Part shown: positions 1 through 32,000 of the stretch, one piece after another
Layout: each line of letters starts with the position of its first letter
How positions within the stretch are numbered: position 1 is the stretch's first letter
NCBI GenBank assembly: GCA_046350815.1
Contig: JAXLZO010000001.1
Span: 510,001-542,000 of the forward strand
DNA length: 32,000 bases
Direction: 5' to 3'
Source: Candidatus Saccharimonadota bacterium
Lineage (GTDB): Bacteria; Patescibacteriota; Gracilibacteria; BD1-5; UBA2023
Position numbers and translations under genes: made by a program
Notes under the pieces: generated by a model
What the model was told of the DNA's origin: nothing
Database searches by the model: none
The model's input: only the letters and a program-made list of their open reading frames with translations

Positions 1-51
1 AGAATGGCTCTAAGATTTGACCTCCTATGGTAGCTCGAAATGTTGATTAAA

Positions 52-882
52 CTAGATCAATGAGATGCGATTTTGTGTTGCTATTTTATCGACTTCTTTG
101 GCGAGCATGATAATATTCTCCTCTTTTCATTTTTCATCTCATATGAGAGTGCATGCCTCACACTGATCTAGTTTTTGTACTGCGATGACACTGAGAGACG
201 TGAGTGCAGTACTGATAGCTATATATTCTGGAGCGTTTGGGTGAATTTTATCTCTCTGAAATTGGATAATTTTTTGGATTGCTTCGGAGATCTTTTGGAT
301 TTTTGGATTGGGGTGATTTCTGAGATGTTCTTTAAATCGATCTTTGAGTAGTTGCATCCCAAGACTGGAGATATTGCGAGCTTTTTCAGCTCTATTTGCC
401 AAGCTTTCCGCTTTTTTGATCACTGCTCATTTCTCGATGATCTTTAGTGCTTTATCTAGCACGGCAGTTATGCCTAGTACTTTTATCACGATCTCGATCG
501 TTCATTGCCCGAATTCATATGCATTTTCTGGGATATGTGTCAAACTCTTCCATAGATTGACTATCAAACTCTTCCAATCGATAGATTGGATCTTTTGTAT
601 AATTTCCTGGACTTTTATTTCACCCAGAGCAAGCGCGGCACCTACCTTGTCGATGATGGCATCTACCGAACCTTTAGCAAAATTTTGTGTAAATGTATTA
701 GAGGGATCGTATCACTCCTTTCCACCTTTTACTCCAATGTATGAGTACGCCTGTTTTCGACACTCCAAAACACACCGATCTATCCGATCTTGCAGAGATT
801 TTTCTTGATCTTGTGCAGACTCTGGAATCGGTTTTTGTTTTTTTGGAGCGAAATTAGTAGCACTATCACCAAATGATTCCAT
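52..882 (-). CDS. hypothetical protein (276 aa under code 25)
   Basis: One continuous frame from ATG 880-882 to TAG 52-54. It joins track ORF 139..423 to flanking pieces through 5 in-frame TGA (127, 139, 427, 502, 712). I walked every codon and found no TAA/TAG. No motif recognised. Confidence 0.5.
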
Positions 883-942
883 ACATTATCTGCAGATTTT
901 ATCTTGCTGATAATGTATCATATGTTTTTGCTGTTGGCAAAT

Positions 943-1731
943 CTACCACTCCACGACGACAGGGCAATGATCTGATCCCATCATATCACTGAGATAGGTT
1001 ACTTTTGGTTTTGTTTTCTCTACAAATTTATTGTCTGCCCACCATGCATCGATCCTCCATCAGACATTTCTATCTCGAGATTTGGTGACCGGATCCCACC
1101 ATGAATACACATCTGATATGGTTGGATTCGCGGCTCTCCATACATCTTGATGACCGAGCTCTACCATACTATCGAGCCAAGATCGTTCGAGTGGATGAAA
1201 TCCTATTTTCCCATCATTTTCTTTTGGTCGAGCAAGATCAATTGGGTGATGAGCACAATTGATATCTCCTCACCAAATGACATGTTCACCACGAGCTTGG
1301 TAAATATTTGTTTGTGCTCTAAGACACTCATAGAAAGCGAGTTTATGTTGCCATGCTTCCTCGGATTTGCCACCATTTGGGAAGTAGATTCCATAGATGT
1401 GTGTGATTCCGATGTCAAGATTGAGTATTGCATGAATAATTCTTCATTCGTTCTCGACGGGATTATCGGGAAGATCATGATCGACTGATATTACTTGTGA
1501 TGCGATGCGTTCGTGAATCCAAAGTCCTACACCGCTGTATCATGCTTTTTCCGCTGAATGATAGATCGCTTTATATGGTGCTGGATGGAGTAATTCTTCT
1601 GAGAGCTGATCGGATTTTGCCTTGATTTCCTGCATAAAAATCAGATCCATATCGAGAGGATAGATATCAGAAATATGTCATTTGCGCTCGATGGCTCGTA
1701 GACCATTGACATTCCAAGAGAGGATTTTCAT
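943..1731 (-). CDS. xthA: exodeoxyribonuclease III / AP endonuclease (EEP fold)
   Basis: ATG at 1729-1731, TAG at 943-945, 262 aa. Translation MKILSWNVNGLRAIERK..IWGGDINCAHHPIDLARPKENDGKIGFHP..MGSDHCPVVVEW carries the ExoIII signatures WNVNGLRA, GD-N-AH and SDHCPV. 5 in-frame TGA, so it is absent as a single ORF in the standard-code track. Confidence 0.9.
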
Positions 1732-1739
1732 AGTGGGAA

Positions 1740-2675
<936 letters not shown>

Positions 2676-2858
2676 TCAAACGATCTCAGTATAGACAGAG
2701 AGGAGATGAGGGCAAATGAAAATTGTATAGTCAATTAGTATTGCTTATATCTCATTCAATGCTTTGTTATTCTCATAATTTAAAGACCCCATCCCTTATT
2801 TTAGTATTAGCATTTGATTAAGAATCATCAGTATAATCAAATTAATTTGAATAGTATC

Positions 2859-3248
2859 TTAATCTTTTTTTAAGGAGCAAATATCTTTGAATAGAGCATC
2901 TTTTTTGCAATAGTTGTATGGTTTTTTATCTGAAGTAAGAGATACCTCAGAATAATCATCATAATTTTTAATAAAGAAATCTTTCGAATAATAAATTACT
3001 TGCTCATCAGTGGGGAGGTTAGGATGAATTAAATAACTCACTATAAAATAAGATGATATTATCAGACCTACTGCAGTTGGAAATGCTAATCTGATAATTA
3101 TCAATACTCAAAGAATTTCTTTTGAATTATTTGGTGTAATGTCCAGTAGAGTATAAACATTATAAATAAGATAAATAAAGCTATCTCATATGTTCAAGTG
3201 TAATCAACGGCTCTGAGTCCAGCACAAAAAATGGTACTCAGTTAACAT
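2859..3248 (-). CDS. hypothetical small membrane protein
   Basis: Track ORF 2859..3104 (TTG start) stays open upstream through 3 TGA to ATG 3246-3248. Contains the hydrophobic segment IIIRLAFPTAVGLIISSYFIVSYL. Start is ambiguous (3248 ATG or 3104 TTG). No homology recognised. Confidence 0.35.
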
Positions 3249-3588
3249 GCAAGTAATACTTTCTTGCTGTTTCTAGGACTATGATAAGTAATCATATATA
3301 TGATATATTTTTTATAACTGTATTAGAATTTTCCCATAATAATTCATCTGTATTTATCTGTTGGTCTCAACACTGTTCGTGAATGCTCTTTTTGGAGTTA
3401 ACTTTTTTGTTTGGCATATCTCTGTAAACACATCTATTATACACTGAATCTTAAATACTTACCATAATAATTTTAACGAAAGTAATTATACCTCTGAATA
3501 ATTCAAATATTCCATTGAGGCTATTTGAGTATAAATTTCCTTGTTAAAATCTTCTATCTGCTTACAGTATCATATCATATAGAACTTT

Positions 3589-4998
3589 ATGCATCTTCAT
3601 ATTATCGGCATCGGTGGCATCGGCGTTTCTGCTCTTGCTCGCTTCTATCGTCGCTCGCTTGGTTGGCACGTGACTGGGAGTGATGCGAGTGATTTTTCCT
3701 TTCGTGAGCGTCTTGAGTCTGAATGAATAGATGTTTCCATCGGGCATTCAGCGGAAGTAATCACATCTGATACAGATCTGGTGATTTACTCTGAGGCAAT
3801 TATTACGAAGCCGGATCTGAGCTATGCTGAGAATCTTGAGGCAATACCAGAGCTCAAGCGAGCGAAGGAACTTGGAATCCGATCTCTCTCATATCCACAG
3901 GCTCTCTCAGAAATATTCGATGAGCGACAGGGGATTGCTGTGACAGGATCGCATGGGAAATCCACAACCACCGCTATGATTGGTGTCATGCTACAAAATA
4001 CTCCAAAAGCATCGAGTGTGATCGTCGGTACGCAAGTTCCACAGTTTGGTCAGTCCAATTTTTGGAATGCTGAAAGTTCATCCTATTTCACGATCGAAGC
4101 GTGTGAGTACAAGCGATCCTTTCTCGCATATCATCCATACATAACGGTTATCACAAATATTGATCTTGACCATCTTGATTATTACAAAAATCTTGATGAT
4201 TATTTCTCGGCATTTGATTCGATCATTCGTCAAACTCGAGGGTATGTGGTGATGAGATGGGATGATGAGCGAAGTAAAGAGCTCTACCATCGTATCTATG
4301 GATGAATAAATACAGCATGACTTCCGATCCCAGTGATGGTTGGTGAAGGGAAAATAGTTACGATTGTGAATGGTGAAATGAAGTTTGAAGATCTACCATC
4401 ATCGTGGAATCTCCAAGTGCCAGGTGATCATCTCGAACATGATGCGGAGCTTGCCTATGCGGTTGGTCGGATTCTTGGGCTTGATAGTATGATACTTATC
4501 TCAGGTCTCGAATCATATCAGGGTTCATGGAGACGTTCTGAGGTGGTGGGGGAGACAAAAAATCGAAACATACTAATGTCTGACTATGGGCATCATCCTG
4601 AAGAGATCAAACCAACCTTAAAAGCGATCAAACAAAAATATTCAGCTCGCAAGCTCTTTGTGGTATTTCAACCTCATCAATATTCACGTACGAGAGAATT
4701 ACTTTCAGAATTTGCAACATCGTTTGACGATGCGGATGAACTCATGATCCCGAATATTTATTTTTCACGTGATAAAGCGGAAGATGTGGAATATATGACG
4801 ATGGATCGACTCATAACTTTACTCCAGTCTCGTTACCCATGAGTTCAAAATGGTCAAGGACTGGAGGAGACAGCACGATATATCGAGTACTATGATCATT
4901 CTTTCCCAAATTCCTCCGTCATCCTCTTGCTGGGTGCAGGTGATGTAGATAGTTTGCGTGAAGATATTCCGGTGAAAATACTGACTATCGAGTGATAA
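3589..4998 (+). CDS. murC: UDP-N-acetylmuramate--L-alanine ligase
   Basis: ATG 3589. Starts MHLHIIGIGGIGVSALARFY (N-terminal Rossmann) and has the GSHGKSTT P-loop, DLDHLDYY and DYGHHPEEI. Track ORFs 3781..4305 and 4333..4842 plus flanks are all in frame 1, joined by 5 TGA (3724, 4303, 4318, 4840, 4993). Ends TGA-TAA at 4993-4998. Confidence 0.92.
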
Positions 4999-5011
4999 GA
5001 TATTTTTTAAT

Positions 5012-5060
5012 AAAAACACACAACCCATCTTTTGCAAGATGATTTCTGTGTGTTTTTTTG
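5012..5060 (+). terminator. intrinsic terminator after murC
   Basis: aaaacacaca...tgtgtgttttttt long hairpin with an inner catctt/aagatg stem, followed by a T-run. Confidence 0.6.
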
Positions 5061-5115
5061 CAATTTACACGTTTGTATACTATCCTAAAAGAGACTAATT
5101 TTTATCTTTTTCTCT

Positions 5116-7500
5116 ATGAGATTCTCACGAAAAATCTTTCGTCGATCATTCTTTGATCGTTTGATGAATACATCCCGACTCAAGAAACATACACCACTTC
5201 GAGTCAAGCTTCTCACAACATTCGCAATTATAAGCCTCCTCATCAGTGGTCTGACATTTGCTCTCGGATGAGCAAGTGCTGCTATTACATGGCCTTCTGC
5301 TCCTGCCGGAGAGGCTACTGGAGGAGCTATTATGAGTTATTTTAAAAATGCTTTTTGAGATGCAACCACTCAGACAGAAAAGGTGTGTACTAATAGCTGA
5401 GTTGTTCGATGATTTAAGACTGATGGAAATCCTATATGTGCAAGTCTTTCTGAACTCTCTGGTGGGGCATCTACGTCTACTACGCCGCCCACTACCACTA
5501 CTACGCTACCACCTACTACAACAACCACCACAACCACTACGACATCAACCCCAACCCCAACTATTACTTCATTTGGTGCAAGTTCAACATCGATTGCATC
5601 GGGTAGTCCTACTACTCTTTCGTGGAATGTTGCGAATGCCAACCCGAACGGCTGTACTCTCTATGCAGGTAGTACAGCACTCACACCTAACTATGATCCA
5701 GTCGGAAGTAGAACCGTGAGTCCAACATCCAATACTTCCTACAAGATCACCTGTACAGGATTTGGTGTATCAAGTGTCACATCGAGCGATGTAAACATTA
5801 CCGTCAATCAGTTGCCAACTCTTGATTTCAAAGTGAATGCCGGTACTTCCGTCAATACTTCTGCTGGTGATTCTGCCTCCGTATCCTACAACGGATCAGC
5901 AACACTTTCTTGGAATGCCACGAATGCTACATCGTGCACACCGACGAACTTTACACTCCCGAGTAACTATCTGACAACCAACAAATCTCTCACTCTCAAT
6001 AATCTCACCACATCCCAAACAACATATTCCCTCAAATGTGATGGTGCTGGAGGATCCATAACGAAAAGTGTTACGGTGAATGTGGCGAATCCAACCTCTC
6101 CGAATGTAACATTAACCGCGTCATCAACATCTGTATACAACGGAACCGGTGTTACTCTCTCTTGGAGTGTATCGAATGCTACATCATGTGCGGCAAGTAA
6201 CGGATGGACTGGAGATAAATCAACAAACGGTGGAGCCGAACCCGTAACTCCAGCCAACAGCACAACAACAACCTATACTCTCACATGTTACGGACAGTGA
6301 AACACTTCTCGGAGTGTGAGTGCGAGTGTGGAGGCAACGGCACCACCAGTATGTTTTACATATACAACAAATAACAACGAAGTAACCATTACTGGTTATA
6401 AGTGGAATACAACAAGAGGATGCTTAAGTAATACTACACCAACCGTAGAACTTGATATACCATCATCGATTGATGGAAAGACGGTGAAGTTTATTGGAAA
6501 TAATGCTTTCGTGCTCAACAACCTCACCTCAGTGACGATTCCGAACAGTGTGACGAGTATTGGAAATGATGCTTTCTATAGAAACCAACTCACCTCAGTC
6601 ACGATACCAAATAGTGTGACGAGTATTGGAAATGTTGCTTTCTCTTGGAACATGCTCACAGGTTCTCTTGTGATTCCGAATAGTGTGACGAGTATTGGAA
6701 ATGATGCTTTCAAGTACAACAAACTCACATCAGTGACGATTCCGAACAGTGTGACGAGTATTGGAAATGATGCTTTCTCGACCAACGAACTCACAGGTTC
6801 TCTTGTGATTCCGGACAGTGTGACGAGTATTGCGGGTGGTGCTTTCAGGTACAACAATCTCACATCCGTGACGATTCCAAACAGTGTGACGAGTATTGGA
6901 AATAATGCTTTCGAGGACAACGAACTCACCTCAGTGACCATTCCGGACAGTGTGACGAGTATTGGGTATGATGCTTTCCGGAGCAACAATCTCACATCCG
7001 TGACGATTCCAAATAGTGTGACGAGTATTGGGTATGGTGCTTTCCGGAGCAACAATCTCACATCCGTGACGATTCCAAACAGTGTGACGAGTATTGGAAA
7101 TAATGCTTTCGAGGACAACGAACTCACCTCAGTGACCATTCCGGACAGTGTGACGAGTATTGGGTCTAGTGCTTTCAAGTACAACAAACTCACATCAGTG
7201 ACGATTCCGGACAGTGTGACGCGTATTGAAGATCTGACTTTCTATAACAACCAACTTACTTCTGTGACCATTCCAAACAGTGTGACGTTTATTGGATGGG
7301 CTGCTTTCAAGTACAACAAACTCACATCAGTGACGCTTCTGGGTAGTAGGGTAAATATTTGGGATGAGACTTTCTGAGATCAAACCAATTCCGCCTGAAA
7401 CGGTACCGTCTATGGTTCGGCTTATATGCAGAGTTTTTATATTAATAATAACTCTAACCAATTCGACAGATCCAAACTAACAAACTACGTAGTCCAATAA
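5116..7500 (+). CDS. secreted/anchored surface protein: signal anchor, Thr/Pro linker, 3 Ig-like repeats, ~13 BspA-type leucine-rich repeats
   Basis: Frame 1 is open from ATG 5116 (in-frame TAA at 5086 upstream) to TAA 7498-7500, with 7 in-frame TGA.
- N-terminal basic region plus TM segment ([19 protein letters not shown]).
- [27 protein letters not shown] linker.
- Three repeats with the signature LSW-x-NA(T)xC...Y-L/I-x-C-x-G.
- Then 22-23-aa units [22 protein letters not shown], typical of BspA/TpLRR-type LRRs.
It unites track ORFs 5716..6300 and 6316..7377. Confidence 0.85.
5473..5565 (+). repeat. Thr/Pro-rich low-complexity coding tract (ACN/CCN runs)
   Basis: Direct reading gives act acg ccg ccc act acc act act acg cta cca cct act aca aca acc acc aca acc act acg aca tca acc cca acc cca act. 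This is the linker region of the 5116..7500 CDS. Confidence 0.8.
6451..7345 (+). repeat. in-frame tandem LRR-coding repeats (66-69 nt period), including a perfect 115-nt duplication
   Basis: The unit ...ctcac(c/a)tc(a/c)gtgac(g/c)attcc(g/a)(a/g)acagtgtgacgagtattgg... recurs about 13 times. Positions 6853-6967 and 7051-7165 are identical over 115 nt (offset 198 nt = three 22-aa units). Confidence 0.9.
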
Positions 7501-7536
7501 CCCCATACTCCTTATTCCTCAATAACTATCACTCTT

Positions 7537-8145
7537 ATGCCTATCTCTTCCAATCTCAAAAAACTTACTAAACTTACTCTCACTCCTCTTCTCCTCTCTC
7601 TTTCATTCTCCCTCTCCTCTCTTCTGTTCTCACTCCTCCTTACCTCATGTTCCCTCCCGGGAGGAGGGAACAACGTATCGCAAGATACGTCACTCTCACC
7701 AAAACCTCTTATTCCTATTATCTCTTGATCAACGGTTATTCTCGACTATAGATTCTATTCTTCTGGTGAAGTGGTAGAAGAAGGATCATGAGCTACTCTC
7801 CATGTAGGAAAATGAGAAAAATTTCCCATGTTCGATACCGAGCTTCTTGGTATGAAAGCATGAGATAAGAAATCAGTGCTACTGCATGCATCAGTTGCCT
7901 ACGGAACCAAAGATCAAGAACAAATCGTTCGTCGATCTCAGATCACCCGATCAGATACTCCTGGCATGGAATGACTCTTCCATCCAAAAAGAATAGCAAC
8001 GGGATCCACGACCGAATGGAACAATCAAACTATCACCATTAAACAAATCCTTGACGATGAATTCGTTGTCATAACCTACCCAAGACAACACCCACTCGCA
8101 GGAAAAGATCTGACTATGGAAGTGGAAGTAAAGGATGTGAAGTAG
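7537..8145 (+). CDS. FKBP-type peptidyl-prolyl cis-trans isomerase, lipoprotein
   Basis: Signal peptide with lipobox LLLTSC. Under code 25 the frame continues past TGA 7726 to TAG 8143-8145 (5 more TGA). FKBP/SlyD-like motifs: LHVGKGEKFPMFDTELLGMKAGDKKSV, AYG, HPLAGKDLTMEVEVKDV. Confidence 0.8.
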
Positions 8146-8161
8146 AAGATGGTCAGAATAC

Positions 8162-8328
8162 AAGCTCCCCCTAGCCCCCTCAATGAGGGGGAACGAAGAG
8201 ATGTGCATATAAACGACGACCATAACCACTTTCATTAAGAGTGGTTTGTTTGTATCGTATCTTTCCGTCACCAGGTCGCAACAGATGGGTTCATTTCCCC
8301 CTTGTTGAGGGGGATTAAGGGGGAGTTT
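8162..8328. ncRNA. candidate structured RNA, unclassified (or composite 3' UTR/terminator element)
   Basis: An 11-bp closing helix (8162-8172 aagctccccct with 8318-8328 agggggagttt, one G-U) encloses three local hairpins:
- 8175-8191 ccccctc/aat/gaggggg
- 8224-8246 aaccact/.../agtggtt
- 8297-8313 ccccct/tgttg/aggggg
A cgacc/ggtcg helix (8217-8221 with 8274-8278) is also possible. G/C runs are unusual for this AT-rich sequence. It lies between convergent genes. Strand and class are undetermined. Confidence 0.35.
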
Positions 8329-8373
8329 CTTCAATCACAAAAAAATCCATGAAGCGTGATCTTTAATTGAACA

Positions 8374-8408
8374 AAGGAAGATCTTGAATGAGAATCAGGA
8401 TCTTTCTT
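8374..8408. terminator. bidirectional hairpin between convergent genes
   Basis: aagatcttga (8378-8387) pairs with tcaggatctt (8395-8404), one G-U, 7-nt loop. Extendable by ggaaa/tcttt flanks. T-rich on the plus side (tctttctt). Confidence 0.5.
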
Positions 8409-8432
8409 AACGGACTGTGGGCTTGTTTGAAT

Positions 8433-8972
8433 TTATTTTGGAAATTCATTTTTTCTTTGCTCCCTCATAGAGTGAGTTACCCGCAAAATAATTTTATCGC
8501 ACAGGGCTTGTGTATTTGAAGTAATTGGCATATCATCATTACACCATTCAATAAATGCTATTACAAGTCTATTTTGTTTCATAATTCCAATGTCACTGTT
8601 GTAGTCAAGAATATCAAGAATGATTGCTTGTTTGTCAACGGTAAAAGATCATGTGGTTAGCTCTATAGTCTTCTCTTGTATTTTGAGCCAGAGCTCTTTA
8701 GCTCAATCCTCACCTGCGTTACTCGGAAGAATATCCTGAAGATCGATAAGACTATCTTCAAGTTGTGGGGTGATGATTCAGGTGATAGTATGGAGTAATA
8801 CCTCGCGAACTATTTCTTCAAAGACATGGGTTTTGGTTTTTTGCTCTAGAATACTTCCTCAAAATGTGGGATATATATCATTTCATATATATCGAATGAG
8901 AGATGAATGAGATTGGAGGGACGATTCTACATTTTCTTCAATCGTATGTGCAATTGCTCAATGCATGGTCAT
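8433..8972 (-). CDS. hypothetical protein (~179 aa under code 25)
   Basis: Frame walked codon by codon from TAA 8433-8435 up to ATG 8970-8972 (alternative ATGs at 8966 and 9044). 7 in-frame TGA and no TAA/TAG. Not present in the standard-code track. No motif recognised. Confidence 0.5.
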
Positions 8973-9075
8973 ATATATAGGTGAATATCGATTAAGAATT
9001 CATATTACGGGTAAAAAAGAATATGTACAGCTCTTTTTTCCCATTTTTCAATATACTCTTGAGATAATTTTTTCT

Positions 9076-9729
9076 ATGAGAACAATCTTCATTGGTGATG
9101 TTCACGGCTGTCTTTTGGAGCTAAAAGATTTGATTGAAAAACTCTCGATAACTCCACAAGATCGGGTGATACTTCTGTGAGACCTTATCAATAAGTGACC
9201 TTATTCAGCTGAGACCGTACAATACGTCCATGAGAGTGGATTTGAATGTATTCGCGGAAATCATGATGAAGCATATAAGCAGTTTTTTAAACATTCGCAT
9301 TTGAGGCACTATTTTGGTCCGCTCAAATACGAAACTTATAAAGAGACGATGAGTCCAGAGGCACACCAGTGGTATATTCGTACTCCTATCTATATCGAGT
9401 CTGATGAATGGATTGCGGTCCATGCTGGACTTGAGCCGGGCAATGATCCTGCTGATACTGCAAAGAAAATTCTTATGAATATTCGTACATGGGATGAACT
9501 TGGAATAGACCTCGATGATCTTGATAATCCACCTTGGCACAGTCTCTATCGTGAATCGAAGAAGGTGATATACGGACATTGGGCACAACAATGACTTCAT
9601 GTTACTCTCAATACTGTTGGAATCGATACAGGATGCGCTTATGGATGAGAATTGACGGCATATATTTTGGAAACATGAGAAATGATCAGTGTAAAAGCAC
9701 GGGATGTGTACACACGAATCAAAAAATAA
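9076..9729 (+). CDS. metallophosphoesterase, ApaH/PrpE-like (bis(5'-nucleosyl)-tetraphosphatase or Ser/Thr phosphatase family)
   Basis: Begins MRTIFIGDVHGCLLELKDLIEKL (motif I GDxHG). Continues VILL-G-DLINK-G-PYS (motif II GDxxxxGP, both Gly encoded by TGA), GNHDE (motif III) and VHAG..GHW. Joins track ORFs 8965..9180 and 9301..9594. TAA at 9727-9729. Confidence 0.8.
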
Positions 9730-9803
9730 TCTTGTAATTTTCGTAAATTTTTCCATAATCACGCTCCAAGGTTGTTTTTCATCAAATCTGAGGAGGAAAA
9801 AAT

Positions 9804-10169
9804 ATGAATACACGCCTTCTGAATCATCATATGAGCAGTGATCGTCATTTTGGTCATCAAGTATTTGCATTCCGAAAAGTGCTTCAGGATCATCACGTTC
9901 CATATCGCAAAAGCAATGTTCGCATTCTCTACGGTGCGGTATATCTTGATATAGGTCGAGGAGCTATTCGCTACTTTACAAGGGAAAATGCTCTGAAATT
10001 TCTACTTCAAGATGGCAAGCGTTGTTTGAGAGTTGCAAAACGACTCTTGAGTCGTTATTTTCGCCCAGTGCGAATCTTCGGACTGCAACTCTATGAAGCA
10101 ATCAAGTGAGAAATGGACGATAATCAAAAAATCCTCGATTTTCCGAGGATTTTGATTTGACAAAACTAA
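9804..10169 (+). CDS. hypothetical basic protein (101 aa to the first TGA; 121 aa to TAA under code 25)
   Basis: Strong SD gaggagg 7 nt upstream of ATG 9804. Possible promoter ttgtaa-17-ataatc at about 9731-9759. No internal TGA. The first TGA (10107) sits 18 nt before a canonical terminator hairpin; the next TAA (10167) lies beyond it. See finding. Confidence 0.35.
10126..10156 (+). terminator. intrinsic terminator
   Basis: aaaatcctcg (10128-10137), 6-nt loop, cgaggatttt (10144-10153). A perfect 10-bp stem with A-tract and T-tract arms. Confidence 0.65.
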
Positions 10170-10185
10170 AGAATAAGAAATAATA
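10157..10185 (+). promoter_or_regulatory. sigma70-like promoter for the 10268 gene
   Basis: TTGACA 10157-10162, 17-nt spacer, ATAATA 10180-10185. About 80 nt of leader containing a gactgt/gcagtc hairpin precedes the ATG. Confidence 0.45.
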
Positions 10186-10267
10186 CCGCCTGTCGCTCAA
10201 ATCAAGACGACAAGGAGACTGTGAGAAATCGCAGTCAAAATGAAAAAATGGTTACAAGAGGTAGCAT

Positions 10268-10510
10268 ATGACAAATTGTCATGGTGGTGTGGAATCTGGC
10301 AAGATCAAACTTCGCTATATTGAACGTTCGGGTGGAGTTATTCATGCTCCAGGGGAATCGCTCCGTAAATTTGCGGAGGCACATTGTCAAGAAAATCATG
10401 GCGGTCGTGATCGCGGATTTGTCCCCGTTGCTCGTATGGGTGGTAAAATGGCCTACTGGAAATCTGGTGCCTTGCATATTGATCAGACAGCACATCTGGT
10501 TTCCTTCTAA
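10268..10510 (+). CDS. hypothetical small protein (80 aa), Gly/His/Cys-containing
   Basis: ATG 10268 with an in-frame TAG just upstream (10262) and agagg SD-like sequence. Has its own promoter and its own terminator. 12 Gly codons, none TGA. Uses CGT/CGC/GGT/GGC codons and is visibly more GC-rich than its neighbours. Two overlapping alternative-frame ORFs are judged spurious. Confidence 0.5.
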   Translation: MTNCHGGVESGKIKLRYIERSGGVIHAPGESLRKFAEAHCQENHGGRDRGFVPVARMGGKMAYWKSGALHIDQTAHLVSF

Positions 10511-10530
10511 ATTTTCACATCACTCTATGA

Positions 10531-10560
10531 CCCGCTCTCAATGAGTGGGTTTTTCTTTCT
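10531..10560 (+). terminator. intrinsic terminator
   Basis: acccgctc / tcaat / gagtgggt 8-bp stem (one G-U) followed by ttttctttctc. Confidence 0.65.
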
Positions 10561-10648
10561 CTATTTCTCTAAAATAAATTGATTCTTTTTTGAAAAACAA
10601 AGGAAAATGCGTATATTCGATATTACCTTTGTTTTTTATTTCTCCACA

Positions 10649-12001
10649 ATGCTTCAAACAGTTCGTGGAATGCAGGATATCTTCGGTGAATACCAGAGAT
10701 ATTTCACATTTCTCAAGAAAGTAGCCCGTCACGAGTTTCGTAAAAATGGCTTTACTCGTATCTCGACACCCATTATTGAATTTGAGGAACTCATCACTCG
10801 ATCAGCTGGGAATTCTTCCGATATTGTCTCAAAGGAGCTCTATAGTTTTGATGATCGCAAAGAGCGACGCCTTGCGCTTAAGCCAGAGTCAACTGCCGGT
10901 GTTATGCGATCATACTTGACGAATATGCTCGATGAGTCTCAGCCAGTGTACCTCTACTATATTGAGCCGCATTTTCGCTATGATCGTCCACAAAAAGGTC
11001 GCTATCGTCAATTCCATCAGATTGGTGCTGAAATCATCGGTGAACAAGATCCGGTGCTCGATGCGAAGATGATGCATATTGGTTGTCGAATGCTTGATTC
11101 CATAGGACTTAAAGGCGAATATACACTCAAGATTAACTCTCTCGGCAATGAGAAAGAACGTGAAAAATACCTCCTTGATCTACGAGATTTCTTCGAGAAT
11201 AAGCGTCATATTCTCGATGAGACAGATCTTGCTCGTCTCGAGACAAATCCTCTCAGACTTCTCGATAGTAAGAATCCAGAAGTTCGTGGACTCCTCGAAT
11301 ATGCACCAAAAATGGAGAGCTACCTCAAGGGTGAATCCAAGGAATTCTATGCAAAAGTAAAGATGTATTTGGAAATTCTCGGTGTTCCATACGTTGAGGA
11401 TCATACACTCGTTCGAGGTCTTGATTACTATTCTCATACTGTATGGGAATGGGTCGATGGATCAGGCCGCACACAAGATGCATTCGGTGGTGGCGGACGA
11501 TATGATGGACTCTCAAAATCACTCGGACACAAGACTGCTGTTCCAGCAGTAGGATTTGGCATGGGATGTGAGCGCCTCATAGAGGCAATCATGGATCGTG
11601 GTGTGAAGCTTCGAAACAAAGATCGAACCCACCTCTATATCATCCAACTTGGTGAGGATGCAACAAAACTCGCACTTCCACTCAATATTGCAGCTCAAGA
11701 AGCATGACTTAATTCTCTCATTTCGCTTGGCACTCCATCCATCAAGACACAGATGAAGAAAGCAAATCGTCTGGGTGCAACTTACGTAGCTATTATCGGT
11801 ATAATGGAAGCAAGAAATGGCATCTGCCAGCTCAAGAATATGGAGCTTGGGACACAACGAGAGGTGAAGCTTGATGAGCTTGTCTCACTTCTCATCTCCG
11901 AGGTTGATAAGAAAGAGTTGGATTTCTATTCTCCAATGAAAGATTTTGTTATTGAAGAAGTGATTCATTCAGAAATTACAACATCCATAAATGAAAAATA
12001 G
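10649..12001 (+). CDS. hisS: histidine--tRNA ligase
   Basis: Start chosen at MLQTVRGMQDIF (canonical HisRS N-terminus). Class II motifs: LKPESTAGVMRSY, FHQIGAEIIG, GGGRYDGL. TGA at 11705 joins track ORFs 10607..11707 and 11753..12001 (anticodon-binding domain). TAG stop at 11999-12001. Confidence 0.93.
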
Positions 12002-12018
12002 ATAGTCATGCAAATGAA

Positions 12019-12058
12019 GAAAATACAAAACCCACCATTAGGTGGGTTTTGTATTTTC
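12019..12058. terminator. bidirectional terminator between hisS and the pilin-like LRR gene
   Basis: gaaaatacaaaacccacc / atta / ggtgggttttgtattttc. Perfect long stem flanked by A/T tracts on both sides. Confidence 0.75.
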
Positions 12059-12065
12059 TAGCATT

Positions 12066-14423
12066 CTAAGGAAGATCAACGTAGTTTGGAAGTTTCACTT
12101 TATCAAACTGTGTATCTGGGTTATTGATATAGGTATTTTTTACATATCAGGATGCTGGACCATAGACGGTACCATTTCAAGGGGAATTTGTTTGAACTCC
12201 AAATGCATCTAGTCAAATGTTTGTCACACTATTTGGAATCGTCACGGATGTAAGATTATTTTTGAAAAATGCTGCTCGACCAATATTTGTTACACTATTT
12301 GGAATCATCACTGATGTAAGCTGATTTGTTGAGAATGCACCAGTTCAAATATTTGTTACACTATTTGGGATATTGATCGAAGTGAGTTGATTCATGACAA
12401 ATGCTCAATTACCGAGACTTGTGACACTATTTGGAATGATAATAGAAGTAATATTATTATTATAAAATGCATTTTCTCCACCAATACTCGTTACGCTATT
12501 TGGAATCACAATATTATCACGCTGAGCACCACCATAACCAATAATAGTACTTGTATCTTGTGATCCATCTGGATTACGAGCGTAAATGAATGCATCACTA
12601 TTTGGAAGATTATTTCTATTAAATGCTCACATGCCAATATTTACAACACTATTTGATATTACCGCAGAGGTGATACTATTTGCGAAAAATGCAAGCTCTC
12701 AAATATTTGTAATGCCATTTGGAATATTAACGCATTTCAATCATTTAAGCGCAAAAGCCGCACTTCCAATATTTACAACATTTACACCGCCAATAGTTGG
12801 TGGAATAACTACTTGTTTTGGCCCACTACTCGAATATCATGTTATAGTCCCGCTATTACTATTGAAGGTAAAGTATGATTCATCAGTGAGAGTACTGCCA
12901 TTTTGGCAATTTCCTATCATATTAAAGCTTATTCCCAAATCATGCTGTGACCCAACATAAAAATCAGTAGATACTGCAGATCCGGTACAATTATAGGGAG
13001 TAATATCACCAAGAGATGATGTACTCGTACAATTAAGATTTGCATAAGGAGTCTCGAATGTAATACTTGCTGGCATATTCGTAGTACCAGCAAGAATAGT
13101 TTGCCATGCTGAAAAAGTAGAATTTGCAAACATACTATCAATCACATATCCATCAACGGTATCATCTACGAGTGATCCAGGAGTAACAGTTGTAATAGTA
13201 ACGCCAAATGTTGCATAGAGAGATATAGTTAGTGGTCCTATATATCCATAGTAGGTATTCCCCATAATACTATACTCTCCCATGGTAAGTATATGACTTA
13301 CCGGTCATCCTCCTCCACCTCCAGAATCACCACCCCCAGAACCTGATCCACTTCCCGTACCACTATTCATCCCCAAGAGTGCCTTCTCATCAAAGCTTCC
13401 ATCCTTCAGAGAAAGAAGAGATCAAGTAGAGATATCCATGGATACATATTCATCAGCTCACTGTGATCCTACCATGATATCAAGCGTACTTGCATCACTC
13501 AAAGAGATATCTCTACTTCCTGTACCTGTCACTCCATTCTGAAGAGGTTGCTTACTTCCCTTGGAGAGAAAGATTCAGAGTCTATCTCCTGCAGAGTAGG
13601 GATATCTGGAAGAGAGATCAATGTTGCTGCTGTCGAGAGCGTAAGCTCTTGGGAGAGCTTCACGAAGTGAAGCAGAAAGCATACCTCAAAAGTCTGAGAA
13701 GGTTTCAGGAAGAGACTGCGAAGCAGTCTCTTGTATTCCTTTCAATTGTCCTCCAAACTCATTCACTCCAACTTCTTGATTCCCCCTGTTCAGATTATCA
13801 TCTCCTCTTCCACTTCATCCACCATCCAATCATCCTTCATTCATTCCAATCTTCTCATTTTCATGAAACTTTCTTCCAGCAATCTCAATACTCCTCTCAA
13901 ACCTTGGATTCTCAAGGTATGCCATGAACTGAGCGCTATCGTAGTGTTGATTGACTCGATAGGTGTAAGGAGTTCCATCAAGAGGGTCATAGATCTTATC
14001 TGATCCATACCCAAGAGGATTCACAATACTCGTACTCATGAATCCTTGGTATCCAATGAATGTTCCACTCACACTAAGAGAGACACTATCTGCTATAGGT
14101 GTAGGAAGCTTTCGAAGCTGTGCACTGGTAATTCTCGCACTCTCTGACAATGTCTTAATATCACTAATTCTCTTTCCATCTCTTGCTACTGATGACTGAT
14201 GACTCATCACTACAAACCCTATCACGGATAGTATAGAGAGTATGGTGATGACTACTATGAGTTCGGTGAGGGTGAAGGCGGAACAAGAAGAAAAAACATT
14301 TATTGGTTTTCTCTTCTTAAAAGAAGAGAAAGAGAATTTGTTTGTAAATATTGATTTATTGGATGAGGACGATTTGAATTGGTACATAGTATAGTGTGGA
14401 GAAATGATTATGCTTCTCGTCAT
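12066..14423 (-). CDS. type IV pilin-like (prepilin N-terminus) protein with Gly/Ser linker and C-terminal BspA-type leucine-rich repeats
   Basis: I walked every codon from TAG 12066-12068 to 14450: 16 in-frame TGA and no TAA/TAG. This unites track ORFs 13830..14450 and 12837..13283.
- N-terminus ...[28 protein letters not shown] matches the class III signal / N-methylation motif (F+1, E+5, hydrophobic helix).
- Mid-region has [19 protein letters not shown].
- C-terminus has about 8 units of [20 protein letters not shown], several with the IG Gly encoded by TGA.
Start is uncertain: ATG 14423 or 14387, or TTG 14450. Confidence 0.8.
12183..12830 (-). repeat. LRR-coding repeats, inverted paralogs of those at 6451..7345
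   Basis: gtcacactatttggaat recurs at about 12223, 12290, 12355, 12421 and 12490. Segment 12223-12251 is the exact reverse complement of 6994-7022 (29 nt). Confidence 0.85.
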
Positions 14424-14826
14424 TTCATCACACTTTCTTAAGAAATACAAAAAATAGCGTCATGACAATGCTATTTTGAATAGAGAAATTTTGGATTTGT
14501 GTTGTGATATAGATTTGGAGGGGAGAATATAGAAAAGGTAGACTCATGATCCATCACACCTATGTGATTCGCTGTATTTCCTACGATCAAGCTTCAGTAG
14601 TCCAGCAAGTTCCCATTGTTGGGATAAGTTGGGAATCTGTTATTTATTTATTTGTAACTTTTCAGGACAACGACAGATACAATCTAACTTTCATTGCACG
14701 TAACCTTGCTTTCCCCGTCAATGAGGAGGACCAATGGGTATCTTCTAAATAAGATTTTGCCGATTAAGCTATCTTTTCGCTTTGACAACCACTCTGAAAT
14801 CAAGAAAATGGTTTCTTATAAAAACT

Positions 14827-15156
14827 ATGGTACGACCAGCACATGATGCATGCCCACAGACGGCTATGCTTTTCTCGCTTCTTGGTAAAAAATGGATAAT
14901 TTTCATCATTAAAACACTCTCACAATGACATGAGAGTTTTAATGATATTCGACGAAGTATAGGTTCTCCAAGTGCAAAGATCCTCACCCTTCGTCTTCAG
15001 GAGCTCCAAAATGAAGGAATTGTTGATCGAGTTGTTGTAACCACTGAGCCACTTTGCATTCGTTACAGACTCACACCTTTAGGATTGGAATTATCCAAAT
15101 TCCTTTGTCATCTTTCTACCTGGTGGTGAAAACATAGTAGTTGTTCAAATAAATAG
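14827..15156 (+). CDS. HxlR-family winged-helix transcriptional regulator
   Basis: Translation MVRPAHDACPQTAMLFSLLGKKWIIFIIKTLSQ-G-HESFNDIRRSIGSPSAKILTLRLQELQNEGIVDRVVVTTEPLCIRYRLTPLG matches the HxlR pattern CP..xx.xLxGxKW...I...L....RFxxlxrxi..is.k.Lt.xLxeLexxGiv.R. 109 aa, 2 TGA. Missing from the track because of TGA. Confidence 0.8.
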
Positions 15157-15178
15157 CAAATTTTGCTATTTATTTTTG
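15149..15178 (+). terminator. intrinsic terminator after the HxlR gene
   Basis: aaatagcaaa/tttgctattt palindrome overlapping the stop codon, followed by atttttg. Confidence 0.6.
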
Positions 15179-15255
15179 TAGAAATCATCGTTCTTGCTTG
15201 CTATCATGTGAAAAAAGAATATTTTCTACTTATAATTTCGTTTTTTATTCTGTCT

Positions 15256-16725
15256 ATGGCTCTCACTCCTCGATCCCAAGATTATTCTCAGTGGTATCTC
15301 GATGTTGCAAAAGCAGCAGATTTATTTGAGTATTCTCCAACGCCCGGATGTATTACTTTTCTTCCAAAATCAGTTGCTATATGGGATCGTATTCGATCAA
15401 CCATGCAGGCAAAATTTGAGAAGCTCGGTGTTCAAAATTTATACCTTCCAATGCTTATTCCGATGAGTTTCTTTGAAAGAGAAAAAGAACACGTTGAGGG
15501 TTTTGCACCAGAGCTTGCTGTAGTAACTGTTGGTGGATGAAAAACACTTGAGGATCCACTTGCCATCCGACCGACATCGGAACTTCTCTTTTGTGATTTT
15601 TTTAAAAATCGCCTCCAATCATATCGTGATCTTCCACTTCTCTACAATCAGTGGGTAAGTGTGCTTCGGTGGGAAAAACGTACACGACCTTTCTTGCGAA
15701 CCGCGGAGTTTCATTGGCAGGAAGGGCATACACTTCATGAAACACGTGAAGATGCAAATAATTTTGCTCTCTCGATTCATTATGGTGTTTATATTGAGAC
15801 AATTCGTGAACTAATGGCAATTGATGGTATAGCAGGTCGAAAGTCGAGTAGTGAAAAATTTGCATGAGCGGATACGACCTATACATTTGAGCCGATGATG
15901 TCGAATGGATGGGCACTTCAGATCTGTACCAGTCATCTTCTTGGTCAGGGATTCATGGAGGGTTTTGGTGTGAATTTTCAAAATCGAGATGGTGGAATTT
16001 CTCATCCATACTATACCTCTTGGGGACTCTCTACTCGATCGATTGGAGGGATTATTTCATCCCATTCAGATGACAAAGGACTGATTATTCCACCTCGAAT
16101 GAGTGAATATCTAGCTATGATCCTTCCAGTTTATGGAAAAGATAACAAGGAGATTGTGAATACCTATGCCCGATCTCTCGCAGAGGAAATGACGGGCGGA
16201 ACAACAGAGGTACCAGTACAAGGAGAATATTTTCGAGCTGTTATCGGTCCAAGGGGAAAAGTACTCCTCGATCTGCGTGATGCTCGACTCGGTGAAAAGA
16301 TCAATGATTTTGAACTCTCAGGCTATCCTGTGCGTATCGAGTGTGGTGAGCGAGATCTCCAATCTGGAAAGTGCGTCGTCGCCTCTCGTATTTCCGGAGA
16401 AAAAGTGGTGATTGAGAGATCAGAGTTAACTACCACGGTGGATCATATGCACACTCAAGGACAAGAGATGTTGTTCGAGGCGAGCAGTAAACGTCTGAGA
16501 GAGAATACGGTCGCATGTGAGACACTCGAAGATGTTGGTCGAGCTATTGAAGCTGGAAAATTCGCACTCTATGAGTGGGATGGTAATCCTCAGATGGAGA
16601 TAGATATTAAGGAGCGGTTCAAAGCAACAACAAGATGTATTCCATTCGAAGGACAATTTACGGACGATCTTCTCACATTGAAAAACCCAGCGAATGTTCG
16701 AGTTGTTATTGCGAGAAATTTCTAA
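15256..16725 (+). CDS. proS: proline--tRNA ligase (archaeal/eukaryote-like short form without INS editing domain)
   Basis: Begins MALTPRSQDYSQWYLDVAKAADL. Contains RPTSE, WVSVLRWEKRTRPFLRTAEFHWQEGH, SHLLGQ and TSWGLSTRSIGGII. Track ORFs 15163..15540, 15661..15867 and 15895..16725 are all in frame 1 and joined by TGA at 15538 and 15865. Confidence 0.93.
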
Positions 16726-16732
16726 AACAAAA

Positions 16733-16768
16733 TACCCATACTCCTGATGAGTTGGGTATTTTTGATAG
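16733..16768 (+). terminator. intrinsic terminator after proS
   Basis: ataccca / 14-nt loop / tgggtat followed by ttttga. Confidence 0.6.
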
Positions 16769-16981
16769 GCCATCGCATGAATTTGCTACGATGTTTTCTC
16801 CTTTTTATCAGGGTTTGATATAACTCGAAAGACAATTCCAAAGAGTATGATCTCCTGGTATTTACTCTCTGACTGATGAGTCGTTTTTTGTTCTGGTTTT
16901 TGTTCTATCCGAACAAGGTTGTTGTCGCACATGGTCGTTCTCCGTGCAGTTGATATTGGTATGTGTCAAAATCGAAGAAAT

Positions 16982-17006
16982 AAAAAATCCCCGAAGATTC
17001 GGAGAC
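16982..17006 (-). terminator. intrinsic terminator of the clpP-tyrS operon (minus strand)
   Basis: On the minus strand: CUCCG-AAUCUU-CGGGG followed by AUUUUUUAUUUCUUC. The stem has a G-U pair only on the minus strand (a C-A mismatch on plus), which supports the orientation. Confidence 0.6.
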
Positions 17007-17137
17007 TTATTGGTGATGAGATAGATAACTACCATCGAACCTGCAAAAGTACTCCGAATTTCAGAGTACACATGCAAGAGCGAGCAAAAGCCATATATTT
17101 CATCCGTTGATTGACAAGAATAGAATATGAATTCTGT

Positions 17138-17530
17138 CTAGCTTGTCAATTCTATAATTTCTGGAATCCGAGACTGTGGTATAATTCGTACATGAATATC
17201 TGTATTTCCCATGAGATAGAGTTTTGCAAGTCTATGGAGTCCATCGAGTAACAAAAGCTTTCATTTGTTCGGCATAACATCAAGTGGGTATTGAATATTT
17301 GCGTTGAGAATTGCATGCCAATGAGATATTTCTCCTTGTGGGTTCAAAAAAGTATCCCAGACAGTGAGATTATATTCATCTGTTCATTCTGAATTCCAGA
17401 ATGGCATATGAAAATGCCAGAGAAGAGTATCTATAGGGATTATTAGTATAGGTTCATCGAGTTGCCAAACTTTCTCGGTATTCCATGAGAAATCGAAGCC
17501 AATTTCACGTATCAAGTCATTATTATTCAT
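17138..17530 (-). CDS. ParB/sulfiredoxin-like domain protein (130 aa)
   Basis: Codon-walked from ATG 17528-17530 to TAG 17138-17140, with 2 TGA. The motif LLLLDGLHRLAKLYLMG resembles the DGxHR core of ParB-like nuclease domains. Its start overlaps the tyrS stop by 8 nt (ATGAATAA). Confidence 0.6.
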
Positions 17531-18749
17531 AATTACTAGATTTGAAGTTCCCAAGAGAAATTACCCCTACAAATTTTTTCTTTCCGGATTGAAGAATAAA
17601 ACCTTCCTTGGGAATAGTGATCATTTCACTCATATCACTGTGAACTTCACCATCGATTTTGATAGATCCTCCTGTGATCGCATCGCGACATTCGCTCGAT
17701 TTTGTAAAGAAATTTGCTCGCCGCACAAGATCAAGAAGACCGATAGATTGCTCTGCAATTTCAACTCGAGCCAAGTCTGTGATCTCTGGTAGTACTCATC
17801 CCTGAATCGTTGCATCGTAGTAGGATTGAGCCTCTTGAATGGTTTCAGCTGAATGGTAAATACTCATAATAGCCATAGTAACATCCCGTTTTACAGCACG
17901 AGGATCTTCTCAAGATTGGAGACGGTTGTTGAGTACGTTAACCTCATTCATGCTCAGTCGTGTTGCAAGGGTTGCGTAGTTGAGGATGAGATCATCGTTC
18001 ATCTCCATGAGCTTCGCAAACATGGCACGAGGCTCCATATCGATTGGGATCACATTCGGTGATGTCTTCGACATTTTCTTGCCGTCTGGTCCGATGAGTA
18101 GATCGAATGTCATCACTGATTGCTTGTCTTGCCCAAATGCCTCTTGGAGTGTACGACCAGCAAGGAGATTAAAATATTGATCGTTCCCCCCGATTTCTAC
18201 ATCTGCTTTGAGTACGACACTATCGTATCCTTGCATGATTGGGTAGAGGAACTCTTGGAGGGAGATACGAATGCCAGCATCAAAACGCTTTTTGAAATTA
18301 TGACGATCGAGCATCTCAGCAACACTGAAATGCTTCGCAAGTTCTCCAACACCGCAGAAATTTACTTTATCGAGTCATTCGCTGTTGTAATAGATCTCGA
18401 TTTTTGAGATATCGAGGATTTTCGAGAGTTTTGATACGTATGCTTCGGCATTTTTTCTCGTCTCTTCCCTGGCAAGCATCGGGCGCTCGGCATCTTTGTC
18501 AGAGCTGTCACCTACCTGTGCCGTCGCATCTCCTATGAGGATGATCACGTGATGACCGAGCTCTTGGAACTCGCGAAGCTTCAAAATAGGTACCATATGA
18601 CCTATATGGAGGATAGTTCCAGATGGATCGATACCGAATTTAATGCGAAGTTGTTTTCCGGAATTGAGTTTTTTCTCGAGTCATTCTTGATCGATGATTT
18701 GAGAAACTCATTTGGTGAGGAGATCTTGGAGGGGCGTATGCGATGACAT
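17523..18749 (-). CDS. tyrS: tyrosine--tRNA ligase
   Basis: Starts MSSHTPLQDLLTK-G-VSQIIDQE-G-LEKKLNSGKQLRIKFGIDPSGTILHIGHMVP (HIGH motif). Has KKMSKT (KMSKS motif) and a C-terminal S4-like domain. Joins track ORFs 18375..18596, 17910..18314 and 17523..17774 through 5 TGA. 408 aa. Confidence 0.93.
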
Positions 18750-18758
18750 AAGAGGGAA

Positions 18759-19076
18759 TTAGTGTATATTCTTTGCGAGTTTATGGGTGATGTGATCGAG
18801 TGACAGAGCTGATATATGGCGCTGATTTCATTGGTCCCAAATCTCTCAAAAAAGAGTCGGACTTTCAGGATGTTTGCAACATGCATGTCGAAAGTCAGAG
18901 AGCATATCATCTGGTATGATGTGCACAAGACAGAGGTGGTGAGCTACTTCTTGTATACGAACAACAAGGAGTTCAAGATGTGAATCGATACATGGTATTC
19001 TCTCGGGCGGTACCTCCATAAAAAGAGCTCACTGTGGAGAAATATCGTCCGGTAGGTTTGCACTTGTGATACTCAT
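18759..19076 (-). CDS. hypothetical protein (105 aa) between clpP and tyrS
   Basis: Codon-walked from ATG 19074-19076 to TAA 18759-18761, with 3 TGA. His/Cys-rich (HHLCLVH, RHACCKHPE). Tight spacing with clpP (6 nt) and tyrS (9 nt) suggests an operon. Confidence 0.55.
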
Positions 19077-19082
19077 ACGAGT

Positions 19083-19655
19083 TTATTTCAATACTTTGTC
19101 GATCAAACCATAGGCAAGTGCCTCATCTGCGAACATAAAGTTATCACGATCACAATCTTTTCGAACGGTTTCGATGGTTTGGCCAGTATGTTTTGCAAGG
19201 ATCTCATAGAGTACCTCTTCTGTGCGAGCTATGTGTCGTGCCGCTATCTTCATATCGGTTGCTTGTCCTTCCATACCACCGAGAGGTTGATGAATCATGA
19301 TCTCTGAGTGGGGGAGTGCATATCGCTTTCCTTTGGTTCCGCCCGCAAGAATCACTGAACCCATAGATGCTGCGAGACCCACACACACAGTTGATACATC
19401 TGGCTTGATATGCTGCATCGTATCATAGATCGCGAGTCCGGCCGTCACATGTCCACCTGGTGACTGGATATAGAGGGTAATATCCGCCTTGCTATCCTGC
19501 TTTGCGAGGAAGAGAAGCTGTGCAATAACCGTATTTGCAACGCTATCATCTATAGCAGTACCGAGGAAGATGATGCGATCTTCGAGAAGACGCGAATAGA
19601 TATCATAAGCACGCTCTCCTGATGAGCTTTTTTCGATGACGGTAGGGATAATCAT
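19083..19655 (-). CDS. clpP: ATP-dependent Clp protease proteolytic subunit
   Basis: Intact 190-aa ORF. Key sequences: [54 protein letters not shown] (active-site Ser context), MIHQPLGG. No TGA codons. Confidence 0.95.
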
Positions 19656-19763
19656 AAATATTCGAATAAATATTCGCCATTATAGAGAAATTCTTATTTT
19701 TTTCATCTTTTCTTCTTGCTCCTCGGAACCTTGGTTTTTTGGTGCGGATATTTCAAAAAATGT

Positions 19764-19791
19764 TTGACAAGGAGTGGAGTTTTTATACAAT
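19764..19791 (+). promoter_or_regulatory. sigma70-like promoter of the tRNA operon
   Basis: TTGACA 19764-19769, 16-nt spacer, TACAAT 19786-19791, about 20 nt upstream of the first tRNA. Confidence 0.55.
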
Positions 19792-19812
19792 GCCCAGGCT
19801 TTCAATCAGTAA

Positions 19813-19888
19813 GCGGGTGTAGCTCAATGGCTAGAGTCCCTGCCTTCCAAGCAGGCTGTTGTGGGTTCGACTCCCATCGCCCGCTCCA
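19813..19888 (+). tRNA. tRNA-Gly (anticodon UCC), CCA encoded
   Basis: Cloverleaf folded by hand. Acceptor GCGGGTG/CGCCCGC, D arm GCTC..GAGT, anticodon stem CCTGC/GCAGG with loop cuUCCaa, T arm GTGGG-TTCGACT-CCCAT, then T-CCA. Confidence 0.85.
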
Positions 19889-19930
19889 TTTTTTTCTGGA
19901 GCATTTGCAATTCTCAAGATCGTATCGAAT

Positions 19931-20007
19931 GGGCGTATAGCTCAGTTGGTTAGAGCACTTCTCTGATAAGGAAGGGGTCCCTGGTTCGAGTCCAGGTACG
20001 CCCACCA
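19931..20007 (+). tRNA. tRNA-Ile (anticodon GAU), CCA encoded
   Basis: Acceptor GGGCGTA/TACGCCC, D arm GCTC-AGTTGGTTA-GAGC, anticodon loop cuGAUaa, T arm CCTGG-TTCGAGT-CCAGG. Confidence 0.88.
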
Positions 20008-20030
20008 TTCATTTCTGCATACGATATAGT

Positions 20031-20107
20031 CGGAGACTGGCGCAATTGGCTAGCGCACGTGCTTTGGGAGCACGGGGTTGCGAGTTCGAGTCTCGCGTCT
20101 CCGACCA
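20031..20107 (+). tRNA. tRNA-Pro (anticodon UGG), CCA encoded
   Basis: Acceptor CGGAGAC/GTCTCCG, D arm GCGC-AATTGGCTA-GCGC, anticodon stem CGTGC/GCACG with loop uuUGGga, T arm GCGAG-TTCGAGT-CTCGC. Confidence 0.88.
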
Positions 20108-20119
20108 TTTTATTGTTTT

Positions 20120-20194
20120 GGCGCTATCGTCTAGTGGTTAGGACAGCGGGTTTTCATCCCGTAAACCGGAGTTCGATTCTCCGTAGCGCTACCA
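20120..20194 (+). tRNA. tRNA-Glu (anticodon UUC), CCA encoded
   Basis: Acceptor GGCGCTA/TAGCGCT (G1-U72), GTCTAGTGGTTAGGAC D arm typical of tRNA-Glu, anticodon loop uuUUCau, T arm CGGAG-TTCGATT-CTCCG. Confidence 0.85.
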
Positions 20195-20209
20195 TCTTTG
20201 GTTCTATTT

Positions 20210-20284
20210 GGCGGGGTAGCTCAGTGGTAGAGCAGAGGCCTGAAAAGCCTTGTGTCGGTGGTCCGATTCCACTCCTCGCCACCA
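20210..20284 (+). tRNA. tRNA-Phe (anticodon GAA), CCA encoded
   Basis: Acceptor GGCGGGG/CCTCGCC, D arm GCTC-AGTGGTA-GAGC, anticodon stem GAGGC/GCCTT with loop cuGAAaa, T arm GGTGG-TCCGATT-CCACT. Confidence 0.85.
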
Positions 20285-20296
20285 ATCATTCATATC

Positions 20297-20326
20297 AAAA
20301 ATACACTCTGGAAAGAGTGTATTTTT
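20297..20326 (+). terminator. intrinsic terminator of the tRNA operon
   Basis: aaaatacactct / ggaa / agagtgtatttt followed by t. Confidence 0.7.
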
Positions 20327-20389
20327 ACATTGGTGATTTAGATGAATATCTATACAATTTGATTTATTCAATCGTATTTTCCGACTATT

Positions 20390-22873
20390 ATGCAAAAAGA
20401 GGCTCAATCTCGTATAAAAATCAATAAGCTCCTCGAGAAATCTGGATGGAGTTTTCTCGATAAAGAGAAGCAAAAAGCTAATATTCAAGTGGAAGCATGA
20501 GTTAAGCTCGATCATCTATGAGATGATTTTGAGCATGCTCCTCGAGGTGCAATTGATTATCTCCTCCTCGATAGTCGTGGTTTTCCTATTTGTGTACTCG
20601 AGGCAAAGAAAGAATCCATCCATCCACTTTCAGCAAAAGAACAAGCTCGAGACTATGCGATCTCGAAAAATGCTCGATTTATTATCCTCTCAAATGGTAA
20701 CTCACACTATCTCTGGGATAGAGAAAATGGGAATCCTGAACTCATCACAGAATATCCAACTCAGGCATCTCTCGAACATAGATCGACCTATAATCCAGAT
20801 GTTTCCTCGCTCGCTGATATCCAGATAAATGCTGAGTATCTTGCTCCAGCAAAATATCTCAGACCCTATCAAGTTTGAGCTATACAAGCCATCCAAGCTT
20901 GGGCAAAAGAATGAAAGACACGTTATCTTCTCGAGATGGCTACGGGAACAGGAAAGACAACCACCTCAGCTGCAATATGTAAATTGTTTCTTCAGACAGG
21001 AAATGCGAAAAGAATACTCTTTCTTGTGGATCGAATAGAACTTGAAGATCAGGCGAAAAAGGCTTTTGCAGAAGAAATATTCAAATGAGTATATTTTGTC
21101 GATACAATCAAGTCAGGTGAGTGGCAAAAATGCCAAATTGTTGTCTCTACTATCCAGACCCTTATGGCTGGTGATAGATATAAAGAGCTTTTTTCTCCGA
21201 CAGATTTTGAGCTCGTGATATCCGATGAGGCACATAGATCGATATGAGGCAATGCTCGTGCAGTATTCGAGTATTTTATCGGATACAAACTTGGACTCAC
21301 AGCCACACCAAAGGATTATCTCAAAGGAATCGATGAAAAAGCGGGGATGTCAGAAAATCCGAAAGCACTTGAAATCAGAAACCTCAGAGATACATATAAA
21401 ACCTTTGGTTGTGAAGCATGAGAGCCAACATTTCGCTATGATCTTTCGGCCGGAGTGCAAGATGGCTTTCTCATCAATCCGTATGTTATCGATGCTCGTA
21501 CTGATGTGACGACTGAGCTTCTCTCTCTAGAATGATTTACTCTTGAAGTCGAGAACGATGACGGTGAATCGAGTGAGGAATCATTTGGAATACGTGACTT
21601 TGAAAAAAGATTTTTCAATGAAAAAACAAATCAGATATTTGCTGAAACAATCATCCAAAATGGACTTCTTGATCCTCTCACAGGTGAATTCGGCAAGATG
21701 CTTGTATTTGCTGTAAGTCAGTCCCATGCAGCCAAGATTGTCAATCTCCTCAATGCCATTGCTATGAAAAAATGGCCAGGGAAGTATGATTCTGATTTTG
21801 CGATGCAGGTGACGAGTAGTGTTATGAGATCACAGGATTTCACCAAGGATTTCACCAATAATCGTCTCTCTGGACGTTCGCACTTTGCAGATAGTACTCA
21901 TCCAGATTATGAGACTGGGAAGACTCGAATATGTGTGACCGTAGGCATGATGACGACTGGATATGACTGTCCTGACCTCCTCGGGGTAGTGCTTCTTCGT
22001 CCAGTATTTTCACCAGCGGATTTCGTCCAGATGAAGGGGCGAGGTACTAGAAAACATGTATTTCTCTATCAGGAAACGGGAGAAAAGGTAGAAAAAGATA
22101 AATTTCTCCTCCTTGATTTCTTCGGGAATTGTGAGTACTTCGAGAAGGATTTTGACTACAATAAAAAGCTCGATCTTCCTGCAATCTCGCAGAAAAAAGA
22201 TGGTCCGATAGTCATCGTAGATCCTCCAATCAATCCTGATGATGTAGATGCGAGAGTAGACGATAAAGTCCGTTCAGAGACAATTATCCAAGTCTGAAAA
22301 GAGTGAATGCGTATTGATCAGGAACTCTATCGCAAACCAAAACACGAACAGTTCGAGTATGTGTTACAAAATAGTGAGACTATAAGAGAGATAAATGAAA
22401 CTTCTGGGATCGAGTGAGTCGAAGAATTTCTGAAGAGTGAAGTATTCAATAAGCCAAATGAGTACTGGAATCCTCAAAAACTCCGAGAATCCTATGAGAA
22501 AGTCTATAATACTGGTAGGCGTATCACTCTCCGAGAAATGATCTCTAAAGCATTTGGATTTCTCCGAGGATTCGAGTCTCGCGATGAACGACTTGACACA
22601 GAGTGGCAGAAGTTCCTGATTACTGAGCGACCGAATGTCGAAACTGGTGAACAACTTCGCAAGCTCAAGATCATATTCGAGACATATTTAGCTGATGAGA
22701 GGTTCCGTTCTATCATTGATTCAGGTAGTATTGCCGGACTCGATAGCTATAGCTCTCTCGTTAACATGAACGATATTAGGCTCGTCTGAGGTCGTCCTAC
22801 TGTTGATGCTGTACGCAATTATTCGAGTGAATATCTCACGAGTGCGATGAGAGAATTTAGTTTCTCAAAATAA
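20390..22873 (+). CDS. hsdR: Type I restriction enzyme R subunit (HsdR; PD-(D/E)xK nuclease + SF2 helicase + EcoEI-R-like C-terminal region)
   Basis: Frame 2 walked codon by codon from ATG 20390 to TAA 22871-22873: 12 in-frame TGA and no TAA/TAG.
- N-terminus MQKEAQSRIKINKLLEKSGW.
- Nuclease core D-YLLLD...VLEAKKE.
- Helicase motifs: I EMATGTGKT, II ISDEAHRS, III GLTATP, VI QMKGRGTR.
Only two pieces (21698..22297 and 22538..22789) appear in the standard-code track. Confidence 0.9.
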
Positions 22874-22885
22874 CAATAACTTTAT

Positions 22886-25351
22886 ATGCTCAACTCCACT
22901 ACCAAAAATCGTATCAACTCCTGTCGAGACATGCTCGTGGGTAAACTCCCCGATCCTAAAAGCCAGATCGACCAGATCACGAACGCCCTCGTCTATAAGT
23001 TCATGGATGATCAGGATCGTATGAGTCGAGAGCTTGGGTATGATGCGAGCTTTTTTATCTGAGACTATGAACAATATGCATGGTCTAAGCTCTTTGATAA
23101 TAGACTTACCAATCAAGAGAAAGCGAATCTCTACAGTGAGTGACTCGATAAATTATCAGTAGCTGATCATCTTCCTGAGCTTTTCAAGCAAATATTCAAA
23201 AATGCGAGACTCCCATTCAAGGATCCAAGTACTATTACCATGTTCCTTGCTGAAATCAATGGGTTTAGCTATCATCACTCAGAAGAACTTGGTAATGCAT
23301 TTGAGTACCTATTATCTGTCATGGGAAGCCAATGAGATACAGGTTCATTTCGCACACCTCGTCATATCATTGAGTTCCTCGTCGATGTTGTTGATCCAAA
23401 AAGATGAGAAACAATCTATGACCCTGCCTGTGGAACAGCATGATTTCTTATTGAGGCTTTTAATCATATCAAATCAGCTTGAGATCTCAGCGTTTCAGAT
23501 ACGGCAACGCTCTGAAAAAATATTTCCTGAGTTGATATCGACCCTGGTATGGCGAAGATTGCCCGAGTGAACCTCTACCTTCATGGATTCAAAACACCGA
23601 ATATTGATGAAAATGACACTCTTTCAAATGAAAAACTCTGGTGAATGAAACGCGATGTGATACTGGCTAATCCGCCCTTTATGACACCAAAAGGAGGGAT
23701 AAGGCCTCATGAAAAATTCAGCTCGAAAACAAGTAAATCTGAGGTTCTTTTTACTGACTATATTATTGAACATTTGAAGCTCCATGGTCGCGCTGGTATC
23801 ATCGTGCCTGAGGGTATTATGTTCAATGGATCAAATGCTTATAAAGATCTCAGAAAAAAACTCGTAGATGGATGATACCTCTGGGCGGTGGCATCACTTC
23901 CAAGTGGGGTATTCAATCCCTATGCAGGAGTGAAGACCTCTATACTCTTTCTCGATCGAGAACGAGCAAAAGCCAATGATTCTATCCTCTTCGTGAAGAT
24001 ATCTGCAGATGGATATGATCTCGGAGCTCAACGTCGTCCAATTGAGAAAAATGATCTCCCAAAAGCTCTCGAAGTCCTGAATCAGTATAAAGAAAATCCT
24101 AATATCGAACTAGAAAATGAGCCGCTTTCTCACCTCGTAGAAAAATCAAAAATTGCAGAAAATGGAGAATATAATCTCAGTGGAGATAGATACATTCTTG
24201 GTCCAGAAAATCCCGCTTCTTCATTTGACCTAATAAAATTAGATGAACTTGTAGAAATTCAAAATGGATATGCTTTTCAGAGTGAAAAATACTCTGAAAG
24301 TTGATATCAAGTCATACGAATCACTAATGTTCAAAAAGGATTTATTGATCCAAAAGATCCAAAATTTTATCCGGATAATGAAGTGAAAAACTTAACTGAC
24401 TTTATTCTATCAAAGTGAGATTTATTAATGTCTCTGACTTGAAATGTTTGAAGAGTGTGAGTACTCAAAATAGAGCATCTTCCTGCAGTATTGAACCAAC
24501 GGGTTGCAAAGTTAAAAATTAAAAACCCCACTATTATAAATAAGAATTATCTTTTTCATTTATTAAATTCAGATAAATTTGAAAATGATGCTATGGCACT
24601 TTCAGGTGGAGTTGCTCAAAAGAATTTATGAACTACCAGTTTAAAAGAGTATCAAATCCCTCTCCCTCCTCTCGAAATCCAAGAACAGATCGTGTCTGAG
24701 CTCGATGGATATCAGCGGATCATCGATGGAGCTCGAGCGGTCGTCGAGAATTATAAGCCGACGATCAAGATAGATCCGGAGTGGGAGATGGTGGAGTTGG
24801 GAGAGGTGTGTGATGTTTCTTCTGGAGGAACCCCTCCGCGTGATACTGAAGAATATTGGAAGGATGGAACTATACCCTGGGTATGATCGTCTGTTTGTAA
24901 GAACCAATTTGTGTTCGCATCTGAGGAATATATTACAGAGGTATGATTGAAGAAGTCAGCCGCTAAATTATTTAAACCATACACCACTCTCATGGCATTA
25001 GTATGAGCAACAATCTGAAAAACTGGTTTATTATTATTTCCATGCACTACAAATCAGAATATCGCCTGATTATATCCTAAAGATGATACTATTCTCTCAC
25101 CAAAGTTTCTATTCTTTATTTCACAATCTCTTTACGATGAATTTATGAGATTATGAGATTGAAAATTTAAGATGGCAAATTTAGGTTTTGTGAGATGATT
25201 AAAAATCCCTCTCCCTCCTCTCGAAATACAGAAAACTATCGTCGAGCGGATCGAGGAAGAACAGAGGCTCGTCGATGCGAATCGGAGGCTCATAGAGATC
25301 TATGAAGGGAAGATATGAGAGAAGATGGATGAAGTCTGGGGGATAAAATAA
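22886..25351 (+). CDS. fused Type I R-M methyltransferase-specificity protein (HsdM-HsdS in one 821-aa polypeptide)
   Basis: Frame 2 is open from ATG 22886 to TAA 25349-25351, with 25 in-frame TGA and no TAA/TAG (codon-walked).
- HsdM part: LVGKLPDPKSQIDQITNALVYKFMDD, FRTPRHIIEFLV, YDPACGTA-G-FL (motif I), NPPF (motif IV), YNLSGDRY.
- HsdS part follows with no stop or start: TRD1, T-G-NV-G-RV-G-V..LNQRVAKL, central IPLPPLEIQEQIV, TRD2, V-G-ATI-G-KTG..TNQNIA-G-L, distal IPLPPLEIQKTIV..RLIEIYE. Confidence 0.85.
24654..25227 (+). repeat. 25-nt perfect direct repeat pair inside the HsdS part (24654-24678 and 25203-25227)
   Basis: aaatccctctccctcctctcgaaat occurs twice, 549 nt apart. It encodes the two conserved IPLPPLEI helices that flank TRD2. 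Confidence 0.9.
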
Positions 25352-25410
25352 TTTGAGTATGATAGAAAATTCTAACAACACTATATGTTCATATATTGGT
25401 ATGCTGAAAT

Positions 25411-25449
25411 GAATAAATAACCCCTCCAAATTGGAGGGGTTATTTATTC
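25411..25449. terminator. bidirectional terminator between hsdMS and the RHH gene
   Basis: gaataaataacccctcc / aaatt / ggaggggttatttattc, about 17 bp of near-perfect stem. It overlaps the stop codon of the minus-strand gene. Confidence 0.75.
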
Positions 25450-25787
25450 GAAGTGGCAAGCTCATTCGGATGCAGAGCAATTTCCTTGAGAAATGAGCTC
25501 ATATTTGAGAATCCGTATTGTTTTGCATTCTCTTGAATGATCGCCTTTTCTTCTGGGGTAAGTCGGAATCTGAGTATAGCGCTTTTTTTTGAGCGATATT
25601 CGCTCTCTGATTCAATAAGATTTGGGAGATCTTCAAGAAATGCCGGTATATCTTCATTCTCAAATTCTTGGTTGATATTTGCAGCCTCACAAACGACAAG
25701 AGAAAGATGTTCTCCGAGAGGAGAGATAGGAAGTGGTGTAATAGAATATTCGTGACTCCTTTTATTTATTTGAATATAGTGTTTCAT
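25440..25787 (-). CDS. ribbon-helix-helix (MobC/CopG-like) protein, putative antitoxin partner of HicA
   Basis: Intact 115-aa ORF. The C-terminal AILRFRLTPEEKAIIQENAKQYGFSNMSSFLKEIAL fits the RHH pattern (beta strand RxRLT, then two helices). It lies directly downstream of hicA on the same strand, as hicB does. The N-terminal part does not look like a classical HicB. Confidence 0.6.
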   Translation of the reverse strand: MKHYIQINKRSHEYSITPLPISPLGEHLSLVVCEAANINQEFENEDIPAFLEDLPNLIESESEYRSKKSAILRFRLTPEEKAIIQENAKQYGFSNMSSFLKEIALHPNELATSNK

Positions 25788-25860
25788 AGTGAAAGATTGA
25801 AATAGAAGTGAAAGATTGAAACGTAAAGATAGAAGTGAAAGATGGAGTATGGAAGTGGAT
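25788..25860 (-). repeat. short direct repeats in the hicA-RHH spacer
   Basis: AGTGAAAGAT occurs at 25788, 25807 and 25834 (the first two extended to AGTGAAAGATTGAAA; the second and third preceded by AGA), plus a degenerate aagtggat at 25853. Confidence 0.8.
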
Positions 25861-25889
25861 ACGATTGAGGAATTGGAACTGTGATATAA

Positions 25890-26126
25890 TTATGGTAATT
25901 CTTGAATAGATTTTTTAGCGAGTTTTTTATATGTGGGCTTGCAATCGTTGTTATGGATTGGAATTATAAGGTCTTTTGAGAGAAGTTCATGTTTCCATTT
26001 CACATGACTTCATTTTGCCTGGATCTCACCAAATCCGTATGCAATGAGGATTTTTGTAAGATCTGAGTAGCTAATACTTTCGGGATTCTGAAAGAATTTC
26101 GCAAGAAGTTTATCTATCTGTGTCAT
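25890..26126 (-). CDS. hicA: HicA-family mRNA interferase toxin
   Basis: 78 aa: MTQIDKLLAKFFQNPESISYSDLTKILIAYGFGEIQAK-G-SHVKWKHELLSKDLIIPIHNNDCKPTYKKLAKKSIQEL. Matches the HicA pattern (..l...GF......GSH..f.h......iP.H....l....l..i). The GSH Gly is a TGA. Absent from the standard-code track. Confidence 0.8.
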
Positions 26127-26144
26127 AGGGTTATGTGGTAATTA

Positions 26145-26210
26145 TGTAGCTACAATTATAATTATATATATATGTAGCTACAAAGCAAAATATACGTCAG
26201 TATATTTTGC
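26145..26210. promoter_or_regulatory. palindromic operator-like sites in the divergent hicA / 26394 promoter region
   Basis: The 10-bp perfect palindrome TGTAGCTACA occurs twice (26145-26154 and 26173-26182, 28 bp centre to centre), each within TATGTAGCTACAA. It is followed by the inverted repeat gcaaaatata-cgtcag-tatattttgc (26185-26210). Confidence 0.55.
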
Positions 26211-26393
26211 TCACTCCGATTTCATGACCAATTCTTCTTATTTGTTATGTTAAAAATAGCCTGTAAATTATGCAGTTATCTCTTTTGTGTACAAATGATA
26301 ACCATTCTCTATAAGGGATTTGATTCTTATTAATAAATGTGTATAGTACATTCGTTTTCAAACACACTCACGCTATCGAAGGAGATAGAAAGA

Positions 26394-26732
26394 ATGAAAA
26401 AACAACATCTGAATCATGTCACGCGTCGGCGTGTGGCTGAGGAGATCTCATCAGCCGAAAGAGCTTCATTTGATGAAATCGATCTCACCTATCATCCGGA
26501 TGATTCCATCGGGATAATAGAACGAAAGATGTATAGTGCTTGTACGAAGCTGGTCGAGAACCCAAAGCATCATGAGGCGAGGCTGTATCTTCAGCGCTTA
26601 CTCGCAGAATTTCAGGACCCGTCCGTCCGTACGTTCCAGCGTGCGCTTTCGAGTATTGATTCGATAACAGATGCTGCATGGAAGCAGGCTCAGCAAGATC
26701 TGAAATTCTTTCTGAGGCAGCAAAAAAAGTAA
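26394..26732 (+). CDS. hypothetical protein (112 aa)
   Basis: ATG 26394 preceded by aaggag SD (the track ORF starts earlier, at 26337). Locally GC-richer stretches (gtcacgcgtcggcgtgtggctgag, ccgtccgtccgtacgttccagcgtgcgc). Has its own terminator. Confidence 0.5.
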   Translation: MKKQHLNHVTRRRVAEEISSAERASFDEIDLTYHPDDSIGIIERKMYSACTKLVENPKHHEARLYLQRLLAEFQDPSVRTFQRALSSIDSITDAAWKQAQQDLKFFLRQQKK

Positions 26733-26738
26733 GGAAAT

Positions 26739-26766
26739 AAAAAGGAGCCAATAAGGCTCCTTTTGC
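26739..26766 (+). terminator. intrinsic terminator
   Basis: aaaaggagcc / aataa / ggctcctttt. Confidence 0.7.
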
Positions 26767-26856
26767 ATGATCGCAACAATTCTATCGTTTGTGAGTTGAT
26801 ACTTTTGCATTATTTCCCATTCTTTGCTATACTAAGAGCAACTTTTCAATTTCTCT

Positions 26857-27069
26857 ATGACTCTTCCTGAAATCCTTCTCATTGTTCAGATTGTTGCACT
26901 CTCAGTCATATCGATGCTTGTTGCATTGATTCTCTTTCGTATATACGAAATCATTGCACGCATAGAAGTTACTTCGCGTAATCTTAACACGATCAATCGA
27001 ATTCTCCTGAAAACTCAGAATTTTTCGATCTCAGATCTTCTCATAGATATCAAGCATTTTTTTCGTTAA
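26857..27069 (+). CDS. hypothetical small membrane protein (70 aa)
   Basis: Single N-terminal TM helix (ILLIVQIVALSVISMLVALILF). Has its own perfect-palindrome terminator downstream. Confidence 0.5.
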   Translation: MTLPEILLIVQIVALSVISMLVALILFRIYEIIARIEVTSRNLNTINRILLKTQNFSISDLLIDIKHFFR

Positions 27070-27081
27070 TAAAGTTTTGCT

Positions 27082-27115
27082 CTAAAAACACCATTGATAT
27101 CAATGGTGTTTTTAG
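27082..27115 (+). terminator. intrinsic terminator
   Basis: ctaaaaacaccattgata/tcaatggtgtttttag, a perfect palindrome. Confidence 0.7.
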
Positions 27116-27254
27116 ATTTGCTATACAAAAGTATAAAATATATCTTCACAATATTTGCGTTTTTCAAATTTATATGCTACGCTTATGAACGAAGCCACAG
27201 TTTTGTGAGCATCATGATCGTATATTGTGTTTCTTTATATCTTCTCTTTGTGTT

Positions 27255-27917
27255 ATGAATACCAATACCAAGCGATTTATCGCTCTCTCTACCGTAGCAG
27301 CATTTGCTGCATTCGGTGCATCATCAGCATTTGCCTCTCAGGTCGGTACCGGTACGGTTACCGGATCCGGTGGTCTTACCACCGCGATCAACTGGAATGA
27401 TGTCATTCCAGGTTCTGCCTCTGGTACCATCAATGGTATCATTGTAAAAGCAAAAGTACGCCCTATCCTCAATATGGCTATCTCTGCAGATACTATTGAT
27501 CTTGGATACCTCAATCCAACTACCTACACATCAGGATCAGTCACTATGGAAGTAGGAACCAACGCATCAGCTGGTGCTTCTGTCACTGCTAAATCTCTCA
27601 ACGGAGGTATGCTCTCTGCCTCTGGTGATATCATCAACGATCTCACTGCTGATGGTATTGCCGAGAGCTACAAGTGGACGACCACTCTTTCTGGAGCATC
27701 CGACAGCGTTGCAGCTGGATTCACTCAGACTGCTAACCTCAGTAGTGAGATCAACAGTACCGTCACTGCCTACACTCTCTACACGACCAACAAACCATCT
27801 AAGACTTCTGTTGGTATCGATGACTTTACTTTTACTGCATCCGCAAAGGTTGCTGAAGATACTCCTGCAACCAGCTACAGTGACAAGGTTATCGTGACTG
27901 TTGCGGCAAATTTCTAA
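27255..27917 (+). CDS. secreted Ser/Thr/Ala/Gly-rich protein (220 aa), function unknown
   Basis: ATG 27255. Signal peptide MNTNTKRFIALSTVAAFAAFGASSAFA-SQ. Beta-rich, low-charge sequence ending ...YSDKVIVTVAANF. 20 Gly codons, none TGA. The overlapping ORFs 27567..27929(-) and 27574..27897(+) are off-frame shadows. Confidence 0.7.
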   Translation: MNTNTKRFIALSTVAAFAAFGASSAFASQVGTGTVTGSGGLTTAINWNDVIPGSASGTINGIIVKAKVRPILNMAISADTIDLGYLNPTTYTSGSVTMEVGTNASAGASVTAKSLNGGMLSASGDIINDLTADGIAESYKWTTTLSGASDSVAAGFTQTANLSSEINSTVTAYTLYTTNKPSKTSVGIDDFTFTASAKVAEDTPATSYSDKVIVTVAANF

Positions 27918-27927
27918 TTGATACCTC

Positions 27928-27960
27928 AAAAAATACTATCCCGATCGGGATAGTATTTTT
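27928..27960. terminator. bidirectional terminator (secreted-protein gene / htpX)
   Basis: aaaaatactatcccga/tcgggatagtattttt, a perfect palindrome. It overlaps the htpX stop codon. Confidence 0.7.
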
Positions 27961-28870
27961 ACTTGAGTGCTTGGATTCTTTTTTCAAGGGGTGGATGTGA
28001 CATAAGCATCTCCATCATAGCATGTCATCCAGAAATCTTGAATGCTGCCATGGGTTCTTTTTCATTTGGCTCAACGTGATTTTTCTCGGTGATTTCTTTG
28101 AGTCGTTCGAGCGCTTTGATCATTTTGTTTTTCCCAACATATTTTGCACTGCCTGCGTCAGCCCGATATTCGCGATGACGAGAGAATGCCATGAGAACAA
28201 TCTGTGCTAAGAGACCGAAGATAATATCGAGTATGATACTCGCGATAAAGTAGGTCATTGACGGGCCACTTGATTCTTCTTCATTGTTATTTCCAGCGAG
28301 TGCTCGATCGATAGCTCCCGCGATAAGACGTGAGAGGAATACAACGAACGTATTCACTACACCTTGCATGAGAGTCATGGTTACCATGTCACCGTTGAGT
28401 ATATGAGCCATTTCGTGTGCAACGACCCCCTCAATCTCATCCTTGTCCATGGCGTCCAAAAGTCCGCTCGATACAGCAACAAGCGCTTTATTTTTTGATG
28501 GACCAGTTGCGAATGCATTTGCTTCTTCAGATTGATAGACTCCAACTTCTGGTGTTGTGATGTGCTCCATCTGGGCGATACGGTGGACTATTTTATAGAC
28601 GAATTGTTCTTTTTCATGGTATTGGTGAAGATTTTTCTCATCTATAAGTTGGATGTCATAGCTTCTTTTTGCCATCCATCGAGAGATCGCAAGTGATACG
28701 AATGATCCAGTAAAGCCAATTACTGCGGAATATGCGAGTAATCATCCTATACTTGTGTTGTATCCACTGAGATTCACCCCGAATACCGATGATAGAACAA
28801 AAAGTATGATACTAATCATCGCCATGATGGCGATATTCGTAAGGACGAAGAGTCCGATTCTTTTGAACAT
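27959..28870 (-). CDS. htpX: zinc metalloprotease HtpX (M48 family)
   Basis: Starts MFKRIGLFVLTNIAIMAM.. (TM helices). Has HEMAHILNGD (HExxH) and the C-terminal MSHPPLEKRIQALK. Track ORF 28025..28675 is extended at both ends through TGA (28742 and 28025). Confidence 0.9.
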
Positions 28871-28887
28871 ATGAAAAAAGTAATAAA

Positions 28888-29274
28888 TTAATGTGAATGG
28901 CAGGAATCTGTGGCGCAACCATCTCCTGATTCTTCATTATCCCCACAGGTGCCACAACCTCACTCCGTCGAGCAAGATCCACATCATCCTCCACTGTGTT
29001 CGTGTTCATCTTGCCCAAGTATCGATACGAACATAGCATCGAGCTCATCGTCTGCGGGGATCATTCCTTCGAAGATCATATCTCGAAAATCGATCGTCTC
29101 TTCTTCGATACAGAGAGCGGGATTCTGTGTAATACCAAGTTCGAGATTGTATGCTGGATCTTGTTTTGTTTCAATACTGATGAGATCAGCGAGTGCATTG
29201 CGATCGAGAGATGCACGTACAGATGTCTCAAGATTGGTGAGCTCTTCTCATGATCCGACAAGGACGATTTTCAT
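28888..29274 (-). CDS. thioredoxin-fold (MTH895/Thioredoxin_3-like) protein lacking CxxC, with Cys/His-rich C-terminal tail
   Basis: Codon-walked from ATG 29272-29274 to TAA 28888-28890, with 3 TGA. MKIVLVGSGEELTNLE...GITQNPALCIEEE aligns by eye to the MKIxVLGxGCxxC...STPALVIDGK pattern, with the CxxC replaced by EELT. The tail is QDEHEHSGGGCGSCSTEGGCGTCGDNEESGDGCATDSCHSH. Confidence 0.6.
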
Positions 29275-29369
29275 AAAAATTTTTGTAGAAATACAACTCG
29301 CTATAATATCAAATTTTGAAAAATTTCAACTATTTTTCTTGCCATTCATGATTTTATTACGAATATTTT

Positions 29370-30512
29370 TTACTGCTTCTTATGCATCCATTGATAGTAT
29401 TCGCCAATTCCATAGAGTGATCAGCAGATAACAAAGAGTGTATTTTTTGCTCAGAGAGCTTCTCTATGAATTGCTTCAGGATTGATAATGTTGACTCATC
29501 AGAATTGACTACTCAATAGTATTGGATCCATTGTGAGTTTGTGTTGCATTCCGAGAATTCGAAAATTTCATAGTGGAGCAAGTTGTGCAAACATTTCTTG
29601 TGGATCTTTACCGTCTTTGAGACTTACGACAAATTCAATATGATCAAATCGATCGCGAATTGATGCAATATATTTTGCAAGCACAGTTATACCATCGAGA
29701 TTATGAGCTCCATCGACGAGTATATTTTGGGCTATCCACTCACAACGTCCTCGATGGGTGACGTGAAGAAGTCATTTTTTGATATTTTCAGCTTCAATCT
29801 TCAGAAGAAGTCCTATTTGATAGGCAAGTTGAGCATTGGTAATTTGATGTGCACCCGCAAGATTTACCTGAACATCTCATTGATATGATCGAATAATCGG
29901 AGCATTAAGAATTTCGGCACGATTTTGGATAGAGTGAAAATCACAATCAGTCACGAGAGGTATTCATGACTTAATAATACCAGCCTTTTCTCCAGCAATT
30001 GCTTCGAGAGTATAACCAAGAAGATCCATATGATCCCAGCCAATGGAAGTAATACAGGTGATGGATGGATGAGTGAGGATATTTGTTGCATCGAGTCTCC
30101 CACCAAGCCCTACTTCAATTACGGCATATTCACACTTTGTATCACGAAAATAGAGAAATGCAGCAATGGTTTTTGCTTCAAAAAATGTTGTCTGTGGTTG
30201 ATATGCAAGGATTTGCTCAAAATACTCAGCAAGTTTTTCATGTGGAATATATCCTTCATTCGTTTCAATCGACTCTGTAATATCTACGAGATATGGAGAG
30301 GTGAAGACTCATACCTTGTATCCTGCTTCCTTAAGGATTGCAAAAGTCATCTGGCTCACTGATCATTTTCCATTTGTCCCGGCTATATGGATGGTTTTAT
30401 AGCTCTCTTGAGGATTTCAAAAATACTCTGCCAACTTACGAACACGATCGAGAGAATAATCGGTGGTGATTCTGGTATTTGATATAAGTTGTGAAATAAG
30501 ATCTTGTAGCAT
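29370..30512 (-). CDS. folC: folylpolyglutamate synthase / dihydrofolate synthase (Mur ligase family)
   Basis: Codon-walked from ATG 30510-30512 to TAA 29370-29372, with at least 12 TGA. Motifs: HIAGTNGK-G-SVS P-loop, VIEVGLGGRLDATN, ITSIGWDHMDLLG, AGEKAGIIK, LVDGAHN. Essentially invisible in the standard-code track. Confidence 0.88.
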
Positions 30513-30560
30513 TATTTATTTTTTGCAATGTAGTATAAATACATCACTCTATTTATCCAT

Positions 30561-30586
30561 AAAATCGCTCAAAATTGAGCGATTTT
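30561..30586 (-). terminator. hairpin between the 30609 gene and folC
   Basis: aaaatcgctc / aaaatt / gagcgatttt, a perfect 10-bp stem with A/T arms. Confidence 0.5.
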
Positions 30587-30608
30587 ATCATTGATATTAT
30601 AACGGGTA

Positions 30609-31979
30609 TTATGATATCTTTTCAGTAATGTCTTTTGCGAGTTGATTATATTGTCCAATAAAAAGCTTTTTTCGAATACTTAATTTTTCTCAAATTGAGA
30701 GTTTATATTCTCAACTAGCAGCTATATTTCTGATTGCAGAGATATATGTAATATACTCTCGTGCTTTGCCAGATATTTTTGGATTGATATTATTGAGCAT
30801 CTCCCATGGCTTGTTGTATTCTCCAAAATTGGAGATGAGGATAGACAATGACTCTTGCAGGAGATTCTGATTATGAGTTTCAAGAGCACTCTGTATGAGA
30901 GACTCAAAACACCAAAGAGGAGTTTGAGTTGGATATCGTTTCATACATTTTTGATACTCTTCGATCGATTTCGCAGCATCACCTAACTCTCGGTAGAGTT
31001 TACCGAGTAAAAGAGTCTCTTGAAAAGTTCCTGTTGGTTTTGCAAGGATCGCATCTCTATACGCTTGATTCTTTTCTTTTGACAAGCCAATTCCTTGATA
31101 TTGAGTATGTTCCAATATATTCTGCGACCAAAGTTCTATTTTAGCCATCTTTGCATTCTCATTGCCATAGTGCGCATGGTTATTAAGAATTGATTGCATG
31201 ATGCCGGATTCTGGAATGGTCGCTTCATAGTCATACGACCATTGTGAGTTATCAAGATAGCTAAATCATTGAAAATCAAGCTCCGTTTTATTAGTATCCG
31301 GATTGATTTTACGAGATGCAATAGGAATAAGCTCTTGGAGGTTAGTCGGATCTGCGAGATAATCCTTTCCGTCTATCTGGAGTGTGAGAGCAATATGTCC
31401 ATTTCATTGAGCATCAGTTTTATTCATTATAATGGTCGAGTGAGCTATATCGAGCTCTTCGAGGAATCCATGCATCAATGATACCTTTCCGACACACAGC
31501 ATTTGTTTTGTCTCCAGCATTTTTCCAGGATCTTGAGCTTCTTGAGTCATCACCCATGGATATTCGGTACGAATCGTCTTGAGTATCTGGCTTGCTGCCT
31601 GTAGCTGCAGTTGTCGCTTTTGTGATTCAGAGTTCATCTCACGAAGCTGTCGCTTGTATCCTGCAATATTGAGAAGTGAATAAAGCCTTGGAGTATCGAG
31701 AAATGATTGATAATTGGATGGTGAGAAAGAATCATTTGCACCATTTGCAATCACACTTGATGGATTGATTTTTTCGAGTTTAGCAATTCGCTCTCGATCT
31801 TTCGTGGTTAAAAGAGCGATATTTTGAGTTGTCTCTTGATTTCATTGTTCAAAGAGGGCAGTCTGAAGATGGAGGTCGACTTTTTCAGTAACGGTGTCAT
31901 CAAGCTTCGTAATAGCCTCTTGCGTTTTAATGGTTACTCCATTTTGTTCGATATGATAATATGCTACACGATTCTCCAT
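30609..31979 (-). CDS. hypothetical protein (456 aa) with possible transglutaminase-like Cys-His-Asp core
   Basis: ATG 31977-31979 preceded by aaggagg SD. Joins track ORFs 31404..31754 and 30711..31199 plus extensions through 5 TGA (codon-walked), TAA at 30609-30611. The segment MLCVGKVSLMHGFLEELDIAHSTII...GHIALTLQIDGKDYLADPTN resembles the C...H...D arrangement of transglutaminase-like peptidases. This is a weak assignment made by eye. Confidence 0.55.
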
Positions 31980-32000
31980 GACTTCCTCCTTTTTGATAAG

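What the first reader, a model, noticed from the sequence alone, without database searches (positions are those of the whole stretch)
5116..14423. Two ~790-aa BspA-type LRR surface proteins as inverted paralogs sharing a C-terminal module and identical DNA segments
**Seen in sequence:**
- Gene A (5116..7500, +) and gene B (12066..14423, -) both end with tandem IPNSVTxIGxxAF LRR units followed by the same tail. Gene A has [34 protein letters not shown] and gene B has [37 protein letters not shown].
- At DNA level, 6994-7022 equals the reverse complement of 12223-12251 (29/29 nt).
- ggtaccgtctatggt is shared between about 7402 and about 12156 (reverse complement).
- The N-terminal halves are unrelated: signal anchor plus Ig-like repeats versus pilin-like helix plus Gly/Ser linker.

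**Inference:**
- The inverted LRR cassettes could support gene conversion or shuffling of repeat units.
- They could also support inversion of the intervening ~4.5 kb, from 7500 to 12066 (FKBP gene to hisS).
- This is a plausible route to surface variation in an episymbiotic or predatory CPR cell.
- The conserved tail may be a sorting or anchoring signal.
Basis: partly seen in the sequence, partly recalled or inferred. Interest (0 to 1): 0.65.

Follow-up and report, generated by a model that had tools for sequence, protein, structure and literature searches.

The report
Two LRR adhesins, one a pilin
Two convergent genes in a bacterium that reads UGA as glycine encode surface adhesins with the same leucine-rich-repeat module, one of them grafted onto a type IV pilin. 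The shared "tail" looks like the structural end-cap of that module and not a sorting signal, and nothing supports a DNA-inversion switch between the two genes.

Summary
Under genetic code 25 (all 23 internal "stops" are TGA), gene A (5116-7500, +) and gene B (12066-14423, -) are intact 794- and 785-aa proteins. Each has a BspA-type LRR_5 module and a homologous ~44-aa C-terminal tail, and the 29/29-nt and 15-nt identities exist. Gene B is a modular type IV pilin: class III signal, conserved head, linkers, LRR module. Gene A has a signal anchor, a Thr/Pro stalk, three Ig-like repeats and the LRR module.

A and B LRR units are 58% identical on average (maximum 70%), so there is no sign of recent A-B conversion. 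No recombinase is present, and the B-HisS junction is conserved in a relative. Inversion is unsupported, though it could not be tested on the A side.

The tail recurs in at least six further genes at three kinds of locus, always directly after an LRR array. In anchored alignments it matches an element that ends LRR modules internally in multi-module proteins (z 3-6), which favours a solenoid cap. Real variation does exist: orthologues differ in LRR number (7 vs ~18) and in modules, and the LRR portion is 60-73% identical beside flanks mostly 88-99% identical. The pilin+BspA-LRR architecture is already catalogued, so this is ordinary to mildly interesting.

The parts
5116..7500 (+). Gene A: 794-aa surface protein (code 25, 7 in-frame TGA=Gly)
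   Evidence: Intact ORF under code 25. Pfam LRR_5 6e-98.
5116..5280 (+). Gene A basic N-region plus hydrophobic signal anchor/peptide (aa 1-55, ...[24 protein letters not shown])
   Evidence: Read directly from the translation.
5470..5562 (+). Gene A Thr/Pro-rich stalk (aa 119-149)
   Evidence: Translation. TRF 21-nt repeats at 5477-5556.
5563..6339 (+). Gene A: three Ig-like repeats (aa 150-408), each with a '(T/A)LSW..(N/S)NA..C' motif and a later 'Y.(I/L).C.G' motif
   Evidence: Translation. Database hits are to generic Ig-like or surface proteins, best 47% identity.
6352..6510 (+). Gene A N-terminal cap of the LRR module ([16 protein letters not shown]...[18 protein letters not shown])
   Evidence: Same element begins each LRR module in B, the family members and P0129.
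6511..7374 (+). Gene A LRR array, about 13 units of 22-23 aa (66-nt period, 198-nt super-period)
   Evidence: TRF: 6492-7339, period 66, 12.8 copies; period 198, 82% matches. Unit table.
6852..6967 (+). First copy of a 116-nt exact direct repeat inside gene A (second copy at 7050-7165, 198 nt = 3 units away, in frame)
   Evidence: This is the best substrate in the region for unit gain or loss.
7050..7165 (+). Second copy of the 116-nt exact direct repeat
6994..7022 (+). 29-nt stretch identical to the reverse complement of 12223-12251 (encodes TSVTIPNSV)
   Evidence: P about 0.001 under independent codon choice.
7375..7497 (+). Gene A C-terminal tail (aa 754-794, [41 protein letters not shown]); proposed C-terminal cap of the LRR solenoid
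7537..8145 (+). FKBP-type lipoprotein (not part of the feature; lies in the intervening segment)
   Evidence: Pfam FKBP_C 3e-7.
10541..12001 (+). Histidyl-tRNA synthetase, convergent with gene B (intervening segment)
   Evidence: Pfam tRNA-synt_His 3e-30. Same neighbour in L008-L010.
12018..12059 (.). Perfect 19-bp hairpin (4-nt loop) between the convergent stops of hisS and gene B; likely a bidirectional terminator
   Evidence: Inverted repeat I6. Not flagged by the simple terminator scan.
12066..14423 (-). Gene B: 785-aa modular type IV pilin with an LRR module (code 25, 16 in-frame TGA=Gly)
14205..14276 (-). Gene B class III signal junction and alpha-1 helix (CSA|[24 protein letters not shown]; F+1, E+5)
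   Evidence: Pfam N_methyl 22.0 bits (cut-off 21.2). NCBIfam TIGR02532 23.1 bits (cut-off 16.3). AF2 helix pLDDT 75-94.
13833..14276 (-). Gene B pilin module (aa 50-197)
   Evidence: 44 database homologues, mostly 80-97% identical, several named prepilin-type N-terminal cleavage/methylation domain proteins.
12909..13832 (-). Gene B Gly-rich linkers and two middle domains of unknown fold (aa 198-505)
   Evidence: Translation. Shared with L008, L018 and L023.
12753..12908 (-). Gene B N-terminal cap of the LRR module (…[16 protein letters not shown]…[20 protein letters not shown])
12201..12752 (-). Gene B LRR array, about 7 units, one interrupted by an insertion
   Evidence: TRF 12216-12508, period 66. 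Unit table.
12223..12251 (-). 29-nt stretch identical to the reverse complement of 6994-7022
12069..12200 (-). Gene B C-terminal tail (aa 742-785, [44 protein letters not shown]); proposed LRR C-cap

Best explanation
Genes A and B are two surface adhesins of a UGA=Gly (code 25) Patescibacteria/CPR bacterium. They share one complete BspA-type (LRR_5) beta-solenoid module, mounted on two different carriers.

The module has three parts:
- an N-terminal cap ('F/Y.F/Y...g.ITGY...vvIP..i.G..V..IG..AF');
- a variable number of 22-aa '[22 protein letters not shown]' units;
- a conserved ~44-aa C-terminal element, the 'tail'.

Gene B is a modular type IV pilin: a class III signal peptide, an alpha-1 helix, a very conserved pilin head, flexible Gly/Ser linkers, middle domains and the LRR module. 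It is presumably polymerised through its pilin module so that the LRR module is displayed on, probably at the tip of, a type IV pilus for attachment to a host or prey cell (inferred). Gene A displays the same kind of module on a signal anchor, a Thr/Pro stalk and three Ig-like domains.

The first ~32 residues of the tail are the structural C-terminal cap of the solenoid. They are not a sorting signal. This is supported by anchored alignment and remains to be shown by structure. The last ~12 residues (D-K-x-K-L-P-N-Y-V...) are a family-specific extension of unknown role.

The identical DNA stretches are leftovers of common descent of the repeat units at the most constrained peptide motif. They are not traces of ongoing A-B exchange. 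Variation in this family arises by gain and loss of repeat units and modules within a gene, and by replacement of the LRR portion between strains or paralogous pilin-LRR loci. It does not arise by inversion between A and B.
For: - Code 25 and intact genes. TGA in the window corresponds to GGN in orthologues at the Gly before NGTVYG.
- LRR_5 far above the Pfam threshold in both proteins; N_methyl (Pfam) and TIGR02532 (NCBIfam) above curated cut-offs in B. AF2 gives a confident long N-terminal helix.
- The pilin head is 80-97% identical in dozens of metagenome fragments and is named a prepilin domain protein by JGI.
- Tail family, all with the tail directly after the last 'AF' and ending the protein: winA, winB, L008 (HisS locus), L001/L016/L018/L025 (TrmA/LeuRS locus) and L023 (Mur-ligase locus).
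- The tail has no Pfam or NCBIfam match and no hydrophobic segment.
- Multi-module LRR proteins P0129, P0157 and P0202 carry 22 internal copies of an element 'h-T-I-Y-G-x2-G-S-x-A-x2-Y-A-x6-F' right after the last LRR of each module, followed by the next module or another domain.
- BLASTP alignments of all 7 tested family C-termini extend through the tail into these elements in one register. hhalign gives the same register with P 0.0036.
- Anchored global alignments score z = 3.0-6.3 above shuffled tails, with at most 6 of 1000 shuffles reaching the real score, for two independent groups of caps.
- No A-B homogenisation: unit identity A-A 76%, B-B 62%, A-B 58%. A's tail is 45-59% identical to all others, while B-type tails are 66-86% alike.
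- Intragenic turnover: a 116-nt exact direct repeat in A. LRR counts are 7 (winB) against about 18 (L008 orthologue), and 1.8 kb of extra FN3/Ig modules are present in L008.
- Sharp identity step at the gene boundary between orthologous loci, 64-72% inside against 93-99% in the flank.
- The pilin + BspA-LRR architecture (IPR012902-IPR026906) is already listed for 18+6 proteins in the modular-pilin survey (PMC8179133).
Against: - The cap assignment has no structural confirmation.
- No solved LRR_5 structure aligns to the tail.
- Position-free HMM tests, tails against the cap HMM and against the LRR-unit HMM, are not better than shuffles. The hhalign probability is only 9%.
- The caps were picked with a regular expression based on a motif I remembered, which introduces some circularity.
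- The last 12-14 residues of the tail have no counterpart in the internal caps and are the most conserved part, so they might have a separate function.
- For the pilin claim, residue -1 is Ala in the window and in L008 (it is Gly in L023 and L025). The leader is long (37-49 aa). The head fold was not resolved. No pilus machinery lies in the window.
Confidence: 0.68

Rival explanations
1. The inverted LRR cassettes of A and B recombine with each other, by gene conversion or by inversion of the 4.5-kb segment between them. This would swap repeat units and tails and generate surface variation.
For: - The genes are convergent with homologous 3' parts. A 29-nt exact inverted match exists and exceeds the independent-codon expectation.
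- Short-read assemblies of the same strain break exactly in the two LRR arrays, so orientation is not independently fixed.
- The LRR portions of the pilin genes do show recombination-like identity steps between strains.
Against: - The arms are only 71% (106 nt) to 89% (45 nt) alike.
- A-B unit identity is 58% on average and 70% at most, with no long shared tracts, whereas units inside A reach 100%.
- 29 nt is at the lower limit for RecA-type recombination (general knowledge of minimal efficient processing segments of about 23-27 bp in E. coli).
- No recombinase, invertase or reverse transcriptase in 32 kb.
- The B-tail-HisS orientation is conserved in L008-L010.
- A's tail is the most divergent of the family, the opposite of what exchange with B would give.
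Confidence: 0.06
2. The conserved tail, or at least its last ~14 residues ([13 protein letters not shown]), is a functional C-terminal signal. It could be a sorting, secretion or anchoring tag of a CPR-specific system, or a docking peptide that binds another pilus or cell-surface component.
For: - It lies at the extreme C-terminus in all 8 genes, ending 2-3 residues after NYV.
- K-L-x-N-Y-[VI] and F-D are invariant even in the divergent L023 and winA tails.
- This terminal stretch has no counterpart in the internal caps of other proteins.
Against: - No hydrophobic helix or basic tail, and no LPXTG, PEP-CTERM, GlyGly-CTERM or T9SS-type match.
- It is found only after LRR arrays. No other ORF in the window carries it.
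- It is present on proteins that already have two different N-terminal targeting and anchoring devices.
- It is absent from 185,579 GTDB species representatives in this form, so no broad system is attached to it.
Confidence: 0.15
3. The similarity is an assembly artefact: a chimeric or collapsed assembly of repeat-rich genes created the apparent shared segments.
For: Independent contigs do not span the LRR arrays. A 116-nt exact repeat in A could be collapsed or expanded.
Against: - Both ORFs are intact and in frame over 2.4 kb under code 25.
- Both tails and their junctions to the FKBP and HisS sides are reproduced at 100% identity in L019 (7306-12103).
- The same architecture is seen in at least 6 independent contigs from other samples.
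Confidence: 0.04

Closest known systems
Modular type IV pilins (Streptococcus sanguinis PilB with a vWA module and PilC with a lectin module; Raynaud et al. 2021, PMC8179133), including the catalogued InterPro architecture IPR012902 (N_methyl) - IPR026906 (BspA-type LRR)
   Same: Gene B has an N-terminal class III signal and pilin module, a linker, and a grafted ligand-binding module. That paper's Dataset S1 already lists 18 proteins with N_methyl + BspA-LRR and 6 with two LRR hits. It also notes CPR examples (Magasanikbacteria, Falkowbacteria).
   Different: - Gene B has two further middle domains and long Gly/Ser linkers between the pilin and the adhesion module.
- Residue -1 is Ala.
- It belongs to a multi-locus family with a nearly invariant head and a fast-changing distal part.
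- No experimental evidence of incorporation into pili.
BspA-family LRR adhesins (Tannerella forsythia BspA, Treponema LrrA/TpLRR, pneumococcal PcpA; Pfam PF13306; solved structures 4FS7, 4GT6, 4H09, 6MLX, 4CP6)
   Same: The same 22-23-aa repeat 'IP.sVt.Ig..AF' (324 and 125 bits; PDB hits to E 7e-38). Surface location and an adhesion role are expected.
   Different: - The carriers differ (pilin, or signal anchor with Ig-like stalk).
- The repeat lacks the Cys common in the 'AF..C..L' version.
- The C-terminal element has no detectable sequence match in the solved structures.
Multi-module LRR_5 giants (P0129, P0157, P0202 from the representative library) with the module-terminal element '...LTIYG..GS.AE.YA..N...F'
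   Same: Same module grammar: N-cap, LRR units, terminal element. The tail aligns to that element in register.
   Different: In those proteins the element is internal and is followed by further modules. Here it ends the protein and carries a 12-14-residue extension. Similarity is weak outside T[IV]YG / Y / F anchor positions.
LRR proteins proposed as adhesins of oral Saccharibacteria lacking pilins (Shaiber et al. 2020, PMC7739484)
   Same: A CPR lineage with expanded LRR surface proteins, suggested to mediate attachment and host specificity.
   Different: There LRR proteins were discussed as an alternative to pilus adhesins. Here the LRR module is fused to a pilin. The phylum-level lineage and the genetic code also differ.
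Recombination-based surface variation systems (Neisseria pilE/pilS, Treponema tprK, invertible shufflons)
   Same: Multiple paralogous copies of a pilus or surface gene, with a conserved frame and variable distal part, and sharp identity steps between strains.
   Different: No silent cassettes, no long conserved flanking repeats between A and B, no recombinase, and no evidence of within-population switching.

Membership tests
BspA-type LRR proteins (Pfam PF13306 LRR_5) | Match to the LRR_5 model above the gathering score | tested here: met
   A 323.9 bits and B 125.0 bits against a cut-off of 27.7.
BspA-type LRR proteins (Pfam PF13306 LRR_5) | Tandem 22-23-aa units with the 'IP.sV..Ig..AF' pattern | tested here: met
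   66-nt period with 12.8 copies in A and 4.4 or more in B. Unit lists. PDB LRR_5 structures hit at E 7e-38.
Type IV pilins / type IV filament subunits | Class III signal peptide: hydrophilic leader, small residue at -1, F/M at +1, E at +5, about 20 hydrophobic residues | tested here: met
   ...SSCSA|[24 protein letters not shown]. Pfam N_methyl 22.0 bits (cut-off 21.2). TIGR02532 23.1 bits (cut-off 16.3). Residue -1 is Ala here and Gly in L023 and L025.
Type IV pilins / type IV filament subunits | Pilin fold: long N-terminal alpha-helix packed on a beta-sheet head | tested here: inconclusive
   AF2 single sequence: helix at residues 7-36 with pLDDT 75-94, and the head below 50.
Type IV pilins / type IV filament subunits | Prepilin peptidase and assembly machinery (PilD, PilB ATPase, PilC platform) in the genome | not testable with these tools
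   None in the 32-kb window. The genome was not found in the GTDB scan.
Modular pilins (Raynaud et al. 2021) | [quoted passage not shown] | tested here: met
   N_methyl + LRR_5 in one ORF. The architecture IPR012902-IPR026906 is listed in that paper's Dataset S1.
Modular pilins (Raynaud et al. 2021) | Incorporation into pili and a direct role in adhesion | not testable with these tools
   Needs experiment.
C-terminal sorting signals (LPXTG/sortase, PEP-CTERM/exosortase, GlyGly-CTERM, T9SS CTD) | Recognisable motif followed by a hydrophobic helix and basic residues, or a CTD beta-sandwich; match to the curated models | tested here: not met
   No such NCBIfam or Pfam hit at E <= 0.1 for the whole proteins or E <= 10 for the tails. 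The tail is hydrophilic (sequence).
C-terminal sorting signals (LPXTG/sortase, PEP-CTERM/exosortase, GlyGly-CTERM, T9SS CTD) | The same tag on many otherwise unrelated proteins of one genome | tested here: inconclusive
   Only LRR proteins carry it in the window and in 8 related contigs. A complete proteome was not available.
Invertible DNA switches (shufflons, fim/hin-type) | Site-specific recombinase gene nearby and near-perfect inverted repeats | tested here: not met
   No recombinase in the window. Arms are 71-89% alike, with 29 nt as the longest exact match.
Gene-conversion variation systems (pilE/pilS-like) | Donor cassettes sharing long identical tracts with the expressed gene; mosaic alleles | tested here: inconclusive
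   Not met for the A-B pair. Mosaic-like identity steps are seen between orthologous pilin-LRR loci, and tails do not cluster by locus, but donors could not be identified.
LRR C-terminal capping element of LRR_5 modules | Element directly after the last 'AF' with the same spacing, and a T-[IV]-Y-G ... Y ... F pattern shared with elements that end modules internally in other proteins | tested here: met
   Anchored alignment z 3.0-6.3, at most 6 of 1000 shuffles reach the real score. BLAST extension in register. hhalign P 0.0036. Position-free tests were not significant.
LRR C-terminal capping element of LRR_5 modules | Packs on and shields the last repeat in the 3D structure | tested here: inconclusive
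   AF2 of P0001 gives tail pLDDT below 50.

The most novel reading that the evidence does not exclude
The pilin-LRR genes form a multi-locus family, with at least three kinds of locus: next to hisS, next to trmA/leuS and next to a Mur ligase. The nearly invariant pilin head and the conserved tail would frame a distal adhesin part that is repeatedly replaced by recombination among paralogues or strains. That would amount to a host-range or antigenic variation system for pilus-tip adhesins in UGA=Gly CPR bacteria. Gene A would be an older, independently anchored offshoot of the same module.
Probability: 0.2. Interest if true: 0.6.

Novelty: new member of a known kind. Interest (0 to 1): 0.3.

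Why it matters
CPR/Patescibacteria are thought to live attached to other cells, and type IV pili are their best candidate attachment organelles. A pilin that carries its own LRR adhesion module, has a conserved assembly end, and has a distal end that changes in repeat number and module content between close relatives is a plausible determinant of host specificity. It gives concrete targets for experiment: the tail, the LRR array and the head.

There is also a practical lesson. In code-25 lineages, standard (code 11) gene calling shreds exactly these genes. Their families are then nearly invisible in protein databases, and public MAGs (such as GCA_020632315.1) carry them as fragments.

The architecture itself is already catalogued and no new mechanism is demonstrated, so the significance is modest.

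Tried and rejected
- Tail-only profile against 5.8 billion proteins: one hit, the fragment P0001, because code-11 gene calls truncate these genes.
- GTDB genome scan with automatic patterns: nothing. With my pattern QFDxxKLxNYV: six chance hits.
- AF2 of the pilin head as a single sequence: only the helix is confident.
- AF2 of P0001 (2 LRRs + partial tail): the tail is unresolved.
- PDB sequence and profile searches: only the LRR columns match.
- Exhaustive HMMER job with a 'tail' profile: the LRR columns of P0001 stayed in the model and 191,927 LRR proteins swamped it. It was useful only because some hits exposed internal caps.
- Position-free tests of tails against the cap HMM and against the LRR-unit HMM: not better than shuffles. 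I therefore dropped the claim that the tail is recognisably 1.5 degenerate LRR units.
- Gene A orthologues: the best database hit is 47% identical on a 1.7-kb contig. The code-11 fragment of A is not on record. Synteny and orientation on the A side could not be examined.
- The JGI 835-aa product of L025 is not in the searchable collection.
- L023's Mur ligase is not the orthologue of the one beside gene A.
- My first impression that the 3' end of the gene sits in a 90% block was wrong. The flanking gene dominated that average (corrected).
- The Gracilibacterium 'hypervariation' paper concerns a PTD tripeptide repeat, which is not this family.

Full report
**Checking the observation**

Under the standard bacterial code the two proposed genes are broken into pieces. 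Every internal stop is TGA, 7 in gene A and 16 in gene B. Several of them sit exactly where the LRR consensus 'S-I-G-x-x-A-F' needs Gly, for example NI*ELAF, NI*TGAF and NI*LDAF. In related contigs the same Gly positions are encoded by GGN. The window therefore uses genetic code 25 (UGA = Gly), as in Gracilibacteria and Absconditabacteria.

With that code, gene A (5116-7500, +) is an intact 794-aa ORF and gene B (12066-14423, -) an intact 785-aa ORF. The DNA claims are exact. 6994-7022 equals the reverse complement of 12223-12251 (29/29), and GGTACCGTCTATGGT occurs at 7402 (+) and 12159 (-). BLASTP aligns only the C-terminal parts, at 48-51% identity (E 3e-53); the N-terminal halves do not align.

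A 29-nt exact match is more than chance. When the codons of both genes are resampled independently with the proteins kept fixed, it is reached in about 1 of 1000 trials. That result shows common descent of the repeat units at the DNA level and nothing more.

**What the two proteins are**

Both match Pfam LRR_5 (BspA-type LRR) far above threshold, at 324 and 125 bits against 27.7. Both also hit solved BspA-type LRR structures (4FS7, 4GT6, 4H09, TpLRR, PcpA).

Gene B carries a class III signal junction...CSA|[24 protein letters not shown], with F at +1 and E at +5. It passes the curated cut-offs of Pfam N_methyl (22.0 against 21.2) and NCBIfam TIGR02532 (23.1 against 16.3). AlphaFold gives a confident long N-terminal helix, but the head is unresolved from a single sequence. 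The 150-aa pilin module is 80-97% identical in dozens of metagenome fragments, some named 'prepilin-type N-terminal cleavage/methylation domain-containing protein'.

After the head come Gly-rich linkers, two middle domains without family matches, the N-cap of the LRR module, about 7 LRR units and the tail. Gene B is thus a modular type IV pilin in the sense of Raynaud et al. 2021 (PMC8179133). That survey already lists the architecture N_methyl + BspA-type LRR (IPR012902-IPR026906) for 18 proteins, plus 6 with two LRR hits.

Gene A has a basic N-region and a hydrophobic signal anchor, a Thr/Pro stalk, and three Ig-like repeats that each carry a '(T/A)LSW..(N/S)NA..C' motif. The same kind of LRR module follows, with about 13 units.

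**Is the tail conserved, and where?**

Protein databases are nearly blind here, because code-11 gene calling shreds these genes. A tail profile found one 73-aa fragment among 5.8 billion clusters. Going to DNA was productive. The fragment's contig, L001, encodes a gene B-like protein with the same tail. A metagenome pattern scan gave two more, L016 and L018. Contigs found through ClpP and the pilin head gave three more:
- L008-L010, the positional orthologue of B next to HisS;
- L023, from NCBI MAG GCA_020632315.1, labelled Candidatus Peribacteria although it is fragmented under code 11;
- L025.

A scan of 185,579 GTDB species genomes for QFDxxKLxNYV gave only chance hits, so this form of the tail is confined to a narrow lineage.

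In all eight genes the tail starts right after the 'AF' of the last LRR and ends the protein 2-3 residues after N-Y-[VI]. The genes lie at three kinds of locus: HisS, TrmA/LeuRS and a Mur ligase. Every carrier is nevertheless an LRR protein, and no other ORF in the window has the tail.

**Cap or sorting signal?**

The tail is hydrophilic. It matches no Pfam family even at E <= 10, and the whole-protein NCBIfam scan shows no sorting-signal model. It sits on proteins that already have two different N-terminal targeting devices.

My one exhaustive HMMER job was swamped by LRR giants, but it exposed something useful. Multi-module LRR proteins (P0129, P0157, P0202) end each LRR module with an element such as '...AFAGNQQNPAGLTIYGVAGSAAKTYANSNGHTFEEY'. 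There are 22 copies, each followed by the N-cap of the next module or by another domain. That element is therefore internal to the polypeptide.

The evidence linking the tail to this element is as follows:
- With LRR context, BLASTP alignments of all seven tested family C-termini run through the tail into these elements in one register: T[VI]YG with TIYG, TY with TYA, and F with F.
- hhalign finds the same register, with P 0.0036 but a calibrated probability of only 9%.
- Position-free HMM tests were not better than shuffles.
- An anchored test, using global alignment starting after the last 'AF', is clear. It gives z = 3.0-6.3, with at most 6 of 1000 shuffles reaching the real score, for two independent groups of caps.

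No solved structure aligns to the tail. The structure predictions I was allowed to run left it unresolved.

My reading is that the first ~32 residues are the C-terminal cap of the solenoid (about 60% confidence). The last 12-14 residues are a family-specific extension whose role is open.

**Gene conversion and inversion**

Repeat units are 76% identical on average within A, and two units are 100% identical. They are 62% identical within B, and only 58% (maximum 70%) between A and B. The inverted arms are 71% alike over 106 nt and 89% over 45 nt. The longest exact A/B match is 29 nt, whereas gene A contains a 116-nt exact direct repeat spaced by 198 nt, which is three units in frame.

A's tail is the most divergent of the family, at 45-59% identity to all the others. 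B-type tails are 66-86% alike. That is the opposite of what exchange with B would produce. There is no recombinase, invertase or reverse transcriptase in the 32 kb.

In the relative L008-L010, whose flanks are 79-95% identical, the order ClpP-TyrS-ProS-pilin gene-HisS and the orientation are the same as in the window. Contigs of the same strain (L011 and L019, both 100% identical) break inside the LRR arrays and say nothing about orientation. No gene A orthologue could be retrieved. A-B conversion is therefore contradicted by the data, and inversion is unsupported but not formally excluded.

**Where variation really is**

The positional orthologue of B in L008 is over 1,300 aa. It has the same head, but two FN3 and two further Ig-like modules and about 18 LRR units instead of 7. 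That is 2.2 kb where the window has 0.42 kb.

Along orthologous pairs the identity changes abruptly at the gene boundary:
- L025/L018: 93-99% in the TrmA-like flank against 64-72% in the LRR part and 81% over the tail.
- Window/L008: 83-96% in hisS against 60-73% in the LRR part and tail.

Tails do not cluster cleanly by locus. Window B is 77-81% identical to TrmA-locus genes and 72% to L008.

Such steps suggest replacement of the distal part by recombination between strains or paralogous pilin-LRR loci. I could not identify donors or show that contigs belong to one genome, so this remains a hypothesis (see the novel case).

**Comparison with what is known, and verdict**

The closest known things are four:
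- modular type IV pilins (PilB/PilC of S. sanguinis; the same architecture is already catalogued);
- BspA-family LRR adhesins;
- the module grammar of multi-module LRR_5 proteins;
- the LRR proteins proposed as adhesins in oral Saccharibacteria (PMC7739484).

The finding is a correct observation of two ordinary, though biologically sensible, adhesin genes. The specific mechanistic ideas (inversion, A-B conversion, sorting signal) are not supported. The general idea that LRR cassettes vary is supported, but through intragenic unit turnover and allele replacement.

I rate it a new member of a known kind, with interest 0.3.

Noticed in passing
window 1-32000 (e.g. 5116-7500, 12066-14423, 3589-4998, 7537-8145): The whole window uses genetic code 25 (TGA = Gly). 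Table-11 ORF calling fragments most genes, and TGA in the window corresponds to GGN in orthologues. No tRNA-Gly(UCA) lies in the window.
   Followed up: yes
L023 (NCBI GCA_020632315.1, contig JACKFT010000001.1, 39156-59671): This public MAG, labelled 'Candidatus Peribacteria bacterium', is annotated with code 11 although TGA is clearly sense. A 1179-aa PBP and the pilin-LRR gene are split into many small CDS. Both the label and the annotation look unreliable.
   Followed up: partly
L023 10540-10979; L025 9700-10830: In two related contigs the pilin-LRR gene changes frame between the head and the distal part. These may be frameshifted pseudogenes, programmed slippage in Gly/Ser-coding repeats, or assembly errors.
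   Followed up: no
window 6852-6967 and 7050-7165: A 116-nt exact direct repeat inside gene A, spaced by 198 nt (3 LRR units, in frame). It predicts copy-number polymorphism and makes the assembled copy number uncertain.
   Followed up: partly
window 12018-12059: A perfect 19-bp hairpin with a 4-nt loop in the 64-nt gap between the convergent stops of hisS and gene B. It is probably a bidirectional terminator.
   Followed up: no
window 20342-25351: A type I restriction-modification system. HsdR spans 20342-22873. An 821-aa fusion of the N6 methylase with two specificity (Methylase_S) domains in one polypeptide spans 22886-25351.
   Followed up: partly
window 19813-20284: A cluster of five tRNA genes on the + strand: Gly-TCC, Ile-GAT, Pro-TGG, Glu-TTC and Phe-GAA.
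   Followed up: no
window 9501-10010 (vs L020): A contig from another sample is 99.6% identical over 9280-12130. All 12 mismatches cluster in 9501-10010 (the metallophosphatase 3' part and the spacer), and none falls in hisS.
   Followed up: no
window 27174-27917: A 247-aa ORF with a clear signal peptide (…FIALSTVAAFAAFGASSAFA) and a Ser/Thr/Gly-rich body, with no Pfam match. It may be another surface protein.
   Followed up: no
window 5470-5562: Gene A has a Thr/Pro-rich stalk encoded by imperfect 21-nt repeats. It is reminiscent of, but different from, the PTD-repeat surface protein described for a Gracilibacterium (PMC6851277).
   Followed up: no
L008 4622-8788 vs L025 9765-13169: The HisS-locus gene of L008 shares its full architecture (head, FN3 x2, Ig-like x2, LRR) with the TrmA-locus gene of L025: 77% identity over 2.6 kb and 92% in the head. 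It shares less with its positional orthologue in the window, which may hint at exchange between paralogous loci.
   Followed up: partly

Follow-up and report, generated by a model that had tools for sequence, protein, structure and literature searches.

A candidate modular type IV prepilin with a BspA-type leucine-rich repeat module in a Gracilibacterium that uses genetic code 25

Results

A long gene that is open only under genetic code 25

The DNA analysed here (the window, a 32-kb stretch in all) comes from a 1.28-Mb Candidatus Gracilibacteria MAG. On its minus strand, from 14387 or 14423 to 12066, lies a gene that is open only under genetic code 25 and that we refer to as the modular prepilin gene. 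A second gene, on the plus strand, encodes a paralog of its leucine-rich repeats (LRRs). The features are listed below; residue numbers of the modular prepilin are counted from the ATG at 14423.

12066..14387, minus strand: modular prepilin coding sequence, code 25, 773 aa plus stop; database protein P0254
14277..14387, minus strand: leader peptide, residues 13-49, or 1-49 if the start is at 14423
14208..14276, minus strand: putative class III signal core and alpha1-N, residues 50-72 (F+1, TLT, E+5 and 18 further residues)
13881..14276, minus strand: predicted pilin fold (AlphaFold), residues 50-181; contains the conserved motif DPxDGxPYTY
13650..13880, minus strand: variable Gly-rich insert, residues 182-258; only in the closest paralogs, P0001, P0002 and P0003
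13365..13649, minus strand: conserved carrier extension, residues 259-353; contains AYALDSS and a further 12-residue stretch
13302..13364, minus strand: Gly/Ser linker, residues 354-374 (21 residues)
12888..13301, minus strand: beta-rich domain, residues 375-512; no family match
12159..12887, minus strand: BspA-type LRR module, residues 513-755; N-cap (13 residues) plus eight LRR_5 units of ~22 residues
12069..12158, minus strand: C-terminal cap, residues 756-785 (30 residues); common to the Sec-type LRR paralog
5116..7500, plus strand: Sec-type LRR paralog, a separate gene; 794-aa surface protein with an ordinary signal peptide

Upstream of the prepilin motif the only in-frame ATGs are those at 14423 (49-aa leader) and 14387 (37-aa leader). 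The public gene call starts at 14387; a start at 14423 would instead give 785 aa. The modular prepilin sequence is already public as a database protein: from Met13 onward, the window product does not differ from P0254 (773 aa, with TGA translated as Gly). An Rfam scan of the window returned five tRNAs and nothing else, and a promoter and terminator scan around the modular prepilin gene gave only background-level signals.

Under table 11 the ORF is just 206 aa long (13830..14450). Sixteen in-frame TGAs lie between 14423 and 12069, and the full ~785-aa protein needs TGA to be a sense codon. Perhaps, then, the locus encodes a 206-aa pilin followed by untranslated sequence, and the long product is an artefact, or a pseudogene read through true stops? 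The end of the ORF after 206 aa under the standard bacterial code fits this reading, as do the numerous database relatives that are fragments of 130-210 aa. However, in three of the five canonical LRR units TGA occupies the invariant 'IG' position, for which the paralog in the window has GGN, and the Pfam domains of HisRS and ProRS in the window run on through in-frame TGAs, so that these housekeeping genes also require TGA as a sense codon. Because TGA falls at the invariant LRR Gly and within these two synthetase domains, the data support the assignment of TGA to Gly (code 25) in the window genome. The read-through product, moreover, matches LRR_5 at 125 bits and has a confident predicted fold, TGA is Gly in the translation of the deposited protein, and the use of code 25 is known in Gracilibacteria (PMC11452946). 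We regard the artefact reading as refuted by these observations and give it almost no weight.

The N-terminus carries a putative prepilin signal

Class III signals have a small residue at -1 (Gly, sometimes Ala), Phe or Met at +1, Glu at +5 and then ~20 hydrophobic residues; the prepilin leader in front of them is typically short (5-30 aa) and basic. The modular prepilin has this residue pattern, with Ala at -1, Phe at +1, Glu at +5 and a hydrophobic stretch. An initial annotation of this DNA had placed F+1, E+5 and a hydrophobic helix behind a basic leader, and all of these are indeed present on the minus strand. The motif (...SSCSA, then 23 residues that begin FTLTELIVV) is the sole one of its kind in the six frames of the window. 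The earlier prediction of a prepilin peptidase substrate signal also stands, as both curated prepilin models score above their cut-offs: Pfam N_methyl (PF07963) marginally, at 22.0 against 21.2 bits (0.8 bits over), and TIGR02532 at 23.1 against 16.3 bits. We conclude that the residue pattern and the model matches support a prepilin-type class III signal at the predicted N-terminus.

Among 99 motif-bearing family members, the -1 residue is Ala in 65, Gly in 22 and 'W' in 12, the last being a TGA miscalled under code 4 and hence Gly. The Ala at -1, which had been taken as a departure from the usual residue, is thus the norm of the lineage. Phe is found at +1 in all 99, and in an alignment of 98 relatives E+5 is invariant and F+1 at least 90% conserved. 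The leader is rich in Ser, Lys and Asn, basic (KKRK) and predicted to be disordered, and it ends in SSCSA. With 37 aa (ATG at 14387) or 49 aa (ATG at 14423), it is three to four times as long as the family median of 13 aa. Leaders of 30-45 aa occur in several paralogs, with long ones in P0002, P0012, P0014 and one gene of the related locus L001.

A complete pilin fold is predicted behind the signal

Structure prediction had been named as a check on the pilin assignment. With the 98-sequence alignment, AlphaFold returned a 50-residue helix alpha1 (residues 52-101) that starts at the predicted cleavage site and packs on a four-stranded sheet (strands 114-118, 121-128, 154-158 and 164-167), the predicted form of a pilin fold, with a pLDDT of 90-97 over residues 50-175. 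With an alignment of 11 sequences, the pLDDT of the pilin module was just 25-40. The sequences modelled were P0001 and then the table-11 fragment of the window. Searching the family profile against PDB sequences gave 21 matches, all of them pilins or pseudopilins, among them Geobacter PilA-N (5e-8), S. sanguinis PilE1 (1e-6) and GspG (1e-5). Phe+1 aligned with mature residue 1, and the similarity lies chiefly in alpha1. A Foldseek search of the pilin-module model against the PDB yielded no significant match (best E=0.42). Together, the models support a complete predicted pilin fold in the N-terminal region, beyond a mere motif.

The C-terminal cargo is a predicted LRR solenoid

The Gly-rich insert that follows the pilin fold carries an RGD tripeptide at residues 206-208. 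The carrier extension (259-353) has no Pfam match, and AlphaFold models it with low confidence. In the Gly/Ser linker, one of the Gly residues is encoded by TGA. The beta-rich domain is common to the LRR_5-type paralogs; LRR_8-type paralogs have an FN3-like segment instead.

The LRR module matches PF13306 (LRR_5) at 125 bits against a cut-off of 27.7 (E=2e-36), and eight units can be counted in its sequence. AlphaFold models it as a solenoid with a pLDDT of 75-93, and the best structural matches of the model are 4fs7, 4gt6, 4cp6 and 6mlx (BspA-type surface proteins, PcpA and TpLRR). We conclude that the C-terminus is a predicted BspA-type LRR solenoid of eight units. The beta-rich region, Gly/Ser linker and BspA-type LRRs that had been claimed are all found, at residues 375-512, 354-374 and 513-755, respectively. 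The '~700-aa LRR body' of the initial annotation was overstated: the LRR_5 module spans ~240 aa, and the rest consists of the pilin fold, insert, extension, linker and beta-rich domain. In characterised cases BspA-type LRRs are protein-binding adhesin modules. By analogy with these family members, the LRR module is a candidate adhesin or ligand binder. Membership of the HupY/LrrG LRR adhesins (NF047961) was rejected, with a score of 81.4 bits against a cut-off of 1250 and a likeness confined to the LRR region.

A pattern count gives 12 LRR_5 units for the Sec-type LRR paralog, which shares its C-cap with the modular prepilin; across LRRs and cap the two proteins are 49% identical. The paralog also has a poly-Thr/Pro linker and Ser/Thr-rich repeats that look Ig-like by eye and have no Pfam match. 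Recent gene conversion between the two genes was considered and rejected, the shared stretches being merely 45-106 nt long and 71-89% identical.

One carrier bears different cargo in a large family

The modular prepilin has the layout of a modular pilin, with a pilin module (50-181), a Gly/Ser linker (354-374) and LRR_5 units (513-755). At least 1,564 proteins combine the same carrier with LRR_5, FN3+LRR_8, LamG-like, fibrinogen-like or other cargo. The pilin core was matched by 412 cluster representatives (50% identity) at E<=1e-10, and 77 of 114 complete family genes encode a mature protein of at least 400 aa. By these sequence comparisons, the modular prepilin belongs to a large family of Gracilibacteria pilins with swappable cargo. 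The protein had been seen as unusual; in fact, 400-800 aa is a normal length among Gracilibacteria pilins (PMC6851277), and the architecture had been catalogued earlier (PMC8179133).

The 1.28-Mb genome itself, to which the records MFO0763724.1, MFO0763806.1 and MFO0764035.1 belong, has at least five paralogous pilin genes. P0001 differs from the window protein in the leader and the last two residues and matches it at 100% elsewhere; P0002 matches it at 100% over residues ~200-440 and at ~50% in the LRRs that follow; P0008 has FN3+LRR_8 as its cargo. Among these paralogs, the carrier modules are identical or nearly so, and the leaders and C-terminal cargo differ. Could recombination between paralogs serve to switch cargo on a filament subunit that itself stays constant, in the manner of pilE/pilS antigenic variation or phage tail-fibre cassettes? 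We consider this a doubtful conjecture. If it were true, cargo switching could set or vary the host cells that the episymbiont is able to grasp.

Pilus genes adjoin family members in other Gracilibacteria

No pilus machinery or prepilin peptidase gene was detected in the 32-kb window by ORF, Pfam and six-frame motif searches. A regular-expression search for the GxGDxK prepilin-peptidase motif, reaching within 10 kb of each of 82 related pilin loci, found none in the window, in 986 neighbour genes or in the six frames of the 82 loci. The window's own genome was not among the hits of the genome-contig scan and is apparently no GTDB representative. After pilins, the commonest neighbours at the 82 related loci are T2SSE (PilT-like) ATPases (12 loci) and T2SSF/PilC proteins (6 loci). 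At L001, the closest relative, a PilT-like ATPase gene lies 3.6 kb upstream of a tandem pair of pilin-LRR genes, and at L050 and L069 PilT and PilC lie interspersed among family members. At six loci there is a TrwB/VirD4-like ATPase near the family pilin genes. Pilins of ~200 aa that lack cargo directly adjoin PilT and PilC genes in relatives. Since these short pilins, possibly those of the shaft, lie next to motor genes, it would fit for the large ones to be accessory or tip pilins.

Published work provides a setting for these neighbourhoods. A closed Gracilibacteria genome encodes PilB, PilC, PilD and PilT, lacks PilQ and has 15 large GspG-like proteins with a mean length of 528 aa (PMC6851277). 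Type IV pili are expressed by Gracilibacteria (PMC11452946). The modular pilins of S. sanguinis become part of type IV pili, are presented by them and mediate adhesion (PMC8179133).

Discussion

We think it probable, though far from assured, that this gene of a code-25 Gracilibacterium codes for a modular type IV prepilin, that is, an LRR-bearing pilin that is displayed on a type IV pilus and binds a ligand. In the scheme that we infer for its cleavage, polymerisation, filament position, ligand and biological role, prepilin peptidase would remove the 37-aa leader after Ala49, leaving a mature protein with an N-terminal Phe, Glu at +5 and the hydrophobic alpha1-N helix. This helix would first serve as a membrane anchor and then enter the core of a type IV filament that a PilB/PilC/PilT-type machine would assemble mostly from a short (~200-aa) pilin. 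The pilin fold of ~130 aa and the conserved extension of ~95 aa would form the constant carrier, from which the flexible Gly/Ser linker would hold the beta-rich domain and the eight-unit LRR solenoid out from the filament. The large pilin would most likely sit at the filament tip, or else sparsely along the filament. Its putative role would be adhesion from a filament, the LRR surface binding a ligand that may plausibly lie on the surface of the bacterium hosting the CPR organism. A minor or tip pilin on a type IV pilus had been proposed at the outset. That proposal is borne out in part, by the predicted pilin fold, the modular layout and the PilT/PilC neighbours in other Gracilibacteria; the position on the filament stays conjectural.

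Against display on a filament, an appendage of ~700 aa is hard to accommodate except at the tip, and there at least five paralogs would compete. Might the signal and alpha1-N instead hold the protein in the cytoplasmic membrane, so that it would be pilin-anchored but never polymerised and act as an adhesin of the cell body, with no filament? We consider this unlikely, though it is the more serious of the two remaining alternatives. It would picture a monoderm-like CPR cell in which PilD cleaves the protein or does not and the linker, beta-domain and LRRs protrude through the wall. No pilus gene adjoins the modular prepilin gene, large pilins with cargo are much more numerous than short ones (mature lengths of at least 400 aa in 77 of 114 complete genes), and at least five paralogs per genome are many for one filament tip. 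The Sec-type surface protein in the window, moreover, bears the same LRR cargo, and because it displays this cargo, the LRRs evidently work without a pilin carrier. A mere anchor, however, would not be expected to keep the entire globular pilin fold across hundreds of clusters, nor an invariant E+5, as Glu at this position in pilins is required for filament assembly and not for anchoring. PilT and PilC are interleaved with family members at L050 and L069, and the modular pilins of S. sanguinis do enter pili (PMC8179133).

A minor pseudopilin of a Com-type DNA-uptake pilus or of a T2SS-like pseudopilus, with the LRRs capturing a substrate or DNA receptor, seems to us improbable. There is a weak N-terminal likeness to the GspG and ComGC models, NCBI labels several relatives 'type II secretion system protein (GspG)', and DNA uptake has been proposed for CPR pili (PMC8080830, PMC11452946). 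The TrwB/VirD4-like ATPase near pilin genes at six loci would also fit. However, the GspG (TIGR01710) and ComGC (NF040999) models score 16.1 against 88.85 and 15.2 against 75, far under these equivalog cut-offs, and the match is restricted to the generic alpha1 helix at the N-terminus; membership of either family was therefore rejected. The linked neighbours are PilT-type retraction ATPases and no T2SS set, and the BspA-type LRRs that have been characterised bind proteins as adhesin modules.

The candidate bears on the question of how CPR episymbionts recognise their hosts and keep hold of them. In Saccharibacteria, type IV pili are reportedly essential to host binding (Xie et al. 2022, as cited in PMC11452946). 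An LRR-solenoid pilin as proposed above is a concrete, testable candidate for a recognition element in Gracilibacteria, and the exchange of cargo on a common carrier hints at the place in which host specificity might be laid down. The modular pilin concept, the pairing of prepilin and BspA-LRR domains and the protein sequence are all public already; our contribution is a well-delimited candidate and a description of its family, with no new principle.

Comparison with known systems

BspA-type LRR proteins (Tannerella BspA, pneumococcal PcpA, T. pallidum TpLRR and those of Bacteroides) share with the window protein the ~22-residue LRR_5 unit and a predicted solenoid. They appear to be exported by ordinary signals, judging by their names and by the Sec-type paralog in the window; unlike in those proteins, the LRRs here stand on a pilin. 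To our knowledge, no LRR-bearing pilin has been characterised.

Among modular type IV pilins, the characterised ones are S. sanguinis PilB (pilin plus vWA) and PilC (pilin plus lectin) (Raynaud et al. 2021, PNAS, PMC8179133). Dataset S1 of that study lists the combination IPR012902-IPR026906 (BspA-type LRR) in 18 proteins with one copy and 6 with two, its representatives include CPR phyla, Gracilibacteria among them, and IPR026906 is placed among the modules with 'no clear function' (PMC8179133). Like these modular pilins, the window protein has an IPR012902 class III signal, a small pilin module, a linker and a bulky C-terminal module of the binding kind. It differs from them in its larger carrier (pilin fold, ~95-aa extension and an additional beta-rich domain), in its long leader (37 aa) with Ala at -1 and in that its genome has several copies of the family, whose carriers are identical and whose cargo diverges. 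The GspG-like pilins described by Sieber et al. 2019 (mBio, PMC6851277) come from the same phylum and show the same abundance of large pilin-type proteins in a genome; their cargo domains were not dissected, and the genome is a different MAG from that of the window.

The window protein is four to five times larger than type IVa major pilins, GspG and ComGC, and it has no evident disulfide-bonded D-region. With all three it nonetheless shares Phe+1, Glu+5 and a hydrophobic alpha1-N, and, as in GspG and ComGC-type pilins, its alpha1-C runs on as ...ARDGKRISD....

TGA is read as glycine in the window

The minus-strand frame encoding the pilin-LRR protein is open from 14639 to 12066 only if TGA is a sense codon; under the standard bacterial code, the ORF stops after 206 amino acids. 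Counted from the ATG at 14423 to the stop codon (TAA/TAG, 12066-12068), the reading frame contains 16 TGAs. We found that TGA supplies the invariant 'IG' glycine in three of the protein's five canonical LRR units, where its paralog in the window (5116..7500) has GGN. In the HisRS (10511..12001) and ProRS (15157..16725) genes, Pfam domains flank in-frame TGAs on both sides, and table 11 interrupts these two genes, like nearly all long genes of the window, whereas code 25 leaves them whole. TGA in the window is Gly, not Trp: the invariant LRR glycines and the synthetase domains continuing across TGAs identify genetic code 25, which is in use among Gracilibacteria and Absconditabacteria (PMC11452946). 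A public protein translated with TGA as Gly (P0254, 773 amino acids) matches the window product exactly from Met13 onward, and the existing public gene call starts at ATG 14387. P0254 is encoded on a 1,283,673-bp contig of a Candidatus Gracilibacteria MAG, to which the window therefore belongs.

The tRNA-Gly of the window carries the anticodon TCC, not UCA. Hence, the TGA decoder is encoded elsewhere. This and other features of the region are as follows.

19813-20284, plus strand: five-tRNA cluster (Gly-TCC, Ile-GAT, Pro-TGG, Glu-TTC, Phe-GAA)
20342-22873, plus strand: HsdR-like helicase/nuclease with a DEAH motif
22880-25351, plus strand: fused HsdM (NPPF motif) with two HsdS-like target-recognition repeats

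The last two, read by eye from their translations, resemble a type I restriction-modification system. Several window ORFs had no Pfam match, including 26988-27917 (plus strand), 52-885 and 8433-9200 (both minus strand); one such ORF encodes a Ser/Thr/Gly-rich protein of 220 residues whose signal peptide is clear (MNTNTKRFIALSTVAAFAAFGASSAFA…).

A prepilin N terminus and a predicted pilin fold

The initial annotation described a pilin-like N terminus on an LRR adhesin-like body, and our searches confirmed it: the protein passed NCBIfam TIGR02532 (23.1 against a cut-off of 16.3) and, marginally, Pfam N_methyl (22.0 against 21.2 bits), and it has an LRR_5 match. Translated in all six frames, the window shows this prepilin motif nowhere else. 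Across 98 aligned relatives, Glu+5 never varies, and conservation reaches at least 90% at Phe+1, Thr+2 and Leu+3; +1 is Phe in 99 of 99 motif-bearing family members. Is the Ala at -1, which had been flagged as a departure from the usual Gly, exceptional? Of those 99 proteins, 65 have Ala there and 22 have Gly; the other 12 show 'W', which is TGA mistranslated under code 4 and therefore Gly. Ala is thus the norm in this lineage. The leader is 37 or 49 residues long, depending on which of the only two in-frame ATGs is used, against a family median of 13; similar long S/K/N-rich leaders occur in the database proteins P0002, P0012 and P0014 and in one gene of L001, the closest related locus available.

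Searching all PDB sequences with a profile of the module gave 21 matches, all of them type IV pilins or pseudopilins: Geobacter PilA-N (E = 5e-8), S. sanguinis PilE1 (1.3e-6 over 87 columns) and GspG (1.4e-5), then MshA, PilA, PilE and PpdD. Residue 1 of the mature subunit pairs with the family Phe+1 in most of them. AlphaFold, given the 98-sequence alignment, modeled residues 50-175 at pLDDT 90-97 as a 50-residue helix (52-101) that starts at the predicted cleavage site and packs against a four-stranded sheet, preceded by a disordered leader. Foldseek found no significant match for this model in the PDB (best E = 0.42), so the fold assignment rests on topology and the sequence profile.

Carrier and cargo

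Domains of the pilin-LRR protein (minus strand; residues from ATG 14423; boundaries from family alignments)
Residues to ~181, minus strand: pilin fold
Residues 182-258, minus strand: variable Gly-rich insert, in the closest paralogs only
Residues 259-353, minus strand: conserved extension
Residues 354-374, minus strand: Gly/Ser linker
Residues 375-512, minus strand: beta-rich domain without a Pfam match
Residues 513-755, minus strand: N-cap and eight BspA-type LRR_5 units (PF13306, 125 bits)
Residues 756-785, minus strand: C-terminal cap

The insert contains an RGD tripeptide (residues 206-208; 13800-13808, minus strand), which may well be due to chance. AlphaFold modeled the LRR part at pLDDT 75-93, and its best PDB matches (E = 2e-7 to 1e-4) were surface LRR proteins of Bacteroides and Faecalibacterium, pneumococcal PcpA and T. 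pallidum TpLRR.

The paralog at 5116..7500 (plus strand) is a 794-residue surface protein with an ordinary Sec signal peptide, a poly-Thr/Pro linker, Ser/Thr-rich repeats (Ig-like by eye, without a Pfam match) and, by pattern count, 12 LRR_5 units. It is 49% identical to the pilin-LRR protein across the LRRs and the C-terminal cap, which is the same in both. Hence, one cargo type is found on both a Sec-type and a pilin carrier. We found no long near-identical DNA common to the two genes.

Using the non-LRR part as query, we identified further paralogs on the same 1.28-Mb (1,283,673-bp) contig, named by NCBI 'leucine-rich repeat protein' or 'prepilin-type N-terminal cleavage/methylation domain-containing protein'. 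P0001 (MFO0763724.1, 747 amino acids) shows a block-wise identity of 100% to the window protein across residues ~80-760 and differs in its short leader, MQIFSSVKKHSA, and last two residues. That leader recurs in P0008 (671 amino acids), in which an FN3-like domain and LRR_8 repeats come after the same carrier. For P0002 (865 amino acids, Gly at -1), block-wise identity to the window protein is 100% across ~200-440 and then ~50% in the LRRs; P0003 has 774 amino acids, and P0016 is more distant. The P0001/window pair points to a recent duplication or gene conversion in which leaders were swapped. That one genome has identical carriers with differing leaders and cargo is, to us, the most interesting remaining point; this repertoire could, at low probability, reflect recombinational cargo switching.

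A carrier-only profile matched at least 1,564 proteins, typically of 350-550 amino acids, and the named matches were nearly all Gracilibacteria. Their cargo comprised LamG-like (PF13385), fibrinogen-C (PF00147), LRR_5, LRR_8, DUF285 and DUF1566 domains. With exhaustive phmmer at E<=1e-10, we recovered 412 representatives of clusters formed at 50% identity, whose own N termini consistently align to residues ~47-173. Five proteins from other metagenomes (P0017, P0082, P0112, P0129 and P0132) join the carrier to a fibrinogen-like 'YCDxxxxGGGW' domain, called by PF00147 in four and in P0017 from the YCD…W motif only. Many more relatives join the carrier to the LamG-like jelly roll, apparently the most frequent cargo across the phylum.

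Pilus machinery and the likely role of the protein

No pilus machinery was found among the window genes, which include those for ExoIII, ATCase, MurC, HisRS, ProRS, TyrRS, HtpX and FolC. The analysis also covered related loci: 80 from a reference-genome scan, nearly all labelled Gracilibacteria, Peribacteria or Patescibacteria, plus L001 and L002, with genes called under the appropriate code. Of these 82 loci, 77 contained pilin family members (127 in total). Apart from pilins, the neighbours that recurred most often were a T2SSE PilT-like ATPase, with 13 genes spread over 12 loci, and T2SSF/PilC and a TrwB/VirD4-like ATPase, each in 6 loci. In L001, two pilin-LRR genes stand in tandem, with the PilT-like ATPase 3.6 kb upstream. 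Between that ATPase and the pair is the ~830-residue TrwB/VirD4-like (DUF87) ATPase (L001 4751-7261; also, for example, L024 16701-19178), and a cNMP-binding protein adjoins it. We found no prepilin-peptidase motif in the window or in any of the 82 loci; a closed Gracilibacteria genome encodes PilB, C, D and T, without PilQ, and 15 large GspG-like proteins (Sieber et al. 2019, PMC6851277).

Among 114 complete pilin-motif genes, the mature product is shorter than 200 amino acids in 15 and at least 400 in 77. In three loci, L047 (721-2470), L050 (15218-18430) and L069 (9846-13004), a ~200-residue family pilin without cargo lies between or beside PilT and PilC, and these three are plausible candidates for major (shaft) pilins. 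The best-supported reading, which we favor with some reserve, is that the pilin-LRR protein displays an LRR adhesin as an accessory or tip pilin; on this reading it would be processed, polymerized and bind a ligand. The main rival, a pilin-anchored surface adhesin that is not polymerized, strikes us as improbable.

On score, membership in HupY/LrrG, GspG or ComGC was rejected. We know of no LRR pilin that has been studied. Raynaud et al. 2021 (PMC8179133) list the IPR012902-IPR026906 combination for 18 proteins and a two-copy form for 6 more (Dataset S1), and place IPR026906, the BspA-type LRR region, among modules without clear function. The protein described here has the layout that those authors defined as a 'modular pilin'.

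What the first reader, a model, noticed from the sequence alone, without database searches (positions are those of the whole stretch)
20390..25351. Type I R-M locus with HsdM and HsdS fused into a single polypeptide, next to a separate HsdR
**Seen in sequence:** There is no TAA/TAG, no in-frame ATG and no SD-like sequence between the end of the methyltransferase module (...AENGEYNLSGDRYILGPENPASS) and the start of a complete two-TRD specificity module (FDLIKLDELVEIQNGYAFQ...). The ORF is 821 aa. HsdR (827 aa) ends 12 nt upstream.

**Established knowledge:** Canonical Type I systems encode HsdM and HsdS as separate subunits assembling as M2S1(R2). Single-chain designs are known for Type ISP and Type IIG/IIB enzymes, but those also carry the nuclease/motor in the same chain.

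**Inference:**
- An M-S fusion with a free-standing helicase-nuclease would fix M:S at 1:1 and implies a different assembly, for example a dimer in which only part of each S is used.
- The 37 TGA(Gly) codons across the two genes indicate long residence in a code-25 genome, not recent import.
Basis: partly seen in the sequence, partly recalled or inferred. Interest (0 to 1): 0.7.

Follow-up and report, generated by a model that had tools for sequence, protein, structure and literature searches.

The report
Natural fused M-S Type I restriction system
This is a real two-gene restriction-modification system whose methylase and DNA-recognition subunit are one protein, but the design is common in public genomes and was already engineered and named "Type IMS" in 2012, so it is an ordinary member of an under-studied family.

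Summary
With TGA read as Gly (code 25), hsdR (20390-22873, 827 aa) is followed after 12 nt by one 821-aa ORF (22886-25351). That ORF holds HsdM_N, an N6-adenine methylase domain, a roughly 9-aa unconserved linker and a complete two-TRD specificity module. It is not an assembly artefact: two independent assemblies are 100% identical, and 77 of 80 distant homologous loci keep one continuous M-to-S frame.

The architecture is not rare. The 80 loci span about 20 phylum-level groups. All 73 with upstream DNA have a homologous hsdR upstream on the same strand, and none has a separate hsdM or hsdS. Of the 150 closest 50%-identity cluster representatives, 139 are at least 600 aa. PGAP labels the pair only "DEAD/DEAH box helicase family protein" and "N-6 DNA methylase".

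Roberts et al. (2012) engineered this layout in EcoKI and named it "Type IMS". A sibling allele in another code-25 sample keeps M and the conserved helices (83-100%) but has both TRDs replaced, which is typical Type I specificity shuffling.

How one M serves two TRDs without a free hsdM gene remains unresolved. Verdict: new member of a known kind, modest interest.

The parts
19764..19791 (+). Promoter-like site TTGACA-16-TACAAT (11 of 12), 22 nt upstream of the tRNA cluster. It could drive the tRNA cluster and perhaps read through into hsdR.
   Evidence: The total count of promoter-like sites in the region is not above the shuffled expectation, so this is a lead only. No promoter-like site lies between 20284 and 20390.
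19813..20284 (+). Cluster of five tRNA genes (Gly-tcc, Ile-gat, Pro-tgg, Glu-ttc, Phe-gaa) immediately upstream of hsdR. This is context, not part of the R-M system.
   Evidence: ARAGORN.
20390..22873 (+). hsdR: 827-aa restriction subunit made of a nuclease domain and an SF2 translocase. It contains 12 in-frame TGA (Gly) codons.
   Evidence: NCBIfam's best match is the EcoAI/FtnUII family subunit R (233 bits, below the 550 cutoff); PADLOC's best is REase_I. Homologs at 29-64% identity lie upstream of the fusion gene in 73 of 73 loci that have upstream DNA.
20471..20734 (+). HsdR N-terminal PD-(D/E)xK nuclease domain (aa 28-115) with D56...E71-A-K73.
   Evidence: Pfam HSDR_N / HSDR_N_2. The D...VLEAK.E motif is at least 95% conserved in 65 homologs.
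20858..22054 (+). HsdR SF2 motor: ResIII (aa 157-308) through Helicase_C (aa 506-555). It carries Walker A EMATGTGKT (182-190), DEAH (279-282), LGLTATP and Q.KGRGTR.
   Evidence: All of these motifs are at least 95% conserved in 65 homologs.
22874..22885 (+). 12-nt spacer between the hsdR stop and the hsdMS ATG (CAATAACTTTAT). It implies an operon and probably coupled translation.
   Evidence: The median R-to-MS gap in homologous loci is about 100 nt.
22886..25351 (+). hsdMS: one 821-aa ORF that fuses the methyltransferase and the specificity subunit. It contains 25 in-frame TGA (Gly) codons.
22904..23203 (+). HsdM N-terminal helical domain (aa 7-106).
   Evidence: Pfam HsdM_N, weak (E = 0.0057). 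The region is helical in the AF2 model, and the whole M part superposes on the HsdM structure 2okc with TM 0.75-0.77.
23282..24199 (+). Gamma-class N6-adenine methyltransferase catalytic domain (aa 133-438). Motif I is DPACGTAGF (179-187), motif IV is NPPF (262-265), and it ends with YNLSGDRY (429-436).
   Evidence: Pfam N6_Mtase, 3.9e-60. PADLOC MTase_I, 1e-95. D179 P180 A181 G183 T184 F187 and N262-F265 are invariant in 56 homologs.
24200..24226 (+). M-to-S linker (aa 439-447, LGPENPASS). It is short and unconserved and has no stop or start codon. The 40-70-residue C-terminal tail of split HsdM proteins is absent.
   Evidence: The consensus is 'x' throughout this stretch. pLDDT is below 50 at 440-443. 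Identity to the sibling allele is 11% here. The solved HsdMs 7vru_A and 3lkd_A continue for 39 and 67 residues past the equivalent point.
24227..24655 (+). TRD1 (aa 448-590), the first target-recognition domain.
   Evidence: Pfam Methylase_S and PADLOC Specificity_I. It is 25% identical to the sibling allele, which is otherwise 97-100% identical in M.
24656..24778 (+). Central conserved region CR1 (aa 591-631), with a helix at 596-622 followed by the conserved YKPxIxIDPxW segment.
   Evidence: AF2 helix H596-622. Conservation. It is 93% identical to the sibling allele.
24779..25207 (+). TRD2 (aa 632-774), the second target-recognition domain.
   Evidence: Pfam Methylase_S at 632-792. It is 27% identical to the sibling allele. 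TRD1+CR1 and TRD2+CR2 of the same protein are 36% identical over the 116 residues that align, so an asymmetric target is expected.
25208..25351 (+). C-terminal conserved helix CR2 (aa 775-821) plus the TAA stop.
   Evidence: AF2 helix H779-818. It is 83% identical to the sibling allele.

Best explanation
This is a functional two-gene, ATP-dependent Type I-like restriction-modification operon of the 'Type IMS' layout, sitting in the chromosome of a code-25 (TGA = Gly) bacterium. The first gene, hsdR, encodes a PD-ExK nuclease joined to an SF2 DNA translocase. The second gene, hsdMS, encodes a gamma-class N6-adenine methyltransferase joined through a roughly 9-residue unconserved linker to a specificity module of two different TRDs and two conserved helices.

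Inferred by analogy with Type I enzymes and with the engineered fusions: the MS protein binds an asymmetric bipartite DNA target through its two TRDs. It methylates adenines when the site is hemimethylated. On unmodified sites it recruits HsdR, which pulls in DNA using ATP and cuts away from the site. New specificities arise when TRD cassettes are exchanged between the conserved M and helix frameworks.

Inferred and untested: no separate hsdM gene exists, so the second methyltransferase needed for the second half-site most likely comes from a second MS chain. That chain is either intact, giving (MS)2 with one idle S module, or C-terminally clipped, as was seen with the engineered S. aureus fusion.
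For: Shown here:
- Domain content and order.
- Catalytic motifs are invariant or nearly so in M and at least 95% conserved in R across 65 homologs.
- Fold matches to solved HsdM (2okc, 5ybb, PacII) and S (1yf2) structures.
- The R-then-MS gene pair is conserved: HsdR lies upstream on the same strand in 73 of 73 loci with upstream DNA, 77 of 80 loci have a continuous M-to-S ORF, and none of 80 has a second M or S within 10 kb.
- Where something is inserted between R and MS (20 loci) it is varied cargo, never a methyltransferase.
- The M framework diverges slowly (50-67% identity) and the S part fast (27-56%).
- A sibling allele has HsdM_N 100%, MTase 97%, CR1 93%, CR2 83%, but TRD1 25% and TRD2 27% identity. 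That is classic Type I TRD reassortment and implies selection on specificity.
- Codon usage and GC match the host.

From the literature:
- Engineered EcoKI and S. aureus M-S fusions restrict and modify in vivo with only HsdR added (PMC3510504; PMC6158711).
- The purified S. aureus fusion co-purifies with a clipped M-containing fragment and then needs no extra HsdM.
- A one-TRD form of the same family exists on E. coli IncF plasmids. By analogy with the engineered M-halfS fusion, it should dimerise.
Against: There is no functional data for this locus or for any natural member that I could find. The target motif, the methylation pattern, ATP dependence and cleavage are all inferred.

The purified engineered EcoKI fusion was inactive in vitro without added free HsdM, so a simple (MS)2 assembly is not guaranteed to work.

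The natural M module lacks the C-terminal helical tail that anchors split HsdM to the S coiled coil, so how a second M would dock is unclear.

The AF2 model has pTM 0.52, so the M-to-S orientation is not reliable. It was also computed on P0001, which is the same gene with all 25 TGA codons read as Trp instead of Gly.

R scores below the NCBIfam cutoffs for every named Type I R family.
Confidence: 0.85

Rival explanations
1. The canonical M2S1 core is restored because free M, or M plus a TRD fragment, is made from the fused gene itself. The route would be proteolytic clipping in or after the linker, or ribosome stalling or termination near the junction. The active enzyme would then be R2 + M + MS rather than R2(MS)2. 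This rivals only the assembly step of the best explanation, not the identification of the system.
For: The engineered EcoKI fusion needed added HsdM in vitro, and its authors proposed proteolysis or translational stalling in vivo. The engineered S. aureus fusion co-purified with a ~73 kDa clipped fragment consisting of M plus half of TRD1. The linker here is unconserved and has low pLDDT, so it is likely exposed.
Against: The junction carries no conserved sequence feature (stop, start or conserved linker residues) that would suggest a programmed event. The natural M lacks the C-terminal tail that anchors free HsdM to S, so a freed M would have no obvious docking element. Nothing here tests it directly.
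Confidence: 0.3
2. The fusion is an assembly or sequencing artefact, namely a missing base or lost stop that merges separate hsdM and hsdS genes.
For: None found.
Against: Two independent assemblies from different runs are identical through the junction. A 93%-identical relative and 77 of 80 distant loci have the same continuous frame. Of the 150 nearest cluster representatives, 139 are at least 600 aa, so they are too long to be an M module alone.
Confidence: 0.01
3. The locus is a decaying or domesticated remnant. MS would act as an orphan (regulatory) methyltransferase, and HsdR would be inactive or serve another role.
For: There is no functional data. Some Type I systems are reported to have incomplete methylation or doubtful restriction, for example the PAO1 discussion in PMC5358918.
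Against: Both ORFs are intact. The nuclease and all helicase motifs match the family consensus. The R-MS linkage is essentially universal in the family. TRD replacement between near-identical alleles points to ongoing selection on specificity.
Confidence: 0.05
4. It is really a Type IIG/IIB, Type ISP, MADS or BREX-type component that was misread as Type I.
For: There are weak hits to Eco57I and MmeI_Mtase, to MADS2/MAD5 and BREX PglX, and to PADLOC mad2/mad5 and REase_MTase_IIG. Foldseek finds the single-chain enzymes BpuSI and CamA at low TM.
Against: All of those hits fall far below the curated cutoffs (for example MADS2 94 vs 720 bits and PglX 40 vs 500) and cover only the shared MTase or TRD folds. 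The MS chain has no nuclease domain, and its N-terminus is HsdM_N. The nuclease sits on a separate protein together with an SF2 motor, which Type IIG/IIB enzymes lack and Type ISP enzymes have in the same chain. No other MADS or BREX genes flank the pair.
Confidence: 0.03

Closest known systems
Engineered 'Type IMS' enzymes: the EcoKI MSFusion (Roberts et al. 2012, PMC3510504) and the S. aureus CC398-1 MSfus (Bower et al. 2018, PMC6158711)
   Same: HsdM is joined in frame to a two-TRD HsdS, and HsdR is separate. Both engineered fusions restrict and modify in vivo with unchanged specificity. The 2012 definition (an M-S fusion with one or two TRDs plus a separate HsdR) fits this locus exactly.
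   Different: Those enzymes are laboratory constructs that join full-length subunits, including the HsdM C-terminal tail, from Type IA and S. aureus systems. Here the fusion is natural and ancient, the M module has no tail, R is EcoAI-like, gene order is R then MS, and no hsdM gene exists to supply free M.
Type IB systems (EcoAI/EcoEI) and the NCBIfam EcoAI/FtnUII subunit R family
   Same: HsdR is short (about 810-830 aa), and its best named family match is EcoAI/FtnUII. Roberts et al. proposed an M-S fusion as the evolutionary intermediate between the IA/IC and IB families.
   Different: R scores 233 bits against a cutoff of 550, so it is not a member by that test. Type IB systems have separate hsdM and hsdS genes. 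I did not compare the M or S modules directly with EcoAI.
M2.Dac11109IV of the m4C/m6A Type I systems (Morgan et al. 2016, PMC5100572)
   Same: It is a natural Type I methyltransferase gene fused to its S subunit.
   Different: That system has a second, separate methyltransferase (M1), so it keeps two M per S. The family studied here has only the fused gene.
Single-chain Type IIB/IIG enzymes AloI, CjeI and relatives (reviewed in PMC3874165)
   Same: They have one methyltransferase domain per two TRDs in one chain, which poses the same unresolved stoichiometry problem. The review calls it 'a mystery'.
   Different: In those enzymes the nuclease is fused at the N-terminus, there is no ATP-driven motor, and cleavage is at fixed distances on both sides of the site.
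Type ISP enzymes (LlaGI, LlaBIII)
   Same: They combine Type I-like functions (nuclease, SF2 motor, gamma-class MTase, TRD) with covalent joining of M and TRD.
   Different: All functions are in one polypeptide, there is a single TRD, and the target is a continuous asymmetric sequence.
R + M~half-S pair on E. coli IncF plasmids (e.g. NZ_CP116482.1) and R + M~S on Paracoccus zhejiangensis pPZ02 (NZ_CP025432.1)
   Same: They belong to the same protein family (R 48-49% and M about 50% identical to the window's proteins) with the same gene order.
   Different: The E. coli form has one TRD (677 aa) and is followed by a TrlF-family AAA-like ATPase gene. Both records are annotated only as 'DEAD/DEAH box helicase family protein' and 'N-6 DNA methylase'.

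Membership tests
Type I restriction-modification system (classical definition) | R function: an endonuclease domain plus an SF2 ATP-dependent translocase in one subunit | tested here: met
   HSDR_N, ResIII and Helicase_C are present. The PD-ExK, Walker A, DEAH and motif III/VI residues are at least 95% conserved. PADLOC assigns REase_I.
Type I restriction-modification system (classical definition) | M function: gamma-class N6-adenine methyltransferase of the HsdM type, with an HsdM_N domain | tested here: met
   N6_Mtase at 3.9e-60 and a weak HsdM_N hit. NPPF and DPACGTAGF are invariant. The fold matches HsdM structures. TIGR00497 hsdM scores only 76 bits against a cutoff of 243, so it is not an equivalog of classical HsdM.
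Type I restriction-modification system (classical definition) | S function: two TRDs alternating with two conserved helical regions | tested here: met
   There are two Methylase_S stretches and helices at 596-622 and 779-818. 1yf2 is the best PDB sequence hit.
Type I restriction-modification system (classical definition) | Three separate subunits that assemble as R2M2S1 | tested here: not met
   M and S are one polypeptide. The stoichiometry itself cannot be tested with these tools.
Type I restriction-modification system (classical definition) | Bipartite asymmetric target, m6A on both strands, ATP-dependent translocation and cleavage far from the site | not testable with these tools
   This needs methylome data and biochemistry. 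The only support is indirect: the two TRDs differ and the motor motifs are intact.
Type IMS (Roberts et al. 2012 definition) | HsdM fused to HsdS (one or two TRDs) in one protein, with a separate HsdR subunit | tested here: met
   Definition quoted. Gene structure shown. No other hsdM or hsdS in 80 homologous loci.
Type IB family (EcoAI/EcoEI) | HsdR belongs to the EcoAI/FtnUII equivalog family | tested here: not met
   NF046051 scores 233 bits against a cutoff of 550. It is the best-scoring named R family but not a membership-level match.
Type IB family (EcoAI/EcoEI) | Separate hsdM and hsdS genes; family assignment by complementation or hybridisation | tested here: not met
   The genes are fused. 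Complementation cannot be tested here.
Type ISP | Nuclease, motor, MTase and a single TRD all in one polypeptide | tested here: not met
   R is a separate gene, and the MS chain has two TRDs and no nuclease or motor.
Type IIB/IIG single-chain enzymes (AloI/CjeI-like) | Nuclease domain fused N-terminal to the MTase, with no ATPase motor subunit | tested here: not met
   The N-terminus of MS is the helical HsdM_N domain. The partner gene encodes an SF2 motor.
MADS / BREX methyltransferases | Score above the NCBIfam cutoff for MAD2, MAD5 or PglX, plus the other system genes nearby | tested here: not met
   MADS2 scores 94 against 720, MAD5 37 against 400, and PglX 40 against 500. The flanking genes are tRNAs, ClpP, aminoacyl-tRNA synthetases and HicA.

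The most novel reading that the evidence does not exclude
The natural R + M~S(two-TRD) family may not rebuild a canonical M2S1 core at all. The covalent tether has replaced the HsdM C-terminal tail that normally anchors M to the S coiled coil, and no free hsdM gene exists. The working enzyme could therefore be a non-canonical assembly. One option is R2(MS)2 with one idle or second-site-binding S module. Another is an M1S1 unit that methylates only one half-site. If so, this abundant and easily expressed family would be a natural model for the unsolved problem of one methyltransferase serving two TRDs, which it shares with AloI and CjeI. It would also be a living example of the proposed intermediate between Type I families.
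Probability: 0.3. Interest if true: 0.55.

Novelty: new member of a known kind. Interest (0 to 1): 0.33.

Why it matters
The locus itself is one more restriction system, and its only unusual aspect is that it lives in a code-25 genome. The family-level picture matters a little more.

A two-gene hsdR + hsdMS module is widespread. It occurs in about 20 phylum-level groups, on a Paracoccus plasmid, and as a one-TRD form on E. coli IncF plasmids. Standard annotation nevertheless calls it only "helicase" and "N-6 DNA methylase", so surveys of defence systems may undercount it.

It is the natural counterpart of the engineered "Type IMS" enzymes. Unlike them, it has no source of free HsdM and no HsdM tail. 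Working out its assembly could therefore show how one methyltransferase serves two recognition domains. The single-ORF M-S design could also make it simpler to transfer or engineer methylation specificities.

Tried and rejected
1. "HsdMS" in Pseudomonas papers (PMC5358918 and bioRxiv 10.1101/2024.10.21.619520) looked like a characterised natural fusion. Reading them showed that PA2735 and PA2734 are separate genes.

2. Full-text searches for "Type IMS", "MS fusion", "fused into a single" and similar terms (one search failed on syntax) turned up little. They found only the engineered fusions, the one-line note on M2.Dac11109IV, and the AloI/CjeI discussion. I found no paper characterising this natural family. 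REBASE could not be queried.

I used P0001 instead, which turned out to be the same gene with its 25 TGA codons read as Trp. Domain folds are confident, but pTM of 0.52 means the M-S arrangement cannot be used. No dimer or complex prediction was possible.

4. I looked for a programmed event at the junction (in-frame starts, stops, SD sites, conserved linker) and found nothing.

5. I tested whether the sibling allele's TRD1 is the window's TRD2 moved to the other position. They are only 43% identical, so this is not a recent domain move.

6. I checked the 20 loci with 0.4-2.1 kb between R and MS for a hidden second methyltransferase. They hold varied cargo only, which I identified from sequence motifs rather than by HMM: Fic/DOC, RhuM-like, IS200-type transposase, Schlafen/AlbA-like, HEPN-like and others.

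7. The promoter and terminator scan gave counts at or below the shuffled expectation. Only the 11-of-12 site upstream of the tRNAs is worth noting.

8. The count of 584 related loci is a lower bound on relatives, but I verified the architecture only for the best 80.

Full report
**Observation.**
Under the standard bacterial code the region is a mosaic of short ORFs. When only TAA and TAG are treated as stops, the total ORF length in the window rises about fourfold (13.5 kb to 59 kb, both strands). Two long + strand ORFs then appear at 20342-22873 and 22880-25351.

The second ORF has its first ATG at 22886 and encodes 821 aa. The first ORF, read from the ATG at 20390, encodes 827 aa and stops 12 nt before that ATG. 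The two genes contain 12 + 25 = 37 in-frame TGA codons. In an alignment with 18 more distant homologs these positions are mostly Gly (224 of 450 cells, Trp 12), and they include the invariant glycines of the SAM-binding motif. The window also carries a tRNA cluster, but no suppressor tRNA was seen.

Between residues 415 and 475 of the 821-aa protein there is no stop and no in-frame ATG, GTG or TTG. The only SD-like strings are two GGAG tetramers inside codons. Every factual statement in the finding is therefore correct.

**Not an artefact.**
Logan assemblies of two separate runs (SRR26348422 and SRR26348423) contain the same hsdR, hsdMS, 148-aa ORF and HicA arrangement. They are 100% identical to the window over 6222 and 5387 nt, junction included. 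The database protein P0001, listed as 97% identical, is this same gene with its 25 TGA codons translated as Trp. A relative from a third sample (L085, P0002) is 93% identical in DNA across the 3' end of hsdR and all of the M module, and it keeps the single frame.

**What the proteins are.**
- *HsdR.* It has an HSDR_N-type PD-(D/E)xK nuclease domain, a ResIII/DEAD motor and Helicase_C. Its best named family is the EcoAI/FtnUII Type I subunit R, but at 233 bits against a cutoff of 550. PADLOC calls it REase_I. Across 65 full-length homologs, the nuclease D...VLEAK.E motif, Walker A EMATGTGKT, the DE.H box, LGLTATP and Q.KGRGTR are at least 95% conserved.
- *The 821-aa protein.* It has a weak HsdM_N match, N6_Mtase at 133-438 (3.9e-60) and two Methylase_S stretches. 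PADLOC's MTase_I model PDLC03021 covers residues 3-436, and many Specificity_I models cover 445-800. Motif I (DPACGTAGF) and motif IV (NPPF) are invariant in 56 homologs.
- *Solved structures.* PDB sequence hits are all separate M or S chains.
- *Model.* An AF2 model has mean pLDDT 84.9 and pTM 0.52, and it was computed on the Trp-substituted P0001. It shows a helical N-domain, the Rossmann-fold MTase, a disordered stretch at 440-443, two beta-rich TRDs, and long helices at 596-622 and 779-818. The M part superposes on HsdM structures (2okc TM 0.75-0.77; PacII M 0.70) and the S part on 1yf2.
- *Missing tail.* Solved split HsdMs that align through the end of the catalytic domain continue for 39 residues (7vru_A) and 67 residues (3lkd_A). 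Here TRD1 starts about 10 residues after YNLSGDRY. The HsdM tail that normally packs against the S coiled coil is therefore absent.

**How common the fusion is.**
- *Protein collection.* A search returned 8000 of 8000 scored candidates at E < 1e-10. The best 120 are almost all 783-921 aa with full coverage and carry both N6_Mtase and Methylase_S.
The best 80 loci come from about 20 phylum-level groups (Bacteroidota, many CPR lineages including Absconditabacterales, Planctomycetota, Chloroflexota, Verrucomicrobiota, Pseudomonadota, Bacillota, Spirochaetota, Acidobacteriota and others) plus one archaeon.
- *ORF continuity.* In 77 of those 80 loci the M and S parts form one continuous table-11 ORF of 804-881 aa. 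The three exceptions are broken elsewhere, not at the junction.
- *Gene neighbours.* In all 73 loci with upstream sequence, an HsdR homolog (median 47% identity) lies upstream on the same strand, usually 12-200 nt away. No locus has a second M or S within 10 kb. In the 20 loci with 0.4-2.1 kb between R and MS, the insert is varied cargo and never a methyltransferase.
- *Cluster representatives.* In an exhaustive HMMER search of 1.84 billion 50%-identity representatives, the 150 best hits split by length as follows: 79 of 780-899 aa, 16 of 900 aa or more, 6 of 700-779 aa, 38 of 600-699 aa (one-TRD size or fragments) and 11 under 600 aa.
- *Distance to split HsdM.* On plasmids, the M module is about 51% identical to fused-family members but at most 32% identical to any split HsdM. 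The fused family is thus a distinct, large clade.
- *Annotation.* RefSeq labels the pair only as "DEAD/DEAH box helicase family protein" and "N-6 DNA methylase". Examples are Paracoccus zhejiangensis pPZ02 and the E. coli IncF plasmids, where the MS protein has a single TRD.

**Evidence that the system is active and evolving.**
The L085 allele compares with the window's MS protein as follows: HsdM_N 100%, MTase 97%, linker 11%, TRD1 25%, CR1 93%, TRD2 27%, CR2 83%. Both recognition domains have been replaced inside a conserved framework. That is the hallmark of Type I specificity diversification, and the exchange boundary lies right after the MTase domain. Across the 80 loci, M identity is 50-67% while S identity is 27-56%. 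Within the window's protein, the TRD1+CR1 and TRD2+CR2 halves are only 36% identical over the 116 residues that align, so I predict an asymmetric bipartite target.

**Host adaptation.**
The share of Gly codons that are TGA is 0.22 in hsdR and 0.40 in hsdMS, against 0.05-0.44 in the other long ORFs of the window. GC content is 0.39-0.41, the same as the surroundings. The flanks are chromosomal housekeeping genes: ProRS, TyrRS and ClpP, then five tRNAs, the R-M pair, a HicA toxin, an M48 peptidase and a Mur-ligase-domain protein.

**Comparison with what is known.**
- Roberts et al. (2012, PMC3510504) removed the 1-nt frameshift between EcoKI hsdM and hsdS. The fusion plus HsdR restricted and modified in vivo. 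They named the design "Type IMS", explicitly for one- or two-TRD fusions with a separate HsdR, and proposed it as an intermediate between Type IA/IC and IB.
- Their purified fusion needed added free HsdM in vitro. They favoured R2 + M + MS but also considered R2(MS)2 with a spare S.
- Bower et al. (2018, PMC6158711) made the same fusion in a S. aureus system. It was active without added HsdM because a clipped fragment (M plus half of TRD1) co-purified with it. An M-halfS fusion dimerised cleanly.
- Morgan et al. (2016, PMC5100572) noted one natural M~S fusion, M2.Dac11109IV, in a system that also has a separate M1.
- Loenen et al. (2014, PMC3874165) describe the same puzzle of one RM unit per two TRDs in AloI and CjeI as "a mystery".
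- I found no publication characterising the natural R + M~S family. REBASE could not be consulted.

**Mechanism.**
- *Shown:* gene structure, domains, motifs, conserved two-gene linkage, absence of a free hsdM, and TRD reassortment.
- *Inferred from Type I biology and the engineered fusions:* MS binds a bipartite site and methylates adenines, and HsdR supplies ATP-driven translocation and distal cleavage on unmodified sites.
- *Unresolved:* the source of the second methyltransferase. I favour a second MS chain, intact or clipped, at roughly even odds between those two forms. The reasons are that no free M gene exists in any of 80 loci, and that the one-TRD relatives should form (M-halfS)2 if they behave like the engineered M-halfS fusion. 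The missing HsdM tail leaves real room for a non-canonical assembly.

**Verdict.**
The locus is a new member of a known kind: a natural Type IMS-layout Type I system. It belongs to a large family that is poorly annotated and, as far as I could find, biochemically uncharacterised.

Noticed in passing
L085:1074-3533 (Logan SRR28522271), compared with window 22886-25351: A sibling hsdMS allele from another code-25 sample has 27 in-frame TGA codons. It is 93% identical in DNA through the hsdR 3' end and all of M, but both TRDs are replaced (25% and 27% aa identity) while CR1 and CR2 stay at 93% and 83%. The exchange boundary sits right at the M/S linker.
   Followed up: yes
L082 (E. coli IncF plasmid NZ_CP116482.1), locus 4406-11954: Many E. 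coli IncF plasmids carry a three-gene row from the same family: HsdR-like helicase (849 aa, 48% identity), an M fused to a single TRD (677 aa, M about 50% identity), and a 'TrlF family AAA-like ATPase'. It is annotated without any R-M label and lies between the tra region (after finO) and the repA replication genes.
   Followed up: partly
window 19764-20284: A near-consensus sigma-70-type promoter (TTGACA-16-TACAAT) lies 22 nt upstream of a five-tRNA cluster (Gly, Ile, Pro, Glu, Phe) that ends 105 nt before hsdR. No promoter-like site lies in between, so the R-M operon may be read through from the tRNA promoter. An R-M pair directly next to a tRNA array could also mark an old insertion site.
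   Followed up: partly
window 25890-26126 (-): There is a 78-aa HicA-family toxin ORF just downstream of hsdMS, with no recognisable HicB antitoxin among the ORFs I called. The adjacent 148-aa ORF (25359-25805, +) has no Pfam match. Both are also present in the independent contig L083.
   Followed up: partly
P0001 (protein collection) versus window 22886-25351: The public protein collection holds this gene translated with TGA as Trp, giving 25 Gly-to-Trp errors. Proteins from code-25 organisms in such collections can therefore be systematically mistranslated. The scattered Trp residues at TGA-aligned columns in other homologs probably have the same cause.
   Followed up: yes
L003, L005, L010, L027, L036, L042, L050, L063, L064, L067, L080 (between hsdR and hsdMS): In 20 of 73 loci a 0.4-2.1 kb insert separates hsdR from hsdMS. 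By sequence motifs (not HMM-checked), the inserts carry unrelated cargo: Fic/DOC proteins, a RhuM-like protein, IS200-type transposases, Schlafen/AlbA-like ATPase-regulator proteins and four-helix-bundle proteins. Such interspersed genes are typical of Type I loci.
   Followed up: partly
window 24761-24784 (aa 626-633 of MS) and homologs: The segment YKPxIxIDPxW between the central helix and TRD2 is nearly invariant across 56 fused homologs, far more conserved than the M-to-TRD1 linker. It might be a docking element for a methyltransferase acting in trans, but I did not test this.
   Followed up: no
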